Part shown: piece after piece, positions 1 to 64,000 of the stretch
Layout of the letters: each line of letters starts with the position of its first letter
Position numbering within the stretch: position 1 is the stretch's first letter
Virus record (IMG/VR): IMGVR_UViG_3300031965_000009
Span: 15,279 to 79,278 of that record
Reading direction: 5' to 3' (one strand)
Source of the DNA: a virus
Lineage: Duplodnaviria; Caudoviricetes
DNA: 64,000 nt
The notes under the pieces: model-generated
Told to the model about the DNA's origin: nothing
The model's database searches: none
What the model saw: the letters and a program-made list of their open reading frames with translations, nothing else
Made by a program: the position numbers and the translations under genes

Positions 1-682
1 GTCTGGTTGACTTGGCGTCAGTCATTTCCTGGCCGTTATTGTAGCCGTACACGAGCGAGCGGGACGTGCTCTCGATATTTGCGGGGACGATAAGGTTGCG
101 CATGACATTGACGGCAGACGCCTTGCTGTCAATAGCCGCTCTGCTATCTCTGCCATCTTCCGTCGTGCTTGTGACATGACTGACATAGTAGTTTACTCTT
201 CTTCGGGCGGCGGACAATTCTTCTAATCTTGCGTTAATGTCTATATCATTCTCATACACCACCCTGCCGTCATCATACACGCTCATCTCGTGCTCGTAGG
301 GCCATTCGGTACCATCAGGTGACTTGATCACCCAGTTGTTTATTGACCAGCCATCAGGCAACATGTACTTACCGATGGCCCATTCATGCCATGGCAGCAT
401 GTTCGTGGCGAACAGACGAACAAAGCCGTCTGCCTTGCCGCCAATGTATTCATTGGCAGAGAAGAACATGCGGCATTCGTCAGGCAGGCGACACCCGGTC
501 TTGACCCAGGCCACGAACGGGTAGTCGGGCCCATGCGGGCAACCATGGCCAGGCTCTGGGGCAAGCAGGAATTCTACCACCTCGTCGTTCGGCACGCCAG
601 ACTTCATCTCGACTAATCTATGCCCTTCTTTCTGGCATAGCGTATCAGTTAATTCTTTCAGTGGGTTTGTGTTGTTAAACAT
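1..682 (-). CDS. hypothetical protein, runs off the left edge of the window (absent from the ORF track)
   Basis: Read manually: ATG at 682 preceded by AAAGGAGA; frame stays open to position 2 (MFNNTNPLKELTDTLCQKEGHRLVEM...). Confidence 0.7.
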   Translation of the reverse strand, partial: MFNNTNPLKELTDTLCQKEGHRLVEMKSGVPNDEVVEFLLAPEPGHGCPHGPDYPFVAWVKTGCRLPDECRMFFSANEYIGGKADGFVRLFATNMLPWHEWAIGKYMLPDGWSINNWVIKSPDGTEWPYEHEMSVYDDGRVVYENDIDINARLEELSAARRRVNYYVSHVTSTTEDGRDSRAAIDSKASAVNVMRNLIVPANIESTSRSLVYGYNNGQEMTDAKSTR

Positions 683-2159
683 GTGCATTATCTCCTTTAC
701 TAATAACATTTGTCAATATACTTGCGGGAACGACATAGAGTTCCTCGCTTCCACCCCTCTTTATACAAACCGTCTCCTTCTCTTTGCTGACGACCAGATA
801 CTCCGAGCGTGGCGTGCCCTGCGATACATGGGTCGGAAGAAGCATGACCACATCGCCCACCGCCAGGTTGCCTTCATACTCCTGCACATTGGTCAGGTCG
901 TCAGGTGACATGTAAACAAACTCGCCTGATTCTATGAACGCCACCAATGCCCACCCTTCATCAATCATCTCGATGGTTGCAACCTGTCCGTCAATAGTGA
1001 TGCGCGTGCTATCTACCAGTGATTGTATAACTTCGGGCTGGTGATAGGAACACATTTCAGCACAGAAGGCGCAGAAGTAATAACCATTCAGCACCTCCCA
1101 TTCACTGTTTATCTGATTCATGCAGTTCGGGCAGGACACACCATGGTCAATATCGCTCACCCATGCGGCAATGTCCACAGGTAAGCCATATTCGTCCGTC
1201 ACCACCCACATGTCCCGGCGGGGGACAAAATCCAACATGCCAATGACAGCCATATTGTCTGGCCTGTCCTTGGCCGACATGACCACAAGATCGCCCTGTC
1301 GATACTTCTTGCTGATCTGATCCGGGTAATATATGGTTGTGGCCGATGTTTGCCAGGGGTCATCACGACGCTGGTAACTCCACGAAGAAGCAGCAGGGAC
1401 GTGCTCGTAGCGCACATCTTTGTGCTCGGCATAGAAGTCCCTGAATAACTTCATGGCCCTGACCCATTCGCTAATGACGAACCATGCTTTTCTTGAGTGC
1501 CCGTTCTGGTAGCCGATGGCAATGTTCATAGCTTTAACATTGGTCTGCTTCTGGAACTCAATGGCCGATATGTCAGTGAACGAGCCATGCCCTGGTTTCT
1601 TGAATCCTGCCTTGACGAGCGTTTCGTTCCATGTCTTGTCATTGCTACCGTAGGCATAGGTAACGACATCATTTTCTCCGCAATCGCTCGACCCGGCCCT
1701 GTCAAACTCCACGCACCAGCCATACTCCTTGCCGTCGTTTACCCAGTCCTTTGCGGTGCTCTTACCTGTCTCCTCACCTTCGGTCAGCAGCCAATCAACA
1801 TCAATGCCCCACTCTTCCTTGAGCAGGAACATGGTGATGAGGCCCAGCCTGTCGTCAACTGTCGGCATCTTGATGATTTGCCTTCCATGCTCGTCCAGGC
1901 CACTGTTCCAGTGGAACCCCTTGCGGGGGGAGAGAACCGTGTCAAGGTGGCAGACCATGAGCACCTTGCTTTCTGCCTTCCCTGGGATAAAGATATGCCT
2001 GCCATTCTTGCCTGTTCGGGTGTACTCCTTGAACATGTAATTAAAGAAGTAATTCTCGCCACGAGAGGCAAGCTTGATTATCTGCTTGTAATACTTGGCG
2101 AGGAGGTTCTTACCCGTCTCCTCACCTTCTTCGTCAATCTCGATTTTAAGTTTATTCAT
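675..2159 (-). CDS. M28/M20-like Zn metallopeptidase domain protein with C-terminal Zn-ribbon and SH3/Tudor-like segments
   Basis: Metal-ligand motifs CHLDTV, VDDRLG, EGEETG, VEFDR, GSFTDI, NIAIGYQNGH; C-terminal CPNC..CAFC. Start moved to ATG 2159, overlapping the stop of the upstream gene. Confidence 0.8.
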   Translation of the reverse strand: MNKLKIEIDEEGEETGKNLLAKYYKQIIKLASRGENYFFNYMFKEYTRTGKNGRHIFIPGKAESKVLMVCHLDTVLSPRKGFHWNSGLDEHGRQIIKMPTVDDRLGLITMFLLKEEWGIDVDWLLTEGEETGKSTAKDWVNDGKEYGWCVEFDRAGSSDCGENDVVTYAYGSNDKTWNETLVKAGFKKPGHGSFTDISAIEFQKQTNVKAMNIAIGYQNGHSRKAWFVISEWVRAMKLFRDFYAEHKDVRYEHVPAASSWSYQRRDDPWQTSATTIYYPDQISKKYRQGDLVVMSAKDRPDNMAVIGMLDFVPRRDMWVVTDEYGLPVDIAAWVSDIDHGVSCPNCMNQINSEWEVLNGYYFCAFCAEMCSYHQPEVIQSLVDSTRITIDGQVATIEMIDEGWALVAFIESGEFVYMSPDDLTNVQEYEGNLAVGDVVMLLPTHVSQGTPRSEYLVVSKEKETVCIKRGGSEELYVVPASILTNVISKGDNAHV

Positions 2160-3153
2160 TCCGGCACACCTCGCATTCACATTTCCATGCCCCCTCAGAC
2201 AATCTACCACATTTGTGTGGCGTGGCGCTATTGCTAACGCATCTGTCACAGTACCACCTGTTGCTACCGTGGATATAGAACATCTTGTAGCTCTCGTTCC
2301 AGTTATCGCATGAAGAACATCTATCCCCGCATTGAGGGCAAAGACTTCGCCCATCCTCCCCACTTTCGAGGATGAATTTCTTTTGACAGATAGAACAGGT
2401 ATAATGCTTGACCTTATTGACCAGCTTAAGCGAAATGGACACCTTGTGCTTCTCTCCGGCTCTACCGATGGCCCAGGGCGTGGACTCGTTCAGGTACAGC
2501 AGGCTTGACTGGCTTATATTCTCAAGCTTGTATAGCTCAGTCCTTTCCCCCATGCGTGCAAACGCCTCAACCAGCACGGCCCCAAACTTCTCGCCATTAC
2601 CACCAAGACCGTAGTAATTGAACAGCATGATGTCCGTGCCTTTGTGGATGGGCAGGAGAAAGGCTCTGGCATCGCCCTTGAGCGTGCCATAGAAAGCATT
2701 GTTTGGCCCACCGCCAGGAGCAAACAGGCGCAACGTCTTACCACCCATTCTCCGCATGTTTTCGGGGTGGTGGAAGTAACTATTACGTAGGCAACTCCCC
2801 TTCTTGCGGAAGCTCCCTTCCGGCCACGTCATGATTTGGGAGGTGATGTCAAACCTGATAACATTGGCCGGAGTGCTATTTGCTTCGGCTAACAAACCGA
2901 TCTTTTCCAGCTTGTCCCTGCCAACCTTTTCGCCAGTCCATGCCCCTGCCCAGTCTGCCAACCTGGTGGTAAACTTGCCATTTGGGGTGACAAGCCGCCG
3001 GTCAAAGCCTGTCGGCAGTTCAGATGGGGGCATGTTTAGCACCGCCGACACCTCGCTCATGCCCCGTTCCGTGACAAGTCTATCCCCATCGCTCTCGATA
3101 GTGACAAGCGTGTCCTCGCCATAGTAACCTATAAGCTTTTCCAATAACATCAT
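2152..3153 (-). CDS. hypothetical protein with Cys-rich C-terminal Zn-finger array
   Basis: 333 aa ORF with AGGAGA SD; several CxxC pairs (CSIC, CPQC, CSSC, CDRC, CECEVC). Confidence 0.7.
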   Translation of the reverse strand: MMLLEKLIGYYGEDTLVTIESDGDRLVTERGMSEVSAVLNMPPSELPTGFDRRLVTPNGKFTTRLADWAGAWTGEKVGRDKLEKIGLLAEANSTPANVIRFDITSQIMTWPEGSFRKKGSCLRNSYFHHPENMRRMGGKTLRLFAPGGGPNNAFYGTLKGDARAFLLPIHKGTDIMLFNYYGLGGNGEKFGAVLVEAFARMGERTELYKLENISQSSLLYLNESTPWAIGRAGEKHKVSISLKLVNKVKHYTCSICQKKFILESGEDGRSLCPQCGDRCSSCDNWNESYKMFYIHGSNRWYCDRCVSNSATPHKCGRLSEGAWKCECEVCRNE

Positions 3154-3509
3154 TCATTCTCCTCTGAACATGTATCACGTATAATGTTTCTTGCTTCCTG
3201 CCCCTTGCTGGAACAAGAAATGATAAACGCCTGTGGCATGCGCACTACCTGCGCATGCTTCTTGACCATGTCTTCGTAAACATATGCTTTCAGAAGCATT
3301 TCTCTGACCGTCTTGTCCGTACCTGGGCAAACAGTTTGTATGTTTACTACGTCAAGGGCGTATTGCAATCTTGCCCTCTCTAACTCTGCCGCCAGCAGTT
3401 CGCTGGCAGACAGAGGTGATAGCATCAAGCCTGTCTGCGATACCAGTAAATCATTTACAGCCTGACGCTGGTCATGATATGGCTTGATATAATTTGTATA
3501 TATACTCAT
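3150..3509 (-). CDS. hypothetical protein
   Basis: ORF coupled to neighbour; SD-like GAGGA upstream. Confidence 0.6.
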   Translation of the reverse strand: MSIYTNYIKPYHDQRQAVNDLLVSQTGLMLSPLSASELLAAELERARLQYALDVVNIQTVCPGTDKTVREMLLKAYVYEDMVKKHAQVVRMPQAFIISCSSKGQEARNIIRDTCSEENE

Positions 3510-3637
3510 AATGTTTCCTCATTCCCCGCATGGGGTTCTAGTAACGACAATAAGATACTGATTACTTGTTTCTCTCACCTCCTGGTTGCTACTGTTACAT
3601 GCCACCAGCACAGCCAGCATGACGATGAGCATGACCT

Positions 3638-3922
3638 TTATCTTCGCCATGTCAACCTCGCAAGCCATGCGCCGGCCAGTCCAGCGGCAACGATAACTGG
3701 TAGAAGGGACGGGGAGAGGACTAACGAATACCCCATAATTAGGGCAAGGATATACGTTGCCAGCACGGCCATGCCCTCACCGTCGTCATCCCAAAGCATG
3801 GTAAACATCATGATCAATGAAGCCAGCAACCACATGATGCCCCATGAATTGTTAAGCTCATACATGGCCGCTGTGCCGAAGGCCATGATAATCATTGGTT
3901 GAATGAACCATCTTGTATTCAT
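3638..3922 (-). CDS. small multi-pass membrane protein
   Basis: Mostly hydrophobic 94 aa ORF; ATGA-type overlap with upstream gene. Confidence 0.6.
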   Translation of the reverse strand: MNTRWFIQPMIIMAFGTAAMYELNNSWGIMWLLASLIMMFTMLWDDDGEGMAVLATYILALIMGYSLVLSPSLLPVIVAAGLAGAWLARLTWRR

Positions 3923-4104
3923 GCTTCCGGCCCTCCATTGCTAATACCACGGAATAACCTGGCATTGGTGCGCATGCTTGCTCGTGCTACCATGCCCATG
4001 ACCTTGTAGAAAATTAACAAGGCTATGATCATGGCCACAAGGTTAATGCCTATCATGGCAAGCATGTATAGGATAACAGATAGTAAAGTAATTGTTACAG
4101 TCAT
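3919..4104 (-). CDS. small membrane protein
   Basis: Hydrophobic N-terminal half; GGAGG SD. Confidence 0.55.
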   Translation of the reverse strand: MTVTITLLSVILYMLAMIGINLVAMIIALLIFYKVMGMVARASMRTNARLFRGISNGGPEA

Positions 4105-4426
4105 TGTCTAACCTCCATAAAAGATATACTGGTTACCGGCTATGAGATACAGCAAGCCAATAACTCTTAGTTTGAATTCACGCTCCTTGTCTTTTTCTGC
4201 AATACTCCCAAGAGTATTCAGAAGAGACAAGACTAGCAGGGCAATACCAAGAACATCAAACACTGTTTCCATTCTACATTTCTCCTTTAACTAATGCCCA
4301 TGCTCAATGCGCAGAGCATGCAAGGCAATCTCCAATAAGACAGGCAACCACGGCCACTCCTCTCCCATGTAATACCTGGCCTGCATGTACAGCAGGCTAA
4401 GATTAAACAGCATGTCACACCTCCAT

Positions 4427-4846
4427 TCAACCGGTACAGGACGGGCACTTGCATGTACCCCATGCCGCGCCATTAAAATACATCTTATGCTTTTGACTCA
4501 CGACAAACTCGAGGCTATTCAGTTTTGGCTGGTTCCAGAACTTAATGCCGAGTGGTAGTAATCTTGCTATAGCCCCGACCTCAATCATGATGTTGGCAGG
4601 TATAATTATTACAGATGTGACATCTTCACCTGCTTGGAACCACCAATCTTCAACGCTCACCATCTCACTGGATAACAGTCTTAGCACCACACCAAGCAGG
4701 ACTTGCTCCATGTCGCTGACAGGTACGCGACGCTTGCGTTCAAGGCCGTACAGTCTTTCAACCTGCTTCACGCTTTCTTGTTCCAGGTCAACTACACTCA
4801 AACCATCAAACGATACTTTCATTTCAACCTCCGTTATGCTAAACAT
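4427..4846 (-). CDS. hypothetical protein
   Basis: ORF in a contiguous minus-strand operon. Confidence 0.55.
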   Translation of the reverse strand: MFSITEVEMKVSFDGLSVVDLEQESVKQVERLYGLERKRRVPVSDMEQVLLGVVLRLLSSEMVSVEDWWFQAGEDVTSVIIIPANIMIEVGAIARLLPLGIKFWNQPKLNSLEFVVSQKHKMYFNGAAWGTCKCPSCTG

Positions 4847-4858
4847 ATTGTATGCACG

Positions 4859-5215
4859 TTAAACTCTTGGGGCATTTTCAAACATGCACTTATTGTTATT
4901 TAAGACCTGCACTACTTCTCTGCACACATTATAAAACCCACCTCCTTCTATGCCGAACTCGCTCATATACTGTCTTAAGACTTCTCGGCTCCACCCCTCG
5001 TTGCTATTAAACCACACGAGTAATGATGAATGCTTAGCCGCTCCCCTTTCTGGTCTTATACCAACCAACCTGTATTCACCACTGTTCATTATCTCTTCAA
5101 GCATGTCCTTGCTGAAGCAATATCCAGTTTCGCATGGCCCAAGAAAGCGCATGTCTTTGCATGGTACGATAAGCTCGTACTCGTCATACCTTTTGCCAGT
5201 CTTTATAATGCTCAT
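4859..5215 (-). CDS. hypothetical protein
   Basis: ATGA overlap with upstream gene; operon context. Confidence 0.6.
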   Translation of the reverse strand: MSIIKTGKRYDEYELIVPCKDMRFLGPCETGYCFSKDMLEEIMNSGEYRLVGIRPERGAAKHSSLLVWFNSNEGWSREVLRQYMSEFGIEGGGFYNVCREVVQVLNNNKCMFENAPRV

Positions 5216-5469
5216 GTTTCACCCCCTTGCTCGTACCAGCCTGTTTCCTTCAATGCCTGGAATAGGTCAGGGAATTCATGCTCTCCGGCTGCTTGCATGG
5301 CAAGCTCTTGGTCGCCCAGCGACCCAGATTTTTGACGCAGATATGGCCCTATTTCTTCTGCCTCTAGCCAGCGATTATACTGCCTGGGCTTCATGCCGCA
5401 TGTGTGCTTGATGATATTCCCCTTTGGTACACGCCGCTGATTTCTATTGAGCTTGATGTACTTCGTCAT
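5212..5469 (-). CDS. hypothetical protein (N-terminus resembles 12663..12851)
   Basis: GGAGG SD, coupled start; shares I.L.RNQ.R.P motif. Confidence 0.6.
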   Translation of the reverse strand: MTKYIKLNRNQRRVPKGNIIKHTCGMKPRQYNRWLEAEEIGPYLRQKSGSLGDQELAMQAAGEHEFPDLFQALKETGWYEQGGET

Positions 5470-6029
5470 GCTTTTCCTCCATAGTACATTTCTTTATACA
5501 GGAAATGCGCCATTCCAAGCGCTAGCACTGGGTCGGCATGGACAAGCTCGGTGATGTCATACCTACTTGCGTCAGGTACAAGCACCTGGAACATGACATC
5601 CTGTTCAAGCCCGACGACTACTATGGGCATACACTGTGGTATGGCAAACTTCACCACACCATCATTTGTCCATGTAATGCTATTCATGTACACGGCCAGA
5701 TATGGCTCGGGTATCTTGCGCCACAAAGCATGGCGCATGTCTTCCCGGCTAAGTTCTTTCTGCTTGTTCCTGGCACGGGCATACTCATGCGTCAGGTATA
5801 TGCGCTCTGCTGTCGCCAGCGGCGAGGGGTCATGCTTGCTCGACATGACGCATGTGTCTGCGACAGGCTCAAGGAATCTCCCGGTCGTGATAGCGACGAT
5901 TTCGCCGTTGTCAAACATAACCATTGTTAATTTTCCACTCCCAAAGCCCACGCTGAGGACCGTGCATGTCATGCCATAGTATTTACTGCCTGGGTTTGTA
6001 TACGTATATCTATCCCCAATCTTCATCAT
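5466..6029 (-). CDS. hypothetical protein with N-terminal KOW/SH3-like segment
   Basis: KIGDRYTY...YGMTCTV pattern; GGAGG SD. Confidence 0.55.
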   Translation of the reverse strand: MMKIGDRYTYTNPGSKYYGMTCTVLSVGFGSGKLTMVMFDNGEIVAITTGRFLEPVADTCVMSSKHDPSPLATAERIYLTHEYARARNKQKELSREDMRHALWRKIPEPYLAVYMNSITWTNDGVVKFAIPQCMPIVVVGLEQDVMFQVLVPDASRYDITELVHADPVLALGMAHFLYKEMYYGGKA

Positions 6030-6280
6030 TCACCTCCTAAACAATCTAATGCCACGCCATCATGTGTATTGGCCACATAGCACACCACATCACCATCCGT
6101 AAACCTGTTGACATCAACACCGCCGTCGGGATTGTTTATGTGATATATTGGCGGCGTTGTATCAATGTCGCTACCCGATCCCCAACTATCAAGCCCAATG
6201 ACCGCAAATGCCAACACAACGAAAGCCAACACAACTATGACCACTATTATCAAGACACCCACCAAATCCTCTGTATCCAT
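6026..6280 (-). CDS. membrane-anchored hypothetical protein
   Basis: N-terminal hydrophobic helix; AAGGAGAATGAC-ATG start. Confidence 0.6.
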   Translation of the reverse strand: MDTEDLVGVLIIVVIVVLAFVVLAFAVIGLDSWGSGSDIDTTPPIYHINNPDGGVDVNRFTDGDVVCYVANTHDGVALDCLGGE

Positions 6281-6281
6281 G

Positions 6282-6509
6282 TCATTCTCCTTTCCTGTTT
6301 ACCAGGTAAATATCGGCTAGTAGTTCAAGCACAGGCTCATGCACTAGCTCTCGCAATTCATCAAAGCTCACGCCAGGCGAGACATGTATCCTTGCCCGGC
6401 TAGGGTGGCCTGGCAGGTACACGGTTACATGCCCCTGCTCCTCGTCAATGTCCCATGCAAATTCGCCTGACAGCAGGTCGTCGAGCATGTCTGTTATGCT
6501 ACTTACCAT
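6282..6509 (-). CDS. hypothetical protein
   Basis: ORF in operon context. Confidence 0.55.
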   Translation of the reverse strand: MVSSITDMLDDLLSGEFAWDIDEEQGHVTVYLPGHPSRARIHVSPGVSFDELRELVHEPVLELLADIYLVNRKGE

Positions 6510-6811
6510 GTTCCACCCCCATAGTTAGCAGCCCGGCCACTACCATGATAATGACCAGTAGTGCCAATGATTCCCCTGCTCCAATGAATGCAAGAAACAG
6601 GGACAATATAAGAACAAAGAACATGAATATAATCCATGCTACATACGGGTTCTTTCTTTTGTTCATGTTTTTCTCCTTAAACTAAGACATGTTCATGACC
6701 AGTCAACAAACCCGAACATGACGCCCAAAAACACGAAGAACATGAGCAGGACAAACAAGCCTGCGCATACAATTTGCCAATCATTCATCATTATTTCTCC
6801 TTACTAACATG

Positions 6812-6868
6812 TAAATAAAAACATGAGCCATGCCTGATTAGCGTCGGAAAGGGTAGGCATGGCTCATG
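6812..6868 (-). terminator. intrinsic terminator
   Basis: Perfect 14-bp inverted repeat CATGAGCCATGCCT (6822-6835) / AGGCATGGCTCATG (6855-6868), followed on the minus strand by TTTTTATTT. Confidence 0.65.
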
Positions 6869-6930
6869 AATCACGACGCAGGCCCTTGAGTACCAGACAT
6901 GTCAGCATGTTAAGGTACACCTGCGGCGCA

Positions 6931-6976
6931 TGGGGCATGGAGGGGATTTGAACCCCTCGCTATTCCTGTCGTGCCC
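6931..6976 (-). ncRNA. tRNA-like remnant (T-arm plus partial acceptor stem only; not a complete tRNA)
   Basis: Minus strand GGGCACGACAGGAATAGCG-AGGGG-TTCAAAT-CCCCT-CCATGCCCCA: canonical T-loop and 3' CCA, but no D or anticodon arm. Confidence 0.4.
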
Positions 6977-6978
6977 GT

Positions 6979-7368
6979 TTATAACTCTTCGCTAATGGTA
7001 AGCTGCTCCGATACTATCTTTACTTCATGTCCGTAATACCCATTATGTGCATTGTATGCAGCAAACTGCAATACCCCAATGTTGGTTTCAATGTCTACGA
7101 ATATCGTGTTAATAAACTCATCATCATCCGGGACGATGGGAAGTTTTGAATAGTCAGCGGCAACTCTTTTGATGGCAAGTACCTTTGCCCCGACGAAATC
7201 ATTGGTGTTGTCATTTGTTGTCATGTAACCCCACTCCTCGCAACAAAGCTGGAAACTCTCCACCAGGAATTTTATTACTTGCTTACTCGTGGTTATTGCA
7301 TACCCACTAAGCCCGTCAAAACCACTGCCCTCCTCAATTTCTTCTATGCTCAATATGTGTTCTGTCAT
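6979..7368 (-). CDS. conserved-looking phage hypothetical protein
   Basis: AGGAGAAATGAC-ATG start; C-terminal YNAHNGYYGH motif of a type common in phage proteins. Confidence 0.65.
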   Translation of the reverse strand: MTEHILSIEEIEEGSGFDGLSGYAITTSKQVIKFLVESFQLCCEEWGYMTTNDNTNDFVGAKVLAIKRVAADYSKLPIVPDDDEFINTIFVDIETNIGVLQFAAYNAHNGYYGHEVKIVSEQLTISEEL

Positions 7369-7512
7369 GTCATTTCTCCTTAAAGCTATTCCCTGTCTTA
7401 AAAGTAAAAGATGGACAGGATAAATAATAAAAGCATTAAGAGCATGAACATGCTCAGGTAAACATGCTCTTTCTTTTTCTTCTTTCTGTTAATCATGTTC
7501 ACGCTCATGACG

Positions 7513-7830
7513 TTAAAGCATGTACGAAAGTAGCACGACAATGCCAATAGCCATGCCAACCAAAACTAACAATTCTAATCTCTTGTACTTCCACAGCCAT
7601 GACATGAAATCATGAATAAAAAACCATGCATCCAAGGCTGGATCAACGAGCGCAACAAGCAGCGCACCGATCACCACCACCCCAGCCGTTGCGAGGATTG
7701 GTGAGATCACTAACCACCATGACCATTCAATGATCCCCAAAAGTTTGAATGCAATAAACATTAGTTGCAACCAATCTGTAAAGCCCATGCCCTTACCCCC
7801 GCCAATTGTTATTATTTTCTTGTCAGACAT
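7513..7830 (-). CDS. membrane protein
   Basis: LQLMFIAFKLLGIIEWSWWLVISP hydrophobic pattern; strong SD. Confidence 0.65.
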   Translation of the reverse strand: MSDKKIITIGGGKGMGFTDWLQLMFIAFKLLGIIEWSWWLVISPILATAGVVVIGALLVALVDPALDAWFFIHDFMSWLWKYKRLELLVLVGMAIGIVVLLSYML

Positions 7831-7894
7831 TTCATTTCTCCTTGTTCATGCTCATGCCAGGAAACAAGACATGAGCATGATATATAAAATAGAT

Positions 7895-8158
7895 TCATGC
7901 CACCCCGTACTGCCCTTTGGGCATGGGTACGACCTGGACATGCAGGATATCCTGCATGATGCCTTCCAACCAGGGGTCATGCTCGCCGACAAGCAAGACT
8001 GTGGCCTGCTTGTCTTGCCCTTCCTCGAACTTGGCCACATACCTATCGAGCATTTGCATGAAGGCAGTAATCCATGCCAGGGTTTGAGCCTCGGTCTTGG
8101 GCTTTGGGTCTGTGAAAACGAATGCTTCATATGTGAATAGTTTCTTTGACTCAGTCAT
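7895..8158 (-). CDS. hypothetical protein
   Basis: Coupled ORF with AGGAGG SD. Confidence 0.6.
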   Translation of the reverse strand: MTESKKLFTYEAFVFTDPKPKTEAQTLAWITAFMQMLDRYVAKFEEGQDKQATVLLVGEHDPWLEGIMQDILHVQVVPMPKGQYGVA

Positions 8159-8343
8159 GTTCTTTCCTCCTTAATATCATCCCGCTCGGTAAATAACGCA
8201 TCTGGAAATGACACAATCAATGACCCATTCTCGTCTAGGGCCACCTGCGTTGGCTCCCCTATGCCATCTGTCAGTGCCGTTACCATGCGCCATGCCCCTT
8301 CGGGCATGTCAAGCTGATTGACCTTTGTGCGTTTGCTGTTCAT
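8155..8343 (-). CDS. hypothetical protein; shares a motif with the C-terminus of 10922..11650
   Basis: EPTQVALDENGSLIVSFPD vs EPTQVIVESDGSLTMVFPD. Confidence 0.6.
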   Translation of the reverse strand: MNSKRTKVNQLDMPEGAWRMVTALTDGIGEPTQVALDENGSLIVSFPDALFTERDDIKEERT

Positions 8344-8902
8344 GTCCTTTCTCCATTCTCTTGTATATCTCGCACAGGAATTCCAAACTAATTACAAGGC
8401 TGGCATACTCGCCATCTGACGAATCAAATATCAGGCATGGCCCATCATGACCGGTAATGTGACATGTGGCATTGTTGAATTCAAGGTGATACTTGTTGCC
8501 ATATCCTCCACCATGACGCACGCCAGAAAGATACGAAGCTGTATCCATGCCCAATGTATATTTTATTCGCCTGTTCTTGACCCTACCTCTCTCGTTTTCG
8601 GGGAGGAGATAGCTGTCGCAAGCCATGAACTGTATGTTAATGCCAAAATAAAATCCTGGCCCCAGCTTGTTGCGTATTTCATCCTCTGTGGAACCATATG
8701 CCTCTTTTGCCTCGGCATAGGTTGTCTCTCCGGGCATTGTTGCATAGGCTTCGTGAGTATGGGCAATCTCCCCATCATACCAGTCTTCTTCTGTGATGTC
8801 TTTCCACTCCTCGGTAAAGCCTACTAATTCCTTGACCATTTTCATGGCGTCGTTCCATGCCTTGTCTGTATTCATATATCTTTCAACATATTCGCTAATC
8901 AT
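8309..8902 (-). CDS. hypothetical protein
   Basis: Start moved to ATG 8902 behind AAGGAGAAAG. Confidence 0.6.
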   Translation of the reverse strand: MISEYVERYMNTDKAWNDAMKMVKELVGFTEEWKDITEEDWYDGEIAHTHEAYATMPGETTYAEAKEAYGSTEDEIRNKLGPGFYFGINIQFMACDSYLLPENERGRVKNRRIKYTLGMDTASYLSGVRHGGGYGNKYHLEFNNATCHITGHDGPCLIFDSSDGEYASLVISLEFLCEIYKRMEKGHEQQTHKGQSA

Positions 8903-9140
8903 TGTCTTTCTCCTTATTAAATGCCTGTGTCCAAGCCCTGGATTTTCTGCGATCTTCAAGCAATTCATCTAACACTGTCTTGTCGTCAAGCGTAAGTTCG
9001 GCTACTGTGTACCTCCAATAATTCATCTCCTTTATGAACGATTGCGGTATGCTTTCGTCCGTGAATACACCAATAATCTCAGTCCCGTCACTCATGCCAC
9101 CGCTTGGCGAACCATCCTCATATAAGACATGTACTTTCAT
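8895..9140 (-). CDS. hypothetical protein
   Basis: AAGGAGAATGAATC-ATG start. Confidence 0.6.
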   Translation of the reverse strand: MKVHVLYEDGSPSGGMSDGTEIIGVFTDESIPQSFIKEMNYWRYTVAELTLDDKTVLDELLEDRRKSRAWTQAFNKEKDND

Positions 9141-9214
9141 GATTCATTCTCCTTAATATCATAAACCTTATATAGAAACATCGGCACATGCTTCATGCAC
9201 ATGCCGCCGTCATG

Positions 9215-9622
9215 TCAACCGATAAATGTTGCCCTAGCCGTCAGGTACTCGAATAACTCACTGACCTTGCCGTTCTTGACTATGAACGAGGTCTTTTCTT
9301 TCAAGCCTTGCGCCGTGCGCATGATAATGCTCATGCCCATGCGCCCGTCATCAAGCTGGCACACGTAGAAGAACTTGTTAGGCGTGCGCCATGAATTGCT
9401 TTGCCATTTCTGCGTCGGGCCATTGCTTTCCAGGCAATCATGTATGGCCTGAGCATCTGTTGTGTGCTTGACCACGCTATGCTCGCACCATGACACGGCC
9501 AGGCATTGCATTGCCCCGCTTGCTACCGGTAGGACGACAGCAAATATAAGAGCAAGCAGAATAATGACAACAACAACAGGGTTAAGAACAAGCCTAAACG
9601 GTGCAGACAGTATGTCAGTCAT
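9215..9622 (-). CDS. membrane-anchored or secreted hypothetical protein
   Basis: N-terminal hydrophobic helix followed by a Cys-containing soluble domain. Confidence 0.55.
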   Translation of the reverse strand: MTDILSAPFRLVLNPVVVVIILLALIFAVVLPVASGAMQCLAVSWCEHSVVKHTTDAQAIHDCLESNGPTQKWQSNSWRTPNKFFYVCQLDDGRMGMSIIMRTAQGLKEKTSFIVKNGKVSELFEYLTARATFIG

Positions 9623-9810
9623 GCCGTACACCTGTACCACCACTGTTCAAACATGCTGGCCTCTTCGACATGCTCTCCATCAATGCTGAACCCTTCGCCA
9701 CGGCGCATGAACAGCATGTAGCATGCCCATGCAATCACTAATACAATCAATAATACTTTAATCATTATCATTCTCCTTTATGCTAAACTATATCATGCCG
9801 CATGTACTTA

Positions 9811-10344
9811 TTAGGCACATGAAGCGCCACTCATTATGTTCTCAATCTTCTCCCAGACCAATGGGTTATACTCGTCACGCTTGCTTCTTCCAAGCACACC
9901 CCATCGTAGCTGCGATGCAAGACAGGGCTTATTGGATACGGTTTCAGAGGCTACGATAGCAGTCTCTTTACCAAGCATTGTCCCCACCGTTACGCTAAGA
10001 AATATGTCAACGACAGCACCATGCTTAACCAATACGTCGTTCAGGTCACTAGCAAGTGCATCATAATCCCCCTGCCACCTAAACCGAGAACCAGAGCATA
10101 TGGCATGTGCGACTTCATGTACGTCATCAACTGTCATTGGCAGTGGTTGCAATTTGCCGGACGTTACGTCGAGCTTGTTTAGGTTTATGCCGTGCTGTTG
10201 CTTGCCGCTCCTAATGTCAATGGCTTGACCGGGAAAGAAAGTCAATGAGCATTCCTCTCGGTCTATGCTTGATACATAGCCCACACCCTTACATATGTTC
10301 CCCTCCCATGATACCTTGTCACCTAATTTATATTTCATGTTCAA
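9811..10344 (-). CDS. hypothetical protein
   Basis: GGAGAG SD; KYKLGDKVSW N-terminus (KOW-like). Confidence 0.6.
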   Translation of the reverse strand: MNMKYKLGDKVSWEGNICKGVGYVSSIDREECSLTFFPGQAIDIRSGKQQHGINLNKLDVTSGKLQPLPMTVDDVHEVAHAICSGSRFRWQGDYDALASDLNDVLVKHGAVVDIFLSVTVGTMLGKETAIVASETVSNKPCLASQLRWGVLGRSKRDEYNPLVWEKIENIMSGASCA

Positions 10345-10628
10345 CTCTCCTTTATACCTTGCTTGTTTATCTTGCCATGACTGCCTGCCCTGGCATTCTT
10401 GGCCTTGCGTGTACGCTTTCTTGTATCGTACACGTACACTCTGCCATCATGCGTCTCTAACGCTTTTCCCCTATTGTACACCAGCTTGCCCATGAGCCTG
10501 GCGCTGGTCGAATCCATGGGGATAAGGACATTGGCTGACCTGTTGCCGCGTGATAGCTTTATGTATGCCTGACCTGTAACATGGTTGACCTTTTCTTCCT
10601 GCGTGTCGTTTGCGAAGCGACGACTCAT
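10341..10628 (-). CDS. basic hypothetical protein
   Basis: Coupled ORF. Confidence 0.55.
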   Translation of the reverse strand: MSRRFANDTQEEKVNHVTGQAYIKLSRGNRSANVLIPMDSTSARLMGKLVYNRGKALETHDGRVYVYDTRKRTRKAKNARAGSHGKINKQGIKES

Positions 10629-10631
10629 GCC

Positions 10632-10823
10632 TCATGCTCCTTGTAATTCTAAGAACTTGATAGCACAAAATACAAGCCATGTCATCATGATGCACATGAA
10701 AGCGAACATTGATAGACCAAAACCAACTGATTTTGTGGTTGCGTCCACGGCCTCCGCTGCCATGAGAAACCAGGCCACGCACATAACCAACCAAAACCCC
10801 GAGACCATTATAAGAATAATCAT
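10632..10823 (-). CDS. small two-TM membrane protein
   Basis: Start moved to ATG 10823 behind AAAGGAGAATG; two hydrophobic helices. Confidence 0.55.
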   Translation of the reverse strand: MIILIMVSGFWLVMCVAWFLMAAEAVDATTKSVGFGLSMFAFMCIMMTWLVFCAIKFLELQGA

Positions 10824-10921
10824 TTTACATTCTCCTTTAACTTTATTAACATGCTTCATGCTTCTTGCTTTTATTCTTTTTCTTTTAACATGTTTAACAC
10901 GTTTAACATGCTACATGCTTT

Positions 10922-11650
10922 CTAGTCCTCCATGTACGCAGCCATAACCTGCCGGGCATGTTCACGAGCCAGATCAAGGCTAGTGTCTGGGAATACCATA
11001 GTCAACGAGCCATCAGACTCTACGATTACCTGCGTTGGCTCATCATAAGCCGCTTCAAAGCCCCAAATTGTTCCTACCGAGCCATCCTGTCTCATGTTCA
11101 CGCAATACTGCCTTGCCCCTTCGGGGACAGGGCCGACATGCTCTCGAGCAAGAGCATGTTGCGAGCATGTATTCCCTGATAATGTTGTTATGTTCTTGGT
11201 TTCGTTCAGGTGCTCAAGCATGGCGGCATGGCATAGCTTTACGTGCTTTTCTCGCTCTTTGTGTTTATCGTCGTAGAGCCACACTGCGTGGATCGCCGTA
11301 TTTGAGACATTGTACGCGCCTCTGGCCACAACTATGGAATTCACATCAAGAGACGCCACCGCATTGGCCCTCTCGGTAGCGATGCGAACCCAGCCATCAT
11401 AATCTTTTGATCGGTCTTGCCTTGCTATTCCCTTGGCTTGTTCAATAAACTTAAACGCCAACTCCACCACGGTGTCTCGTGGCAGGTAATTAAGCGCAAA
11501 CCATATTAACCAATCATCTTCTTGACATGCAGACCATGCCTCTTCCCAATCCGCTCCGTCAGGGAAAGTACGCTTGAACCATTTCCTTGCAGGCTTACAT
11601 GCTTTATCGCCTGACGGCATGTGCTTAAGTAACTTATTTGTTATTAACAT
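10922..11650 (-). CDS. hypothetical protein (helical N-domain plus C-terminal module shared with 8155..8343)
   Basis: AGGAGAAATGAA-ATG start; 242 aa. Confidence 0.65.
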   Translation of the reverse strand: MLITNKLLKHMPSGDKACKPARKWFKRTFPDGADWEEAWSACQEDDWLIWFALNYLPRDTVVELAFKFIEQAKGIARQDRSKDYDGWVRIATERANAVASLDVNSIVVARGAYNVSNTAIHAVWLYDDKHKEREKHVKLCHAAMLEHLNETKNITTLSGNTCSQHALAREHVGPVPEGARQYCVNMRQDGSVGTIWGFEAAYDEPTQVIVESDGSLTMVFPDTSLDLAREHARQVMAAYMED

Positions 11651-11660
11651 TTCATTTCTC

Positions 11661-12104
11661 CTATGCTAATGTCCAGACATGCACATTGTCTGGTAATACG
11701 CTGATAATATTTTCCACATGCTCCATGCTCATGCCTCCATAGCCTATTCCAGGGTAGGGCATGTGAATGATTGAATATTTTTCGCAGTATGCTAGTAAAA
11801 CATTAACCGAGAAACGTATGATATCCTCGCTTGACTTGTCTCTGTAATGCTTCTTGGTTTGGAATGCACCAACATTACCACTACCGATGATCACGCCATA
11901 GTTACCCTTGTATGTGCTTGGCTTGGCTATGATAACCTGTCCTATCTCTTTATCCAGACCTGGAAACATGTCCCTGGCCTGCTTGGCACTGCCTGCGCCC
12001 ATAACCAGCCTGCCATCCTTGACCACGTTATTAGCTGTGAACAAGAATAGCATGTCAGGGGCGGTCGTGTATTCATGCCACATGTTACCTACCTGTCTAA
12101 GCAT
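11661..12104 (-). CDS. macrodomain (ADP-ribose glycohydrolase, TARG1/DarG-like)
   Basis: TANNVVKDGRLVMGAGSA, FQTKKHYRDKS, MPYPGIGYGGM: macrodomain loop motifs. Confidence 0.8.
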   Translation of the reverse strand: MLRQVGNMWHEYTTAPDMLFLFTANNVVKDGRLVMGAGSAKQARDMFPGLDKEIGQVIIAKPSTYKGNYGVIIGSGNVGAFQTKKHYRDKSSEDIIRFSVNVLLAYCEKYSIIHMPYPGIGYGGMSMEHVENIISVLPDNVHVWTLA

Positions 12105-12420
12105 GTTCTTCTCCTCTGACGTATTGTTTCATCTGTTCTAAGATTTCACGTGGTAATTGGTGCGAGCGTATGACTGGGTTATCCCAACCAAGCCTTAGAA
12201 CCACCTCATCTTCCCCGGTTCCGCCTCCAATGCCAGAATTAATCTCTATGCCAGTTCCAGCCGGCAAGCCATGCGGAAGAAATCTGTCAAACACCGACCC
12301 CAACCAAATGTCCCCTTCCCAGCCCGCCAAGCCATGCAAGGCTACTATACCACCAATCAATATGTCATGAGCATCAAACTCTACTGGCTCATGATTGTCA
12401 AAAGTAAATGTCAGGTTCAT
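12097..12420 (-). CDS. hypothetical protein
   Basis: GGAGG SD, operon context. Confidence 0.55.
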   Translation of the reverse strand: MNLTFTFDNHEPVEFDAHDILIGGIVALHGLAGWEGDIWLGSVFDRFLPHGLPAGTGIEINSGIGGGTGEDEVVLRLGWDNPVIRSHQLPREILEQMKQYVRGEEHA

Positions 12421-12662
12421 TGTCTTACCTCCGTTATGATATTCATGCCATGCCTGTCAAGATCATGATGCCGATAAGCAAGAGCATGATAGCTGCAACT
12501 GCCATTACATAGCAACCAAATTGTTTCTCGTTCATTATGCTGGCTCCACCCATGCAAAGCATATCTCGCTAATACTGTAAAACCAATCCAACCAACCAAC
12601 GGCATCCTTCCAGGTTGGCATTTCGTACAAGCATGTATCGCCACCATAATATATAACTTTAA

Positions 12663-12851
12663 CTATAAACATGCTTCACCTCCTGTCATGTCCGGCATGG
12701 TTCCATGCTTCTTCATTTCACTCATTGCCATACCCCAGGCATCCATGACAGCATATTTGCTATCATGGTTTTTCCATGCCTCTTTCTTCTTGGGCATGAC
12801 ATGGCCAGGCATTCTCTTTTGATTACGTTTAAGATATATTGCTTGCTTCAT
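12663..12851 (-). CDS. hypothetical protein
   Basis: AAGGAGAAATGAA-ATG start. Confidence 0.55.
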   Translation of the reverse strand: MKQAIYLKRNQKRMPGHVMPKKKEAWKNHDSKYAVMDAWGMAMSEMKKHGTMPDMTGGEACL

Positions 12852-13049
12852 TTCATTTCTCCTTTATGTATAAAATCCATATTCTGTGATTGCATCAATA
12901 AGAAGGTCTATGATTTCCACGATCTCCTCCTTGTCTTTGCCAACGAGCATATCTGCTACGGCATTCGTATCAAGTGGGTCTACTGCATCACCGTATTTTT
13001 TAATCCAATTATCGAACATGTCCATTCTCCTTATAACTAAGCAAACACA

Positions 13050-13274
13050 TTACGAGCAACCCCATGCCGGTATAACACACCCGGCCCATCTAACATAGCC
13101 GTTACCGAACATGGCCCAACCATCACCGCTATAATCTACGCTGTTGTGGTCGTCCACCCAACATGCAGCATAGCAAAAATCAATACGTACACTGCCATCA
13201 TCGGCGAACATGTGCACGTTCACCTGCCCTGCCAGAAGCGAGAGCATGATTATCAACAGGATAACAAGCTTCAT
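13050..13274 (-). CDS. small secreted Cys-containing protein
   Basis: MKLVILLIIMLSLLAG signal-peptide-like N-terminus. Confidence 0.55.
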   Translation of the reverse strand: MKLVILLIIMLSLLAGQVNVHMFADDGSVRIDFCYAACWVDDHNSVDYSGDGWAMFGNGYVRWAGCVIPAWGCS

Positions 13275-13300
13275 GTTTCATTCTCCTTTGTACTAGCAAG

Positions 13301-13642
13301 CTAAAATAATTTTGCATGTAAAGCGTACTGTTCGGCCGCAGTTTTTTCTTTAGGCGTGAAGGCTTCGTCGGCCGATATGCTTGGGAGGATTACTGTGAAA
13401 TCCTTATAATCCTCATTGTAATACACCATGATATTGCCGGTCGTGCACTCCATAAGCCCTCCGTCGCCCATGTACACTTGCAGTTCAACATTCCCATCTT
13501 GATTGACTGGAACTTCATAGTACGTGCCATGATCTTTCGGCATGTCAATAACTGTTTTTCTGATCATGTGTGGTTGTTGATTGCGAAAACTAACTGCAAG
13601 CTCTCTTGCCTTTTGCGATGCTGTTTTTTCTAACATGTTCAT
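13301..13642 (-). CDS. hypothetical protein, first gene of the left-arm operon
   Basis: AAAGGAGAATGAAC-ATG start, directly after a terminator hairpin. Confidence 0.65.
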   Translation of the reverse strand: MNMLEKTASQKARELAVSFRNQQPHMIRKTVIDMPKDHGTYYEVPVNQDGNVELQVYMGDGGLMECTTGNIMVYYNEDYKDFTVILPSISADEAFTPKEKTAAEQYALHAKLF

Positions 13643-13661
13643 TCTCCTTTATGCCTCCTGA

Positions 13662-13687
13662 AATATAAAAGCCCATGCCACATGGGA
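13662..13687 (-). terminator. terminator-like hairpin upstream of the first left-arm gene
   Basis: Minus strand CCCATG-TGG-CATGGG-CTTTTATATTT. Confidence 0.5.
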
Positions 13688-14044
13688 GACTTCATGCTGC
13701 ATGGGCATGAAGCATGGTTATCGTACATGCACCGGGTCGAGACATGTCCCGGACGCCAGTCCTGTGATTCACCTGGTTCTCGTGAGGGGGTAGAGTTTAC
13801 AGGTTACTCAGGACGAGGGCTTGTGCCCCTCACCTGCTCTCGGTAGCGTACATGCCTGACCGTTATGCTGGCTACTTAATAGCTTGCAGAAAAGTTTTTG
13901 CCATGTACGCCATACTCATGTTGTCACTTGTCATGTGACATACTACTAGACGTATTCTTTTGTGCGTTATATGCACACACCGTTATATCAAAAATGATAA
14001 AACGTGCATATTAATACCCCGCAATTTTTCATGCGTCATGCCCC

Positions 14045-14238
14045 GGCCTTGCTAGGGCCAGCGCATGAGCCATTCTGGATGGCGAAGGTGTATATTGGCA
14101 GCATGGTAAGGCATACCATGTCTTCAGCGCAGGGACGGCGTGCTCATGCACGACCGAGTGTTCGGGTTGTGTGCATGTCGGCCTCTGTGTGGGCGGAGTG
14201 AAGTCATGCAAGCATGACTCTGTAGCAGTGCGGCTACA
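14045..14238 (+). ncRNA. candidate structured non-coding RNA (train of six hairpins)
   Basis: Stems at 14045-59, 14069-83, 14102-20, 14145-77, 14202-19 and 14221-38; no credible CDS. Confidence 0.4.
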
Positions 14239-14619
14239 ATCCGTGTGCGCCTAGCTCTTTTGTCTCTACATGGGGTGTTCCTCACCGCCACGCCAGCTTA
14301 TGATTTCGCCGACGTTCTCTATGACTTAAACCACTCGCCTCATCCTGGTACGCCTCTTACGCCTGTTCGTTTTGTCGCTTGGTGAATTACGCTAGTTCGT
14401 TGTGTGCATTCTTATGCACCATGCTTACAAACCCATGCACGCATTTGTCGTTTCCTAGCTACACAGTCACACGACAGAGTGTAGGCTGGCAATTTCTGTA
14501 CCATTCAGCACATGATCTGAAATCATGTTGCGCTCTGGTGTCATGCCTGTTACATGTGCATGTAAAGGTCATGCGTCTCAAGAGATTGAGTCAACTTTTG
14601 TCAAGTATGTGACGAGCAG

Positions 14620-14648
14620 TTGACGCTCATTGTGTGTGCATATAACAT
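14620..14648 (+). promoter_or_regulatory. possible sigma70-type promoter
   Basis: TTGACG-17 bp-TAACAT. Confidence 0.35.
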
Positions 14649-14687
14649 GTAAAAAGGTCATGAAAAATGACCCAACCACGCGCCATC

Positions 14688-14737
14688 TATGCGTGTACAT
14701 GTGCGCATGTGTACGCGCGTGCATGTGTGCGTGCATG
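14688..14737. repeat. 50-nt perfect purine/pyrimidine alternation
   Basis: tatgcgtgtacatgtgcgcatgtgtacgcgcgtgcatgtgtgcgtgcatg alternates Y/R at every position. Confidence 0.9.
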
Positions 14738-14757
14738 AGAGAGGGCATGGTGTCATG

Positions 14758-14857
14758 TGTACACTATCTGTACTCGTGAGAGTACTGGCTGATAGTGTAC
14801 ATTTTCTGATTGGAGTCAATCAGGGGATAGGGGAAAGAAAAGGATTGGAGACAATCC
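14758..14857. repeat. nested inverted repeat plus two GATTG-GAGW-CAATC hairpins
   Basis: TGTACACTATC (14758-68) / GATAGTGTACA (14791-801) enclosing GTACTC/GAGTAC; TGATTG-GAGT-CAATCA (14807-22); GGATTG-GAGA-CAATCC (14842-57). Confidence 0.8.
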
Positions 14858-15080
14858 CTACTCCCTTCCCCACCCAACATTTTAACAGGTTTTTTATCGG
14901 AGTCAACCCCCAAAAAGGAAAGGGAGGGAAAATGAAGGGAAAACAGCAACAGCCAGAACGGCCGATAATTTTTGCCCTTCCTATTAAATAGAAAAGGGGG
15001 AATTTAACCGGGGTTAACATTTTTTGAACCGACGTTCAGTTCTTCAGCCTCTTAAAATAGCAGAAAATTCTAGCCAATGC

Positions 15081-15119
15081 TGTAAAGTAGTTTACAAAAA
15101 AACTGTAAAATGCTTTACA
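15081..15119. promoter_or_regulatory. tandem palindromic operator-like sites TGTAAA-N4-TTTACA
   Basis: TGTAAAgtagTTTACA (15081-96) and TGTAAAatgcTTTACA (15104-19), upstream of the island ORF. Confidence 0.6.
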
Positions 15120-15284
15120 GCAATGGGTATTGATTGGCTGTATTGTATTGGCAACTGACCGACAAACGGCCGATAGCTAGACAACCTTAACAACAGAATA
15201 TGACCTATAGATTAATGGTTGGCATTATTATTTTAATGTTTTTGTGCGATAACACTATCGCTTATCCTTATGGAGAAAAATAAA

Positions 15285-16124
15285 ATGTCAACAATTAATT
15301 TACAAGATTTAATCGCTGTATTGCAAGGCATGGTACAACCAGAACAGGCACAATCCGTACCTACGCCAACATTGCCAACACCGACGCAACCAGCACGGCC
15401 GGCGGTCAAACCAGCGGCGCAAAAAAGCACGCACATTATCTACGCTTTACACCCCACCGGTTTAGTGCAAATTGGTGAAGTTGCCAATTATGGCAATGTT
15501 GCCTACGTTTCAAGCTCGCAGCAAAAGCATGAGCTTTGGCAAAACGCCAGCAATCTCACCGCTGGCTTAACACGTGAACAGCTTAACATCTTTGCAATCG
15601 CCAGAACGGCCGACGGACAGCCAATCATCTCAAGCAAGTCTGGTACCGTACGGACTTGGGCTTGTGGGTGCGGCCGCTTTGAACCGGGAAACACTTGCCG
15701 CTATGCCAAAAAGAACAAGCTAGCTTGTGCTGTTTCAAGCCAGCCAGGTGCAACCCAGGCGTCACCCCCAGCACGGCCAATCATTGCCGCTCCTGTACCT
15801 GTACCAGTAAACGTGCAAGTGGCAATGCCAAAGCCAAACAAACCGGCTACGCTTTCGGCGGCAAATTACACTTCTCAAGCATGGCCAAAACTCATCAACA
15901 AACAATGGCTTGACGCCGGTTATAGTGCGGAATGGCAACGCTCACAAGCCGCCCGCGCCCGCTCTTACCTCATGACTGAGGGAGTAGGGATAAAGGATTT
16001 TTTCAATGATGTATATGGTGAAAAATTCACTGAGTTGTCTTACCCCCACATGATCGACGCGGCCGTACAAGTATCGTCCGAGTCTGAGCGGGCAAACAAA
16101 TTCACTCCCGCTCCTATCAACTAG
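15285..16124 (+). CDS. hypothetical protein with SWIM-like Zn finger and Pro-rich linkers
   Basis: GGAGAAAAATAAA-ATG; WACGCGRFEPGNTCRY (CxC-x8-C, with Tyr at the usual His); PTPT and PVPVP linkers. Confidence 0.7.
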   Translation: MSTINLQDLIAVLQGMVQPEQAQSVPTPTLPTPTQPARPAVKPAAQKSTHIIYALHPTGLVQIGEVANYGNVAYVSSSQQKHELWQNASNLTAGLTREQLNIFAIARTADGQPIISSKSGTVRTWACGCGRFEPGNTCRYAKKNKLACAVSSQPGATQASPPARPIIAAPVPVPVNVQVAMPKPNKPATLSAANYTSQAWPKLINKQWLDAGYSAEWQRSQAARARSYLMTEGVGIKDFFNDVYGEKFTELSYPHMIDAAVQVSSESERANKFTPAPIN

Positions 16125-16162
16125 CTAACAAGCTAGACTAGCCAATCATTAATCATAGGTCG

Positions 16163-16210
16163 AAAACAAAAAAGCCAATCATGTAAAAGCATGATTGGCT
16201 TTTTTGTTTT
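16163..16210. terminator. bidirectional intrinsic terminator
   Basis: Perfect 21-bp inverted repeat AAAACAAAAAAGCCAATCATG / CATGATTGGCTTTTTTGTTTT with a 6-nt loop. Confidence 0.85.
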
Positions 16211-16233
16211 CTAGGCAATTTGAAAACTGCCTA

Positions 16234-16262
16234 TTGACAAGTTAAAAAGTTTGTGCTACCCT
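16234..16262 (+). promoter_or_regulatory. sigma70-type promoter
   Basis: TTGACA-17 bp-TACCCT with extended -10 TGn; follows the terminator and precedes an SD and ORF. Confidence 0.65.
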
Positions 16263-16321
16263 ACCAGCGGGGTGGGTTTGACCAGTTGAAAATTTTATAG
16301 TTTTTAAGAAGAGGTGAAAAG

Positions 16322-16540
16322 ATGTCAACAAAATACATACCAATGTTCCGTCAAGCAACGAGCGATAGCGAAATAGCTAGTGACTGGTATTACAGCCAGT
16401 CAGAATGCCACGCCAACAACCCATATCACTGGTTTGTTGTTGAGCGTCAATTAGTTGAGCATTTTTCCATAGGCAATATTGCATACTGCACGGAAAAGAT
16501 AGCCGAACAGGTTATCGGTTCTGATGGTAGAAGAAAATGA
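16322..16540 (+). CDS. hypothetical protein
   Basis: GAGGTG SD downstream of the promoter. Confidence 0.6.
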   Translation: MSTKYIPMFRQATSDSEIASDWYYSQSECHANNPYHWFVVERQLVEHFSIGNIAYCTEKIAEQVIGSDGRRK

Positions 16541-16686
16541 CAATTCAGGAAATAAACGCACAATACGCAAGCAAGACGGCACAAGAAAAAGAGCAAGATT
16601 TCATGCTCTTGACGCAAGCATTGATCAAGATAGCAGGCATGTACAGCAGGGGACAATGGATCCCTGGCGGTAGAATTAGTTTATAG
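16537..16686 (+). CDS. 49 aa hypothetical protein (below ORF-track cutoff)
   Basis: ATGA overlap; MTIQEINAQYASKTAQEKEQDFMLLTQALIKIAGMYSRGQWIPGGRISL. Confidence 0.5.
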   Translation: MTIQEINAQYASKTAQEKEQDFMLLTQALIKIAGMYSRGQWIPGGRISL

Positions 16687-16714
16687 TTTTTTATAGTTTG
16701 AATGGAGAAATAAA

Positions 16715-16855
16715 ATGTTTTTAGTAGCCTTGGTTTTTGTTCTTTTCTTCTTTGCCCTATGGTATGCCTTGAGCATTGGCTTAATCACACTGGGGACGCT
16801 TATTGTAGCATTTGCAATACTGGGGATAGCTGGCTTGATAGTCATGATGAGCTAG
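16715..16855 (+). CDS. 46 aa membrane peptide
   Basis: GGAGAAATAAA-ATG; almost entirely hydrophobic (MFLVALVFVLFFFALW...). Confidence 0.55.
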   Translation: MFLVALVFVLFFFALWYALSIGLITLGTLIVAFAILGIAGLIVMMS

Positions 16856-16911
16856 ATCAGCCTGCTAGACAACTAAATAAGGTATCGGCCGGAACCGACA
16901 ACACAAACCCT

Positions 16912-16940
16912 AGCCTATCTTACCAGATAGGCTTTTTTTT
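16912..16940 (+). terminator. intrinsic terminator closing the island operon
   Basis: AGCCTATCT-TACC-AGATAGGCT followed by a T tract. Confidence 0.8.
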
Positions 16941-17126
16941 GCTTGCTTGTCACTCCCTCCCCTAGCTCATGCCTACCATGTCCCCTGAGCTATTCTTTGC
17001 CACCTAGAGGCGTTGATTATACCTTAAACGATAATAAACGCCTTAGAACCAATCCTAGCCTACTCCTAGCCTGAATGACATGCTCTTGACTCATGCTCCT
17101 GTCTAGTCAATGCTTTAATGTTAAAG

Positions 17127-17553
17127 CATGTCAGCATGATACAAGTAACAGGTTAAACATGGTCTAGCATGGGGGACAAGCATGTCAGGCATGGCCTAGC
17201 AAGCATGAAAAGCATGGGTGCATGGCATGTCATGCACCCATGCTTGCCATGCCATGCAAGCATGAACATGACATGGACAAAACATGGACAAAGCATGTGC
17301 ATGTGGGTCCCATGCCATGCTTGCATGGAGGCATGGGACATGCGCCATGCCCCATGGTCATGCCCCAAAAACATGCCATTTTCATGCACTTACTTGACAT
17401 AATCATGCTGGTAGTCATGCTACATGCTACATGTTTCATGCTAGTATCATGATGTTTTTATTCTTTAATGAAGTACATGGAGGCATGCTAGGCATGTAAA
17501 CATGCTCATGACATGCTCATGAGCATGTTCATGGACAGGCAAACATGCGCATG
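17127..17553. repeat. CATG-saturated non-coding array
   Basis: About 47 CATG by manual count in ~430 bp; random expectation is about 2. Confidence 0.9.
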
Positions 17554-17644
17554 CGAGTGTGTTATAAGAATTTTAGCTTGTTTTTTGTGATAAGGCAAGG
17601 GCATGGGGTGATAGCTGCCGCGAAAATTAGAAACATTCATGAAA

Positions 17645-17662
17645 CTCTAATGTAATGTTCTA
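17645..17662. repeat. dispersed 18-bp repeat, copy 1
   Basis: CTCTAATGTAATGTTCTA, identical at 36438-36455 and 36517-36534. Confidence 0.85.
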
Positions 17663-17709
17663 ATATCACGGCATGGCAGGGAATGTTATGTAACATGCGG
17701 CATGTTAGA

Positions 17710-18135
17710 TCATGCGTGCTTGTTCATGCTCATGTCGAGCATTTTTGTTGTTGAATACACGCCGCTGGTGGAGGATGGCATTCGCCGGACTACATTGTCA
17801 TCAAGGATCGCAATGATAGCTTCGTCGAATTCTGTGTGTTGGTCGTACCCCAAGACATAAAGGTCAAGGGCAGAATTGGCTATTTGCATTACATCATCGT
17901 CCCCGCACAGGAGAATAACCTCTGACACCGAGGGAACAAGTAACAAGTTTCTAGCCCTCGTCTCCTGGTTATAATATGGCCGCCTGCCCTTATTGTTCTC
18001 GACTGTAGCGTCTGACACAACAAACACAACCAATTCTTCTCCAAGAGAAGAACAGAACTCCAGCATGGAAATATGTCCTGGATGAAGGATGTAGTCGTAT
18101 GTTCCACATGTCCCAACTCTTTTTATTTTATTCAT
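17710..18135 (-). CDS. cytidylyltransferase-like nucleotidyltransferase (TagD/RibL-like)
   Basis: GTYDYILHPGH (HxGH motif), VSD...NKGRRPYYNQETR, LGYDQ. Confidence 0.85.
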   Translation of the reverse strand: MNKIKRVGTCGTYDYILHPGHISMLEFCSSLGEELVVFVVSDATVENNKGRRPYYNQETRARNLLLVPSVSEVILLCGDDDVMQIANSALDLYVLGYDQHTEFDEAIIAILDDNVVRRMPSSTSGVYSTTKMLDMSMNKHA

Positions 18136-18139
18136 ATCT

Positions 18140-18346
18140 TCATGCTCCTAGCTCCTTCCATGTTATAAAGTACTTGTCATGCTTTTCGTCTGTAAGCTCA
18201 ATGCCATGCTCTTGAACGCTTACACTAACCATGCCTTGCCCCTCCCATGTTGCATGGCTCATGCACCATGCAAAGAGCATGTTTGTCATCTCCTCCCACT
18301 TCAGCCATTCCTCTGGTTTGAAGCTATCTTTTGTTATCATTATCAC
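18140..18346 (-). CDS. hypothetical protein
   Basis: Coupled ORF with GAGGTG SD. Confidence 0.5.
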   Translation of the reverse strand: MIMITKDSFKPEEWLKWEEMTNMLFAWCMSHATWEGQGMVSVSVQEHGIELTDEKHDKYFITWKELGA

Positions 18347-18795
18347 CTCTCGGAACTAGAACTCATAACAAAGAGTTCGTCATGTATTTCCTTGTTGCTT
18401 TTCTTCCATTTGTTAGACCGGAGCTTGTCCAGGTACCTGCGATTGCCAATAAGTGCTGACGCCAAACCATTTCTAATCGAAGATTCGCTTGGTTCGTACC
18501 AGCCGTCTATGGCAAAGTATCTGCCGTACCTGGCGCTGTATGCATCATTGATTGTGCTCTTTACCCAGTAGTCTGTCCAGGCATGCTCAACGTTCTTGTA
18601 CACATACCACATGGTTCTGTCGTCTACGGTGGCGATGTATTCCATGATAAACTTCATGTCTCCATGCCCAAAGTCTTCCGGCCATGCTTCAACCGGCCAT
18701 GAACGCAAGGCCCATGGTTCTGCCTTGCGTTTTAATGACAGGAGGACATGATACCCATGCGGTAGTTTTATGTCTGTCTCTAGGTTTACTATCAT
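18343..18795 (-). CDS. hypothetical protein
   Basis: Start moved to ATG 18795 (ATGA overlap). Confidence 0.55.
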   Translation of the reverse strand: MIVNLETDIKLPHGYHVLLSLKRKAEPWALRSWPVEAWPEDFGHGDMKFIMEYIATVDDRTMWYVYKNVEHAWTDYWVKSTINDAYSARYGRYFAIDGWYEPSESSIRNGLASALIGNRRYLDKLRSNKWKKSNKEIHDELFVMSSSSER

Positions 18796-19064
18796 GCTAC
18801 CACCCATGCCGGCATGTCTCCATGCTCCCATTCTCTAGCCCTGTCTACAACGTAATCAGGCGCAGGATCATGCGGGTCTATCTCGCAGATAGCATTGAAT
18901 TCAGCTTCTTTCATCCAGTCTTCCCCATACAAGTCCCTGCACAGTGCCTGCCCCCAATCCCATGACTTACCATTGATGTCATGCACCGTACCGCCATGCG
19001 CCCTACTCATCCTTGATACCCATTCTATCAGGTACGCCCATGTGTCATGTAAGTTGTTATTCAT
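18792..19064 (-). CDS. hypothetical protein
   Basis: GGAGTG SD. Confidence 0.55.
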   Translation of the reverse strand: MNNNLHDTWAYLIEWVSRMSRAHGGTVHDINGKSWDWGQALCRDLYGEDWMKEAEFNAICEIDPHDPAPDYVVDRAREWEHGDMPAWVVA

Positions 19065-19070
19065 TTGTCT

Positions 19071-19277
19071 TCACTCCAGGTCACTCATTGGGTTCCAGTC
19101 AAATATAGCTCTCGTAAGCTCTTCTATCCTGGCGCGTTCAGAGGCAGTATACTGTCCATTACCCTTATCATTAAAATAGCAGCGGGCTGCATCTGCCATG
19201 TCTGCAAGCGACTTAAATTCGCTACCAGACAGACTTATTGTAATTTCCATTGCTGGTGCGGTTATCTTCATTATCAT
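19071..19277 (-). CDS. hypothetical protein
   Basis: AAGGAGAATG start region. Confidence 0.55.
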   Translation of the reverse strand: MIMKITAPAMEITISLSGSEFKSLADMADAARCYFNDKGNGQYTASERARIEELTRAIFDWNPMSDLE

Positions 19278-19291
19278 TCTCCTTCATGCTT

Positions 19292-19519
19292 TCATATCCT
19301 ACTGTTTATCCATGGCCATACATCTTTGCCGTACACAGCTTCAATCACTGCATCGAACAAGTAATGTTCAATATTTTGACGGTCAAGACCAGACCATGGG
19401 TGATCGGCATCGGCGATAGAGGCTTCTGCAATACCCATGACGCCGCTCCAGTCTATCTCTTCTAGCTTTTCTGGTTTCGCTACATGCTCTGGTTGCGCAT
19501 GTTCAATATTATTACTCAT
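19292..19519 (-). CDS. hypothetical protein
   Basis: AGGAGAATGAAAC-ATG start. Confidence 0.6.
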   Translation of the reverse strand: MSNNIEHAQPEHVAKPEKLEEIDWSGVMGIAEASIADADHPWSGLDRQNIEHYLFDAVIEAVYGKDVWPWINSRI

Positions 19520-19541
19520 GTTTCATTCTCCTCTAGTGTTC

Positions 19542-19718
19542 TCATAACCACCTTTTTAGAAACTCCAAGCCGCCCTCGTATCTGGCATACCTGTCTATCC
19601 ACGATATGATAAAGGCAAGCATTTCGACATCGCCAAGTTCAATTAGCTTCTCGGCAAGAGTATCGTAATCTTTGCTCTCGACAAGGAGCATGAGTTCAAT
19701 CTTTGTTATTTCAGGCAT
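19542..19718 (-). CDS. hypothetical protein
   Basis: Start moved to ATG 19718 behind GGGGAGG. Confidence 0.45.
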   Translation of the reverse strand: MPEITKIELMLLVESKDYDTLAEKLIELGDVEMLAFIISWIDRYARYEGGLEFLKRWL

Positions 19719-19874
19719 GTCATGCCTTGCCTCCCCAGCCCTTGCCCCGGTAAATGACCGCTGGCTTGCTGATAAGCTTCTTGCTTTCCTGCTTGCACTT
19801 AGGGCATGATGGCAAAGGCGAGACATGCTCATGCTCGAATACATGCCCGCATGACATGCACCTGTAATCGTATT

Positions 19875-20117
19875 TCATTCTTCACCCTCCTCAAATTCAC
19901 TCAGGTGGCAAAGTACCACCCCACCTTCTTCTCTATCTGACGCGCCGCAGGCTGCATGGAATCCGAAACGAACCATGCCATTTTCCAGGTTCTTCCAGCC
20001 ACCGACCTCGATGTAGTCTGGCGATGGTAGCGTTGATTTCTTTGCAGCAAGGCTAACCATTCTTTTGTGCACGTTTTTCCAATGCTCTATGCATATTCTT
20101 GCCTCTTCTTGATTCAT
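19875..20117 (-). CDS. hypothetical protein
   Basis: AAAGGAGAATGAAGA-ATG start. Confidence 0.6.
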   Translation of the reverse strand: MNQEEARICIEHWKNVHKRMVSLAAKKSTLPSPDYIEVGGWKNLENGMVRFGFHAACGASDREEGGVVLCHLSEFEEGEE

Positions 20118-20133
20118 TCTTCATTCTCCTTTG

Positions 20134-20427
20134 TTAATCGCGTTGCGGGTCATGGATCAGTTCTCTGTACCTCGCCACCGCCTCCGATATTTTCATTGAT
20201 TCATCGCCATTGGATAGTCCGTCGCTACCATAACTCCAACCCTCCGAGACGAAGTAATTTAGTATCAACCCGATCTCTACGGTTCTTACCTCTTCCTCGA
20301 TCTGGTTCCACTCGTGCCACGGTGGAGACCAGAGCTTATACTCGTTCCCATCAACCGTAACAATAAACTCGCTCCCGGCAACACTAAATACATTTCCAGT
20401 CCTTTGTATATTTACTGACGTGCTCAT
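20134..20427 (-). CDS. hypothetical protein
   Basis: AAGGAGAATGAAAC-ATG start. Confidence 0.6.
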   Translation of the reverse strand: MSTSVNIQRTGNVFSVAGSEFIVTVDGNEYKLWSPPWHEWNQIEEEVRTVEIGLILNYFVSEGWSYGSDGLSNGDESMKISEAVARYRELIHDPQRD

Positions 20428-20430
20428 GTT

Positions 20431-21003
20431 TCATTCTCCTTGTAATGGCGAGTAAGCATACCCGCCATTCCGTAGTTCAAAGTGCAGGTGACTATACCCC
20501 ACACTAACATTACCTGTCTCCCCCACTTTACCTACCATGCTCCCCTGCCCAACGCTCTGGCCGCATGCAACATGCACTTCGGACAGGTGAAACAACAACG
20601 AGTACCACCCGCCCCCATGTGCTATGGCTACCGTCTCCCCGAACCCCCATGTTGACCACCCGGCCCATATTACCACGCCGCTTGCTGGTGCAAGAACAGC
20701 ACTACCTGTAGGGGCGATGATGTCCACGCCGGTATGCTTGACAGAGAATGGTCGGCGCTCGTTTACCACCCCGCCTGGCACAGGGAAGAGCAGCCCTGGC
20801 CTTGCCCCACTCCCCTGGGGCATGCCATAGCCTGGACAAACCCCCTCGTCATCTTCTGTCAGCCCAACCCATGGCTGGCCAATGCCCCAATAACCCTGTT
20901 CCTGTACCTGGGTATATGTTACAACCTGTACAGGTTCAGGAACATGAACAGGCGCATAGCATGGGAAGAGCGTGAACAGGGAGCACATGATGTATAGTAT
21001 CAC
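20431..21003 (-). CDS. M23-family metallopeptidase with N-terminal hydrophobic segment
   Basis: HTGVD (HxxxD), SLLFHL, GETGN, HLHFE (HxH). Confidence 0.9.
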   Translation of the reverse strand: MILYIMCSLFTLFPCYAPVHVPEPVQVVTYTQVQEQGYWGIGQPWVGLTEDDEGVCPGYGMPQGSGARPGLLFPVPGGVVNERRPFSVKHTGVDIIAPTGSAVLAPASGVVIWAGWSTWGFGETVAIAHGGGWYSLLFHLSEVHVACGQSVGQGSMVGKVGETGNVSVGYSHLHFELRNGGYAYSPLQGE

Positions 21004-21200
21004 CGTGCCTCCATAGCCTGTCTCGCCAACCTAACACCATCTTCCATACTATTGGCCTCGCCATCACAGAACCACGTATCCCCATCTGTGGCATACCAGT
21101 AAAAGTTATTTCCAGGCGAGACTATAGAGCTACGCAAGGGCGAAACACAGGCCACAACCTTGCCACCGTCATTTTCTTCTACCAATGTTATTTTATTCAT
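21000..21200 (-). CDS. hypothetical protein
   Basis: GGGAGG SD. Confidence 0.5.
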   Translation of the reverse strand: MNKITLVEENDGGKVVACVSPLRSSIVSPGNNFYWYATDGDTWFCDGEANSMEDGVRLARQAMEAR

Positions 21201-21288
21201 TCTCTTTCATTCCTCCCAGCCAGGTATCCTAGCGCAAAGACACTACCGAATGTAAGCAGGATTACCACAGCCGCTACTATCTGTTCTA

Positions 21289-21510
21289 TCATTGCTTAAC
21301 CTCCATAAGGCATGGTCTTTGTTCTCTGGCCATTCTTCTGATGTCTTCACCAATATGTGAAGCAAATATGTCATCCCATCTCCTCATGCTATCATATATC
21401 TCATAGGCGCTGCTGAAAGCATCGGCGCATGCCTGCATGGTGATACCAAATCCATTGATAACTCTTACGGCCTCTGTTGCCATTCTCGTTAGCTTATCAA
21501 GATCGTCCAT
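21289..21510 (-). CDS. hypothetical protein
   Basis: AAGGTG SD. Confidence 0.5.
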   Translation of the reverse strand: MDDLDKLTRMATEAVRVINGFGITMQACADAFSSAYEIYDSMRRWDDIFASHIGEDIRRMAREQRPCLMEVKQ

Positions 21511-21518
21511 GTTTCACC

Positions 21519-21851
21519 TTACTGCGTGCTTGGCACGATCTGCCAGTTGATAACATACACCCCGCTTCCTGGTTCAGGCAGCGATATGCCAACGGCCCCG
21601 AAGTCATCACCAAGCACCTGCGCCGTGGCATTCTCGCCCGGAGATAGGGAGCCTGTGGCCGAAGCAACGATTATGGCCTCCCCGGTGCAGACGGGTATGA
21701 ACTCAATGCCTGCCCTGCCCCATGTATCATTGTCCAACGGTATCTCCGCTTTTCCGGCCTGCACTGCGTTCGTGCACATGGTTCTTGCCTGCGCCTGCCC
21801 AGACATGGCAAGCAGCAATGGTAGTAACAGTAATATCATTTTCTTATTCAT
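21519..21851 (-). CDS. secreted hypothetical protein
   Basis: MNKKMILLLLPLLLAMSGQAQA: classic signal peptide with AxA cleavage site. Confidence 0.65.
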   Translation of the reverse strand: MNKKMILLLLPLLLAMSGQAQARTMCTNAVQAGKAEIPLDNDTWGRAGIEFIPVCTGEAIIVASATGSLSPGENATAQVLGDDFGAVGISLPEPGSGVYVINWQIVPSTQ

Positions 21852-22053
21852 CTAGTAACTCCTTTGCTCTAATGTAAATACAATCATGTTCATGATTAAC
21901 ATTGTTCCTTCGTGACATAGAACGACAGAAGAAACACATATAATCAACTACAGTATAATTAACTACAGGATCACCATCATCGGCGAACCACTCCTCCCAC
22001 AATTCAAGCGCCCGTTCAGCACGCCTGATATTCATTGGGCTTTTTATTTTCAT
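21844..22053 (-). CDS. hypothetical protein
   Basis: Operon context; CFFC...HEHDC motif. Confidence 0.5.
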   Translation of the reverse strand: MKIKSPMNIRRAERALELWEEWFADDGDPVVNYTVVDYMCFFCRSMSRRNNVNHEHDCIYIRAKELLDE

Positions 22054-22426
22054 CGTTCATAATCCTCTCTACTAATTCATACTTTGTTAATTTGTGCAGC
22101 CTTGAAAACCTGTTCACGTAATCACGCCTGACCCACCACTTGCCATGCTGCTTGATACCAGGCAAGCGGCCGTCAAAGCACATCTTGCCAACGGTGCGGG
22201 CCGCTAACCCAAGCCTGTCAGATGCTGCATTTATATCAAAATACAGCGTGCTGTCAAATACTGGCTTTTCTGCTTCCTCTACCGGCAAGGGGGCAAGGTT
22301 CAATGCCCGCCTGACGACAGGGACGGCATGTCCCGGAACACCATATTTCTTCCAGTTCATGACCGTGGTGTACGGCTTTTCCAGCTTCTTGCTCAGGTAG
22401 TTCACCTGCCATGATTCAAGTCTCAT
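22016..22426 (-). CDS. two-HTH DNA-binding protein (C-terminal excisionase/MerR-like HTH)
   Basis: YFDINAASDRLGLAARTVGKMCFDGRLPGIKQHGKWWV; start moved to ATG 22426 behind GGAGA. Confidence 0.7.
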   Translation of the reverse strand: MRLESWQVNYLSKKLEKPYTTVMNWKKYGVPGHAVPVVRRALNLAPLPVEEAEKPVFDSTLYFDINAASDRLGLAARTVGKMCFDGRLPGIKQHGKWWVRRDYVNRFSRLHKLTKYELVERIMNDENKKPNEYQAC

Positions 22427-22427
22427 G

Positions 22428-22646
22428 TTATCTTTTCTCCATGGGGCATGGTTTCTCTTCCACGAACCCGTCATTCCATCTCGGCCCCGGCTGATACCCC
22501 CAGATGTACCTTCCACCATCTGCCCACCAATCGCCTGTTTCATGATACGATATATAGTATTCGTTCAGACTCCTTGCCAACATACTACGAAAGTCCTCAG
22601 TCTTGACACCAACCCTTACTGTAATAAGTGTTTTATCGGACTTCAT
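22428..22646 (-). CDS. hypothetical protein
   Basis: GGAGGTG SD. Confidence 0.55.
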   Translation of the reverse strand: MKSDKTLITVRVGVKTEDFRSMLARSLNEYYISYHETGDWWADGGRYIWGYQPGPRWNDGFVEEKPCPMEKR

Positions 22647-22944
22647 TCTTCACCTCCATCATACACCTATAATCTATGAACTCAAGCTTACTTCCAAACA
22701 CAAAGTTAGCCCTAGTTTCATCTAGCATGATATGCTCTACTGGTACAGATAGGTCTTGCTTGTCAAATACAACGATGTAGTCATGTGCATCACTGTTTTG
22801 TTTTGGATTATGGTACATTGAACGTCTTGCTACAGCCCAACATATCTGCCCGGCCTTCACCCCGCTAGGGTCATTACTAACAACCCTCACCTTCTGTACT
22901 TCAATGGCCCCAAACCCCCTGTAGTCATGTATTGCGTTCGGCAT
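22633..22944 (-). CDS. hypothetical protein, paralog of 22925..23257
   Basis: Collinear shared motifs (IHDY, VRV, DY.VF.K, LEFI, CMMEVKN). Confidence 0.65.
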   Translation of the reverse strand: MPNAIHDYRGFGAIEVQKVRVVSNDPSGVKAGQICWAVARRSMYHNPKQNSDAHDYIVVFDKQDLSVPVEHIMLDETRANFVFGSKLEFIDYRCMMEVKNEVR

Positions 22945-23257
22945 TCTTAACCTCCATCATGCATTCTTCTGGTATAAACTCCAGGTGTCTTTCGTATACA
23001 TACCCGGCCCTACCAATCCTCATTAATTCATGCAAGGGCAAAGATAGGGCATCCTTTTTGAAAACCATTACGTAATCAACCTCGAGCCGCATCGCTTCGG
23101 TCCTGTCCCTCCCCCTTATCGACTCTATAGCCTTGTGGTTACTCGATACTACCCACCCCATCTTCCCGGCCCCTAGACCCGGCTGCCCGACTGTCACCCT
23201 TACCATTCTTGGCTTGTCTAATGCCTTGTACGAATAGTAGTCATGTATGTTGCTCAT
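22925..23257 (-). CDS. hypothetical protein, paralog of 22633..22944
   Basis: Start moved to ATG 23257 (overlaps the dnaB stop; AAGGAG SD). Confidence 0.65.
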   Translation of the reverse strand: MSNIHDYYSYKALDKPRMVRVTVGQPGLGAGKMGWVVSSNHKAIESIRGRDRTEAMRLEVDYVMVFKKDALSLPLHELMRIGRAGYVYERHLEFIPEECMMEVKNAERNT

Positions 23258-24564
23258 TGTACAATACTCCTTGTTATATTCATGAAGCTTGCCGCCCGTG
23301 GGTTCCAAACAAGCTCAACCGTCCCCACTGAACCATCCCGGTTCTTGGCGACAATGTTTTCCGCCAACTGCTTTCTGCTACTTCCCATGGGGTCATAGTA
23401 ATCATCCCTGTACAGGAATGTAACAGAGTAAGCATCTTGTTCAATGGCTCCTGACCCACGCAGGTCAGCAAGTGTAGGCCGCTTGTCACTCCTGCTTTCC
23501 AGTGACCTGTTTAATTGCGCCGCAAGAATGGACGTTACATCGGCCTCCTTGCTTATCTGTGTCAATCTCTTTGTTATCTTGGCGATGTCGTAGACATCAT
23601 TACCACTGCCCTTGTCAGGCTCCATGAGGTGCAGGTGATCATAGATGATCAGGTCTAATCCATGCACCGCCTTTATCCTGGCTACCTTGGCTCTGGCCTG
23701 TGACGGCGTTAGCCCCCCAGTCTCGTCAAGGAAAAGAGACGAGCTATTAATCTTGTCAACGACAGCATGCACCTTATACATGGCGGCATCACTTAGCTTG
23801 CCGCCCCGCAGCAAGTGCATGTCTATGCCTGTCTCGTGAGCCACAAGCCGCTGGGCCATCTGCTTGGCAGTCATCTCAAGGCTGAAAAACAGCACCCGCT
23901 TGTGCTCGATGAACAGGTTGTGGGCAATCACGCCTGTCAGCCAGGCCGACTTGCCCATGGCCGGCCGAGCGGCAAGGACATGCAGGAACGGGGACGCAAG
24001 TCCACCACCCATGAAGTTGTCATACTCGCTATACCCAGTCCTTGAACCAACCAGTTCACCTTGATCAAAGTAATCAAGGTATTCACTTGCCACCGCCTTA
24101 CCGGTCTTGACATCGCTGTTCACCCTGGTTGTAGAAAGGTCTAGGATAGCGCTTTCGCTTGCGGCTATCTGCTCTTCTAAGTCCCCCCCCTCGTCATAAG
24201 CCAGATTGGCCGTCATGTTGGCCAGGGCAAGTAGCTTCCTTCTGCCGGAGGCATCCTTGATTATCCTGGCATAGTCTTTGGCATTCCATGATGTTGGAGA
24301 AGCGTTAATCAGACCAAGCAAATACCCTTCCCCACCCATGTCTTCTAGCCTTCCACGTTTCCTTAAGTCATCCGTGACAGTGATAAGGTCTACACTCTTG
24401 TTATTATTGTCAAGACTAACAAGCGATTCATATACCCAGGCATTTACCTCCCGGTAAAAGTCTGTAGCCTCAATCTGTACATGCTTGATGGCATCAGGGT
24501 CAATGAGCAATGCCCCCAATAATGCCTCTTCTGCTTCTATGTTATTTGGTGGGCTTTCGTTCAC
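23254..24564 (-). CDS. dnaB: replicative DNA helicase DnaB
   Basis: NIEAEEALLGALL N-domain, Walker A ARPAMGKS, FSLEM, IIYDHLHLM, QLNRSLESRSDKRPTLADLRGSGAIEQDA, AKNRDG. Confidence 0.97.
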   Translation of the reverse strand: MNESPPNNIEAEEALLGALLIDPDAIKHVQIEATDFYREVNAWVYESLVSLDNNNKSVDLITVTDDLRKRGRLEDMGGEGYLLGLINASPTSWNAKDYARIIKDASGRRKLLALANMTANLAYDEGGDLEEQIAASESAILDLSTTRVNSDVKTGKAVASEYLDYFDQGELVGSRTGYSEYDNFMGGGLASPFLHVLAARPAMGKSAWLTGVIAHNLFIEHKRVLFFSLEMTAKQMAQRLVAHETGIDMHLLRGGKLSDAAMYKVHAVVDKINSSSLFLDETGGLTPSQARAKVARIKAVHGLDLIIYDHLHLMEPDKGSGNDVYDIAKITKRLTQISKEADVTSILAAQLNRSLESRSDKRPTLADLRGSGAIEQDAYSVTFLYRDDYYDPMGSSRKQLAENIVAKNRDGSVGTVELVWNPRAASFMNITRSIVQ

Positions 24565-24965
24565 AGTGTCACCGTATTAACCACCACCCCATTGCCCAAC
24601 ATGTTATCCATGTAGCTGAAATCGCAGGCCAGCAGGTCAACAACGGCAAACAAATGCGTTGTCCTCCCTTTACCCAACTTGGCCTTCTTGTTCTTGAAGG
24701 CAAGTATCTCTGCGTATATTTCACCAAACCCGTCCTTACCAAAGACAGTGAACTCTGCCTCCTTTATCTCTTCGTCAATGAATATATTCAGGTAGCCTGT
24801 GATGGTCTTGCCATCAGCCACGTCTGCGTCAACGATGTCTATCTCAAGTACAGGCGGCCTGTACTTAGCCTGCATGTGGCCGGAGCATGCTCCCCCCACC
24901 CTACCGTTCACTGACACCAAACTAACCTCCCCCCAACATTCTTCTGATGATCTATAGCACTTCAT
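24561..24965 (-). CDS. hypothetical protein
   Basis: Coupled to the dnaB start; AGAGGA SD. Confidence 0.55.
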   Translation of the reverse strand: MKCYRSSEECWGEVSLVSVNGRVGGACSGHMQAKYRPPVLEIDIVDADVADGKTITGYLNIFIDEEIKEAEFTVFGKDGFGEIYAEILAFKNKKAKLGKGRTTHLFAVVDLLACDFSYMDNMLGNGVVVNTVTL

Positions 24966-24980
24966 TCTCTTTTCCTCTCT

Positions 24981-25172
24981 CTAAGACAAGACATTACCAG
25001 CCGAGCATTCAAGGACTATCTCGAACGGGCAGGCATGTTTTCCATTCACCTCGAATATCTCCAGCCTGCGCATGGCAAGGTCGGCTATAGTCTCGCGGTA
25101 GACGGGGTCAATGTCGTCGATGTACACATAACTAGTATCACCTTCTTTGTACACCGGGACGTTAATCCTCAT
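24981..25172 (-). CDS. hypothetical protein
   Basis: TAATG overlap with upstream gene. Confidence 0.55.
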   Translation of the reverse strand: MRINVPVYKEGDTSYVYIDDIDPVYRETIADLAMRRLEIFEVNGKHACPFEIVLECSAGNVLS

Positions 25173-25837
25173 TAGTCACACTCCGGGCATGTAATCTCTT
25201 GATCCTCTTCGCATGTTGGCATGTTTTCCCAGGCAGACATGTAGCCGCATTCCTCGCAGATGTACATGTCGTCCCAGCCTGGGAGAATGTACTCCCCACT
25301 AAGGATATTAAAAAGCTTGACGCTGTCAATGCGACCATGATAGTCGCGGACAAGCTTCTCCCATTTTTCTTCATAGAATATTCTCCTGTGCTTACTGCAT
25401 AAGGGGATGGCTTGCGATGGGGAGATGGCGATACTGGTGTTAAAGTACAACCCAATATCGTTACTACCGCACACGCCACACCCCGTTGATATTAGGGCGT
25501 TCATTGAGTCGGGCATGAATATACATAGTTCTTGAAAGCAAGCTGTGCATATATTCCCAGCCTCCCTCTGGAACTCCCCCCACGTCTCTGGGACTACAGA
25601 GTAATCCTTTAGTAGTATGATGCCACAGACGGCACACTTGTCATTGGGGTCACTACCATCGTGACCGACAAGCCTGTATATCCGTATGTCAGCATCTCTG
25701 ATGTCAACCTGTGTCCTGTTGAACATAGAATAAAAATCGCCGTAGCTTATCCCGGTTTCCTCGATAATCTCGGCGCTTGTCAAACTGCTGTTTTTCAGTA
25801 GATCAGCCACTACGCTTCTTTGTGTGCTGGTACCCAT
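25172..25837 (-). CDS. HTH plus multi-Zn-finger hypothetical protein
   Basis: LTSAEIIEETGIS HTH-like segment; CAVC, CTAC, CGVC, CEEC, CPEC pairs. Confidence 0.6.
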   Translation of the reverse strand: MGTSTQRSVVADLLKNSSLTSAEIIEETGISYGDFYSMFNRTQVDIRDADIRIYRLVGHDGSDPNDKCAVCGIILLKDYSVVPETWGEFQREAGNICTACFQELCIFMPDSMNALISTGCGVCGSNDIGLYFNTSIAISPSQAIPLCSKHRRIFYEEKWEKLVRDYHGRIDSVKLFNILSGEYILPGWDDMYICEECGYMSAWENMPTCEEDQEITCPECD

Positions 25838-26019
25838 GTTATTCCTCGTATGGAATCGTTTGGGGGTGGAAGCTCAAAATAGAATAGAGGTAGCAGGAAA
25901 TTATCATGGCCCAGGAACTCGTACTGGCCACTGTGCTTCTTGAGTATTTCCTCTATATCTTTCGATGTCGGGGTAATCAATGCCCCGTTCAACCCACTTC
26001 GATCCAGTGTGTATATCAT
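25810..26019 (-). CDS. hypothetical protein, first gene of the leftward middle operon
   Basis: TGaTAGAAT extended -10 lies 10 nt upstream (26030-26035, minus strand). Confidence 0.45.
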   Translation of the reverse strand: MIYTLDRSGLNGALITPTSKDIEEILKKHSGQYEFLGHDNFLLPLFYFELPPPNDSIRGITWVPAHKEA

Positions 26020-26061
26020 AATACCAGCAATTCTATCACAAAATACCTAAGTTGACCTTGT

Positions 26062-26090
26062 TTTAATTAAACGTTAATGTGTGATACAAT
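26062..26090 (+). promoter_or_regulatory. late-operon promoter, probably giving a leaderless mRNA
   Basis: TTTAAT-17 bp-TACAAT with TGn extension; ATG lies 7 nt after the -10. Confidence 0.5.
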
Positions 26091-26097
26091 TGATTCT

Positions 26098-26727
26098 ATG
26101 AGGGACACAGCACCAAAGCGAAATGAGATTCAAATACTAAATGACCGCAGGCGAACTGCCCAGCTACTGCTTGAAGGGTACACCCATCAGCAAATACGTG
26201 ATGTACTCGAACAAGAGACTGGAATTACATTGTCGCGTCGTACAATTACCAATGATGTCGGGGCTATCAAGAAAGACTGGGCCGAGCAGCAAAGGGCCAG
26301 CGTCCATGCTCTTGTCAATCAAGAGATTGACAGGCTGGACTTCAGCGAAGCTGAAGCATGGCGGGCATGGCGGGCCTCATGCGGCGACGAGGTTCAGGAA
26401 ACTGTCGAGAAGATAGCCAGGTACATGAAGCAAGAGGATGGCTACGTACCCGACGAGGATGAATACGAATTAAGGGTTCAGCGCGTGACCCAAATAATCA
26501 AGAAGAGCGGTGGCGTAGGCGACCCAAGATTCTTTAATATCATCCTCGACCTACAGAAAGAAAGGCGGAAGCTGCTGGGATTGTATGCGCCAAGCAGGTT
26601 GGGCATTGATGTCACCACCAAGTCGGAAATCATTATCAAGGGCTATGCCGTCAAGGACGTGTCGCCTGACGCATGGCCGTCCCTGCCAAGCAATGACATC
26701 ATCGAGGGAGAGATAGTTGAACGGTAA
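26098..26727 (+). CDS. terminase small subunit-like HTH protein
   Basis: Immediately upstream of terL; N-terminal HTH (LLEGYTHQQIRDVL...SRRTITND); start moved to ATG 26098. Confidence 0.7.
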   Translation: MRDTAPKRNEIQILNDRRRTAQLLLEGYTHQQIRDVLEQETGITLSRRTITNDVGAIKKDWAEQQRASVHALVNQEIDRLDFSEAEAWRAWRASCGDEVQETVEKIARYMKQEDGYVPDEDEYELRVQRVTQIIKKSGGVGDPRFFNIILDLQKERRKLLGLYAPSRLGIDVTTKSEIIIKGYAVKDVSPDAWPSLPSNDIIEGEIVER

Positions 26728-29700
26728 AGCAGACCTGTATAATGGCCAGCGCATGTATCATCCTTCTGCGATGACTACGCACAATTCCACCTACAGGTAC
26801 ATCAACACATTCAACCCCCTGCCATGGCAGGCCAAGCCATGGGCAGACATCTCGCCTGTCATATTATTTTCGGGCTCGAGGGGAGGTGGAAAAGCGCTCT
26901 ATATAGACACCGATATTGCCACCACCAACGGATATGTTAAAATGAGGGACATATCGGTTGGTGACATAGTGTTTGACGAGCGTGGAAAACAAACAACGGT
27001 TACCGAGGTAACTGATGTGATGCTTGCTAGGCCATGCTATGAAATTAGCTTCTCGACTGGAGAGTCTGTCATCTGTGACGCTAACCACGAATGGGTTGTT
27101 GGTATAGCCGGGAACAGGTCGAAGAGAGTGATTGAGACCGCCGAGACGATGTTTCATAATCAAAAAACCGGGAGGGAGAATAGCTATTCGGTTTCAGTGT
27201 GTGGTTCGGTAGAGCACGACGAAAAGGAACTTCCGGTATCGGCATGGTTGGTTGGATTTCTTATCGGAGATGGGTACCTTAAAAACGTATCTTTCACAAC
27301 GGCAGATACAGAGATAGCAGACAGGGTAGCAAGTGAGCTAGAAGAGGGACACTCGGTCGAACACAGACCTAGCGCCAGCAATAACTATACGTACCAGATA
27401 CTAACAAACAGAGCAAGGTCTAAGGATATAGAAGTAAATTCTGGCAGGGTATATCTACACTCCGATGGCAAAAAATACGTAGCCATGGCCAATGGAGATG
27501 GGACAGAGGATGGATATAAACGAGACTCGGAATATTTGGGGATGTTCGATACAGAAGAAGAGGCATGGAACGTTCTCATCGGCCATACCGGAGGAATGAA
27601 ATTAACTCTGCACGGACATGGTCTTATATACAACCTGTCTAAACTAAGTCTAAGAGACAAGACATCGGCTACAAAATTTATCCCAGACATCTATAAATAT
27701 TCCTCTGTGAACCAAAGACTAGAAGTACTCAGGGGCCTTATGGATGCGGACGGACATATACAACCGGGTCGCGGACGGGCGGAGATAACAGTTATAAGCG
27801 AGAGGCTTGCTAATGACATATTCGAGATAGCGTGCAGTCTAGGAATAAAGGCCCATATCGCTAAGAGAGATATGAAGTTTAACGGCGAGCCATATGATGC
27901 GTGGAGAGTACAGTTTACGTCTGATATTCAAGTATTCTGGTTGCCAAGAAAGGCTAATCTAGTGAAGTCTAAGCTGCGTAAAACTCAATACAGAAGGTAT
28001 ATAACATCAATCAAGAAGGTCGATTCTGTTCCTGTAAAATGTATTGAAGTTGACAGTCCGCTTCACTCTTACTTAATCACGAAGTCTCATATTCCAACCC
28101 ATAACTCCCGTCTTGCTGCCGAACGTGCTCATGCCTTCTGCTTGAAATACCCGAACGCTGTTGTGCAGGTCGTGCGCAAGACCAAGTCAAGCTTGAAGAA
28201 GTCTGTCCTGCATAACCTGACAACCAAGGTCATTGGCGATGATCCCAGGGTCTTGCATCACAAGAATGACAGCATGTTTGTCTACGACAACGGCAGCACG
28301 CTCATATACGATGGCATGTCTGACCCGGCGGCAAGAGAAAGGATGAAGAGCCGGGAGCCGGACATGGTGTGGATGGAAGAGGCTAAGGACTTTACGGAAG
28401 AAGATTACAACGAGATCATAGCATTGGTTCGTGGGACGGCCGCCCCATGGAGGCAGATTGTTCTTTCGACGAACCCTGACGGGCCATTGCATTGGATTAA
28501 CAGAAGGCTTATCTTACAGGACGAGGCTAAAGTATACTACAGCGGTGCTAAGGATAACCCGCACCTACCGATAGAGTACATAGAAAGCCTTGAATCATTG
28601 ACTGGTGTTCAGTACCAGCGCGAGGTGCTTGGCCTGTGGGTTAGCGGTAGCGGTATTATATTCGACACCTGGAAAGACGATCAGAACGGTAAGAGTAGTA
28701 ACGTTACGGCCGAAGCAGTCATTGACCCGCATGGCGGGGACATTATCTGGGCCATAGACGATGGCTATTCCGGGACGTATGATAGGGAAAGCGGGTATTA
28801 CACCGCCAATTCTCATCCACGAGCCATGCTCCTTGCGCAGCGTCGTCCCGACGGCGTGCTTGTCATTGCCGACGAAAGCTATGCCATTGAAACACTGGCA
28901 AGCAATCATATAGCCGAGAAGCTCAAGGACTGGCCCAGGCCGTACATGATCGTGCGGGACAGGGCCGCTGCGTCATTGGACGGGGCATGTCGGGAGAATG
29001 GGTTAAGAAATATTATCTACAACACCATGCACGTTGACGAATCTATCAAAGAAATGCGCAAGTGGCTGGCCGAAGACCATAACGGCGTCAGGAAAGTGCT
29101 TGTCCACCCACGCTGCAAAATGCTCAGGAGCGAGATGGCCCAGTATTCCATGGATAATGATGGCCGGGTAATCAAGGAGCATGATAATGGCTGCCTTGTT
29201 GCCGGAACCATGGTGGCTACGCCAGACGGAGAAAAGAAAATAGAAGACATAGTGTCTGGTGACATGGTCATGACAAGACTTGGCCCAAGGCCCGTTGAAG
29301 TTTCGTCCATGACGGACTCAGACGCAGAAATATGGCGATTAGAATTAAGTGACGGAAGATTTATAGAGGGTACAGGTAATCACCCAATATATGTGAAGGG
29401 TGCTGGATTCGTTGAATTGCACTCCATGTCTCCTGGTGATACAATAGATTGCATATCTAATTACATCAGGAGAAACGAATGTCGAAATCAGAAGTTATCA
29501 CTTACGGGGGAATCAGATTCCGGCGATACCCAAACTCTAAAAGATGGGCAAACAAATCGTATTATTCCCCAGGAATTGCTGACAGGCAACGGGGAATCGA
29601 GAGCCTTCACAGAGAGATTTACAAGGACAATTTTGGGCCAATTCCAGATGGCGCACACATCCATCACGCGGATGGCAACCCGCTTAATAATGACCCAAGC

Positions 29701-30271
29701 AATCTTGTTTCCGTCTCTAGTAACAGCGAACACCAGAAGCTTCATGCTGGCGAAAGAGTATACCATCCACCAACCAGGGCAGCCCTTTCGGCCGCTGCCG
29801 AATGGCACAGAAGCGACGAGGGACGAGCATGGCACAGAGAACATGGTAAGAACTCCTGGATTGGAAGAGAACCAATTACCCTATCGTGCAACCAGTGCGG
29901 ATCAAGCTACGAAACACTTGACAGGAAGGGAACAAATAGATTCTGTTCAAACGCCTGCAAGTCCTCATTTAGAAGAGCCTCTGCCGTCGATGACGAAGAG
30001 AGGATATGCGAGTGGTGCGGAGCAGAGTTCTCAATCAATAAATACAGAAAAACAAGGACGTGCACAAGATCGTGTGCTGCGTACATACGCAACAGGGAAA
30101 AGAAAACCGGTATATAACCTGGCCGTCGCTGATAATCACGAATTCTTCGCTAATGGTATTTTAACCCATAACTGCGACGCACTTCGTTATCTCATATGGA
30201 ACGAGTCATACGGCAGGGGTAGAAAGATTGATGTTGTATCATGGTCACAAATAGAGAGGGCACATGCCTAA
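26717..30271 (+). CDS. terL: terminase large subunit (about 453 aa mature) containing two inteins
   Basis: Walker A GSRGGGK|S, Walker B VWMEEA, coupling motif LSTNP, RNase H-like IDDGY and HDNG|CDALRY; 1184-404-327 = 453 aa. Confidence 0.95.
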   Translation: MNGKADLYNGQRMYHPSAMTTHNSTYRYINTFNPLPWQAKPWADISPVILFSGSRGGGKALYIDTDIATTNGYVKMRDISVGDIVFDERGKQTTVTEVTDVMLARPCYEISFSTGESVICDANHEWVVGIAGNRSKRVIETAETMFHNQKTGRENSYSVSVCGSVEHDEKELPVSAWLVGFLIGDGYLKNVSFTTADTEIADRVASELEEGHSVEHRPSASNNYTYQILTNRARSKDIEVNSGRVYLHSDGKKYVAMANGDGTEDGYKRDSEYLGMFDTEEEAWNVLIGHTGGMKLTLHGHGLIYNLSKLSLRDKTSATKFIPDIYKYSSVNQRLEVLRGLMDADGHIQPGRGRAEITVISERLANDIFEIACSLGIKAHIAKRDMKFNGEPYDAWRVQFTSDIQVFWLPRKANLVKSKLRKTQYRRYITSIKKVDSVPVKCIEVDSPLHSYLITKSHIPTHNSRLAAERAHAFCLKYPNAVVQVVRKTKSSLKKSVLHNLTTKVIGDDPRVLHHKNDSMFVYDNGSTLIYDGMSDPAARERMKSREPDMVWMEEAKDFTEEDYNEIIALVRGTAAPWRQIVLSTNPDGPLHWINRRLILQDEAKVYYSGAKDNPHLPIEYIESLESLTGVQYQREVLGLWVSGSGIIFDTWKDDQNGKSSNVTAEAVIDPHGGDIIWAIDDGYSGTYDRESGYYTANSHPRAMLLAQRRPDGVLVIADESYAIETLASNHIAEKLKDWPRPYMIVRDRAAASLDGACRENGLRNIIYNTMHVDESIKEMRKWLAEDHNGVRKVLVHPRCKMLRSEMAQYSMDNDGRVIKEHDNGCLVAGTMVATPDGEKKIEDIVSGDMVMTRLGPRPVEVSSMTDSDAEIWRLELSDGRFIEGTGNHPIYVKGAGFVELHSMSPGDTIDCISNYIRRNECRNQKLSLTGESDSGDTQTLKDGQTNRIIPQELLTGNGESRAFTERFTRTILGQFQMAHTSITRMATRLIMTQAILFPSLVTANTRSFMLAKEYTIHQPGQPFRPLPNGTEATRDEHGTENMVRTPGLEENQLPYRATSADQATKHLTGREQIDSVQTPASPHLEEPLPSMTKRGYASGAEQSSQSINTEKQGRAQDRVLRTYATGKRKPVYNLAVADNHEFFANGILTHNCDALRYLIWNESYGRGRKIDVVSWSQIERAHA
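26894..28105 (+). mobile_element. intein 1 (404 aa, class 3-like, LAGLIDADG homing endonuclease) at the Walker A K/S site
   Basis: Starts with Ala (ALYIDTDI); block B CDANHEW; LVGFLIGDG and LRGLMDADG; block F VKCIEV; ends IPTHN before +1 Ser. Confidence 0.92.
29192..30172 (+). mobile_element. intein 2 (327 aa) in the nuclease domain, with no in-frame endonuclease
   Basis: Starts CLVAGTMV; block B GTGNHPIYV; block F VYNLAV; ends ILTHN before +1 Cys. Confidence 0.92.
29479..30117 (+). CDS. HNH homing endonuclease with two Zn fingers, nested in an alternative frame inside intein 2
   Basis: Own SD AGGAGAAACGA-ATG; SLHREIY..GPIPDGAHIHHADGNPLNNDPSNL..EHQKLH; CNQC..CSNAC and CEWC..CTRSC. Confidence 0.88.
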   Translation: MSKSEVITYGGIRFRRYPNSKRWANKSYYSPGIADRQRGIESLHREIYKDNFGPIPDGAHIHHADGNPLNNDPSNLVSVSSNSEHQKLHAGERVYHPPTRAALSAAAEWHRSDEGRAWHREHGKNSWIGREPITLSCNQCGSSYETLDRKGTNRFCSNACKSSFRRASAVDDEERICEWCGAEFSINKYRKTRTCTRSCAAYIRNREKKTGI

Positions 30272-32015
30272 TAGTCATTTATTAACACAAGTTTCAGAGA
30301 CAAGGGAAGAAGCTACAGGCTTCGTGCCCCAAGACCCACTTGCTTCCACGAGCGTGCTGTCATGGCTTGTTCGGGCAGGCGAGCTCTTGCCACCATGGTG
30401 GTCACCTCGCCGCGATACAGCCCTTGCCAGCCTGTGGAAACAGTCCGGCCATCTAAGCTCCGCCGTCTATAACGCTCAGGCCAAGCTGGCAGGCATTCCA
30501 TTCGAGATAGTGCCATCAGACCCAAGCAACATGGATCATGCCAAGCTAGCCGAAGAGATGACCGACTCGCTGCTGTTCATGTCTGAGTTTGGACAGGGTT
30601 GGCTGGTGGCATACGAGAAGTTCATAGAAGACCTTCTTACACAAGATAACGGAGCCTTTTTTGAAATCATTGGTAGGGGTGATGCTGATGGCCCTATTGT
30701 TGGCAGGCCGTTGGCCGTAAGACATCTTGACAGCAGTAAATGCACCCGCACAGGCTCGCCTGAATTCCCTGTCGTTTATACCGGGGATGATAACAAGCGA
30801 TACAAAATGCACTGGACAAGAGTCATAACCATGTCGCAGATGCCAAGCAGCATGGCTGAAATGAACGGCGTAGGTTTCAGCGCCGTCTCTCGTTCGGCTA
30901 ACATAGCCCAAATCATGATCGACGCCATGATCTACAAGCAAGAGAAGCTTGGTACCAGGCCGCAGAACCAGCTTATCCTGGGCAAGGGCATAACAGGCGA
31001 GCAGATCATGGATGCTTTCTGGTTAGGTGAAGAGAGCGCTAACAATGAATCCAGGAAGAGGTTTGCCAAGACCGTGGCCATTGGCTCTGAGAACCCTGAC
31101 ATCGGTATCGACGTTATCCCATTGGGTCATAAAGACCCGTTCGATGAAGAGCAGACCATTAACATGGGCATGTTCGCCATTGCCGCCGCCTTCGGCCTTG
31201 ATGCGTCTGAACTCTGGCCTACTGGGTCAGGCAGCACGAACAAGGCTGACTCAGCCTTGCGTCGTCTGCGTTCTCGTGGCAAGTTACCGGCCCAGACAGC
31301 AGCCTCTCTCGAAGCCCAATTTAACATGAAGTTCATGCCCACTGACAGCAATGGGCAACCGTTATTGCGCATGCGCTTTGACTTCAAGGACGACGAAGAA
31401 GACCAGCAGCGGGCGCTTATCCGCGACATTCGTTCCCGTAACAGGGAGCGTGACCTGGCGTCAGGAGCCATGACCATCCGCATTGCCCGGCAACGCATGA
31501 TGGATGACGGCGATGTTAATCGCAGCGAATTTAACATGATGGAGATTGACGAAGGTAGATTGCCTAATGGGCAGGAGGTCGGGGTCTTGTTCTTCTCTGA
31601 CGAGCCTGTATTTGAAAGGCACTTGTCAGGCGTTAGCGACCTGCTCATCATCAGGGATCATGAACGCGAAGACTCTATGATAGAGTTAGAGAAAGTAAAG
31701 AGCGGGGTGCTGCGCGAACTAGCCAAGACAACCAGCGACAAGAAAACGCAGCAGTTAAAGATGGCATGTTCTGCCCTCAACTGGCTGCATGACCAATACG
31801 AGGTTGTCGGTCAGAACGAATTCTTCGACAAGATTCCACCAGGAATGCGTCGGTTCACGACAGACTCTATCTACCAGCAGCGCACAGATTTAAGGGGGGA
31901 CAGCAATGGCACAGCCAGCGGTGATACGGATCAAGCCGATACTTCCGGGCAAGATGAACAGCAAGCTACTGGACAAAGTAATACGACAAGCACTGTGGAA
32001 GGAAATTCAAACTGA
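30264..32015 (+). CDS. portal protein
   Basis: Position after terL, 583 aa, portal-like elements (FIEDLLTQDNGAFFEI; AAAFGLDASEL). Confidence 0.75.
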   Translation: MPNSHLLTQVSETREEATGFVPQDPLASTSVLSWLVRAGELLPPWWSPRRDTALASLWKQSGHLSSAVYNAQAKLAGIPFEIVPSDPSNMDHAKLAEEMTDSLLFMSEFGQGWLVAYEKFIEDLLTQDNGAFFEIIGRGDADGPIVGRPLAVRHLDSSKCTRTGSPEFPVVYTGDDNKRYKMHWTRVITMSQMPSSMAEMNGVGFSAVSRSANIAQIMIDAMIYKQEKLGTRPQNQLILGKGITGEQIMDAFWLGEESANNESRKRFAKTVAIGSENPDIGIDVIPLGHKDPFDEEQTINMGMFAIAAAFGLDASELWPTGSGSTNKADSALRRLRSRGKLPAQTAASLEAQFNMKFMPTDSNGQPLLRMRFDFKDDEEDQQRALIRDIRSRNRERDLASGAMTIRIARQRMMDDGDVNRSEFNMMEIDEGRLPNGQEVGVLFFSDEPVFERHLSGVSDLLIIRDHEREDSMIELEKVKSGVLRELAKTTSDKKTQQLKMACSALNWLHDQYEVVGQNEFFDKIPPGMRRFTTDSIYQQRTDLRGDSNGTASGDTDQADTSGQDEQQATGQSNTTSTVEGNSN

Positions 32016-32382
32016 CGTTAAGATCATGCGCGAGTACACGTCCACTTGGGAACACAAGCCCAGGTGGAACGTGCGCTCCAAGCGCATCGCCAGGGGCTAC
32101 CAGGTAGGCATGTTCACAACGGACAAGCGCTTTATCTGGGTCGAGAAGGGGACAAGCGTCAGGTGGCGAAGGATGTCGCAGGGCTGGCAAAGCAAGTCCA
32201 GGCGCGGTTCGCTTGCAGCCAGGCCCGGACAGGGCAAGGCACTGGGGTTCTACAAGACCCCACGCAAGGGCATAGAAGCCCGCGATAACCTTGAAACCAT
32301 GGCTGACACAAGAAGGGTTTTGTTCGTGCTTGAGGTACAAGCGGCCATCAATGCCGCCTCGACTGCACTGTTCAGCAAGTAG
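31906..32382 (+). CDS. basic virion morphogenesis protein (HK97 gp10-like, tentative)
   Basis: GGGGGA SD; overlaps the low-complexity portal tail by 110 nt; basic composition. Confidence 0.45.
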   Translation: MAQPAVIRIKPILPGKMNSKLLDKVIRQALWKEIQTDVKIMREYTSTWEHKPRWNVRSKRIARGYQVGMFTTDKRFIWVEKGTSVRWRRMSQGWQSKSRRGSLAARPGQGKALGFYKTPRKGIEARDNLETMADTRRVLFVLEVQAAINAASTALFSK

Positions 32383-32437
32383 TTAGCATTTTAATGAAAC
32401 ATTAAGTATAATAATGATAGACGTAATTGGAGGTCTT

Positions 32438-33919
32438 ATGAGCAACAAGGGGGGTCTATATGGCCCAGTTTCCTTTGCGGAGCTCGAGGAACTCGTCGAA
32501 GCAAGAGAAGAAGCATCCCGCATTATGTCTTTGGGGTCAGCCTTCAGTATGCTTTCGGATAACATCCTGATGGATGATGAGATTGAGGATAAGACAACGG
32601 CGTTGTCGTCCTTGCTTTCAGAATACTCAGAGAGGTTAAGCAACGCAAACAAAAGTGCCGGGGTGGAAGCCACGGGGGAGCCATCAGGCTTTGAGGTATT
32701 GCTAAACATCTGGTCTGCCATGAAAGGCACGCCGATGAAATCCGAGGAAGACGAAGTATTCCCTGCGAGCCATTACCTAATCGTTGATAATCCGCAAGAC
32801 CCGGAAACATGGTATATACGGGTCAAAGATAAAGCCGGTAATATTGATCCTGCCCTGCTTAACAAGGCATGGTTCGATGGAGAATACAGAGACGAGCTCA
32901 AGGAATTATATTCCAAGAGTGGTCTTCGCACGCCTGAAAACATGTCGATTGTCAAGGACAAGTCCGGCAAGTGGCTGTGGTTTGCACGCTATTCCAATAA
33001 ATATTTAGATGACGATTACCCACAAGAGATTATCAGTGAGCAGTCTCATCTTAATTTCGTCAAAGAAGTCAGGGAGGGGAGGGAAGACTACCCCGAACTA
33101 TGGCTTCATCACATCAAGGGGACTACATGGGGGAAGGCCACATGGGTCGGCTACGACAGCGGCTTTGCGCTTGCTGCAGGCTATATCTATCCTGAATACG
33201 AGGATATAGCTATCAGCCTGTCCAAGCAGACAAACATACTCCTGTCTCATGGCATGTCACCTGAATCAATTATTCGTGACCCGGATAACCCAAATATTAT
33301 TTTGCAGCACGCCACGAAGGAGATTTCACCTCTTCCTGCGCATCGGGCCGCAAACAAACTGACCGGGTTTATTGTACTCGAAGAGGAGGACAACATGTCA
33401 GAGAAAGGATTGTCTCGAGAAGATCGGGAGACCTTAGTCAACATGGGTATTGCAGAAGCCTCTATCGAAAAGCTGGACAACGCAACGTCGAAAATTGCGG
33501 AGGTTGCTGAAAACAGTGACCTTCCTCGTAAAGAGGTCAGTGAACCCGATGTGGCTCAAGAGCAGACTCAGGTTGAACAAGAGGCTGTAGAAGAAGTAGT
33601 AGAACAAGTAGAAGACCGCAATGATGAATTACTTGGCATCCTGGTTGAAAGCGTAAAAGCTATCAACGACCGGATGGTAGCGGTACAAGCACTGGCTCAG
33701 GCGAACGCCAACAGCATTGAAGCCATGGCTCAAGAACACAACAAAATTGTTGGCGAAAGCACCAAGGCTTCACGCATCAGTATTTTACAATCGGTTATTG
33801 GTAATGAGGACGCACGGGTTGATGGACGAAAGTCATTAGCTCGCTCCGGGCCTGTAGAGTCAAAGCCGAACGGCGGTGGCCTTTTCTGGCGAGAGGAGGG
33901 CTGGACAAATGGAAACTAA
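32438..33919 (+). CDS. prohead protease with C-terminal scaffold-like coiled coil
   Basis: LWLHH, LLSHGM and EISPLP..AAN match the phage prohead protease pattern; acidic coiled-coil tail; GGAGG SD before ATG 32438. Confidence 0.75.
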   Translation: MSNKGGLYGPVSFAELEELVEAREEASRIMSLGSAFSMLSDNILMDDEIEDKTTALSSLLSEYSERLSNANKSAGVEATGEPSGFEVLLNIWSAMKGTPMKSEEDEVFPASHYLIVDNPQDPETWYIRVKDKAGNIDPALLNKAWFDGEYRDELKELYSKSGLRTPENMSIVKDKSGKWLWFARYSNKYLDDDYPQEIISEQSHLNFVKEVREGREDYPELWLHHIKGTTWGKATWVGYDSGFALAAGYIYPEYEDIAISLSKQTNILLSHGMSPESIIRDPDNPNIILQHATKEISPLPAHRAANKLTGFIVLEEEDNMSEKGLSREDRETLVNMGIAEASIEKLDNATSKIAEVAENSDLPRKEVSEPDVAQEQTQVEQEAVEEVVEQVEDRNDELLGILVESVKAINDRMVAVQALAQANANSIEAMAQEHNKIVGESTKASRISILQSVIGNEDARVDGRKSLARSGPVESKPNGGGLFWREEGWTNGN

Positions 33920-35357
33920 AGACATTGATCGTCTGTTCCAACTTGCTGAAAAACAGCAAGAAACAATCGAAAAAATGGCTTCCATGCATACCAAGACCCC
34001 GGCCTCGACAGGAACGTTTACCGAACTCCATGGAAATGGGAGTCTGTTCGGTAATCAGTCTGTTGAGCGCGATGTCATTACCGCACACGTTCGCCCGGTA
34101 TCTGGGTTGTCAAGCGCATTGCCGCTTCTGCCCTCTGTGATTGAAGACCCACGATTCGCTTCTATCACCGGTTATACCGACACGAACGGTAGCGAAGCTG
34201 CTACACCGTGCGATGATGCTCCAGCGGGGTATGTTAAATCATGTAAGCTGACCGCCCAATTCGGGCGGCTGCAACGTGACACCCAAACGATTGAATGGGA
34301 TAAAGTCATGCTGCAAAAGAATCGCGGGGACTTCACCGACCTTGTATTACGGGGTCGTGTCCTGGGCGGAACTAATCTTTCCCCAATGGACATGGACGGG
34401 AATGACATTCTGAACGTCGTTACCAAGAGCGAAATGGTTATCGCTGCCGTCAACATGGAACGACAGCTTTCCAAGCAAATGTGGCAGGGGTCTGTTGCCA
34501 ATAACAATGCTGGTGGGGGTTATAAAGAATTCCCAGGCTTAGACGCCCAAATTGCAACCGGACAGATTGATGCTGATAACGCCAGCGTTCTGTGCTCTGC
34601 CCTTGACTCTGATGTCAAGAACTTCGGCTATGATTCAGTCGGTGGCACTGGCCGAGACATTGTAGAATATCTGGCCATGCTCGAGTTCTACCTGCGTTCC
34701 AATGCCGAGCGCATGGGCCTTGACCCGGTAACATGGGGCATTTTCATGCGACCTGAACTCTGGTTTGAACTGTCCGCTGTCTGGCCATGCCGCTACCTGT
34801 CTAACCGCTGCGCGACTTCATCTGGTGCCAACCCCATTGTCATCAACGATAACGTGAACGTTAGTGAACGCGATAACATGCGGAACGGCCTGTACATTGA
34901 CATCAATGGCAACCGCTATCCAGTCTACCTTGACACGGGCATTTTCGAGCATACCAACATAAACAACGCAAACGTTGGCTTGGGTCAGTATGCTAGCTCG
35001 ATTTACTTCGTGCCCTTGACCATTACTGGCGGCTTCCCTGTTACATACCGTGAATACCTGAACTACAAGGATTCCTTGGCCACTCAGAATACCACCTACC
35101 TGCGAGGGAAAGAAGTATTCTGGACTGACGACGGCATGTTCTCATGGGCCGTTGAAGACCAAAAATGGTGCTTCAAACTTTCGGTGAAGACGGAGCAGCG
35201 CATCGTCTTGCGCACCCCGCAGCTTGCTGGTCGTATTGACGCTGTCCTCTACGAGCCTCTGCAGCATCTGCGTGATAGCGACCCAACGTCGCCATACTGG
35301 CAAGACGGTGGGGTTTCTATAGTTGGTAACACTCCAAGCTATGCGGTTTGGAACTAA
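33909..35357 (+). CDS. major capsid protein
   Basis: Follows protease/scaffold; strong GAGGAGG SD at ATG 33909; 482 aa; terminator immediately downstream. Confidence 0.75.
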   Translation: METKDIDRLFQLAEKQQETIEKMASMHTKTPASTGTFTELHGNGSLFGNQSVERDVITAHVRPVSGLSSALPLLPSVIEDPRFASITGYTDTNGSEAATPCDDAPAGYVKSCKLTAQFGRLQRDTQTIEWDKVMLQKNRGDFTDLVLRGRVLGGTNLSPMDMDGNDILNVVTKSEMVIAAVNMERQLSKQMWQGSVANNNAGGGYKEFPGLDAQIATGQIDADNASVLCSALDSDVKNFGYDSVGGTGRDIVEYLAMLEFYLRSNAERMGLDPVTWGIFMRPELWFELSAVWPCRYLSNRCATSSGANPIVINDNVNVSERDNMRNGLYIDINGNRYPVYLDTGIFEHTNINNANVGLGQYASSIYFVPLTITGGFPVTYREYLNYKDSLATQNTTYLRGKEVFWTDDGMFSWAVEDQKWCFKLSVKTEQRIVLRTPQLAGRIDAVLYEPLQHLRDSDPTSPYWQDGGVSIVGNTPSYAVWN

Positions 35358-35387
35358 CAACTCGCTGTAGTTGAGTCACTCTCCTGG

Positions 35388-35417
35388 AAAGGGGTACTTT
35401 AACCGGTACCCCTTTTT
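35388..35417. terminator. terminator between the capsid gene and the convergent HNH gene
   Basis: AAAGGGGTAC / GTACCCCTTT 10-bp stem plus T tract; the HNH stop codon lies in the loop. Confidence 0.75.
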
Positions 35418-36145
35418 AGTTTCCTGTAATCTATGATCTTGTCATGCTTCTCGAAGTTACACTTTTGGCACAACGGTTGTAGATTATCTATGTTGCTAGT
35501 CCCGCCACTAGAGATGGGTATTATGTGATCTACATTCACCCTAACCTCGTCGAACGACCTGCCACAGCACAAGCAGCGATTGTCATATTGCTCACACAGG
35601 GCTTTGAATTCAGCCGCCGTATAGGAACCGCCCGCCTGGGTTTTACGGGTTCGCCGGCGGTGTTGATTGGCGACGTGCTTTTCGGGGTTATTCTTTTGCC
35701 ACCGGGAAACAGCAGCGCGAGCCTTGTCTGGGTTGTTGACCCGCCACTTCTGACTATTCTCACGCACCTTATCGGGGTTATTGGCCCGCCAGCGAGTGCT
35801 GCGCCTGCGATTACCTTCGCGGGCCTTTTCTGGGTTGCTTGCTCTCCAACGACGCTTACCCTCTTTTATCTTTTCAGGATTAGTGTCTGCCCACCGACGA
35901 CTGCGCTCTCGTTCCTTATCGGCGTTGTCGGCTCTCCATCTAGCGTCAGATATGGCCTTACACGATACACACGCTCCCCACTTGTTTCTATCAACTCCCC
36001 CACAATTCCTACACTCCCAATCTTTTCTTGCTGGCTTGCCATAACAAGCTTTGCAATCTGGGCGGTATCCGTCCTTGCTTTTGGCGTTTTTCCAGAATTC
36101 ATTAAGCGGTTTGACAACCCTACATTTACTACACTTCTTTGTCAT
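35399..36145 (-). CDS. free-standing HNH endonuclease
   Basis: N-terminal CSKC/CKAC Zn fingers; C-terminal CLCCG...VDHIIPISSGGTSNIDNLQPLCQKCNFEK. Confidence 0.92.
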   Translation of the reverse strand: MTKKCSKCRVVKPLNEFWKNAKSKDGYRPDCKACYGKPARKDWECRNCGGVDRNKWGACVSCKAISDARWRADNADKERERSRRWADTNPEKIKEGKRRWRASNPEKAREGNRRRSTRWRANNPDKVRENSQKWRVNNPDKARAAVSRWQKNNPEKHVANQHRRRTRKTQAGGSYTAAEFKALCEQYDNRCLCCGRSFDEVRVNVDHIIPISSGGTSNIDNLQPLCQKCNFEKHDKIIDYRKLKRGTG

Positions 36146-36214
36146 AAAAAAACTCCTTGCCCGTTGCCATTAGTCATGCTTTGTCATCTCGCTCATTCTC
36201 GCAGTTATTATATA

Positions 36215-36433
36215 CTAACTTTTTCGCTGCATCATGCATGGCGGCATAGAAATCTCGTTCCTATTAACCCTGACCACACGCCCCTTTCCGGGGCCGTTTC
36301 GTATCACTGCATAAAACCAACCATCACCAGATAGCCAATCCCGCTCTTCAATCTCGGCAATAATATCCCCGCCCCACGCTTCCGACACCAAACCATAGAC
36401 TTTGTTAAAGCTAATACATACTATCATTCTCAT
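36215..36433 (-). CDS. hypothetical protein
   Basis: GAGGAG SD directly after the 18-bp repeat. Confidence 0.5.
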   Translation of the reverse strand: MRMIVCISFNKVYGLVSEAWGGDIIAEIEERDWLSGDGWFYAVIRNGPGKGRVVRVNRNEISMPPCMMQRKS

Positions 36434-36437
36434 ACTC

Positions 36438-36534
36438 CTCTAATGTAATGTTCTATACCATCATGCCTTGCCACCTGTAATGCTCCTGTGTGAAGGCAAA
36501 TAATTCTCTCATCTTCCTCTAATGTAATGTTCTA
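36438..36534. repeat. dispersed 18-bp repeat, copies 2 and 3
   Basis: CTCTAATGTAATGTTCTA at 36438-36455 and 36517-36534. Confidence 0.85.
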
Positions 36535-36709
36535 CTCGCGGCGGAACATTAATACAACATGAGAAAACCGCTAAAATGAACATGAATTATTTGCATTTTT
36601 CTTGACTCCATGATAGCATGTTACATGCTCCTGTCCTGGTATCATGCTCATGCTTTTATTTCTTTTATTATTTCTTTTACATGCTGCATGCTACTAGATC
36701 ATGATCATG

Positions 36710-36898
36710 CTACATGCTCATGTAACATGGGCGTTCGACTTTTTTCAGCATGCTCTTGTGGACAATGCCAAGCTCTGTCTCACCGCAATTGACTTCAACA
36801 AACTGAGTCACGACACTCTCCCTGATAACTACTCCCGTCACTCCTTTGTGACACGGGCATGTAAGCTCCACCCTATCCCCAACGTTAAATTCATTCAT
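36710..36898 (-). CDS. small KOW/SH3-like protein
   Basis: AAGGAGAAAAC-ATG; FNVGDRVELT...GVTGVV. Confidence 0.55.
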   Translation of the reverse strand: MNEFNVGDRVELTCPCHKGVTGVVIRESVVTQFVEVNCGETELGIVHKSMLKKVERPCYMSM

Positions 36899-36908
36899 GT
36901 TTTTCTCC

Positions 36909-36937
36909 TTGACATTAAAACAATTGTGCTGTATACT
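36909..36937 (+). promoter_or_regulatory. near-consensus sigma70 promoter for the glycan cluster
   Basis: TTGACA (36909-14)-17 bp-TATACT (36932-37); ATG at 36945 with no SD. Confidence 0.8.
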
Positions 36938-36944
36938 ACTGCCT

Positions 36945-37889
36945 ATGAATAAAGTAATAGTGACCGGCGGGGCCGGGTTCGTCGGCTCCCATCTAGTAGA
37001 ACGATTATTGGAAAACGGCGATGATGTAACTGTCATCGACGACATGAGCAGTGGCAAAAACATTAACCCGGATGCCCGTCTCATTATAGCAGATGTTAGA
37101 GACGCAGATGCATGCGCCAAGCTCTTTGACGGCGCGGACATGGTATACAACCTTGCCGCCGCAGTGGGCGGTGTGGACTGGAACATGTCTCGCGGCCTGC
37201 GCATGTTTGAAAGCAATGTCATCACGCTCGTTGCCCCTGTCATTGCAGCGCAGGAGGCTAAGGTTGGACATTTCTTACAGATGTCCTCGACCTGCATTGT
37301 CTCCCCTGCCATGCAGGGTGGCAAGAGCGAAGAGTGGGGTTACTTTGGCCACCCTCATGTAGCTAACTGGGGGTATGGCCAGTCCAAGCGTGACGGCGAG
37401 TATGCCGCCCTGTACTGGTCCAGCCTGCCGCATGTTGTAGCGGCCAGAAGCCAGAACATGTTTGGCCCCCGAGACCATTTCGAGCCCGACAGGGCGCATG
37501 TCATACCGGCATTGATTAACAGGATACATGCAGCAAGTGACGGTGACGAGTTTGAGGTATATGGTTCACCTGACACAGTACGAGAATTCCTGTACGTAGA
37601 AGATTGCGCTGATGCCATGGTTCACTTGATGAACAACACTCATGGCAAGGAAGCCTATAATATCGGGACAGGCGGTGAGACGGCTGTCAGCATTAGAGAG
37701 TTAGTCTTCATCCTGCTTGACCTGATGAACAAAGACCTGCAACCATACTGGAATGCCAGCAAGGGCGGGGGCGATGATGCCCGCCGCTCTAACGTTGCTA
37801 AGCTTCGGGCTACAGGCTGGGAGCATAAGACAGGTTTGATTGAGGGATTAGAGAAGACATTGGAATGGTATTATGAGGAGGTTGCATGA
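36945..37889 (+). CDS. NAD(P)-dependent sugar epimerase/reductase, GDP-L-fucose synthase (Fcl/ColC)-like
   Basis: TGGAGFVGSH, NLAAAVGG, SSTCI, YGQSK, HVIPALI, REFLYVED. Confidence 0.88.
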   Translation: MNKVIVTGGAGFVGSHLVERLLENGDDVTVIDDMSSGKNINPDARLIIADVRDADACAKLFDGADMVYNLAAAVGGVDWNMSRGLRMFESNVITLVAPVIAAQEAKVGHFLQMSSTCIVSPAMQGGKSEEWGYFGHPHVANWGYGQSKRDGEYAALYWSSLPHVVAARSQNMFGPRDHFEPDRAHVIPALINRIHAASDGDEFEVYGSPDTVREFLYVEDCADAMVHLMNNTHGKEAYNIGTGGETAVSIRELVFILLDLMNKDLQPYWNASKGGGDDARRSNVAKLRATGWEHKTGLIEGLEKTLEWYYEEVA

Positions 37890-38026
37890 TAAAAGAGTAC
37901 ACTGTTGTGTGGCATGGAAGAGGTGTATTGGTTAGTGCCGATACTGTAAGGGTTGAAGCGCACCTAGAAGATGCGGGATACGAAGCATGCCTTACGTATG
38001 CTTCTGAATACGAAGAGGAATAGGGG

Positions 38027-38794
38027 GTGCCATCAAGGGCGTTCACGAACGAAGAAGAGATCGCTATTAATGCAATCTACCTTTCTGGTCGGTCAATCCA
38101 GAACATAGCAAAATCTTACAATGTCAGCCGTGAATTGATATGGAAAAGATTGAATAAAATGGGCACTGAGATAAGAAACTCGAAGCCGAAGAAGCACGAG
38201 ATATGGTCTCGCGCGTTTGATAACCTGAATGATGAGATTGCATGCTATTGGCTCGGTTTTATTTACGCAGATGGATATTGTAGCAAGAGTCGGCCTGGAC
38301 TAGAGATCAACCTTTCCGCGCGTGATCATGATCACCTATCTAAGATTTCCGAGTTTCTAAGAACAACATCTAGGGCAAGAATGGTGAGAGACAAAACTAG
38401 ATTCACAGTATCGGACGCATACCTATACGATAGATTAACTGATTTAGGAATTGTTCCTGGCCGACCGGATCACAAATGCTGCACCAACAGGATTCCGCAT
38501 GACTACTATCGGCATTGGATCAGAGGGTTTTTCGATGGTGATGGCTCGTTCTTGCGGTCTAGTCCCAGGGTAACGTTCTGCGGAAGACTTGAACTAATGT
38601 CATGGGTAAGAGATTTGCTTTATAGCGAGATCGGTCTAAAAAAGAACAAGATAGTCAGACATGGGTCTGGATTGAGATACATAAATTACACAATCCGGGA
38701 TCAGGTAGATGCATTTGGTGAGTGGATTTATAGAGATTGCTCTATTTACCTGGAGAGAAAGAGGGAAATATTTGATGGCTACAAAACCGTATAG
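38027..38794 (+). CDS. free-standing LAGLIDADG homing endonuclease with N-terminal HTH
   Basis: YWLGFIYADG and HWIRGFFDGDG; YLERKRE C-terminus. Confidence 0.9.
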   Translation: MPSRAFTNEEEIAINAIYLSGRSIQNIAKSYNVSRELIWKRLNKMGTEIRNSKPKKHEIWSRAFDNLNDEIACYWLGFIYADGYCSKSRPGLEINLSARDHDHLSKISEFLRTTSRARMVRDKTRFTVSDAYLYDRLTDLGIVPGRPDHKCCTNRIPHDYYRHWIRGFFDGDGSFLRSSPRVTFCGRLELMSWVRDLLYSEIGLKKNKIVRHGSGLRYINYTIRDQVDAFGEWIYRDCSIYLERKREIFDGYKTV

Positions 38795-39503
38795 GATTTT
38801 GCTCATCACGTCTGATCATTATATCAACGCCGTCCTGCCATACGCATGGTTGCTCAAGAAGTATTGGCCGTCCCACCCAGACGTTGTGGTCGGTGGGTTT
38901 ACGGAACCAGACTTCGACATGCCTGAACGTTTCAGCTTTCACAGCATTGGCAAGGCCGAGGAATATCCGGTCAGCCGCTGGTCTGATGCTGTCATTAAGT
39001 TCTTGCACGACGTTCCTGATGAGGTGTTCATCTTCACCCTTGAAGACATGTGGATTGTCGAACCTGTCAAGGAAGACGTTATAACCATGTGCTACGACTA
39101 TATGGAGCAGTTCAAATATGTCGCCCGCCTTGACTTGACTGGCGACCGCATGTGGGCTAATGGTGGCAATGTCAGCCTGTACGGCAAGCTGGGCTACGTT
39201 GACCTGGTATGGTCAGACCCGCATAGTCAATATCATTTATCAACCATGGATGCTTTTTGGCGAAAGGAGCACTTACTTCGGGCGCTTATTCCAGGAGAAA
39301 CACCATGGCAGGTTGAGCTACAGGGTACGCCCCGGTTGGCGGCGATGCACGGATATGTTATCGTCATCGGCACGAACGCTTGGCCCATCAGGGTTCACCT
39401 TGCATTTCGTGGAGGCGATCCAGGAAACATACTCCTTGATGGTATTAACCCGCTTGATGTCGAGGCAATGGTAAGGGATGGCGTGTTGGATCAGTGGACA
39501 TGA
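38775..39503 (+). CDS. glycosyltransferase-like (GT-A) protein
   Basis: LLKKYWP, FIFTLEDMW (acidic motif), STMDAFWRK, TPWQVE; sugar-cluster context. Confidence 0.55.
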   Translation: MATKPYRILLITSDHYINAVLPYAWLLKKYWPSHPDVVVGGFTEPDFDMPERFSFHSIGKAEEYPVSRWSDAVIKFLHDVPDEVFIFTLEDMWIVEPVKEDVITMCYDYMEQFKYVARLDLTGDRMWANGGNVSLYGKLGYVDLVWSDPHSQYHLSTMDAFWRKEHLLRALIPGETPWQVELQGTPRLAAMHGYVIVIGTNAWPIRVHLAFRGGDPGNILLDGINPLDVEAMVRDGVLDQWT

Positions 39504-39712
39504 ATAAATTCATAGCAAATTTCATCGCCTATCCATTCCTACTGATTACCGCAGTGCTTATCTGTGGTATCGGCCTCTTGTTTTCTATGACTCTGATGGC
39601 CTTTACCCCAGACGACGAAATAGACTCCGTTGAACATATTGTATCCGTTGCGATGGTGTATATTATTGGTGTCGCTATCCAGTGGATTATTTATTTGGTG
39701 TTGACATCATGA
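39500..39712 (+). CDS. small two-TM membrane protein
   Basis: Two hydrophobic helices. Confidence 0.5.
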   Translation: MNKFIANFIAYPFLLITAVLICGIGLLFSMTLMAFTPDDEIDSVEHIVSVAMVYIIGVAIQWIIYLVLTS

Positions 39713-40305
39713 GAGAATCACAACGATTGCGCGATGCGTTTAATTACTTGTTCCAGGAAGAGCTTGACTACCTGTACGAGATCACAGCTACCCTGCCCCC
39801 AAATCCTGAAATAATCAACATTGGTTCAGGGGCAGGCACTAGCGGATTGGCATTTCTTGAGGCTCGACCCGACAGTCATGTTTCCACCATTGACATTACA
39901 GCCGAGTCTTCACCGTTTGGCTGCTTGATAGCAGAAGAGCTATCTGCATTTGTAGCAGGCGTGCATGATCGCCTGACCCAGTACCATGGCGAAAGCATTG
40001 AGATCGGCAAGGCATGGGATAAAGGGCTGGTAGACCTTGTCTTTGTAGACGGCGACCATACCTACGAGGGTTGCATTGGAGACATGCAGGTCTTCGGCGA
40101 CCTGCTCAAGCCCGGTGGATGGTTACTGGTGCATGATTACAACAAAGATATGGTATACACTAGGCTAGGGAACAGGTATAGCCCCAAGCTTTACCCACAC
40201 CCTAAAAGCTACGATGGCGTTGACAAGGCTGTCATGGAATGGGTGGATGGGCAGGTTATGGAGTTCGTGGAGTGCGTCGAAACCATAGCGGTGTTCAGGA
40301 AATAG
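39709..40305 (+). CDS. class I SAM-dependent methyltransferase (Methyltransf_24-like)
   Basis: NIGSGAGTS, VFVDGDHTYEG, LKPGGWLLVHDY. Confidence 0.85.
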   Translation: MRESQRLRDAFNYLFQEELDYLYEITATLPPNPEIINIGSGAGTSGLAFLEARPDSHVSTIDITAESSPFGCLIAEELSAFVAGVHDRLTQYHGESIEIGKAWDKGLVDLVFVDGDHTYEGCIGDMQVFGDLLKPGGWLLVHDYNKDMVYTRLGNRYSPKLYPHPKSYDGVDKAVMEWVDGQVMEFVECVETIAVFRK

Positions 40306-40306
40306 C

Positions 40307-40666
40307 ATGCCTGTAGCACGAGCCAGAAGCATTTCTACCTCACCTGCCTTCCGGTCTAAGCTGGAAAAGCGGGCATGGGAAAGGCATTACGAATGGTTGC
40401 CAGATCATGAAGACATGCTTGCCATGTACTATGAGCCATTCGTCCTGCACCTGACGGGTGGGAATTACACGCCCGACTTCGTCGTTGTCTACAATGATGG
40501 CAGAATGATCATCATTGAAGTCAAGGGATCATGGGGCGCGTATAAGTCTGGCAGAAGCAGTAAAAGAAACTTGAAACAGGCTGCCGTGGAATTTGCATGG
40601 CTGGCCGAGTTCTATGCACTACTACCTGGCGGGAGCGGGTGGGACATGCAGCAATTTGGAGAGTGA
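40307..40666 (+). CDS. PD-(D/E)xK nuclease (DUF1064 / T7 endonuclease I-like)
   Basis: FRSKLE, YTPDF, IEVKG. Confidence 0.8.
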   Translation: MPVARARSISTSPAFRSKLEKRAWERHYEWLPDHEDMLAMYYEPFVLHLTGGNYTPDFVVVYNDGRMIIIEVKGSWGAYKSGRSSKRNLKQAAVEFAWLAEFYALLPGGSGWDMQQFGE

Positions 40667-40667
40667 C

Positions 40668-40955
40668 ATGAAACAAAGATGGCATGACTTTTGGTATTGC
40701 AATGACGGAAGATTTAACAGGGCAAGCCTTGTTCAGTTTCCGTTACTGGTGTTAATTTCACCACTGTTCATAGTAGCCCTTGGCCCATCACTCGTTGCAG
40801 CGTGGCTTGTTGGAAAATTCATTGGCGATGAGTATTGTCGTAGTGACAGGTGGTACGAAGCAGATGACAAAGAGAATGCACAGATAGCTGTTGGCGCTGT
40901 GGTGTTTTTCGTTTATGCAATCTTGTTATTATCTTTCATAGGATCACCACAATGA
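40668..40955 (+). CDS. membrane protein
   Basis: Hydrophobic segments; GGAGAG SD. Confidence 0.5.
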   Translation: MKQRWHDFWYCNDGRFNRASLVQFPLLVLISPLFIVALGPSLVAAWLVGKFIGDEYCRSDRWYEADDKENAQIAVGAVVFFVYAILLLSFIGSPQ

Positions 40956-41179
40956 CCGAGTGGATGCTAGATGAATTAATGGACGCATGGGATGCGGTTC
41001 AGCAAGGTAAAGTTACTGGAGATGTTCGAGTTGTTATGGCCGCTCTGGATGCAGCCAACTTAAGAATCATTAACTTGATGCCTGATAAGCAAGGCACTCA
41101 AACCGCGAAACATTTTCTGGAAGTAGTGATTAACGCCGAAACCGGTGAGCCGATTGGCAAAATGTTGAGAGAGAAATGA
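40952..41179 (+). CDS. hypothetical protein
   Basis: Coupled ORF. Confidence 0.5.
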   Translation: MTEWMLDELMDAWDAVQQGKVTGDVRVVMAALDAANLRIINLMPDKQGTQTAKHFLEVVINAETGEPIGKMLREK

Positions 41180-41379
41180 TGAAATTCTGGGTCTCCACTG
41201 CCGTATTTGAGGGAATATAATATGCTTGGGATAGTCTTTTCAATTCTTATGGGAATTTTTGCCCTAGTTGACTTGTTTGGAGACGAGCGCGGACTAGAGT
41301 TTAAACATACATATTCTCAGACTGCCGCACTGTGGTTTATCTTAGCAGTCCTTATAATTATAGCAAGGAGTATTGCACA

Positions 41380-41736
41380 ATGACTACAACCAGAGAATAC
41401 ATACTAGACGAGGCCAGGGAATGCATCATGCGTGACCGCAACCTTGACTATGACGAGCCTGAAAGAAATTTCCAGGATATAGCAACATTTTGGAACGTAT
41501 ATCTTCAAGGTAAACAAGTTATTGAACCGCATGACGTTGGGGTCATGTGCGCCTTGATCAAGGTGGCTAGAATCCGTACATCCCCAGGTAAGGCGGATCA
41601 CTACATTGATGCAGCAGGTTACATGGCATGCGCCGCAGAATGCGCCATGGTTGACCAGGTTGAGCCTGGTCAGGAAAGGCATGCCTGGGACTGGTCGGAA
41701 TTCCTCGGGGACATGGGAGAGCAGGCGCATGAGTGA
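41380..41736 (+). CDS. DUF6378-like phage protein
   Basis: DRNLDYDEPERNFQDIATFW, DVGVMCALIKVAR, DHYIDAAGY. Confidence 0.75.
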   Translation: MTTTREYILDEARECIMRDRNLDYDEPERNFQDIATFWNVYLQGKQVIEPHDVGVMCALIKVARIRTSPGKADHYIDAAGYMACAAECAMVDQVEPGQERHAWDWSEFLGDMGEQAHE

Positions 41737-41948
41737 CATGCTTGATTTGCTGCAAGATTTCGTGGCATTGCAAAAGAAATATAAGGTGGTTGAACTTGAT
41801 GACGAGCCAGCCTTTCCATCACCGTCACCGTACTGGGTTTCTGGTGGCGTGTCAACCATGGGTATGTATCCACTAGAGCGACCACAATCTTTACCGCCCA
41901 AGATAACATATGGCTATGAACGATACACATGGAAGGATAGTGTAGAAG

Positions 41949-42380
41949 ATGATAATTAACCCTGTTGAAGAAAAGAAAGTTCTTGCTTTCCTGTCAGACC
42001 TTGTTGCTCTTTACGAGAAGCATGGTGTCACAACTGAATACGACTACGACTACTGCGCGTTTATAATTGGTGATAGGTCTATTGGTTTCCCGGAATACCA
42101 TGGCGAAGGGTTTGTCTCCCATTCACCAAACCTGCTTCCTGATGGAAGGGAAAAGATTCAAGAGATTGGTGAAGAATTGTTTGGGAAGGACATTGTCAAG
42201 AGGGTTGACCTCCCCGATGCTGATAAAATCTACCCCGCTGGTAACACGAACTACAGGCTTGTATGCTATGCCTACCCGGACAGTATTAAGTATGTCATTG
42301 CCGCTGGTGCATACAATGAAAAGAAAAAGCTATACGAGGAAAGAGAAAAGGTAATATCTGTATCGGAGTTACTACAATGA
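41949..42380 (+). CDS. hypothetical protein
   Basis: Coupled ORF. Confidence 0.5.
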   Translation: MIINPVEEKKVLAFLSDLVALYEKHGVTTEYDYDYCAFIIGDRSIGFPEYHGEGFVSHSPNLLPDGREKIQEIGEELFGKDIVKRVDLPDADKIYPAGNTNYRLVCYAYPDSIKYVIAAGAYNEKKKLYEEREKVISVSELLQ

Positions 42381-43540
42381 TCGGAGTAGGGTATTTCGAG
42401 ACGACCCCACGTATGAAAGAACTTATTGGAGAGGTGCTAGACTCTAATAGAATTTCATATGGAGATAAGTGCAGAGAGTTTGAATCGAGGCTATCTAGCA
42501 TACACGGAAACAAGTTCGGAGTGTTGTCTAATAGCGGTACTTCCTCCCTACAGGTATCCCTACAGGCTATGAAAGAAGAGCACGGATGGGAATGGCATCA
42601 TGAAGTTATATGCCCATCACTAACGTTCGTGGCTGGCATGAATATAATTATTCTCAATAACATGACGCCGGTTCTTGTTGACGTTGATAGCCAGACTTAC
42701 AACATGAACCCCGACTTACTTCTTGATGTTATCACGGAGAACACAAGAGTCATTCTAGCCACGTATTTATTTGGTCAGATGGCTGACATGAAAGCCATTA
42801 CAGAAATCGTCAATTCCTGCAACGAAACCAGGGAAGAGAACGACAAGATACGTGTGCTGGCGGATTCGTGCGAAGCGATGCTGGTAACACATCACAATGA
42901 ACCAATCGGCCATTGGGCAGATATAACGTGTTTCTCTACGTACATGGCACACCTAATCGCAACGGGAGTTGGTGGAATGAGCGTAACGGATAACCCGGCA
43001 TACGCCGCTAGAGTTAGATCGCTGGTCAACCACGGTAGGGATGGTGTGTATACAAACATTGATGAGGGTAAGAACACCGAGATCATGGACAGGCGGTTCA
43101 AGTTCGTGTCTGTCGGGCACAGTTTCAGGATTACAGAGCTTGAAGCTGCTCTTGGCTTGGCCCAGCTAGAAACATGGGAGGACATGATTGCCAAGCGGCA
43201 GGAGAATGCTCGCTACCTTAGTGTCTACCGTGACATCCTTTCCGATCACCTGCAATTCCCGTACACCATGCCCGGTAACACGCACAGTTTCATGATGTTC
43301 CCGCTAGTAGTAAAGCATGGGGACAAGTGGGAGGTGTGCAAGTACCTGGAAGAGCATGGCATTGAAACTAGGGAGATGCTGCCGTTGACAAACCAACCGG
43401 TCTATGATATAAACCAGGCCGCTTACCCGGTTGCTAAGTGGGTGAACGAGAATGGCTTTTATGTTGGCTGTCATCAGGGGTTAAGCCTGAGTGACATGAC
43501 TCATATCTATAGCACACTGAGGGATTACTATGTGCAGTGA
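42377..43540 (+). CDS. DegT/DnrJ-family PLP enzyme with His at the Schiff-base Lys position (ColD-like 3-dehydratase)
   Basis: SGTSSL, PSLTFVA, DSCEA, FSTYMAHLIATGVGG (His codon at 42950-52). Confidence 0.85.
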   Translation: MIGVGYFETTPRMKELIGEVLDSNRISYGDKCREFESRLSSIHGNKFGVLSNSGTSSLQVSLQAMKEEHGWEWHHEVICPSLTFVAGMNIIILNNMTPVLVDVDSQTYNMNPDLLLDVITENTRVILATYLFGQMADMKAITEIVNSCNETREENDKIRVLADSCEAMLVTHHNEPIGHWADITCFSTYMAHLIATGVGGMSVTDNPAYAARVRSLVNHGRDGVYTNIDEGKNTEIMDRRFKFVSVGHSFRITELEAALGLAQLETWEDMIAKRQENARYLSVYRDILSDHLQFPYTMPGNTHSFMMFPLVVKHGDKWEVCKYLEEHGIETREMLPLTNQPVYDINQAAYPVAKWVNENGFYVGCHQGLSLSDMTHIYSTLRDYYVQ

Positions 43541-43943
43541 AACATGGAAAGACGGGGCCTGGGTATACAAGCGCCAGATTAAGACCCTGTGCGATAACGA
43601 GGTCTGGTGCCTGACTCGCATGAGCAAGCATGGCTATGCCCCCAAGGTCGAAAGGGTTGAGACAGATGTTATCAGGACTGAGTATATTCAACCAGAGAAG
43701 GTTACAAACTACTCTGAGTTTCTCTGGCATCTACCTATTGTCCTGCACCTGCTCGAGAAAGAAGGGATCAGGCATGGCGACCTGGACATGTACGGCGTCA
43801 TACCGCATGGTAACAAGCCTTACCTGGTAGACTTTGCCGAGTCACGCCTGACATGCGACCCAAGACCTGACAAGCGTGGCGAAGGGGATGCATACTGGTT
43901 GAAGCAGACCATGGAATGGATGGCATTGGGGAACTTGATATGA
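43530..43943 (+). CDS. minimal protein-kinase-like (RIO/Kdo/APH-type) phosphotransferase
   Basis: VYKRQ, NEVWCL, IRHGDL, LVDFAES. Confidence 0.7.
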   Translation: MCSETWKDGAWVYKRQIKTLCDNEVWCLTRMSKHGYAPKVERVETDVIRTEYIQPEKVTNYSEFLWHLPIVLHLLEKEGIRHGDLDMYGVIPHGNKPYLVDFAESRLTCDPRPDKRGEGDAYWLKQTMEWMALGNLI

Positions 43944-44130
43944 ACGTAGTTATTATAGGGGAGAAGCATGGCATCGCTGGAATCACTAGCAAAACTTGTT
44001 AGAATTGAACCACAATTATGGGACGAACTGTTATCGTACCTGTCAACCATTACTGGCTATACAGACCAGGGCGAGACTACGATTATCATAACAAAGAAAC
44101 TTGAAGTAGAGTGCATAATGGAAAGAAACA

Positions 44131-44502
44131 ATGAACACTAAGAAACTTATTGATGATGAATATGGTACAGTTGAGTACAAAGTCCTACCTGTTCAGGATG
44201 GTGATGTTGTCGTGGTCAAGGCGGGTATATCCACCGATGCCATTGACCGCCTGTCAGACATGCTTGGTGCGACAGGCAGGGGCAGAAGTATCATTGTTGC
44301 CGTACAAAAGATGTCAGACATCAAGTCTCTTAACAGAGATGTCATGGCTAACTATGGCTGGTATCAGGCAGATAGAGTCAAGATAGTTAGCAAGTACCTG
44401 TCCTCCAAGATTAAAGAAGAACAGGCTAGAGAAGATAGCCAGGCTGGTATTTACCAGGGGATATACTTCATGCTGACAGGAAAGTATCACGTCGATGAAT
44501 AA
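44131..44502 (+). CDS. hypothetical protein
   Basis: Coupled ORF. Confidence 0.5.
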   Translation: MNTKKLIDDEYGTVEYKVLPVQDGDVVVVKAGISTDAIDRLSDMLGATGRGRSIIVAVQKMSDIKSLNRDVMANYGWYQADRVKIVSKYLSSKIKEEQAREDSQAGIYQGIYFMLTGKYHVDE

Positions 44503-45013
44503 GCGTGCGCCAGACATGTGGCGTCAGATCAGGGAGTATGTTGACTTCACTGGTAAGACAGTCGTTGACCTTGGCTGCGGGCCAGGAGACTTCATGTCCC
44601 GTGCTTTGCAGGATGGGGCAAGCTGGGTGATTGGTGTGGACATTGACCCTGACACAGCCAGACAGGCAAAGGAAACATGCCTCGAGATCGGCAAGACAAC
44701 CATTGTACTTGTTGACGATATAGTCAACATGCCGCATGATTCAGAGTATGACATAGGCATGTGTTTCAGCGTCCTGCCCTACACAAGCAACCCTGTCGCC
44801 GTACTGGATTGGATGAGTAAGTGTGTCGGCACTTCGTTGATAGAAATGCAGTATGCCAACGACGGGCCTGGGCCTGCACAGATAACAGATGACCTGGACA
44901 TGCTCAAGTTCCTTGAAATGTTTTGGGACAAGCCCCAGGTTATTGGCAGGACAGAAATTAGCGTCGGAAAGGGTAGGAGAACAATATGGCTGTGCAATCG
45001 TTCAGAGAGCTAG
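44495..45013 (+). CDS. class I SAM-dependent methyltransferase
   Basis: GKTVVDLGCGPG, VIGVDID, YDIGMCFSVL. Confidence 0.85.
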   Translation: MNKRAPDMWRQIREYVDFTGKTVVDLGCGPGDFMSRALQDGASWVIGVDIDPDTARQAKETCLEIGKTTIVLVDDIVNMPHDSEYDIGMCFSVLPYTSNPVAVLDWMSKCVGTSLIEMQYANDGPGPAQITDDLDMLKFLEMFWDKPQVIGRTEISVGKGRRTIWLCNRSES

Positions 45014-45198
45014 ACGCTCTGGCATATATCAAGAAATACATCAAGGAGACAGGCTACCCACCAACTGTCCGTGAAATAGCTAAAGGGTGCGGCATGTCTT
45101 CAACGAGCGTGGTAACGTATCATTTAGCCAAGCTTGAAAGGCAGGGCAAGATTACCAGGACATCATATACAGCAAGAGGCATAGTGGTTAATGAATAG
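44986..45198 (+). CDS. stand-alone LexA-type winged-HTH DNA-binding domain
   Basis: YIKETGYPPTVREIAKGCGMSSTSVVTYHLAKLERQGKI; no peptidase domain. Confidence 0.85.
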   Translation: MAVQSFRELDALAYIKKYIKETGYPPTVREIAKGCGMSSTSVVTYHLAKLERQGKITRTSYTARGIVVNE

Positions 45199-46108
45199 AG
45201 TGTTGATGTACCCTTCGTCCGCAAGCTTTGGTAAGTCAGAAAGCGGTATACGTCGTGTTGTCGAGGCATACGAGAAATATTTACCACGCTATGGTTGGGA
45301 AGTGACTGACGATAAGGACAACTATGACATCTCTGCTATTCATGCCGGAACGGCCACGATTGCCCCCGATGTAGCCCACTGTCACGGGCTGTACTGGTCG
45401 AATGACTATGCCGTTGAACCATGGGCATGGAAGGCAAATGAGCAGGTTCTTGACGGGGTAAAGAGGGCACGCTATACCACAGTCCCATCGCGCTGGGTAC
45501 AGGAGGTCTTTCAGAGAGATATGCGCTTCTCGCCAATAGTCATCCCGCATGGGATAGACTGGTGGAAGTACACACCTGTCTATGATGGTCAGTATGTTCT
45601 CTGGAACAAGAACCGTAACGCAGACGCATGTGACCCGACCCCTGTTGGGATACTGGCCAAGAATGCGCCTGACGTGCATTTCATGTCAACGTTCTCGCCT
45701 ACGTCTTTACCAAATCTCAAGACTACCGGCCCAATGCCGCATGCCGCCATGATGTCCTATCTTTCAGGCTGTTCAGTTTATCTAGCCACTGTTAAAGAAA
45801 CATTCTGTATTGGGATACTGGAGGCCATGGCGCATGGCAAGCCAATCCTTAGCTTTGCTTATGGCGGGGCCTTAGACCTTGTTATTCATGGCGTGAATGG
45901 TTACCTGGCCCAGCCTGGGAACATGGAAGACCTGTTAAATGGGTTGAGGTTTTGTATTAAGAACAGAGAAGAGCTAGGAAGGAACAGCGCTGACATGGTT
46001 AAAGAGTTTACCTGGGATAAGGCTGTTAAGAAACTTGCTTCGGTCTATGACGCATGCCTTGTAGAAGAAAGGCCACTGCACATCAACGAAGGAGAGTATT
46101 TACATTGA
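45191..46108 (+). CDS. GT4-like (GT-B) glycosyltransferase
   Basis: IPHGID, ETFCIGILEAMAHGKPI, IHGVNGYL. Confidence 0.9.
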   Translation: MNRVLMYPSSASFGKSESGIRRVVEAYEKYLPRYGWEVTDDKDNYDISAIHAGTATIAPDVAHCHGLYWSNDYAVEPWAWKANEQVLDGVKRARYTTVPSRWVQEVFQRDMRFSPIVIPHGIDWWKYTPVYDGQYVLWNKNRNADACDPTPVGILAKNAPDVHFMSTFSPTSLPNLKTTGPMPHAAMMSYLSGCSVYLATVKETFCIGILEAMAHGKPILSFAYGGALDLVIHGVNGYLAQPGNMEDLLNGLRFCIKNREELGRNSADMVKEFTWDKAVKKLASVYDACLVEERPLHINEGEYLH

Positions 46109-46761
46109 CTAGGTTGACCACTGATGAATTCGTGGACAGGGCAAAGAAAATTCATGGAGACAGATATGACTATTCTTACGTGCATTATAAAAACGCACAT
46201 GAGGATGTTTTAATTATTTGTAGATTACACGGGGAGTTCACTATGGAAGCCACGAATCATATTCACATTCCTCGGGGCTGCCCCATATGCTCCAGGGGCG
46301 GTACAAATATCGAGAGATTTATGTCAAAGATTCGCGAAGGTTCAAACGGGTGCTGGAACTGGATTGGGGGAACTAGGGGTGGAGAGTATGGCGGCTTTTG
46401 GGTTGATGGAAAGACCGTTAGGGCTCACCGTTACTCCTACGAGACATTTGTTGGCTCTATACCCGACGGTCTATCTATACTTCATAAGTGCGACAACCCT
46501 CCATGTGTTAACCCGAATCATTTATTTGCCGGAACCGCATCTGACAACGCAAGGGACATGGTAGACAAGGGAAGAGCACCAGACCAACGAGGGTCAAGCA
46601 ACCCGTGTTCTAAACTAGACGAAGAGTCCGTCGTGAAGATTTCTAACATGATTGACTCTGGAGTGATACAGATTGACATAGCAAGACAGTTCGGCGTAAG
46701 CCCCCAGTTGATAACGGATATAAAAAAAGGAAGGAGATGGTCGTGGTTAACGAGAAGATAG
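46105..46761 (+). CDS. free-standing HNH homing endonuclease
   Basis: TTDEFVDRAKKIHGDRYDYS N-domain; AHRYSY..LHKCDNPPCVNPNHL..DN; TTG start behind GGAGAG. Confidence 0.9.
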   Translation: MTRLTTDEFVDRAKKIHGDRYDYSYVHYKNAHEDVLIICRLHGEFTMEATNHIHIPRGCPICSRGGTNIERFMSKIREGSNGCWNWIGGTRGGEYGGFWVDGKTVRAHRYSYETFVGSIPDGLSILHKCDNPPCVNPNHLFAGTASDNARDMVDKGRAPDQRGSSNPCSKLDEESVVKISNMIDSGVIQIDIARQFGVSPQLITDIKKGRRWSWLTRR

Positions 46762-48266
46762 AACCAATAGTCACGGTTATAATCCCGTGCCATAACAAAT
46801 CGCTAACAATAGCTCGAGCAATAGCTAGTGTGATGGCCCAAACCATCAACAACCTAGAGTGCTTCGTTATAAACGACCGAAGTTCTGATAATTCAGAAGA
46901 GATCATACTAGAAACCATAGGGCACGACAAGAGATTTTCTTATCATGTTGTGGATTACGGCAACGTTGCCACAGTAAGGAATTACGGAATATCCATAGCT
47001 AGCGGCCTATTCTACTGCTGCCTAGATGGAGACGACTGGATAGACCCGCTATTTCTTGAAGAATGCATTCCTCCGCTCCTAGAGGATAGATCGCTCGGAA
47101 TCACATACACCGGACTAGCATATCATAAGCCAGACGGATCGTCAGGACTGAGCAACTGGCCCGGAGAGTACGATTACAACAAACAGCTTGCAAGACAGAA
47201 TCAGGTTCCAACGTGCCATGTCGGAAGAGTTGATATGTGGAAAAGACTTGGAGGGCAAAAGCAAAGATACACTGGTGCCGGAGGCGCTGGAGCAGAAGAT
47301 GCTGAGTTTGTTCTAAGAGCAGGGGCATATGGGTACAATGCTAGAAAAGTCACAACCGCTGGTCTGTTTCATTACTCTTGGATGACTGGACTTGTGTCAG
47401 GCAACAAGGAATACCGCGAGAAAGATTGGCTGTACTGGCATCCATGGACGAAAGATAATGAACATCCAGTCGCCAGCATGGCAACAGCCCGGCGGCAATC
47501 GCACGCATGTCGTCAGTATGATGAACCTGCAATATCTGTTATAATACCTGTTGGGCCTGGACATGCTGGCTACCTTGAAGACGCCCTTGACTCGCTTGAG
47601 GCCCAGACGTTTCGCAAGTGGGAAGCGGTGGTTGTCAATGACAGCGGAGAGGCGTTACCAGAAAGAATCATGAAAGCCTACCCCTACATGCGTCTCGTAG
47701 AGACGAAAGGAAGCATGGGGGCTGGTAAGGCAAGAAACATGGGGGTTAAACGTTCACGTGCGCCTATGATACTTTTCCTTGATTCAGACGACTTCTTGAA
47801 CCCGGAGGCATTGTCTGAAATGCTTTATGCCTGGACTAAGAACGAGGCTATGATATACAGCGATTATTATGGGGTGTCGGTCATAGACGACCCAAGCAAG
47901 TTGGCTGGTGGGATAAAGATTGTCAGCAGAGATGCAAACGGTTTATCCGTCCTGTCATACAGGGCATCTGATTTTGACCAGAACAAGGCCATGCTTCAAC
48001 CAACAGACCCGCCATACCTGTGGTGCAATGTGACAACATTAATGCCAAGAAGGTGGTTTGACGAGGTCGGTGGGTTTGACGAGGCAATGCCAAGCTATGA
48101 AGATTATGACCTGTTCGTCAGACTTGCTAAGGCTGGTAAGTGTTTTTGCCGTATCCCTCAACCACTAATGACCTACAGGTTCATGTCTGGTTCAAGAAGA
48201 GATACAGGCTACAGGATGAAAGAAGAATTATTTCAGTACATGAAAGCAAAGTACAGGATGGAATAG
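46737..48266 (+). CDS. tandem two-domain GT2 glycosyltransferase
   Basis: Two GT-A domains: VTVIIPCHN..INDRS..LDGDD and ISVIIPV..VNDS..FLDSDD..GGFDE..EDYD. Confidence 0.92.
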   Translation: MVVVNEKIEPIVTVIIPCHNKSLTIARAIASVMAQTINNLECFVINDRSSDNSEEIILETIGHDKRFSYHVVDYGNVATVRNYGISIASGLFYCCLDGDDWIDPLFLEECIPPLLEDRSLGITYTGLAYHKPDGSSGLSNWPGEYDYNKQLARQNQVPTCHVGRVDMWKRLGGQKQRYTGAGGAGAEDAEFVLRAGAYGYNARKVTTAGLFHYSWMTGLVSGNKEYREKDWLYWHPWTKDNEHPVASMATARRQSHACRQYDEPAISVIIPVGPGHAGYLEDALDSLEAQTFRKWEAVVVNDSGEALPERIMKAYPYMRLVETKGSMGAGKARNMGVKRSRAPMILFLDSDDFLNPEALSEMLYAWTKNEAMIYSDYYGVSVIDDPSKLAGGIKIVSRDANGLSVLSYRASDFDQNKAMLQPTDPPYLWCNVTTLMPRRWFDEVGGFDEAMPSYEDYDLFVRLAKAGKCFCRIPQPLMTYRFMSGSRRDTGYRMKEELFQYMKAKYRME

Positions 48267-48267
48267 A

Positions 48268-48813
48268 ATGTGTAATTGCGATAAGAAGAATGAAAAAGTA
48301 AGTGCGGCACAAGCCGTACAGAATACATACAAGGAGACGAAACAAGCTATGAACATGCAAGCAGATCAAGACATGATCCTTATTCGATACAACCACGGCA
48401 ATCGTGGGCAGCACGTGGTCAAAGGATATGCGACAGGGAAATACTATGGCTATCGCGGGGGCGGGGACACATTCCTAGTACACCGCGATGACATAAAGAA
48501 CTCGCCCCACATATTCATCCCCATAGAAACCCAGGCTCTTGCCACCAATGAGCCTGCCCCGCCACCTGTCCAGGAGTTCGATGCCGAAGCATATCTTGCC
48601 CGCATCAAGGACAAGTGGAATAAGGAATTGGATTTGCAGACCTTGCCTGGTGTGACGGCTATCATCGAGCAAAGCATGAAGGATTCAGGCTTCACGACCC
48701 GAGATGCCATCATGCGGGCTGGGGCGACTGGATTGCAGGAAAGCGTGCGGGGCATTGGCGAGGCAAAAGCCGAAGCAATCATAGCTTATCTCGAGGCCGT
48801 AGTAAATGACTAG
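48268..48813 (+). CDS. hypothetical protein with C-terminal helix-hairpin-helix
   Basis: LQTLPGV and VRGIGEAKAEAII HhH motifs. Confidence 0.6.
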   Translation: MCNCDKKNEKVSAAQAVQNTYKETKQAMNMQADQDMILIRYNHGNRGQHVVKGYATGKYYGYRGGGDTFLVHRDDIKNSPHIFIPIETQALATNEPAPPPVQEFDAEAYLARIKDKWNKELDLQTLPGVTAIIEQSMKDSGFTTRDAIMRAGATGLQESVRGIGEAKAEAIIAYLEAVVND

Positions 48814-49126
48814 CATGAGCCTTGTTCACCTGTTTGTCTTAGGGCTGGCCGTCATGCGCCTGTCCATGCTTCTTGGCGAAGAAGACGGGCCATGGGGAGT
48901 GCTTGAAAAGTTCAGGTACATGCTCGGCGTCAGGTATGACGAAAACAGTGACAGGTATGGGAAGAGCATGATTGCCAGGGGAATAATCTGTGTTTATTGT
49001 TCTTCCGTATGGTACGGTACCATACTAGCCGTACTGTACATATTCCTGCCAGAACTTGCCCTTATGTTATCTTTACCGCTTGCTCTAAGCATGTTCGCAA
49101 TATTGCCAAAGTTAGGGTACAATTGA
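48806..49126 (+). CDS. DUF1360-like membrane protein
   Basis: LAVMRLSMLL..EDGP, CVYCSSVW. Confidence 0.6.
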   Translation: MTSMSLVHLFVLGLAVMRLSMLLGEEDGPWGVLEKFRYMLGVRYDENSDRYGKSMIARGIICVYCSSVWYGTILAVLYIFLPELALMLSLPLALSMFAILPKLGYN

Positions 49127-49151
49127 AAGATAATCAAATAGGGGAAGGGGT

Positions 49152-49967
49152 ATGGCAATCTGTTCAAATACACAAACAAATCAACAGGCAATTTACGACA
49201 ACCACATAGTGCCCATGACCATCCAGCAACAAAGCCGGGCTCACATTGCCGGCTACAGCATCATGCCGCTTGACGCCGACGGCACGCCAAGTGCCAACGG
49301 CAAGGTTGGTTTCCTTTCAGTCGGCCCGTCAAGCATGGTGCAAATCTTCAACGCTTTCATGGAGCATGATCGCCGGAAAGGTTTTAAGCGTGACGAAGTC
49401 GTGCTTTGCAATGGGGCCGAGGGCGGCTATGACTCGGCCATGCAAGCCGATCCAGGCAGCGATTACTGGGACAAGCTTGACATGAAACTTGCTCGTGCCG
49501 GGCTAGAAGCCGCGCAGGTGCAGGCATGCTGGGTGTATGCCGCCACCAAGTTCGAGGTCTTGCCATACCCGGAGCATGCCATTGTCCTGCAAGGGTATCT
49601 CGAATCCATCGTTGACATCTTGCTGGAACGATTCCCCAATATAAAAGTTATAGCATTTACAAGCAGAGAATATGGCGGGTACTCAAGCCTGCAAACAAGC
49701 CTTGAGCCATGGGCGCGGGAGGGTGGTTATGCCATCGACGCTCTGGTCAGGGACAACGAAACAAGCAATACTGTACCGTGGATAGGCTGGGGCCCATATA
49801 CTTGGGCTGACGGGTTGAATGCCCGTCCCGACGGGCTGGCGTACCGCTGCTCTGACTTCGAGAAGGATGGTCTGCATCCTGGGAGAGGGGTAGAAAGAAA
49901 GGTGGTAAAGATGCTCCTGTCGTGGTTAATGTCTCACCCTGCCGGCTCATGGTTCTCGAGAGGTTAG
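49152..49967 (+). CDS. SGNH/GDSL-like hydrolase or acyltransferase (tentative)
   Basis: SVGPSS, NGAEGG, C-terminal DGLHP (DxxH). Start uncertain. Confidence 0.45.
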   Translation: MAICSNTQTNQQAIYDNHIVPMTIQQQSRAHIAGYSIMPLDADGTPSANGKVGFLSVGPSSMVQIFNAFMEHDRRKGFKRDEVVLCNGAEGGYDSAMQADPGSDYWDKLDMKLARAGLEAAQVQACWVYAATKFEVLPYPEHAIVLQGYLESIVDILLERFPNIKVIAFTSREYGGYSSLQTSLEPWAREGGYAIDALVRDNETSNTVPWIGWGPYTWADGLNARPDGLAYRCSDFEKDGLHPGRGVERKVVKMLLSWLMSHPAGSWFSRG

Positions 49968-49968
49968 G

Positions 49969-50334
49969 ATGGATTTACTGGATTTAGCGGCTAAGTTTGG
50001 CTTACCAACATTCTTACTCGTCGTATTTGGGTTGGGGGTATGGAAGGGCATGTGGCCCTTCGCCGTGAAAGCATGGGAAGACCAGCAATCAGAGCGCAAA
50101 GAAGAAAGGACAAGGTTTCTTGACGCACTAAAAGATGAACGCGCGGCCTTCAAAGAAATGGTTATATACGAGAAATCTGTGCGAATAGAGGAGCGAGAGA
50201 AGTTTCTCAACGCCTTGGATCGCCAGGCCGATCTTATGACTGAGTTTAGCAGACAACTCATGACGGTATCAAATGCACTGCTGGAGGTTAAGCGTGCTAT
50301 GGTGTCATCTAACGACACTAATGCAAGGAGTTGA
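49969..50334 (+). CDS. membrane-anchored coiled-coil protein (holin-like candidate)
   Basis: N-terminal TM helix followed by a charged coiled coil. Confidence 0.5.
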   Translation: MDLLDLAAKFGLPTFLLVVFGLGVWKGMWPFAVKAWEDQQSERKEERTRFLDALKDERAAFKEMVIYEKSVRIEEREKFLNALDRQADLMTEFSRQLMTVSNALLEVKRAMVSSNDTNARS

Positions 50335-50339
50335 GGCTA

Positions 50340-50474
50340 TTGGAGAAGGTGCTAATATTTTTGGTACTTGTTATCTTGTGCCTGTTAATTTATGTATTTG
50401 TTCTTGCTGTGTACAGCATGTTCTCCGAGGTACTGGGTATAACGCCCGCAATCATTCTTTTGGGTATTATATGA
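50340..50474 (+). CDS. 44 aa membrane peptide (below ORF-track cutoff)
   Basis: TTG start; EKVLIFLVLVILCLLIYVFVLAV...; AAGGAG upstream. Confidence 0.4.
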   Translation: MEKVLIFLVLVILCLLIYVFVLAVYSMFSEVLGITPAIILLGII

Positions 50475-50475
50475 C

Positions 50476-50877
50476 ATGACCGTTGAACTTAAAGAACACG
50501 TTGAACGAATCATAAGCGATCATGATGCCATGAACCTTGAACGCATTCGCATGCTCGAGAAGCAGGTCGTGTCACTCGAGCAATTGATTAGCGCCAGGCT
50601 TGGGGCACAGGCTCTGGCCGTCCAGAAACAAGAGGCGGCGTACAATGCCCGCTTCGAGTCCGTCAATGAATGGCGGGCTACGTTTGGCGATGTAGCCAAC
50701 AGCGCCGTCTCGCAGGACGTGTTTGCCGCCCGCATGGACGAGACTGGCAGAAGGCTTAACGTTGTTGAGCAGAAGCAGGCTAGCCAGGAAGGCAGGAGCG
50801 CGGGCCAGACGGCGGGCATGGGTCTTGTGGTTCTTATATTATCGATCGTAGCACAGTTATTAGACCTTGGAGGTTAG
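50476..50877 (+). CDS. coiled-coil protein with C-terminal TM helix
   Basis: Coiled coil ending in GMGLVVLILSIVA. Confidence 0.55.
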   Translation: MTVELKEHVERIISDHDAMNLERIRMLEKQVVSLEQLISARLGAQALAVQKQEAAYNARFESVNEWRATFGDVANSAVSQDVFAARMDETGRRLNVVEQKQASQEGRSAGQTAGMGLVVLILSIVAQLLDLGG

Positions 50878-50878
50878 C

Positions 50879-51013
50879 ATGTTCCCCTGAAAAATCATCT
50901 TGCTTATCGTAGCAATTGTATTCTTTTTATTGGCTGGCTTTGGTGTGCCTGGCCTGGCATTTGGCTGGTTCGGCTTGGCGTTTTTTGCCGCATCGTTCCT
51001 GGTGGGCAAGTAA
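50879..51013 (+). pseudogene. two-TM membrane peptide interrupted by TGA at codon 4
   Basis: GGAGG-ttagc-ATG TTC CCC TGA AAA ATC ATC TTG...; the frame then stays open and hydrophobic to TAA at 51011-13. Confidence 0.55.
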
Positions 51014-51019
51014 GATAAT

Positions 51020-53050
51020 ATGGGAAAGAAATCTAACCCGGTAGTAGTTATAGAAGCTTCTGACCTGACAAAATACAAGCTGTCTGGAAAAGTAGCAACT
51101 AAGGTCATTGGAGATGACAGCCTGAACACCATTGGCGGCGTACCAGGTGTTGTGTATCCAGTTACGGATGCCCAGATTGAGTCTGGTGAATTCTCTATCA
51201 TCGGTGGCGACCCTATATCTATCACACAAGTAAGCGGCAGGGGACAAGAATCAAGTCGCTGGGCTATGCCTGTGTATCATGTTGGTGTCGGGGCATGGCC
51301 GGTTTCTGGAAGTGCGGTAGGGGGAACCGTGTTGTTGCACGACACCTTTACCGATACCAACGGTACATCGCTTGACGCACACGCTATATCTCCTGTAAAT
51401 ACCCCCTCAACCGCTTGGACAGAACGGAGCGGGAATTGGGATATACAGAGCAATCGGGCCAATAGCACCGGGGCGTCCCCCGGAGGGGCTGGCTGGATTG
51501 CCACATTAGATGTCGGTCAGGCAGACTACACGCTCAGTCTCGTATTTAATTCGGCAACCGGCGCTGGCGGCGTTGTCGTGAGGTACAACCCGGCCGACGG
51601 GACGCATTACCTAATAAATCTAGCCCCAAGCAATGACTCACTTCGGTTGTTTTACTTTGATGGTTCATTATACGGTTCTGCCCTCGCCGAGGATTTTGGC
51701 GTATTTGATGCGAGTACAGACTACGAAATTACTGTCCGCGTGACGGGGCAAACAATAGAGGCGGCTGCCTCTGACATGAGCCGATTTATCTATGAGGCGG
51801 CAACAAATAACACATCCCTCACCCATGCCGGTCTCAGGGCAACCGTCTCATCGGCGACATTTGACGACCTAATAATAACTACCCCGAACGCCATAGATAC
51901 GGATGGCGCAGCTACCAAAATCGTAGGCGGGGAGTTTGTGGTTCCCGTTCCGCAAAACAACGGCATATTCTACGATGGGACTAACTACTGGCTTTTTATC
52001 CAGAAGGCCGGTTCGTTACGGTGTCTATTTGGGGTCAGCCTATCAAGCCTGTCCTGGACAGGGAACCTACTGGTCAATGGCATTGGTGGTGAATCAAAGG
52101 CTTATTCTGTTGTATTTGGCCAGGTGTCCGGTGAGTGGTATGCCTGGGTGCTCGTTGACAGGAGTGCGTACAGCAGCGGAGAAACATCTAACGTCTATCG
52201 CTGGAAACTAACATCTGGTGGTTTGTCGGGTGAAATTAGCCACATAGACAGCGGGACGGATACGCCAGCGATTAGCGTTTTGGCCTGGCTAACAAAAGAT
52301 TATGGAGGGGCGGCGGTTTCGGAGTTACTACGCTGCGTTAGCTCAGTAAATTTTGGAGATAATCGGCAAATACAGCCGGACTTAAATGGGGACACGGACG
52401 CCATTGATTGGGACCCGGCCAATATAGATTTCCCAGAACATCAACTCATCCTCAAAATCTCAGATGGATATATTAGCATAGCCAATAACGAGGGCGCAGG
52501 AGACACGATTGACGCCTACGAGGTAACAAAATCTTCTATCGGCGCAGCCTGGAGCGCAGAGACGGCGCTTGGCTGGACGAATCAGCTAAGAGGAACCGGA
52601 ACAAGCCATGCTGGTCAGACAGATTTCGTACAACTAGATGACGGCACTATCTACGGTGCGTATTGCGATGATACGCATGGGGATTATGGTTTGATTGTCC
52701 TTAATAAGCGAGATAGCAACATTGCCGGGTCGTGGAGCAATATCAGCAATGATGTCATTGGCGGGGGTGTGGCGGCGTGGCACATATCCCTGTCAACAGA
52801 CGGTGAGGATGTGTGGATATTTTACGTAAAAAATAGCGGCGGCTCCCGTGGTACATCCATTTATTACAAGAAATACGATGCTTCGGCCGCGTCGGTTGGC
52901 TCAGAAACAAAGCTCTCTGATATTACAGCCGGTCGGGTATTTAACAGGATGTTTACTCAGTTTCGGGCCGCAAACGGAATTATCCCAGCCGCATGGAGCG
53001 AGGCGTTTGGAGGAATTTACTATGTCCGCTCATCTATTGTTTTGGTATAG
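51020..53050 (+). CDS. virion-associated carbohydrate-binding protein (ConA-like domain plus beta-propeller-like C-terminus)
   Basis: DTFTDTNGT..W..RSGNW lectin-like start; Gly/Ser/Thr/Trp-rich beta composition. Confidence 0.5.
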   Translation: MGKKSNPVVVIEASDLTKYKLSGKVATKVIGDDSLNTIGGVPGVVYPVTDAQIESGEFSIIGGDPISITQVSGRGQESSRWAMPVYHVGVGAWPVSGSAVGGTVLLHDTFTDTNGTSLDAHAISPVNTPSTAWTERSGNWDIQSNRANSTGASPGGAGWIATLDVGQADYTLSLVFNSATGAGGVVVRYNPADGTHYLINLAPSNDSLRLFYFDGSLYGSALAEDFGVFDASTDYEITVRVTGQTIEAAASDMSRFIYEAATNNTSLTHAGLRATVSSATFDDLIITTPNAIDTDGAATKIVGGEFVVPVPQNNGIFYDGTNYWLFIQKAGSLRCLFGVSLSSLSWTGNLLVNGIGGESKAYSVVFGQVSGEWYAWVLVDRSAYSSGETSNVYRWKLTSGGLSGEISHIDSGTDTPAISVLAWLTKDYGGAAVSELLRCVSSVNFGDNRQIQPDLNGDTDAIDWDPANIDFPEHQLILKISDGYISIANNEGAGDTIDAYEVTKSSIGAAWSAETALGWTNQLRGTGTSHAGQTDFVQLDDGTIYGAYCDDTHGDYGLIVLNKRDSNIAGSWSNISNDVIGGGVAAWHISLSTDGEDVWIFYVKNSGGSRGTSIYYKKYDASAASVGSETKLSDITAGRVFNRMFTQFRAANGIIPAAWSEAFGGIYYVRSSIVLV

Positions 53051-53061
53051 CGAGGTTTTAG

Positions 53062-53205
53062 ATGCCAATAAAAAACCAAACATACATTGAATACATCGGA
53101 TTAGTGGACAGCGCTGCTCCGAACCATTTTAAGGTTTCGCCAACGATAGCGGAGGAGGATTTCCGGGTGTCGATTGACCGGGGGCGGGATGCCAATATCT
53201 ATTAA
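53062..53205 (+). pseudogene. 47 aa gene fragment bounded by a 10-bp direct repeat
   Basis: GAGG SD; MPIKNQTYIEYIGLVDSAAPNHFKVSPTIAEEDFRVSID...; GATGCCAATA at 53061 and 53188. Confidence 0.35.
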
Positions 53206-54454
53206 CGCTCAGCCCTTGCCATACACCAAGCTATCCTTGCACAGGTATGCCAAGATGGTTGATATTAACCCAGTGCATTTTGTAGGGGCAGTCGGCCAGA
53301 GTGTCTGGCCCCTGTCAAATAATTCATGCAACGATGTCTGGCCAAAGTATTCATGGCAGAACGGCAGTCAGCTTTCGCTGTCTGAACTTGCCTATGCTAT
53401 CAAGGACGCCGAGGATGCCATAGAAGATTTCATTGGCTACCCCATGGCTCGAACATTCATAGAGGAAGAACAGCACCCTTACCCACAGTTCTATAACAAA
53501 GACTTTCAATCCTATGGCGGGATCAGACATGATGGCATGTTCCGCTCGGTCAATACCAGGTGGAAGAAAGTTATCTCGCCAGGCAAGCGGGCTACGACCC
53601 TGCTTTCTGGCAGCAAGGCAGTCGTCTACAGCGACGAGGATGGTGATGGTTTTTCTGAAACTGCCACTATATCACTGACAACTTCTGTCGCGCCATGCGA
53701 GATAAAGGTTTACTTCGAGGGCATGAACGCCCTACCGGAGTGGGAGATACGGGAAGCCAATACTAGCACCGCTTCTAGTGGTGTTGTCACGCTGGTCTTT
53801 GATTCATGGCTGTTCGTTGACCCCAACCTGCAATCTGCCATGCCGACAGACGAGGGCTATGCGGCCATAGATATAACCACTACCGCAAACTTCGTTGCGG
53901 CGGTGGATGTTTACAGGGAATATATTGACACGACCGATGCCCCGGCCGTGTTTAACTGGGTGTGCCCATGCGGGAGCACGTCATGCGCTGTCTGTGGGAC
54001 TACGTCCCAGGATGGATGCCTGACGCCAAGGGATGCCGAGAACGGCACGCTTGTCCCAGCGCCCGCCACATACGCTGATGGATGGTCAAGTTCACAGTGG
54101 TCGGTGGCACGTTCTCCAGATTATGTTAAAATATGGTATGTAGCTGGTGATATTTCCAGGGAGTATCAGGCTGGCAGGACATGCGACACGCTCAGTGATT
54201 TCTGGGCCAGACAAATTGTGAACCTTGCCACAGCTAGATTATACAAACCATTCTGCCAATGCGGCAATGTCACAGCCTTTGCCCAGGACTTACAGATTGA
54301 ACTGACGCAGACTGGGGAGGCAGGGGGTCACTTATTTGACTTCACTGCCATTAAGAACCCGTTTGGCACACGAAGGGGAGAGTTCATGGTATTCAGGACT
54401 TTGGCTCTGGGTGGTGGCAAGAGACGCAAGATAATTAGTGGGGTTATAAGGTAA
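53189..54454 (+). CDS. putative head-tail adaptor / virion structural protein
   Basis: Position before the tail genes; start uncertain (TTG 53174 or ATG 53189); CPC..C..C and CQC clusters. Confidence 0.45.
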   Translation: MPISINAQPLPYTKLSLHRYAKMVDINPVHFVGAVGQSVWPLSNNSCNDVWPKYSWQNGSQLSLSELAYAIKDAEDAIEDFIGYPMARTFIEEEQHPYPQFYNKDFQSYGGIRHDGMFRSVNTRWKKVISPGKRATTLLSGSKAVVYSDEDGDGFSETATISLTTSVAPCEIKVYFEGMNALPEWEIREANTSTASSGVVTLVFDSWLFVDPNLQSAMPTDEGYAAIDITTTANFVAAVDVYREYIDTTDAPAVFNWVCPCGSTSCAVCGTTSQDGCLTPRDAENGTLVPAPATYADGWSSSQWSVARSPDYVKIWYVAGDISREYQAGRTCDTLSDFWARQIVNLATARLYKPFCQCGNVTAFAQDLQIELTQTGEAGGHLFDFTAIKNPFGTRRGEFMVFRTLALGGGKRRKIISGVIR

Positions 54455-54732
54455 TGAGAATTGTCGAGTGGCAGGACAGGTTAGGCAAGAAACGCCGGTC
54501 AATGATCAGGGACGAAGACCCTGACAGCATGGCCGAGCATGGCTTACCACTAGACCCACCAAACATAGAGCTTATGGATTGGGAACAAATAAAGATAGAT
54601 TTACACAATGCATTATTAGACAGAGGAATCGTCACATGGGACGATGTAACAATGCAACAAACAGCCCTACAGTCTTCGGCCATTACTGCGCTAAAGAAAC
54701 ATCTGGTAAGGCTGTATAGAGAGACCCAGTAG
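54454..54732 (+). CDS. hypothetical protein
   Basis: TAATG overlap with upstream gene. Confidence 0.55.
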   Translation: MRIVEWQDRLGKKRRSMIRDEDPDSMAEHGLPLDPPNIELMDWEQIKIDLHNALLDRGIVTWDDVTMQQTALQSSAITALKKHLVRLYRETQ

Positions 54733-54758
54733 GGCGCTGACAAAGGAGGAGCCCAAAT

Positions 54759-56261
54759 ATGACATCTTATATACCTGCGCAAACGGGCCTAAGCAGAGTA
54801 TTCATCATCGAGGGACGAGCACGGCCCGATCATCGTCCTGCATATCACAGCCATTGGATGGCTGGAAGTCCATCAATTGACATTGGTGACATCGAACGTA
54901 TTGAATCTAATGACCCCGACCGGTATGACAAGTTTATCGAGATCGGTACTATCCAGGGCGCACGAAGCCGTGCTACCCTGACCTTGACGGGCAGATATGC
55001 TCTTGAGTTAAAGAGCACCATGCTCCGCCTGGCTAATCAGGAATGTCACTTTGATGTTCAGATTAACTTCGGCGCATGTGACAACCCCCGTGAATATAAC
55101 ACCTTTAACAAGAAACTTGTCCTAGAAGATGTGGCTATCACCAATTATTCAGCTACTGACCTGGGTGCTCTTAGCTCCGACAGCCGTTCACAGGTTGACG
55201 AGAGCGTGGACATCTCGGCCGAGAGCCTGTATGAACTGGTTCAGGTTTCCCTGTCCTCGCGTGCAGGCGACATTGTTACCAATGAAGTAGTTGACATCAC
55301 TCATTGCGACAATGTTTCCTGCGGTGATTGCGATGACCAGTCTGACGGTTGCAGCAAATACTTCGCTGTTACTGTAACTGCCGGTGGTTCTCCTGGAACC
55401 CCGGCTGATGTTGTCTTTACGCTTAACGGCGGGACTACATGGCTGGCCCATGACATTGAAACCCTTAGCTCGGAAGATGCTTCTGGCATTGCCTGCCTGG
55501 GCGCTTATGTTGTTGTTGTCAGCGAAACCGCTGGCTCTATCAGCTACGCCCTGACTTCTGAGTTCACAGCCACAGGCGATCCTGAGTTCACGGAAGTAAC
55601 CACGGGCTTTGTGTCCGGCGCTGGCCCAACGTCCATCACGACTATTGGGAACAAGGCGTTCATCACTGGAGCTAACGGCTATGTTTACATGACCGAAGAC
55701 CCAACTGGTGGGGTTACAGCCCTTGATTCCGGCGTGCTGTACACTGACGACTACAACAAGGTCGATGCACTGACAGAGGAGTTTGCCGTCGCCGTTGGTG
55801 ATGCCGGTCGTATTATCAAGACCGAGAACGGTACGACCTGGGGCGCTGTTGAACCATCCCCCGTTGGCGTGTCTGTCAACCTGACGAGCATCCTTGTTAA
55901 AGACAAGAGCACCTGGCTGATTGGCACTAGCACCGGTAACTTCTACTACACCTTGAATGGCGGGACTACATGGACGCTTGGTTCGTTCTCTGGTTCCGGC
56001 AGTGGGGTGGTACGAGACATCGTTGCGGCTACTGACTCTGTCCTGTACATGGCGCATGACACCGCCACGCCCAAGGGTAGAATTCTGCGCAGCACCAATG
56101 GCGGCTATGACTGGGTGGTCATGCCAGAGGGATCAGGCGTGTTGCCTGCTAATGACCGTATCAATGCCCTTGCTACATGCCCCGACAATGCCGATATAGT
56201 TATTGGTGTTGGGCTGGCCGACGACGGTAGCGATGGCTTTATTATCGTCGGAAATGACTAG
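54759..56261 (+). CDS. putative major tail protein fused to a BNR/YCF48-type beta-propeller
   Basis: Very strong SD AAAGGAGGAG; lies just before the chaperone and tape measure genes; repeats TLNGGTTW, TENGTTW, TLNGGTTW, STNGGYDW. Confidence 0.6.
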   Translation: MTSYIPAQTGLSRVFIIEGRARPDHRPAYHSHWMAGSPSIDIGDIERIESNDPDRYDKFIEIGTIQGARSRATLTLTGRYALELKSTMLRLANQECHFDVQINFGACDNPREYNTFNKKLVLEDVAITNYSATDLGALSSDSRSQVDESVDISAESLYELVQVSLSSRAGDIVTNEVVDITHCDNVSCGDCDDQSDGCSKYFAVTVTAGGSPGTPADVVFTLNGGTTWLAHDIETLSSEDASGIACLGAYVVVVSETAGSISYALTSEFTATGDPEFTEVTTGFVSGAGPTSITTIGNKAFITGANGYVYMTEDPTGGVTALDSGVLYTDDYNKVDALTEEFAVAVGDAGRIIKTENGTTWGAVEPSPVGVSVNLTSILVKDKSTWLIGTSTGNFYYTLNGGTTWTLGSFSGSGSGVVRDIVAATDSVLYMAHDTATPKGRILRSTNGGYDWVVMPEGSGVLPANDRINALATCPDNADIVIGVGLADDGSDGFIIVGND

Positions 56262-56289
56262 AATATAACTTCACAGGGAGAGTGAAACA

Positions 56290-56817
56290 ATGACTAAGAG
56301 ACGAGCGGCTGTTAAAGTCGCGCATGAACTGGCGGGCGACAAGGGTGGAGTAACGACCCTGAACACTGGTGTTCGGATCAAGATTCACCCTGTCTCCGCC
56401 ACGCTCATTGACGCTGTGCAATCTGGAATTCAAGACCCAGACCCACCAATGGTCTTGATTGACGAGAAGGGTAGAGAGGAACCAAACTATTCAGACCCTC
56501 AATACCTTAAAGCTATTGAACGGGCTGGCACCGAACGTATTCTATCGGCTATGGATGCCTTGATTCTGTTTGGGGTTGAGCTTGTCGATGGTTTGCCAGA
56601 AGATGGCAGATGGCTGCAAAACCTGCGCCTGCTTGAACGCATGGGCAAGCTCAACCTGTCAGACCTTGACATGGATAATGAGCTCGACATGGAGTTTGCG
56701 TACAAGAGATATGTGGCGGTCTCGCCGCAAGACGTTGGTACTATCGCTGCCAGAACTGGTTTGGGTGAGGCTGACATTGCGGCCGCAGAAGCCACGTTTC
56801 GGGGTACGGAAGGATAA
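56290..56817 (+). CDS. tail assembly chaperone (gpG-like)
   Basis: Position between tail tube and tape measure genes; GGAGAG SD. Confidence 0.6.
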   Translation: MTKRRAAVKVAHELAGDKGGVTTLNTGVRIKIHPVSATLIDAVQSGIQDPDPPMVLIDEKGREEPNYSDPQYLKAIERAGTERILSAMDALILFGVELVDGLPEDGRWLQNLRLLERMGKLNLSDLDMDNELDMEFAYKRYVAVSPQDVGTIAARTGLGEADIAAAEATFRGTEG

Positions 56818-57058
56818 TAGACCTATAGCTGATGTCCAACTACAGGGGGGGATCAGCACAGGGATAACATACAACTTATCTTTCTCTATCTGGGATGCGG
56901 CCATAGCGGCCGGGGCCGGCATAGAAGATTTGTGGAAACTGGATCAGGGTCTTTACCCGCATTCGTTTGTGGCAAAGATTCTGGCATGGCATAGAGGCAA
57001 GATAGCTATAGATAACCATACGGAAGCTGCCAAGATAAAGGCATCGAAGGCTAAGTAA
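56797..57058 (+). CDS. frameshift extension of the chaperone (gpGT-like), +1 frame
   Basis: Open +1 frame ending 2 nt before the tape measure ATG, with no ATG of its own after 56817; TTT CGG GG at 56797-56804. Confidence 0.55.
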
Positions 57059-57059
57059 T

Positions 57060-60000
57060 ATGGCAAACATAACCGAAATTGGTGCCATTCTTGTCATCAA
57101 GAACCTGACCGGATTCAACTCTGGACTGGGAGTCATGAGAAAGCAGATGGGCATTACCGGCTCATCTGCTCGCTCTTTTGCTAACACGTTCAATTCGTCC
57201 ATGTCTGGCATGGGGCAGAGCGTGCTCAATGCAGGCAGGACGGTCAGGTCATTCGGTAATGAACTTACATTCTTGGGCTTCCAGCTAACCTTTCTTGCTA
57301 CAGGGGCGTTTGCTGCTGTAACAGCCGCTGGTTCTGAGTTTGAGTCCACCATTGTCCGCATGTCCACGCTTGCCAACGTGGCAGTTAAAGACCTTGAATC
57401 ACTTGCCAACGAAGCGCAGGGCCTGTCTAGCTCTGTCGGTGTTGGGCCGACAGAGCTTGCCGACGCCATGTTCGACATCGTCTCCTCTGGTTTCTCGGCA
57501 GCGGAGGCCATGGAAATCATCGAGGCAACAAGCAAGGGTGCGGCTATTGGCTTGGGCGATGTCAGGACTGTAACTGATACTGTCACTTCTGCCATGAAAG
57601 CCTATGCTGGCGAAGGCTTGACAGCAGGACGGGCTACAGACATCCTCGTACAGGCTGTTAGAGAGGGTAAGGGCGAGGTTGATAAGCTGGCAGGTACTAT
57701 GGGTAGGGTCTTGGGTATCGCCGGCCAGATGGGCATTAGCTTTGAAGAGACGGCTGCTTTCATCGCCACGTTCACCAGGGTTGGTGTGCCTGCCGAAGTC
57801 GCTGTTACATCCCTGCGGAGTGCCTTAACCAACATCCTCAAACCAACCGCCGCTGCCAATACTGCTCTTGCGAAGTACGGCCTGACTATGGCTGATATTA
57901 AAACTATCATCTCTGAACAGGGCTTGGCTCAGGGTCTTATCACCCTGTCGGCAGTATTAAGCGAGGACGACGAAGCATTCAGCCGTGTTATAGGCAGTGC
58001 CCGTGGTCTTGCCGGTGTCCTTATCACTACCGGCCCATTGCTTGAAGATTACAAGCAAGTGCTTGCTGCTATCAAGGACAGCGCCGGAGCAACCGGTGAA
58101 GCGTTTGACTTGTTTGCTCAAACAACTGAGTTCAAGCTGAACGTCGCTAAAGCAGCCTTTGAGTCATTGTTCATAACTGTCTCCAACACCCTACGCCCCA
58201 TCGTCAACATTATCCTAGACCAGATACCCAAGATAACAGCGGCCCTTGAAGAAATGGTCAAGGTCAACCCCAAGATTCTACTGTTTGTCGGCTCCTTCGC
58301 CGCCTTCGTAGCGGCCATGGGGCCTGTCCTGATCATCGTTGGGTTGAGCATCACCTCGATTGGTACATTGATTAGCGTTCTTGGTACATTCGCCGTAGCC
58401 CTTGGGGCATTGATATCCATTCCTGGAGCGGTTGTTACGGCATTGACAGCCTTTGCTGTCACATTCGTTGGTTTATTCGTAGCAAGTTTCGAGAAAACAA
58501 ACCAGAAGCTAGGCGAGCAAGGACGGGCTATATCATTCAATGCCTATGCCTGGGGCAGGAACATTATTATACAGTTTGCCAAGGGCATGGCAGAAGCCGT
58601 TGTCTATGTGTTCAAAGTATTGACGCAGTTAGCCATCGGCATAACCAAGCTGCTCAAGCCAGGCTCCCCGCCCAAGCTCCTACCAGACCTTGACAAGTGG
58701 GGCAAGGGAGCCATGGAAGCCTACATGGCTGGATGGTTAGAGGCGGATTTCTCTGTATTCCAGAACCTGGCTCAGACCATTGAATCTTTCCTGCGCAGCA
58801 TTGGGTTGGAAGAGATTGATGTCGTCCCGGCTATCATGGATATTAGGCTTGCGCTTGCAGGTTTGATTGATACGTTCCGTGCCACCGGTCAGGTGTCAAT
58901 AGATGCTATCAATGCTATCACAGCTTCGTTTGGTAATGCCGGGGCTGTAGTTGGTCAATACATTCAAGCCATGCTCAAGCTGGAAGCGGCTAACATGGCT
59001 GTTAAGGCCGCACAGGACGCCTTGAATGGCGTGCAGGAAAAGTACAATGCCCTGCTCAAGCCAATAAGCGATGAGCTTGAAGCTATATCAAGACAGCGTC
59101 AACAGATTGTTGACGACATGCGCATTGCCGAACTGCAAGAAATACTTGATGACCCCACTGCCTCTCCACTTGCAAGGCAATTGGCCGAGATGGAACTACG
59201 CGAGATTGAACTACGTCGCCAGCAGCAGACCATCGAAGATGTCAGGGACACCGAAGTTGAAGCAGCCCAGGACACGCTTGACGCAGCCGTGCAAGAACAA
59301 CAGATGGCCGAGGCACGAGCCCGGGCTTTGTTACAGTTCATACAAATACAAGAAAAGAACAACCAGCTTATCGAGGAACAGATTGACCTGCTCAAGCGGT
59401 TAGCCGATGCATTAGACAATGTCGGTGGAGCAGGTGGGGCTGAACTAGAAGACATTGGCGCTGGTGGTGCGCCAGAAATAGAACCCCCTGACATTGACCT
59501 TGACAGCCTGTTTGGCGGGCTTGACCCAGACATTCTGCAAGAGGCAGAAGACCTGTGGCGCAAGATAGGCGACCCGGAAGAGGGTGGTGGGTTAGGTAGT
59601 CTAAGTATATTATTCGCCCAGCTTCAAGCAGAGGCAGAAACTTTCCTGACAGAAATGTCTGGTATTGGCGAAGAGATTGCCAAAGCATGGGAGCCAGCCA
59701 TAACTGCGGGCAACGAGCTAACAGACGCATGGTCAGACGTGTTTGCGCTAGACCTTGGCGATGTACCGTTCTTCTCTGATATAGACACCATACCACAGAG
59801 GCTTGAAGAAACCTTTTCATTCATTGGGGAGTGGATAACCCTATGGGAAGGCGCATGGGAAAAATGGCAACCACTATGGGAGGCCATAGGCGAAGTGTTT
59901 ACTGGTTCGCTCGGTGATATTGATTTAAGTATTGGGAGTGTGACACAGACGCTTACCGCAATATTATTGCTAATATTCCCACTTACTGCTGGTATGTGGC

Positions 60001-61034
60001 TATTCGTAGAGGTAATAGAATTCATAAATGGAGCAATAGAGACCCTGCCAGGAAAGCTTATAGCAGCCCAGCAGGCGGCTGGAGACCTGTCTACCGCGAT
60101 AGAGAACTTCGTTGTGGAAACATGGGGAAAGTTCGTGACATGGGCAGGGCAGACAGTAACGATAATAGAAACATGGGCAGGTGACATTGTTACCAAGATA
60201 GAAACCGGTATTGCCAACTTCGTGCAGAGTATCTTCGGTGGTGCTGACAAGGCCGAGAAAAGGTTGGGCCGCATGAGCAAGGACGGTTCTGGGTTCATCG
60301 AGACAATGAAGGATAACATCATAGGGTTTGTCGAAGACCTCAAGGCTGGTGTTGACGAGAGGATAGGCAAGCTCAAAGAACTGCTGGTCGGCGAAGACGG
60401 GTACATCTCTAAGATAAAGCAAGCAGGCATTGACCTGTTCTTCGACATGAAAGAAGGCATGCTGGAGAAGATTGGTGAATTGCAGGCTGGGGTGGATATT
60501 ATTTTCCAGGAGTTCATAACATGGGTTGGCGGGCAGATAGAGAACTTCAAGAATGTTGGCAGGAACATTGGTCAGGGCCTGTATGACGGTATCAAGGAGA
60601 AGGTGCAGCCGCTCATGGACTTGATGGAGGGTATGATTAACGACCTCTACATCCTGGCAGAGAAACTTGGTATTATAGACTCCCCCTCCAAGCGCAGCAT
60701 CGAGCTTGGCCATCACATCATGGACGGGTTGAGGATTGGTTTGGAAGACCGTTACCAGGTGATACAGGACTCGCTGACTACGTTCATGGATGACCTGTTT
60801 GACCAGTCCGCCAGCATTGGCGTGGACTTCCACCATGGTCAGCATGGCTCGGAGCAGGGTCAGGCAAGCATGGCAGGCATTAGCCAAGCACCGATCACGC
60901 ACATGACCTCGCCCCCCGTTATGAACAACAGCAGTAATAGGGAAAGTAACTTTGGCCCAATTTACGTGCAGACCGGCATGAACGTCGCCCAGCTACGCTC
61001 GCTGATTAGACAAGAGGTAAACGGTTCACTATAA
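57060..61034 (+). CDS. tape measure protein (TP901-like core)
   Basis: 1324 aa, Ala/Gly-rich helical; core motifs GPTELADAMFDIVSSG, TDILVQAVREGK, GISFEETAA. Confidence 0.93.
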   Translation: MANITEIGAILVIKNLTGFNSGLGVMRKQMGITGSSARSFANTFNSSMSGMGQSVLNAGRTVRSFGNELTFLGFQLTFLATGAFAAVTAAGSEFESTIVRMSTLANVAVKDLESLANEAQGLSSSVGVGPTELADAMFDIVSSGFSAAEAMEIIEATSKGAAIGLGDVRTVTDTVTSAMKAYAGEGLTAGRATDILVQAVREGKGEVDKLAGTMGRVLGIAGQMGISFEETAAFIATFTRVGVPAEVAVTSLRSALTNILKPTAAANTALAKYGLTMADIKTIISEQGLAQGLITLSAVLSEDDEAFSRVIGSARGLAGVLITTGPLLEDYKQVLAAIKDSAGATGEAFDLFAQTTEFKLNVAKAAFESLFITVSNTLRPIVNIILDQIPKITAALEEMVKVNPKILLFVGSFAAFVAAMGPVLIIVGLSITSIGTLISVLGTFAVALGALISIPGAVVTALTAFAVTFVGLFVASFEKTNQKLGEQGRAISFNAYAWGRNIIIQFAKGMAEAVVYVFKVLTQLAIGITKLLKPGSPPKLLPDLDKWGKGAMEAYMAGWLEADFSVFQNLAQTIESFLRSIGLEEIDVVPAIMDIRLALAGLIDTFRATGQVSIDAINAITASFGNAGAVVGQYIQAMLKLEAANMAVKAAQDALNGVQEKYNALLKPISDELEAISRQRQQIVDDMRIAELQEILDDPTASPLARQLAEMELREIELRRQQQTIEDVRDTEVEAAQDTLDAAVQEQQMAEARARALLQFIQIQEKNNQLIEEQIDLLKRLADALDNVGGAGGAELEDIGAGGAPEIEPPDIDLDSLFGGLDPDILQEAEDLWRKIGDPEEGGGLGSLSILFAQLQAEAETFLTEMSGIGEEIAKAWEPAITAGNELTDAWSDVFALDLGDVPFFSDIDTIPQRLEETFSFIGEWITLWEGAWEKWQPLWEAIGEVFTGSLGDIDLSIGSVTQTLTAILLLIFPLTAGMWLFVEVIEFINGAIETLPGKLIAAQQAAGDLSTAIENFVVETWGKFVTWAGQTVTIIETWAGDIVTKIETGIANFVQSIFGGADKAEKRLGRMSKDGSGFIETMKDNIIGFVEDLKAGVDERIGKLKELLVGEDGYISKIKQAGIDLFFDMKEGMLEKIGELQAGVDIIFQEFITWVGGQIENFKNVGRNIGQGLYDGIKEKVQPLMDLMEGMINDLYILAEKLGIIDSPSKRSIELGHHIMDGLRIGLEDRYQVIQDSLTTFMDDLFDQSASIGVDFHHGQHGSEQGQASMAGISQAPITHMTSPPVMNNSSNRESNFGPIYVQTGMNVAQLRSLIRQEVNGSL

Positions 61035-61035
61035 C

Positions 61036-63801
61036 ATGACTGCTATTTGCAAGATAACTAACGGTGTTGATTCCGTCAACCTCATAGGCGGGGAGTTTGT
61101 CATCATGGACTGGCGGCCTGCCGGCGTGCCTTTCAAGGGTGATGGGTACTGGCAGGACAGTGCCTTCGCCGAAGGCAGGCGGCTTGCCAGGTACACGATT
61201 GGGAATATCATTGAGACAATCACATTGGGGCAGAGAGGCATAAACCAGGATGCTGCTATCAGGCAGGCTAACAAGCTGGCAAGCATGCTCCTTGACGCAG
61301 CCGACTATTCCACCAAGCCCAAGCGTGGGAAAAGGCCCATCTATATCATGGTGCAGGCCAGCGATGAAACATCGCCACGGTATGCCAGGATACATGCCGG
61401 CATGGTTGGCGAGTATGGCAACCCCTTCTCCCAGCCTTTCCTGCAACCTGACTGTGCCGCCACAGTGACAGACATAAACCTGACTATCGAGCGCACGCCA
61501 TGGCTAGAACTGCCGCCAGGACAGGACGTATGCCAGCCAATCACGCCGACAGGCAACAGGATTGGTGATACGACCGTCACATACAAGACCTACGAGGATG
61601 TTCTTCTCAATACCGGCGAGCTATCCATATCAGCGCCCGCCACTGCCTTGTGGAAGTTGAACGAGACATCCGGGACAACCGCTGTAAACTATTCTTCTTA
61701 TGGCTCGTTGCTTGACGGCACACATTCGGCGACAAATACACTTGATGAATTGAAGTTCTGGCGTGGGGTTATCCCTGACCCAACGACGTACATACCAATC
61801 ACCACTGGCTATGTTGACATTTATTCCACTGACTTTAACGCTGTATTCAATGGCAACAGGGGAAGTATCATAGCCTGGTGTAACACGTCAGGCCCCGTGT
61901 GGTCTGGTGGGAATGCCGGATACTTCATTCGCTTGCGAAGGAATGCAAGTTACAGCATTTCAATCTTTCATCCTGCCTCGCCCGACAATTCAATAACGTG
62001 GCGCTACACCACCAACGGGGATCAGGTGTCGTACACAGAAACAGACTATTCCCCACAGTACACATGGTTTAGCGTGGGCATGACATGGTCGCAGTCTGAG
62101 GGCAGGGTCAGGTTCTACCTGGACGGGGCCTTAGTGTCAGAGCAGGCTATCGTGGAGGCATGGGCTGGTAATTTATCTGCTACCGGGACGGTCATTGGCG
62201 CAAGCAATAACGGAGGCTCGGACTCTATCGTATCGACCATGGCCTATGTCGGGGTGTGGGATCAGGAACTGACACCGGAAGATTATGAATTGATTGGCGT
62301 GCCTAGGGACGATTCAAAAACCATAGACTTCACAGCCTTTGATTGTGATAACATCGTAGCTTACACAGGCAATAAGCGGAATTTTGCCAATCTTACCCAT
62401 GCTTTTACATGGGATAATTCCTTGACCACGTTTAGCAGTAACCTTATCGGTTCGGCTACGCCGTATGGTATCCTGCCATCTACCGTGCAGGTAGACGATG
62501 CCCTGTACCTGGGCATAGAACAGACAGCAGATTCCGGCTTACCGTATGGGCCATTCAACTCATTGGTGTTTGATATAACCACCGGGGCAAGCAGCAGCAC
62601 CCTGTCTTATACTGGTGTGTGGGAGTATTGGAATGGTAGTGCATGGACAGGATTAGCCAATGTCGTAGACGCTACTGATGGCTTGCAAGGCCCGCTTGAA
62701 AGAGAGGGCATTAACCCGGTGTTTTGGAATCAGCCAACAAATATCGTTAGCAGGGATGTAAATGGCGTTACGGGTTACTGGGTAAGAATGAATGTCACTG
62801 CCGTTGGTGGAACCATGACCCAGCCCATCGTTGCTGACCAACCATACACCATAGTCAAGAACTATGTCGAGGTTCCAGAAAACGCTACCGGCGGGAGCCT
62901 GCCGGCCATAGCCAGGATTGAGCTATCTCAGGATGGGTTCTCTGACATAGACAGGGTTGTTGTTGGCACTAAAGCAGTAGACGTTAGCCCGAACTTTGAA
63001 TCGCATATCAACATATCGGATATACAAAACCAGGGCGGCGTGCTTGTCAACGAACAACATGCCGATGCCAGCGATGTCGCTGCCCTTGAATCCGCTACAG
63101 GCAGGGCCATAAACCTGACCTATTCCACAGGCTCGGCAACGTTGACGGACATATTTACCATTACCCTACTACCAGCCATCTCCCAGTCTTATACGGGAAG
63201 CTTTAAGGCGTTTTTAATATACAAAGTTGTTACAGCATTGTCAGACGAGAGTACACAGTTCACCTACAAGGTGTCTGTAGTCGGTTCTACGGCCCCTGGT
63301 ACGGCAATAGATACCGGGACATACCTTACAAGCAGTAACGGCTTTACAGTCCATGAAATTGGGGAGATAGTTATTGGCCCGGAGACATTCTACGGGGAAG
63401 TGGTCGGGAACATTGTCTTTACATGGCGAAGCACAATATCAACGGGTACAGATATAGACTTTTACTCGCTTGTGCTCATCCCAACCGATGAATGGTTCGG
63501 GGATTTCGATGGCGTGCCTACCGGTAATTTCTTTACCAACGCCCAACACCTGTCCATTGATTCTACTCGCTATCCCGACCGGGCCGTGGTCGCTACGGTC
63601 AGGAACGATGGCACGGACATGAATGTCGGGGCATTTGCCCAATCGCATAACGGCATGGCCACTGTCAAGAATGACACAACTTCAAGGTATCACTTCCTCA
63701 TGATGCAGTACGCTTCTGGCTACGAGTCTTTCCCCAACTACGGGGGACAGGTCAAGATGTTCAGGAATAGAAGGTATAACTATGGCAGGGGGGATCAGTA
63801 A
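61036..63801 (+). CDS. distal tail/baseplate protein with LamG (ConA-like) domain
   Basis: Directly after the tape measure gene; ALWKLNETSGTT...RFYLDG...IGA...VWDQEL. Confidence 0.65.
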   Translation: MTAICKITNGVDSVNLIGGEFVIMDWRPAGVPFKGDGYWQDSAFAEGRRLARYTIGNIIETITLGQRGINQDAAIRQANKLASMLLDAADYSTKPKRGKRPIYIMVQASDETSPRYARIHAGMVGEYGNPFSQPFLQPDCAATVTDINLTIERTPWLELPPGQDVCQPITPTGNRIGDTTVTYKTYEDVLLNTGELSISAPATALWKLNETSGTTAVNYSSYGSLLDGTHSATNTLDELKFWRGVIPDPTTYIPITTGYVDIYSTDFNAVFNGNRGSIIAWCNTSGPVWSGGNAGYFIRLRRNASYSISIFHPASPDNSITWRYTTNGDQVSYTETDYSPQYTWFSVGMTWSQSEGRVRFYLDGALVSEQAIVEAWAGNLSATGTVIGASNNGGSDSIVSTMAYVGVWDQELTPEDYELIGVPRDDSKTIDFTAFDCDNIVAYTGNKRNFANLTHAFTWDNSLTTFSSNLIGSATPYGILPSTVQVDDALYLGIEQTADSGLPYGPFNSLVFDITTGASSSTLSYTGVWEYWNGSAWTGLANVVDATDGLQGPLEREGINPVFWNQPTNIVSRDVNGVTGYWVRMNVTAVGGTMTQPIVADQPYTIVKNYVEVPENATGGSLPAIARIELSQDGFSDIDRVVVGTKAVDVSPNFESHINISDIQNQGGVLVNEQHADASDVAALESATGRAINLTYSTGSATLTDIFTITLLPAISQSYTGSFKAFLIYKVVTALSDESTQFTYKVSVVGSTAPGTAIDTGTYLTSSNGFTVHEIGEIVIGPETFYGEVVGNIVFTWRSTISTGTDIDFYSLVLIPTDEWFGDFDGVPTGNFFTNAQHLSIDSTRYPDRAVVATVRNDGTDMNVGAFAQSHNGMATVKNDTTSRYHFLMMQYASGYESFPNYGGQVKMFRNRRYNYGRGDQ

Positions 63802-64000
63802 TGAGCCTGACTGCTACCGTTAAACCACCCTTGCTTTCAACAGCCTACTCCTTGTCCGCTCAATCCCTGCTTGCCGGCGTGCTGTACGAGAACCTGTTTG
63901 ATTACCAGACGGGCAGGTACAGCCAGACAAGCGGGGCTACAATCGGCTATGATTCCATGACCATGGAGGTGATCTTTTCCGATGCCGAGACAAGGGACTG
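63801..64000 (+). CDS. tail protein, partial (runs off the right edge)
   Basis: TAATG overlap; frame open to the end of the window. Confidence 0.5.
   Translation, partial: MSLTATVKPPLLSTAYSLSAQSLLAGVLYENLFDYQTGRYSQTSGATIGYDSMTMEVIFSDAETRD

Follow-up and report, generated by a model that had tools for sequence, protein, structure and literature searches.

The genome of an uncultured phage was found to be enriched over its whole length in the tetranucleotide CATG and to concentrate 47 copies of it in a short non-coding array, which a related phage carries at the same position and around a conserved centre. The window, the 64,000-bp stretch of DNA that was analysed, corresponds to bases 15279-79278 of a 79,278-bp IMG/VR phage contig. 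Since restriction enzymes cut short palindromes, phages are expected to be depleted of them; the driving of CATG to near the maximum that the encoded proteins allow, together with the dedicated array, speaks for phage DNA making positive use of a 4-bp word in a density-dependent manner, for which, to our knowledge, no mechanism has been described. Lineage-specific iterated palindromes are already known in phages, where they are unexplained, and what is new here is an extreme array, kept at the same position and with a conserved centre. We tentatively favour reading it as a docking or nucleation array for a putative reader of bare CATG, while giving that reading somewhat less than an even chance.

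The early genes of the phage lie on the minus strand in the left 26 kb of the window and include those of a DnaB helicase (23254-24564), an M23 peptidase and a cytidylyltransferase-like protein, while a DnaC-like loader, an ATP-grasp ligase and an M28 peptidase are encoded further left. The late genes occupy the plus strand from 26077 and comprise the small (terS, 26077-26727) and large terminase genes, the latter with inteins, the portal and capsid genes and a glycan-gene block. Searches for cultured relatives returned none when the region and the array were compared with 50,697 phage records by megablast and blastn, and a tblastn search of cultured phages with the portal protein gave no match, that with DnaB only distant ones. 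Portal relatives are numerous in metagenomes, several of them on contigs of 75-81 kb; the MAG-binned relatives are spread over five unrelated phyla and none is CATG-rich. The regions on which the argument turns are the following.

1-64000, unstranded: genome-wide CATG excess, 844 copies in the window and 1056 in the 79-kb contig, across early and late genes
13620-14760, unstranded: second CATG-dense non-coding region, 39 CATG (P = 2e-7), with clusters at 13674-13729 and 14698-14757
15000-16965, plus strand: CATG-poor island between two dense non-coding regions, 10 CATG versus 26 expected at the window rate
17127-17553, unstranded: main CATG array, 47 CATG in 427 bp, irregular spacers, non-coding
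36600-36730, unstranded: third CATG cluster, 12 sites (P = 3e-7), in the gap ahead of the glycan-gene block

These figures agree with what a sequence-only reading of the window had described, namely about 47 CATG in about 430 bp where about two would be expected, in irregular spacers with no repeat unit, further dense stretches at 13620-14760 and 36600-36730 (both indeed above the window rate) and a visibly sparser distribution in the homing endonuclease genes and the plus-strand island.

CATG across the contig and within its genes

The 1056 copies of CATG in the 79,278-bp contig, on average about one per 75 bp, exceed all three compositional expectations: 309 with a Markov model of order 0 (mononucleotides), 556 with order 1 (dinucleotides) and 801 with order 2 (trinucleotides). 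Markov-corrected scores, proposed in the sequence-only reading as a check, place CATG at the top of all 256 tetramers (z = 14.2 over the whole contig), and since the excess persists over the di- and trinucleotide expectations, a CA/TG dinucleotide bias, which that reading had raised as a possible source of the enrichment, is insufficient to account for it. The most depleted tetramers are TATG (z = -10.5) and CATA (z = -9.5). The enriched unit is the bare tetramer: its flanks carry almost no information, all of the top 6- to 8-mers contain CATG and the four 6-bp palindromes that have it at their centre are rarer than expected (GCATGC markedly so, with 36 copies versus 94.5, or 0.38 of the flank expectation), a combination that suits a symmetric reader of 4 bp. 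The sequence CATGCATG is likewise avoided, with one occurrence in the contig. Other palindromes are also depleted in the same contig, as seen for GATC (0.43 times the expectation), CGCG (0.27 times), CTGCAG (2 copies) and GTGCAC (5 copies).

Within genes, the excess is realized through synonymous codon choice, which supports a DNA-level pressure acting like selection and, to that extent, the earlier claim that the site is selected for a function. When synonymous codons were shuffled within each of the 32 genes of at least 200 amino acids, 254.5 ± 10.8 CATG were obtained, compared with the 448 present, and all three codon phases were enriched. Pyrimidine-ending codons end in C in 87% of the cases when they precede ATG and in 53% elsewhere, the His codon is CAT in 82% of the cases before G and in 47% elsewhere, and NCA is used in 66% of the cases before TG versus 28% elsewhere, and all four positions of CATG show biased changes, transversions included. 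The synonymous opportunities for CATG are used to 71-87%, depending on the gene class, compared with 36-52% in relatives without the excess, and the fraction reaches 0.8-1.0 in core genes such as those encoding the portal (21/23), the DnaC-like loader (21/22) and the M23 peptidase (10/10). The HNH homing-endonuclease gene (1/4), a gene for a 676-amino-acid late protein at 51020-53050 (7/18) and the glycosyltransferase gene at 46737-48266 (13/28) remain at the baseline of the relatives and look like recently arrived DNA in which conversion to CATG is still pending. Early proteins are richer in Met, His and Cys (Met 4.1% versus 2.7%), which gives their genes a greater potential for CATG.

The distances between successive CATGs are also biased. 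Spacings of 6, 7 and 8 bp occur 36, 49 and 36 times, versus about 12-13 ± 3.6 each when sequences with the same CATG frequency are simulated with an order-3 Markov model, i.e. 3-4 times the expectation (z of 6-10), while a distance of 4 is found once versus 9.8 expected and distances of 10-11 are at expectation. The excess persists outside the three large non-coding regions (23, 34 and 24 occurrences); local density differences could generate part of it.

The array and its counterpart in a related phage

On one side of the array lies the stop (17710) of the final early gene and on the other a terminator-like hairpin; dnaB is 6 kb away and terS 9 kb, and the array is internal in both the present contig and that of the relative. 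The elements within it and around it are listed below.

16912-16933, plus strand: terminator-like hairpin with T-run, which ends the plus-strand island and forms the left edge of the non-coding gap of the array
17203-17252, unstranded: near-perfect palindrome of 50 bp within the array, 25-nt arms, 88% complementary, no loop
17316-17368, unstranded: conserved core, the longest CATG run in 6-8 bp register in the genome, 7 sites
17390-17403, unstranded: conserved 14-mer TTACTTGACATAAT, some 22 nt to the right of the core and fully matched (14/14) in the relative at L007 13213-13200
17440-17475, unstranded: A+T-rich gap, seen in the sequence, that divides the array into left and right parts
17476-17553, unstranded: right sub-array, 11 CATG, including a period-11 patch
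17645-17662, minus strand: exact 18-mer TAGAACATTACATTAGAG, 4 nt before an ATG, with further copies at 36438-36455 and 36517-36534

With 110 CATG per kb, 44% of the bases of the array fall within a CATG; base composition would give 1.7 sites and the rate of the window 5.6, and relative to the latter the Poisson probability is 3e-27. The sites are 5 to 28 bp apart and no tiling repeat unit was found: TRF returned only patches of 2-5 copies with periods of 6, 7, 11 and 22, among them two of period 7, CATGCCC at 17339-17367, within the core, and another at 17416-17443, and a repeat-family search retrieved no family covering the array. No coding frame is favoured, since the sites are distributed evenly over the three frames (14/18/15, and 15/17/11 in the array of the relative), and the long open frames that traverse the array on both strands are explained by the scarcity of stop codons in CATG-rich DNA. 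As single-stranded DNA the array folds at -110 kcal/mol (z = -7.4 versus shuffled sequences), as follows from a self-complementary word, and Rfam covariance models run over 13000-19000 gave chance-level matches, all far below gathering scores.

The nearest relative, SRR18218241_90750 (Logan, 78,425 bp), with a portal 71% identical, carries an array of 43-45 CATG, about 450 bp long, in the corresponding place, past the last early-block gene and ahead of the opposite-strand island. Because this array comes from an independent assembly of a related phage, an assembly artefact, the other doubt raised in the sequence-only reading, appears unlikely. The two arrays are most similar at their centre, where about 38 nt (17330-17367) align with 36/38 identities; in a blastn comparison of 7 kb, no other non-coding match is as strong as that of the core (83% over 71 nt, E = 8e-13). 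Beyond the centre the two phages retain the density of CATG but not the sequence, and their arrays are separated by numerous indels whose lengths are not divisible by three. An A-rich tract lies just past the array of the relative. A 19-nt stretch from the array centre had no match in IMG/VR and five chance matches in JGI metagenomes, none of them CATG-rich. The conserved 14-mer contains TTGACA, which was considered as a promoter element and rejected, since no -10 element lies at a conserved distance and the promoter scan made no call. The structural genes of the two phages share 57-72% nucleotide identity; their early genes show no protein similarity except for DnaB, three small genes near the terminase and a few far-left genes.

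On the sequences compared, the trait is limited to one terminal clade of two members. The ratio of observed to expected CATG is 3.4 in the window phage and 3.6 in its sister (3.6-4.4 over 41 kb), 1.7 in the next branch, represented by a 3.3-kb contig, and then 1.3 in the locus L032, while about 28 more distant loci range from 0.7 to 1.8, values mostly accounted for by dinucleotides. In the portal tree the two CATG-rich phages are sisters with a support of 99/98; as only these two genomes carry the trait, comparative power is low. Across five orthologous genes, the window phage has 66 CATG, its sister 63 and L032 23, and in these genes 52% of the CATG positions are common to both rich phages, compared with 22.5% for tetramers overall (CATG having rank 2 of 164). 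In IMG/VR, a pattern of four CATGs spaced by 7 bp was matched by more than 119 stretches, of which 80 were fetched; these 80 had ratios of at most 2.3, save one 2-kb fragment of 22% G+C at 3.4, were mostly explained by dinucleotides and in no case exceeded 20 sites per 400 bp.

A putative reader of CATG and the alternatives

A protein that reads bare CATG is favoured by the symmetry of the word, its near-saturation, the register of about 7 bp and the conserved array, and a reader of duplex DNA is preferred to an RNA motif because CATG is palindromic, as only 16 of the 256 tetramers are. CATG would then be kept on duplex DNA by selection in this lineage and be recognized as a bare 4-bp palindrome. 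The 430-bp block would serve as a non-coding, high-density docking or nucleation array with a sequence-specific centre, and the roughly 1000 dispersed CATGs as targets of lower density, the array acting as nucleation site or sink and the dispersed sites allowing spread. The reader that would best suit these features is a small dimeric DNA-binding protein, for which we infer cooperative binding to neighbouring CATGs in a register of about 7 bp; a protein recognizing methylated CATG is an alternative. Occupancy might mark, coat or shield the phage DNA, or provide a self mark for a nuclease, or else exert control where the early operon meets the regulatory island.

A bolder version of the docking reading, speculative and rather unlikely as it stands, is that a small phage-encoded protein loads at the 47-site array and spreads over CATGs spaced by about 75 bp as a genome-wide identity or 'chromatin' code, which marks or shields the phage DNA or distinguishes it from that of the host for a nuclease. 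If so, selection would have been strong enough to rewrite about 80-90% of the synonymous opportunities in core genes.

Candidates for the reader were sought among the proteins of the phage. A search for ribbon-helix-helix binders gave RHH_1 at E = 0.03 in one 81-amino-acid ORF far from the array and no Arc match. The conserved small early proteins were left unnamed by Pfam, PHROGs and Atlas, and the island proteins match no family. Three proteins were considered individually and set aside: a conserved 221-amino-acid protein, with only weak helix-turn-helix and zinc-ribbon leads (scores below 0.85), a conserved 62-amino-acid early protein, for which the searches were uninformative, and the 284-amino-acid island protein, whose only homologue is a weak C-terminal match in the relative. 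The array and its centre, 95% identical between the two phages, offer a concrete bait for the reader, and the contrast between rich and non-rich relatives offers a comparative handle.

The docking reading has to be weighed against several others, among which a methylation-read cis-element deserves most attention, although we consider it unlikely. A host CATG adenine methyltransferase of the NlaIII/HpyI type would modify the sites, the array would be an origin, a packaging site or a switch depending on hemi- or full methylation, and the dispersed sites would serve the same reader. Bare 4-bp palindromes are typical targets of Type II or orphan methyltransferases, the A+T-rich gap in the array could unwind, and a phage that encodes its own DnaB and DnaC-like loader and no polymerase needs an origin that recruits host functions. 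Three relatives without the CATG excess carry an MT-A70 gene in their early block, which is absent from the DNA seen of both CATG-rich phages and hints at a different relation to methylation. On the other hand, no DNA methyltransferase was found in the 79 kb with the D12, N6_N4, phage Dam, MT-A70 and C5 families (PF02086, PF01555, PF05869, PF05063 and PF00145), and motif IV of amino-methyltransferases, [DN]PP[YFW], is absent from the 79 kb outside a glycosyltransferase. The cumulative GC skew tracks the orientation of the genes: it is lowest at about 25.7 kb, at the divergence of early and late genes, and is flat across 13.7-17.7 kb, with nothing at the array; the methylation-read origin or sequestration signal suggested in the sequence-only reading is not supported. 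No DnaA box was seen by eye in the array sequence of either phage. The array is neither in nor next to the small terminase gene, as would be expected of a pac or cos site, and its distance from both dnaB and terS speaks against the same reading, as do the lack of genome-wide saturation at known methylation-read origins and pac sites and the preference for spacings of 6-8 bp, unexpected for a methyltransferase target alone. A non-adaptive drive, in which biased repair or gene conversion (as proposed for HIP1, or VSP repair at Dcm sites) turns near-cognate words into CATG and runs to saturation in the unconstrained DNA of the array, is decidedly unlikely. It would explain that no tetramers are more depleted than TATG and CATA, which T:G-to-C:G repair would eliminate, that recent-looking genes at baseline and core genes near saturation form a pattern of gradual amelioration, and that the next branch is intermediate. 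However, the bias extends to position 3 (CAC to CAT before G) and position 2 (NCN to NCA before TG), for which T:G repair alone is insufficient, so that repair of the VSP type only was ruled out. Moreover, CATG is three times denser in the array than in the other large non-coding regions, the position of the array is kept, the identity of its centre includes non-CATG letters, GCATGC and CATGCATG are avoided, and the contig holds no Vsr-type or C5-methyltransferase gene.

A role of the block at the RNA level, as the 3' end of the early minus-strand operon, in which 47 CAUG would form a sponge or protective tail for an RNA-binding factor that also reads CAUG in mRNAs (compare the GGA motifs of CsrB), appears very unlikely. 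The hairpin at 16912-16933 could terminate transcription in both directions, and read-through transcripts would then contain the block; the irregular motif spacing without a repeat unit resembles that of sponge RNAs, and the strand folds strongly. Yet palindromy is needless for an RNA motif, the fold energy is a trivial consequence of a self-complementary word, the AUGs that arise out of frame in phases 0 and 1 would usually be a burden on mRNA, and neither an Rfam match nor a conserved promoter was found. The suggestion that the sites form a decoy or sponge for a host restriction enzyme that cuts CATG draws on the local site density and on nothing else, and is so improbable that it hardly competes: a phage facing such an endonuclease should lose its sites, whereas this one has more than 1000 of them exposed, and the purging of GATC, CTGCAG, GTGCAC and GCATGC from the same genome indicates that avoidance works here and is simply not applied to CATG. 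Lowest of all we place the possibility, next to negligible, that the block encodes a His/Met/Cys-rich peptide or is an assembly artefact; long open frames on both strands would suit the former, but a coding reading was ruled out by the even frame distribution in both phages and agrees poorly with indels that are not multiples of three, and the latter is countered by the presence of the array in two independent assemblies.

Known systems and local elements

The known ribbon-helix-helix arrays of omega, ParG and MetJ consist of 2-12 boxes in strict register, adjacent to the gene of the binder, on which the protein assembles by cooperative side-by-side binding. The likeness lies in the very short motifs (the heptads of pSM19035 for omega, the tetramer boxes of TP228 for ParG and the metboxes for MetJ), placed there at 7-8 bp centre to centre, compared with the 6-8 bp excess and the seven-site core observed here; the differences are the loose register of the present array, whose overall spacing is irregular (5-28 bp) and in this departs from classical operator arrays, its 47 sites with about 1000 dispersed ones and the lack of a binder in the RHH_1/Arc search. 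The GATC clusters of E. coli oriC, bound by SeqA, and of phage P1 pac are also local clusters of a 4-bp palindrome in non-coding or control regions; they comprise 7-11 sites in 160-250 bp, with no known genome-wide saturation, and are read through Dam methylation. The present array differs from them in its 47 sites in 427 bp, in the absence of a skew signal and of a cognate methylase in 79 kb, and in the distance of the terminase genes.

HIP1 (GCGATCGC) of cyanobacteria is an 8-mer of cellular genomes that is tied to resident methyltransferases. As the sequence-only reading proposed, CATG fits descriptively as an iterated palindrome of this kind, being genome-wide, lineage-specific and realized through synonymous choice, and in both cases the cause, selection or methylation-linked repair, is open to debate. 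Unlike HIP1, it has four letters, belongs to a phage in whose 79 kb no methyltransferase gene was found and has a dedicated non-coding array. Chi, the word of 5-8 nt whose density is read by the DNA-processing enzymes RecBCD and AddAB, is similarly over-represented genome-wide; it is asymmetric and orientation-dependent and is not known to form arrays, in contrast to CATG, a symmetric 4-mer with an array.

The closest precedent is the GATC excess of the subcluster B3 mycobacteriophages, in which GATC and GGATCC are about 4-fold over-represented genome-wide in one subclade, a finding that its authors left unexplained (Siranosian et al., 2015, PMC4841201). A recount in phage Pipefish (DQ398049) gave 826 GATC versus 209 expected. 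The two cases share a 4-bp palindrome about 4-fold over expectation across the genome and confined to one subclade. Pipefish, however, contains no hyper-dense array, any 400 bp holding at most 13 GATC, and the GATC spacings show a codon periodicity of 6, 9 and 12; in B3 the 6-mer GGATCC is enriched as well, whereas here the 6-bp palindromes around CATG are disfavoured, and both the word and the phage family differ. If the genome-wide identity code held, the same logic might account for the B3 excess; a reader, once found, may also explain this decade-old puzzle and could provide a compact DNA-marking system.

Some local features accompany the array. No credible ORF was found in the dense region at 13620-14760. 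In the CATG-poor island only 8/19 synonymous opportunities for CATG are used; the island encodes proteins of 284, 46 and 49 amino acids and has an orthologous counterpart in the relative, in which a hydrophobic 47-amino-acid protein is similar to that of 46 amino acids. The 18-mer TAGAACATTACATTAGAG occurs three times versus 0.03 expected, each copy adjoining a CATG cluster, and the 44-codon ORF behind the copy at 17645-17662 is not conserved, having 6 codons in the relative. A connection between CATG and C-x-M protein tags was also considered; the tags fall on a junction motif bearing the ribosome-binding site of the next gene.

Word avoidance, genes with low CATG use and a methyltransferase of relatives

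Over the whole contig, the CATG excess is accompanied by restriction-type avoidance of other words: GATC occurs 132 times against 309 expected and CGCG 75 times against 278, TGCA is depleted (z = −9.1), CTGCAG and GTGCAC are found two and five times, respectively, and GCATGC is found 36 times where 94.5 would be expected. Three genes, which are probably recent acquisitions, use 25–46% of their synonymous CATG opportunities (places where synonymous codon choice could create the word), the level of relatives without the excess:

Window 51020–53050, late structural gene
Window 46737–48266, double glycosyltransferase
Contig 3694–4236, HNH homing endonuclease

Related phages without the CATG excess carry a gene for an MT-A70 family methyltransferase in the early block (loci L032, 2220–2798; L034, 472–1038; L033, 1–32), and none was seen in either CATG-rich phage within the DNA examined.

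Non-coding signals and a repeated 18-mer

A 1.6 kb region without a credible ORF, in the place of which the sister phage SRR18218241_90750 has a 1.9 kb gap, is bounded by a promoter-like site and a terminator-like hairpin, and could give rise to a noncoding transcript of about 1.2 kb. It contains a perfect alternating purine–pyrimidine tract with Z-DNA potential, 50 nt in length compared with 14 nt for the second longest in the window. Upstream (5′) of the gene that opens the CATG-poor plus-strand island lie two 16 bp inverted repeats, TGTAAA-N4-TTTACA, 23 bp apart, which resemble a pair of operators for a repressor; the junction is kept in the sister phage (locus L007, 16089–16109).

Window 13650–15270, region without a credible ORF
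Window 14906–14879, minus, promoter-like site (10/12 match, with TG)
Window 13686–13672, minus, terminator-like hairpin
Window 14688–14737, alternating purine–pyrimidine tract
Window 15081–15096 and 15104–15119, inverted repeats

The 18-mer TAGAACATTACATTAGAG is present in three exact copies, with 0.03 expected by chance:

Window 17645–17662, minus
Window 36438–36455, minus
Window 36517–36534, minus

Each copy is followed by an ATG 4 nt downstream and adjoined by a CATG cluster, and the ORFs downstream show no kinship to one another. The 18-mer may be a phage-specific promoter, leader or translational operator.

Early-block junctions and small proteins

In small early proteins, the C-terminal 'C-x-M' tags fall on a junction motif in the DNA, TGCATGATGGAGG and then AAGAATG, exemplified at early-block gene junctions at window positions 22925–22944, 22633–22660 and 21289–21310. 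The overlapping gene that follows has its ribosome-binding site and start within this motif, so a signal for translational coupling may yield the tag as a by-product.

A family of small proteins, present in two copies per CATG-rich phage, has at the N-terminus a shared basic motif, LxRxQ(K/R)R(V/M/I)P, similar to an arginine-rich motif; of the genes that come first in the left early block, the one for the 62-residue member alone is conserved. A conserved 221-residue protein, encoded directly upstream of dnaB, has an HTH-like N-terminal segment and contains several Cys-x2-Cys pairs. It is a candidate for an initiator or a regulatory protein, on weak Atlas leads only.

Window 5212–5469 and 12663–12851, both minus, small-protein family
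L046 (locus of the CATG-rich relative) 8434–8646 and 15079–15336, same family
Window 25172–25837, minus, 221-residue protein

Contig ends

The ORF truncated at the contig's right end (window 63801–63998) is similar to the N-terminus of the first left-end ORF (contig 27–1190), and the contigs of relatives group at 75–81 kb; the CheckV completeness estimate of 64% may therefore be an underestimate.

Follow-up and report, generated by a model that had tools for sequence, protein, structure and literature searches.

An HNH endonuclease gene nested out of frame in a terminase intein of a tailed phage, and the recurrence of this layout in one HNH family

Inteins whose homing endonuclease lies in a separate reading frame have been described by Gosselin, Arsenault and Gogarten (bioRxiv 10.1101/2025.01.02.630785); their cases are from actinobacteriophages only, and HNH nucleases are listed there only as in-frame domains. 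Two other published systems are similar in part. The ShiLan domain is an out-of-frame, "hidden" HNH carried by DNA methylase genes of phages (Arsenault et al., Genes 2025, PMC11855218), and in fractured genes a free-standing endonuclease gene separates the two halves of a split intein (Dassa et al., NAR 2009, PMC2677866). Here we analyzed a stretch of 64,000 nucleotides (hereafter the window; positions 15,279 to 79,278 of IMG/VR virus record IMGVR_UViG_3300031965_000009) from a virus of the Caudoviricetes, whose terminase gene terL has an HNH endonuclease ORF overprinted within one of its inteins. The initial annotation of the window had considered that such a two-frame design might be undescribed, but the concept had been published by Gosselin et al. 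in 2025. Their nuclease is endonuclease VII-like, and its intein occupies a different site in terL.

The terL gene, its inteins and the nested HNH frame

The features of the locus are as follows (window coordinates).

26717..30271, + strand: terL ORF of 1184 aa with two inteins inside; Terminase_3 and Terminase_6N matches
26894..28105, + strand: intein 1 (Ala1 ... HN/Ser+1) with a LAGLIDADG endonuclease; LAGLIDADG_3 and Hom_end matches
29192..30172, + strand: intein 2, class-1 type, 327 aa; Hint_2 and Intein_splicing matches
29192..29467, + strand: N-terminal splicing region of intein 2, residues 1–92, blocks A and B; pLDDT ~97
29372..29383, + strand: block B, TGNH, a sequence motif
29429..29473, + strand: predicted RNA hairpin (10-bp stem), the Shine-Dalgarno paired with an upstream CUCCU; MFE −24.8 kcal/mol, z = −1.96
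29468..29472, + strand: AGGAG Shine-Dalgarno, 6 nt ahead of the HNH ATG
29474..30058, + strand: terL-frame linker, intein residues 95–289; mostly pLDDT <50, predicted disordered
29479..30117, + strand: HNH_3 endonuclease ORF of 212 aa, offset 2 nt from terL; HNH_3 at 4.6e-12
30059..30172, + strand: C-terminal splicing region, blocks F and G, VYNL...THN; pLDDT 95–98
30173..30175, + strand: +1 Cys codon of the C-extein; Pro or Val at the same place in intein-less relatives

Intein 1, which we regard as context for the finding on intein 2, is inserted in the Walker A motif of TerL (GSRGGGK|S), and this motif is unbroken in intein-less TerL relatives. The insertion point of intein 2 is in the RNaseH-like nuclease domain (..EHDNG | CDALRY). 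When both inteins are removed in silico, the remaining TerL of 454 aa runs colinear with intein-less relatives (458 and 452 aa), and the alignments are gap-free at both junctions. The closest TerL relatives in a protein search, P0001 (79% identical) and P0002 (75%), have neither intein. That search did return relatives, whereas an exact-peptide scan of IMG/VR found no close terL relative, and cultured phages yielded no relative of this phage by either megablast of terL or tblastn of the portal. A decoy copy of the empty target site was looked for with the rejoined-junction 20-mer, which had no match in the window at ≤3 mismatches.

The initial annotation had described intein 2 as having intact splicing blocks around a featureless in-frame middle, and both parts of that description were borne out. 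Cys1 (CLVAGTMV), block B, block F (VYNL...HEFFANG), the terminal THN and the +1 Cys are all present, and Hint_2 matched the whole TerL with 37.8 bits, above its cut-off of 28.4. Cys1 and the terminal Asn are conserved in 76/76 related inteins, and V307 and N327 are invariant. The structural model of intein 2 matches the mini-inteins gp41-1, MchDnaB-1 and RecA (6qaz, 6riy and 2in0; E ~3e-6 to 3e-5), with a TM to a mini-intein target of up to 0.8. Based on its blocks, the colinearity of the host protein after removal and the modeled Hint fold, intein 2 is a class-1 intein, and splicing itself is predicted. No Pfam match was found for the terL-frame linker, which sequence and model together support as a probable translated pass-through that is unconstrained and kept stop-free, with no domain.

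The same annotation had noted, in the frame offset by 2 nt, an HNH of 212 aa with two zinc fingers and its own AGGAG, filling the slot of an intein endonuclease and ending on the block F codons; our analyses agree on each point. Pfam HNH_3 scored 45.8 bits (cut-off 24.8), and the two CxxC...CxxxC zinc fingers, which are FCS/YacG-like, follow an I-HmuI-like catalytic core. The frame is closed upstream by an in-frame stop at 29458, and its TAA stop (30115–30117) consists of the T of TAT and the AA of AAC, the Tyr-Asn codons of block F. Across the HNH stretch the third frame has 13 stops. All 21 of 21 family-invariant residues are kept in the window HNH, among them those of the HNH motif and the eight cysteines of the zinc fingers, and H62, H63, N70, N71, N75 and H85 are invariant among 45 HNH sequences. 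The HNH model has a confident fold (pLDDT 92.8). The best structural match of its catalytic half is I-HmuI, with a Z of 6.9 (<8) and an rmsd of 3.1 over 76 residues, the next match having a Z of 3.9, and there is an I-HmuI profile match at E 1e-3. I-HmuI surfaced in a VIA-align search, whereas Foldseek against the PDB returned nothing at E ≤ 1e-3 (E 0.065).

No internal promoter-like or terminator-like site for the HNH was found on the + strand inside the region. The predicted hairpin at the Shine-Dalgarno is weak and peculiar to this window, and Shine-Dalgarno sequestration as a family trait was rejected, as the mean pairing probability was 0.53 versus 0.53 in controls (p = 0.63).

Recurrence and selection in the HNH family

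The initial annotation had proposed searching other terminase inteins for alternative-frame ORFs, and the nested two-frame layout was present in 77 of 85 loci that carry the HNH family (80 IMG/VR contigs, 72 of them nested, four cultured phages and this window). The cultured phages with the layout are TJE1, Highwayman, phiCDHM19 and LS06-2018-MD07. Nested loci have the same 2-nt offset and the same terL site, with the HNH stop on or near block F. Hint/intein-splicing domains were identified in ten of ten sampled spanning ORFs, seven of which matched Terminase_3 or Terminase_6N and three Terminase_3C. By a loose pattern, a Shine-Dalgarno-like motif precedes the HNH start in 50/68.

With >500 IMG/VR matches, the HNH family occurs in phages of Actinobacteria, Proteobacteria and Firmicutes, and its members are all at terL: in the intein, between split halves, just downstream, in the terL-portal gap or before terS. 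In three split-intein relatives (L041, L054 and L084) the same HNH lies between the halves of a broken terL. Free-standing copies of the same HNH adjoin intein-less terL genes and are intermixed with nested copies on the tree, which fits the earlier suggestion of a mini-intein that hosts a free-standing-type HNH. In at least one nested locus, L053, the HNH frame is interrupted by a premature stop although terL is still open, and therefore not every nested copy is active. In most comparisons the exteins are 21–28% identical, versus 31–54% for the HNH and 26–50% for the Hint region. Judged from these sequences, the spread over very divergent exteins looks like that of a mobile element.

The 67 unique nested copies together have 0 stops in the terL frame versus ~266 expected. 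Eight non-nested relatives, free-standing or split-intein, have 2–12 stops each, matching their own codon usage. In the window the terL frame has 0 stops versus 6.3 expected from the HNH protein and the codon usage of terL (Poisson P0 ~2e-3; 0/3000 simulations), and permuting the ORF's own synonymous codons gave P0 = 0.007. The initial annotation was right that terL is a single open frame, but its chance figure of 4e-5 was too optimistic. The count over the whole family is much the stronger evidence.

Constraint in both frames, a comparison that had also been suggested, differs markedly between the two. Changes between close pairs are mostly at HNH third codon positions (e.g., 13/6/32 and 20/11/61), and dN/dS is 0.05–0.41 in the HNH frame versus 0.65–1.9, about 1, in the terL frame. 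These pairs are other family members, because the window's intein and HNH have no close relative, the best identity of the window HNH being only 54–56%. The family data support purifying selection on the HNH frame and conservation of the two-frame design. What the sequences show is the anatomy of the locus, the conservation of its layout, how each frame is selected and that empty alleles exist.

Proposed mechanism and alternative explanations

We consider it likely that intein 2 is a class-1 mini-intein that offers a safe harbour to an autonomous homing-endonuclease gene of the HNH type in a frame offset by 2 nt. Splicing, separate translation of the HNH, its cleavage target and homing are the parts that we infer, as follows. 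Ribosomes on terL would pass through ~195 meaningless linker codons, which would need only to be stop-free and to keep their total length a multiple of three. Once folded, the two Hint halves would excise the entire insert by splicing, giving a normal TerL of 454 aa. For the HNH, ribosomes would start internally on the terL (late) mRNA, at the AGGAG/ATG of the HNH itself, and make a separate protein, and its translation would end at the stop built from the conserved Tyr-Asn codons of block F. Against this, internal initiation within a translated ORF is usually inefficient, and the Shine-Dalgarno in the window is predicted to be paired. The most likely target of the HNH would be terL alleles that lack the intein, cut close to the site that codes for the conserved ..DH|xDAxRY, and repair from the occupied allele would copy intein, HNH and +1 Cys codon together.

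An alternative that we regard as unlikely is that the HNH is a terminase accessory nuclease, parked in terL for co-expression with the packaging genes and with no homing. HK97-type phages need HNH proteins for cos cleavage, those of the HK97 gp74 type being ~100–130 aa and required by the terminase. The location of every family member at terL would suit such a role, and terminase-adjacent HNH nucleases are a known class (PMC3592412). However, P0001 and P0002, which are without either intein, have no HNH gene within the fetched flanks of 1.5–3 kb, and the HNH is therefore dispensable in this lineage. Its distribution over divergent exteins is mobile-like, its core is nearest to I-HmuI whereas the packaging-type GVE2 HNH has a Z of only 3.7, and Pfam gives HNH_3, with PF01844 absent at E ≤ 0.01. 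Slightly less probable again is that the window HNH ORF is an inactive relic and that the intein persists only since precise loss is rare. Decay is seen in the family, in L053, and selection was measured on other members, but the window ORF is full-length, has every family-invariant residue, a confidently modeled fold and a strong AGGAG at ideal spacing.

Very improbable, in our view, is that the HNH belongs in frame, as a domain of the intein, and was displaced by sequencing or assembly error or is joined by programmed frameshifting, even though in-frame HNH and HNH_3 inteins are known, e.g., in the dCTP deaminase of cyanophage CL131 (PMC6293099), and the window is from a metagenome-derived virus record. 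An assembly error as the source of the layout is contradicted by the family data, since each of 77 independent assemblies and isolates would have to carry two compensating indels in matching positions, and selection for a stop-free terL frame would be pointless were that frame unread. A programmed −1 frameshift fusing intein to HNH was likewise rejected: canonical slippery heptamers occur in 5/63 loci and are absent from the window, a stop in the HNH frame sits a median of 15 nt ahead of the HNH start codon, and a fusion would terminate at the HNH stop, short of the C-terminal splicing blocks. We give equally little credence to dual coding for two useful proteins, with the in-frame middle of the intein as a functional domain. 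The model does have one helix at pLDDT 60–80 (residues 152–187) and a few linker columns, such as G205, are invariant, but these conserved residues are accounted for as shadows of invariant HNH codons; most of the linker is at pLDDT <50 and lacks a Pfam match, and dN/dS in the terL frame is ~1.

A broader reading, which we offer tentatively and would put at somewhat short of even, is that one HNH cassette family cycles at a single terL site among three states: free-standing beside an intein-less terL, nested out of frame, and within a split intein. The nested state would then be a stable, dominant form and no short-lived intermediate, and in the window terL translation may gate the HNH by melting the Shine-Dalgarno hairpin. 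If such cycling is true, the family would supply two models, "endonuclease invades a mini-intein" and "intein fracture", with a living series.

The safe-harbour arrangement matters for annotation, as such inteins easily pass for decaying or mini-inteins, and their nested nuclease gene is overlooked or terL is annotated in pieces, as in phiCD119. The out-of-frame design belongs to a large, long-lived, mobile family in the phages of several phyla, beyond actinophages. It is also a clean case of overprinting, with one frame selected for its protein and the other solely for the absence of stops, and provides natural material on how inteins gain endonucleases and how split inteins arise. Potentially, the combination of an I-HmuI-like HNH, zinc-finger DNA-binding modules and a defined, conserved putative target region could yield new site-specific nucleases.

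Comparison with known systems

The catalytic half of the window HNH is closest to I-HmuI (PDB 1u3e), an HNH homing endonuclease from the intron of a Bacillus phage, with 18% identity. I-HmuI is intron-encoded, whereas the window HNH is intein-nested and its C-terminal DNA-binding part comprises the two FCS/YacG-like zinc fingers. It is 212 aa long, against ~100–130 aa for HNH proteins of the HK97 gp74 type, and HNH_3 is its only Pfam assignment. In-frame inteins such as that of cyanophage CL131 (PMC6293099) likewise combine Hint and HNH_3 in a single mobile element, but their nuclease forms part of the intein polypeptide, whereas the window HNH has an ORF of its own in a different frame.

As in ShiLan, the window HNH is overprinted out of frame in a stop-free host ORF and has its stop at the very end of the insert. 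The ShiLan insert has no splicing domains and therefore stays in the host protein, whereas the window insert is within a complete intein predicted to be able to remove it. Fractured genes (Dassa et al.) share with the window a free-standing-type endonuclease in the intein slot whose 3' end overlaps the coding region of the C-terminal intein. Their endonucleases are GIY-YIG and Vsr-like rather than HNH, and their host gene is split in two ORFs by a stop behind the N-intein and a fresh start ahead of the C-intein, whereas in the window terL is one unbroken frame (26717–30271), and therefore one precursor and cis-splicing are expected. The relatives L041, L054 and L084 show the fractured-gene arrangement in terL.

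The inteins of Gosselin et al. are the most similar: there, too, the splicing blocks of a TerL intein flank an endonuclease ORF that is on the same strand and in "frame 3" (offset 2 nt), and the extein/intein frame is open with an unstructured in-frame middle. Their nuclease is endonuclease VII-like (IPR004211 / PF02945; Endonuclease_7 at 4e-17 in the Vincenzo example), unlike the HNH_3 of the window, and BLASTP detected no homology between the window HNH and the Vincenzo Endonuclease_7 (E = 1.8). The two also occupy different sites in the terminase, as the intein of Gosselin et al. is in the ATPase domain (IILIQ|C..HN|T) and intein 2 is in the nuclease domain.

The HNH gene and its terL intein

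The HNH endonuclease gene of the window occupies a second reading frame within intein 2, the second intein of the large terminase gene, and the window is one further member of a widespread HNH-in-terL-intein family. The IMG/VR virus record containing the window is 79,278 bp in length, and the features concerned are, in window coordinates:

26717-30271, + strand: terL, large terminase; a single open frame of 1184 aa with Terminase_3 and Terminase_6N and two inteins
26894-28105, + strand: intein 1; Ala first, His-Asn last, Ser at +1; LAGLIDADG endonuclease; splits the Walker A motif GSRGGGK/S; listed separately as class-3-like in the initial annotation
29192-30172, + strand: intein 2; 327 aa; Cys1, block B TGNH, block F VYNL..HEFFANG, terminal His-Asn, +1 Cys
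29479-30117, + strand: HNH ORF; 212 aa, offset by 2 nt from the terminase/intein (terL) frame

All the sequence observations of the initial annotation, namely the terL frame, the splicing blocks of intein 2, the 2-nt-offset HNH ORF, its AGGAG and its stop in block F, were found to be present. The HNH ORF matches Pfam HNH_3 (45.8 bits; cut-off 24.8) and its ATG lies 6 nt after the AGGAG Shine-Dalgarno sequence. A stop at 29458 shuts the HNH frame just upstream of its start, and the block-F codons TAT AAC supply its TAA stop. Over the length of the HNH ORF, 13 stops interrupt the third frame. No promoter-like or terminator-like sites were found on the + strand within the region. A 10-bp hairpin is predicted at 29429-29473 (+), in which the AGGAG is paired with an upstream CUCCU (MFE -24.8 kcal/mol, z = -1.96). 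Ribosomes translating terL would melt this hairpin, and initiation of the HNH could thereby depend on terL translation; the Shine-Dalgarno-pairing hairpin had no conservation across the HNH family.

Recurrence of the layout and selection on both frames

A tblastn search of cultured phages identified HNH homologs (31-43% identity) within the annotated terL of Tetrasphaera phage TJE1, Acinetobacter phage Highwayman, Clostridium phage phiCDHM19 and Rhodobacteraceae phage LS06-2018-MD07, each with the 2-nt offset and an unbroken terL CDS. A separate IMG/VR scan yielded 542 relatives, 80 of which were kept, and in 72 of these 80 the HNH is nested at the same offset in an open frame of 700-900 aa. 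Hint/intein-splicing domains were present in all ten spanning ORFs sampled, together with Terminase_3 or Terminase_6N in seven and Terminase_3C in three. Cys1 and a terminal Asn occur in all 76 related inteins, as does a +1 Cys (Ser in a few), and all share one insertion site in the nuclease domain, ..(D/N)H / C...HN / C-x-DA-x-RY. The HNH stop codon is TAA (32/68) or TGA (36/68) and never TAG (0/68), usually because it is formed from block-F Tyr-Asn or Tyr-Asp codons.

Several individual loci are of note. The nested HNH at L013:3477-4409 is 310 aa long, with additional zinc-finger repeats, and the terL frame is stop-free over ~930 nt. In the IMG/VR contig L053 (3489-3551) the nested HNH frame is cut short by a stop near codon 17 while the terL frame is open, which looks like a decaying endonuclease within a retained intein. 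The terL of Clostridium phage phi CD119 (NC_007917; 778-2595) has a fragmented annotation, and gp03 (1897-2595), named there as a "hypothetical protein", lies in a different frame from the HNH match (1947-2462, offset 2); gp03 therefore probably reads the terL-frame linker, followed by the C-intein and C-extein, the HNH itself being unannotated.

Chance does not account for the open terL frame. Across the HNH ORF of the window the frame has 0 stops versus 6.3 expected given the HNH protein and terL codon usage; not one stop-free frame arose in 3000 simulations, and permuting only the HNH ORF's own synonymous codons gave P0 = 0.007. The relatives are stronger evidence than this single-locus count: in 67 unique nested copies the terL frame has 0 stops versus ~266 expected, and eight non-nested relatives have 2-12 stops each, in line with their own expectation. 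Assembly error at the HNH and intein 2 is not credible, as it needs two compensating indels recurring in 77 independent assemblies, and a frameshift fusion of the intein to the HNH is unlikely.

Differences between close pairs fall mostly at the third HNH codon position (13/6/32, 16/18/59 and 20/11/61 for positions 1/2/3), and dN/dS in closely related pairs is 0.05-0.41 in the HNH frame and 0.65-1.9 in the terL frame. Therefore, purifying selection acts on the HNH protein, and the only constraint on the in-frame middle is to stay free of stops. AlphaFold2 models agree with this pattern, since the HNH ORF is predicted with a pLDDT of 92.8 and the two Hint halves of intein 2 (~97) match mini-inteins, whereas most of the 195-residue linker scores below 50. 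The best match to the HNH core is I-HmuI, a homing endonuclease (profile E 1e-3; Z 6.9, 76 residues, rmsd 3.1). Two FCS/YacG-like zinc fingers make up the C-terminal half, and all 21 family-invariant residues are kept in the window copy.

Empty alleles and other states of the HNH gene

Both inteins are missing from the TerL proteins closest to that of the window (79% and 75% identical; 458 and 452 aa), and the window TerL, once stripped of both in silico (454 aa), matches these relatives gap-free at both junctions. At the intein-2 site the relatives read ..HDDF/PDALRY and ..HDNG/VDALRY; having Pro or Val rather than Cys there, they indicate that the +1 Cys arrived with the intein. Close relatives also have an uninterrupted GSRGGGKS, so intein 1 is sporadic too. 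No HNH was found in the fetched terL flanks of the nearest intein-less relatives. One of these, L091 (Logan SRR18218241 contig, 78,425 bp), is a near-complete relative of the window phage (TerL 79% identical, without inteins) with the same terS-terL-portal gene order, and represents a natural empty-allele comparator. Between the window and other carriers, identity is 21-28% in most comparisons for the exteins, some of which can barely be aligned, 31-54% for the HNH and 26-50% for the Hint region.

The HNH also occurs outside inteins: directly downstream of intein-less terL in L008, L010, L011 and Lactobacillus phage CL2, between terL and the portal gene on the opposite strand in Shemara, and ahead of terS in BP10. 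In L041, L054 and L084, and in L082, which is cut by the contig end, it lies between the halves of a split terL intein. In the first three, the N-extein and N-intein (CLTGDTLV-type) stop, an HNH of the same family follows, and the C-intein (VYNMEVE..HN/C) and C-extein are in another frame overlapping the HNH 3' end. Such loci are fractured terL genes with HNH, a nuclease type absent from the Dassa et al. 2009 set. In a maximum-likelihood HNH tree, which is unrooted and thus gives no order of states, free-standing copies are scattered between the nested copies (well-supported pairs include L010 with L013 and L003 with L029), forcing at least three state changes.

The stop avoidance, the selection on the HNH and the empty alleles support the initial interpretation of a two-frame mini-intein/HNH design. 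A precursor would be translated through the linker and then cis-spliced, with the HNH made by internal initiation on the terL mRNA. The HNH may then cut intein-less terL near the conserved site, and repair would copy the intein, together with the HNH and the +1 Cys codon, into that gene.

Relationship to known systems

The suggestion that this design is a new kind of element was not borne out, as inteins with the endonuclease in a separate frame had already been described by Gosselin, Arsenault and Gogarten (bioRxiv 10.1101/2025.01.02.630785). In their actinophage TerL inteins the ORF in "frame 3" is endonuclease VII-like, and the HNH endonucleases they list are all in frame. Mycobacterium phage Vincenzo gp5, the example they give, shares the 2-nt offset of the window; however, its nuclease is Endonuclease_7 (4e-17) rather than HNH_3, with no similarity to the window HNH (E = 1.8), and its intein is in the ATPase domain, whereas intein 2 is in the nuclease domain. 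Out-of-frame HNH genes within intein-less methylases (Arsenault et al., PMC11855218) and split inteins with free-standing endonucleases (Dassa et al., PMC2677866) have also been reported, and a 2026 preprint concerns a cyanobacterial dnaX intein. What is new in the present family is the HNH_3 nuclease, the nuclease-domain site and the very wide distribution.
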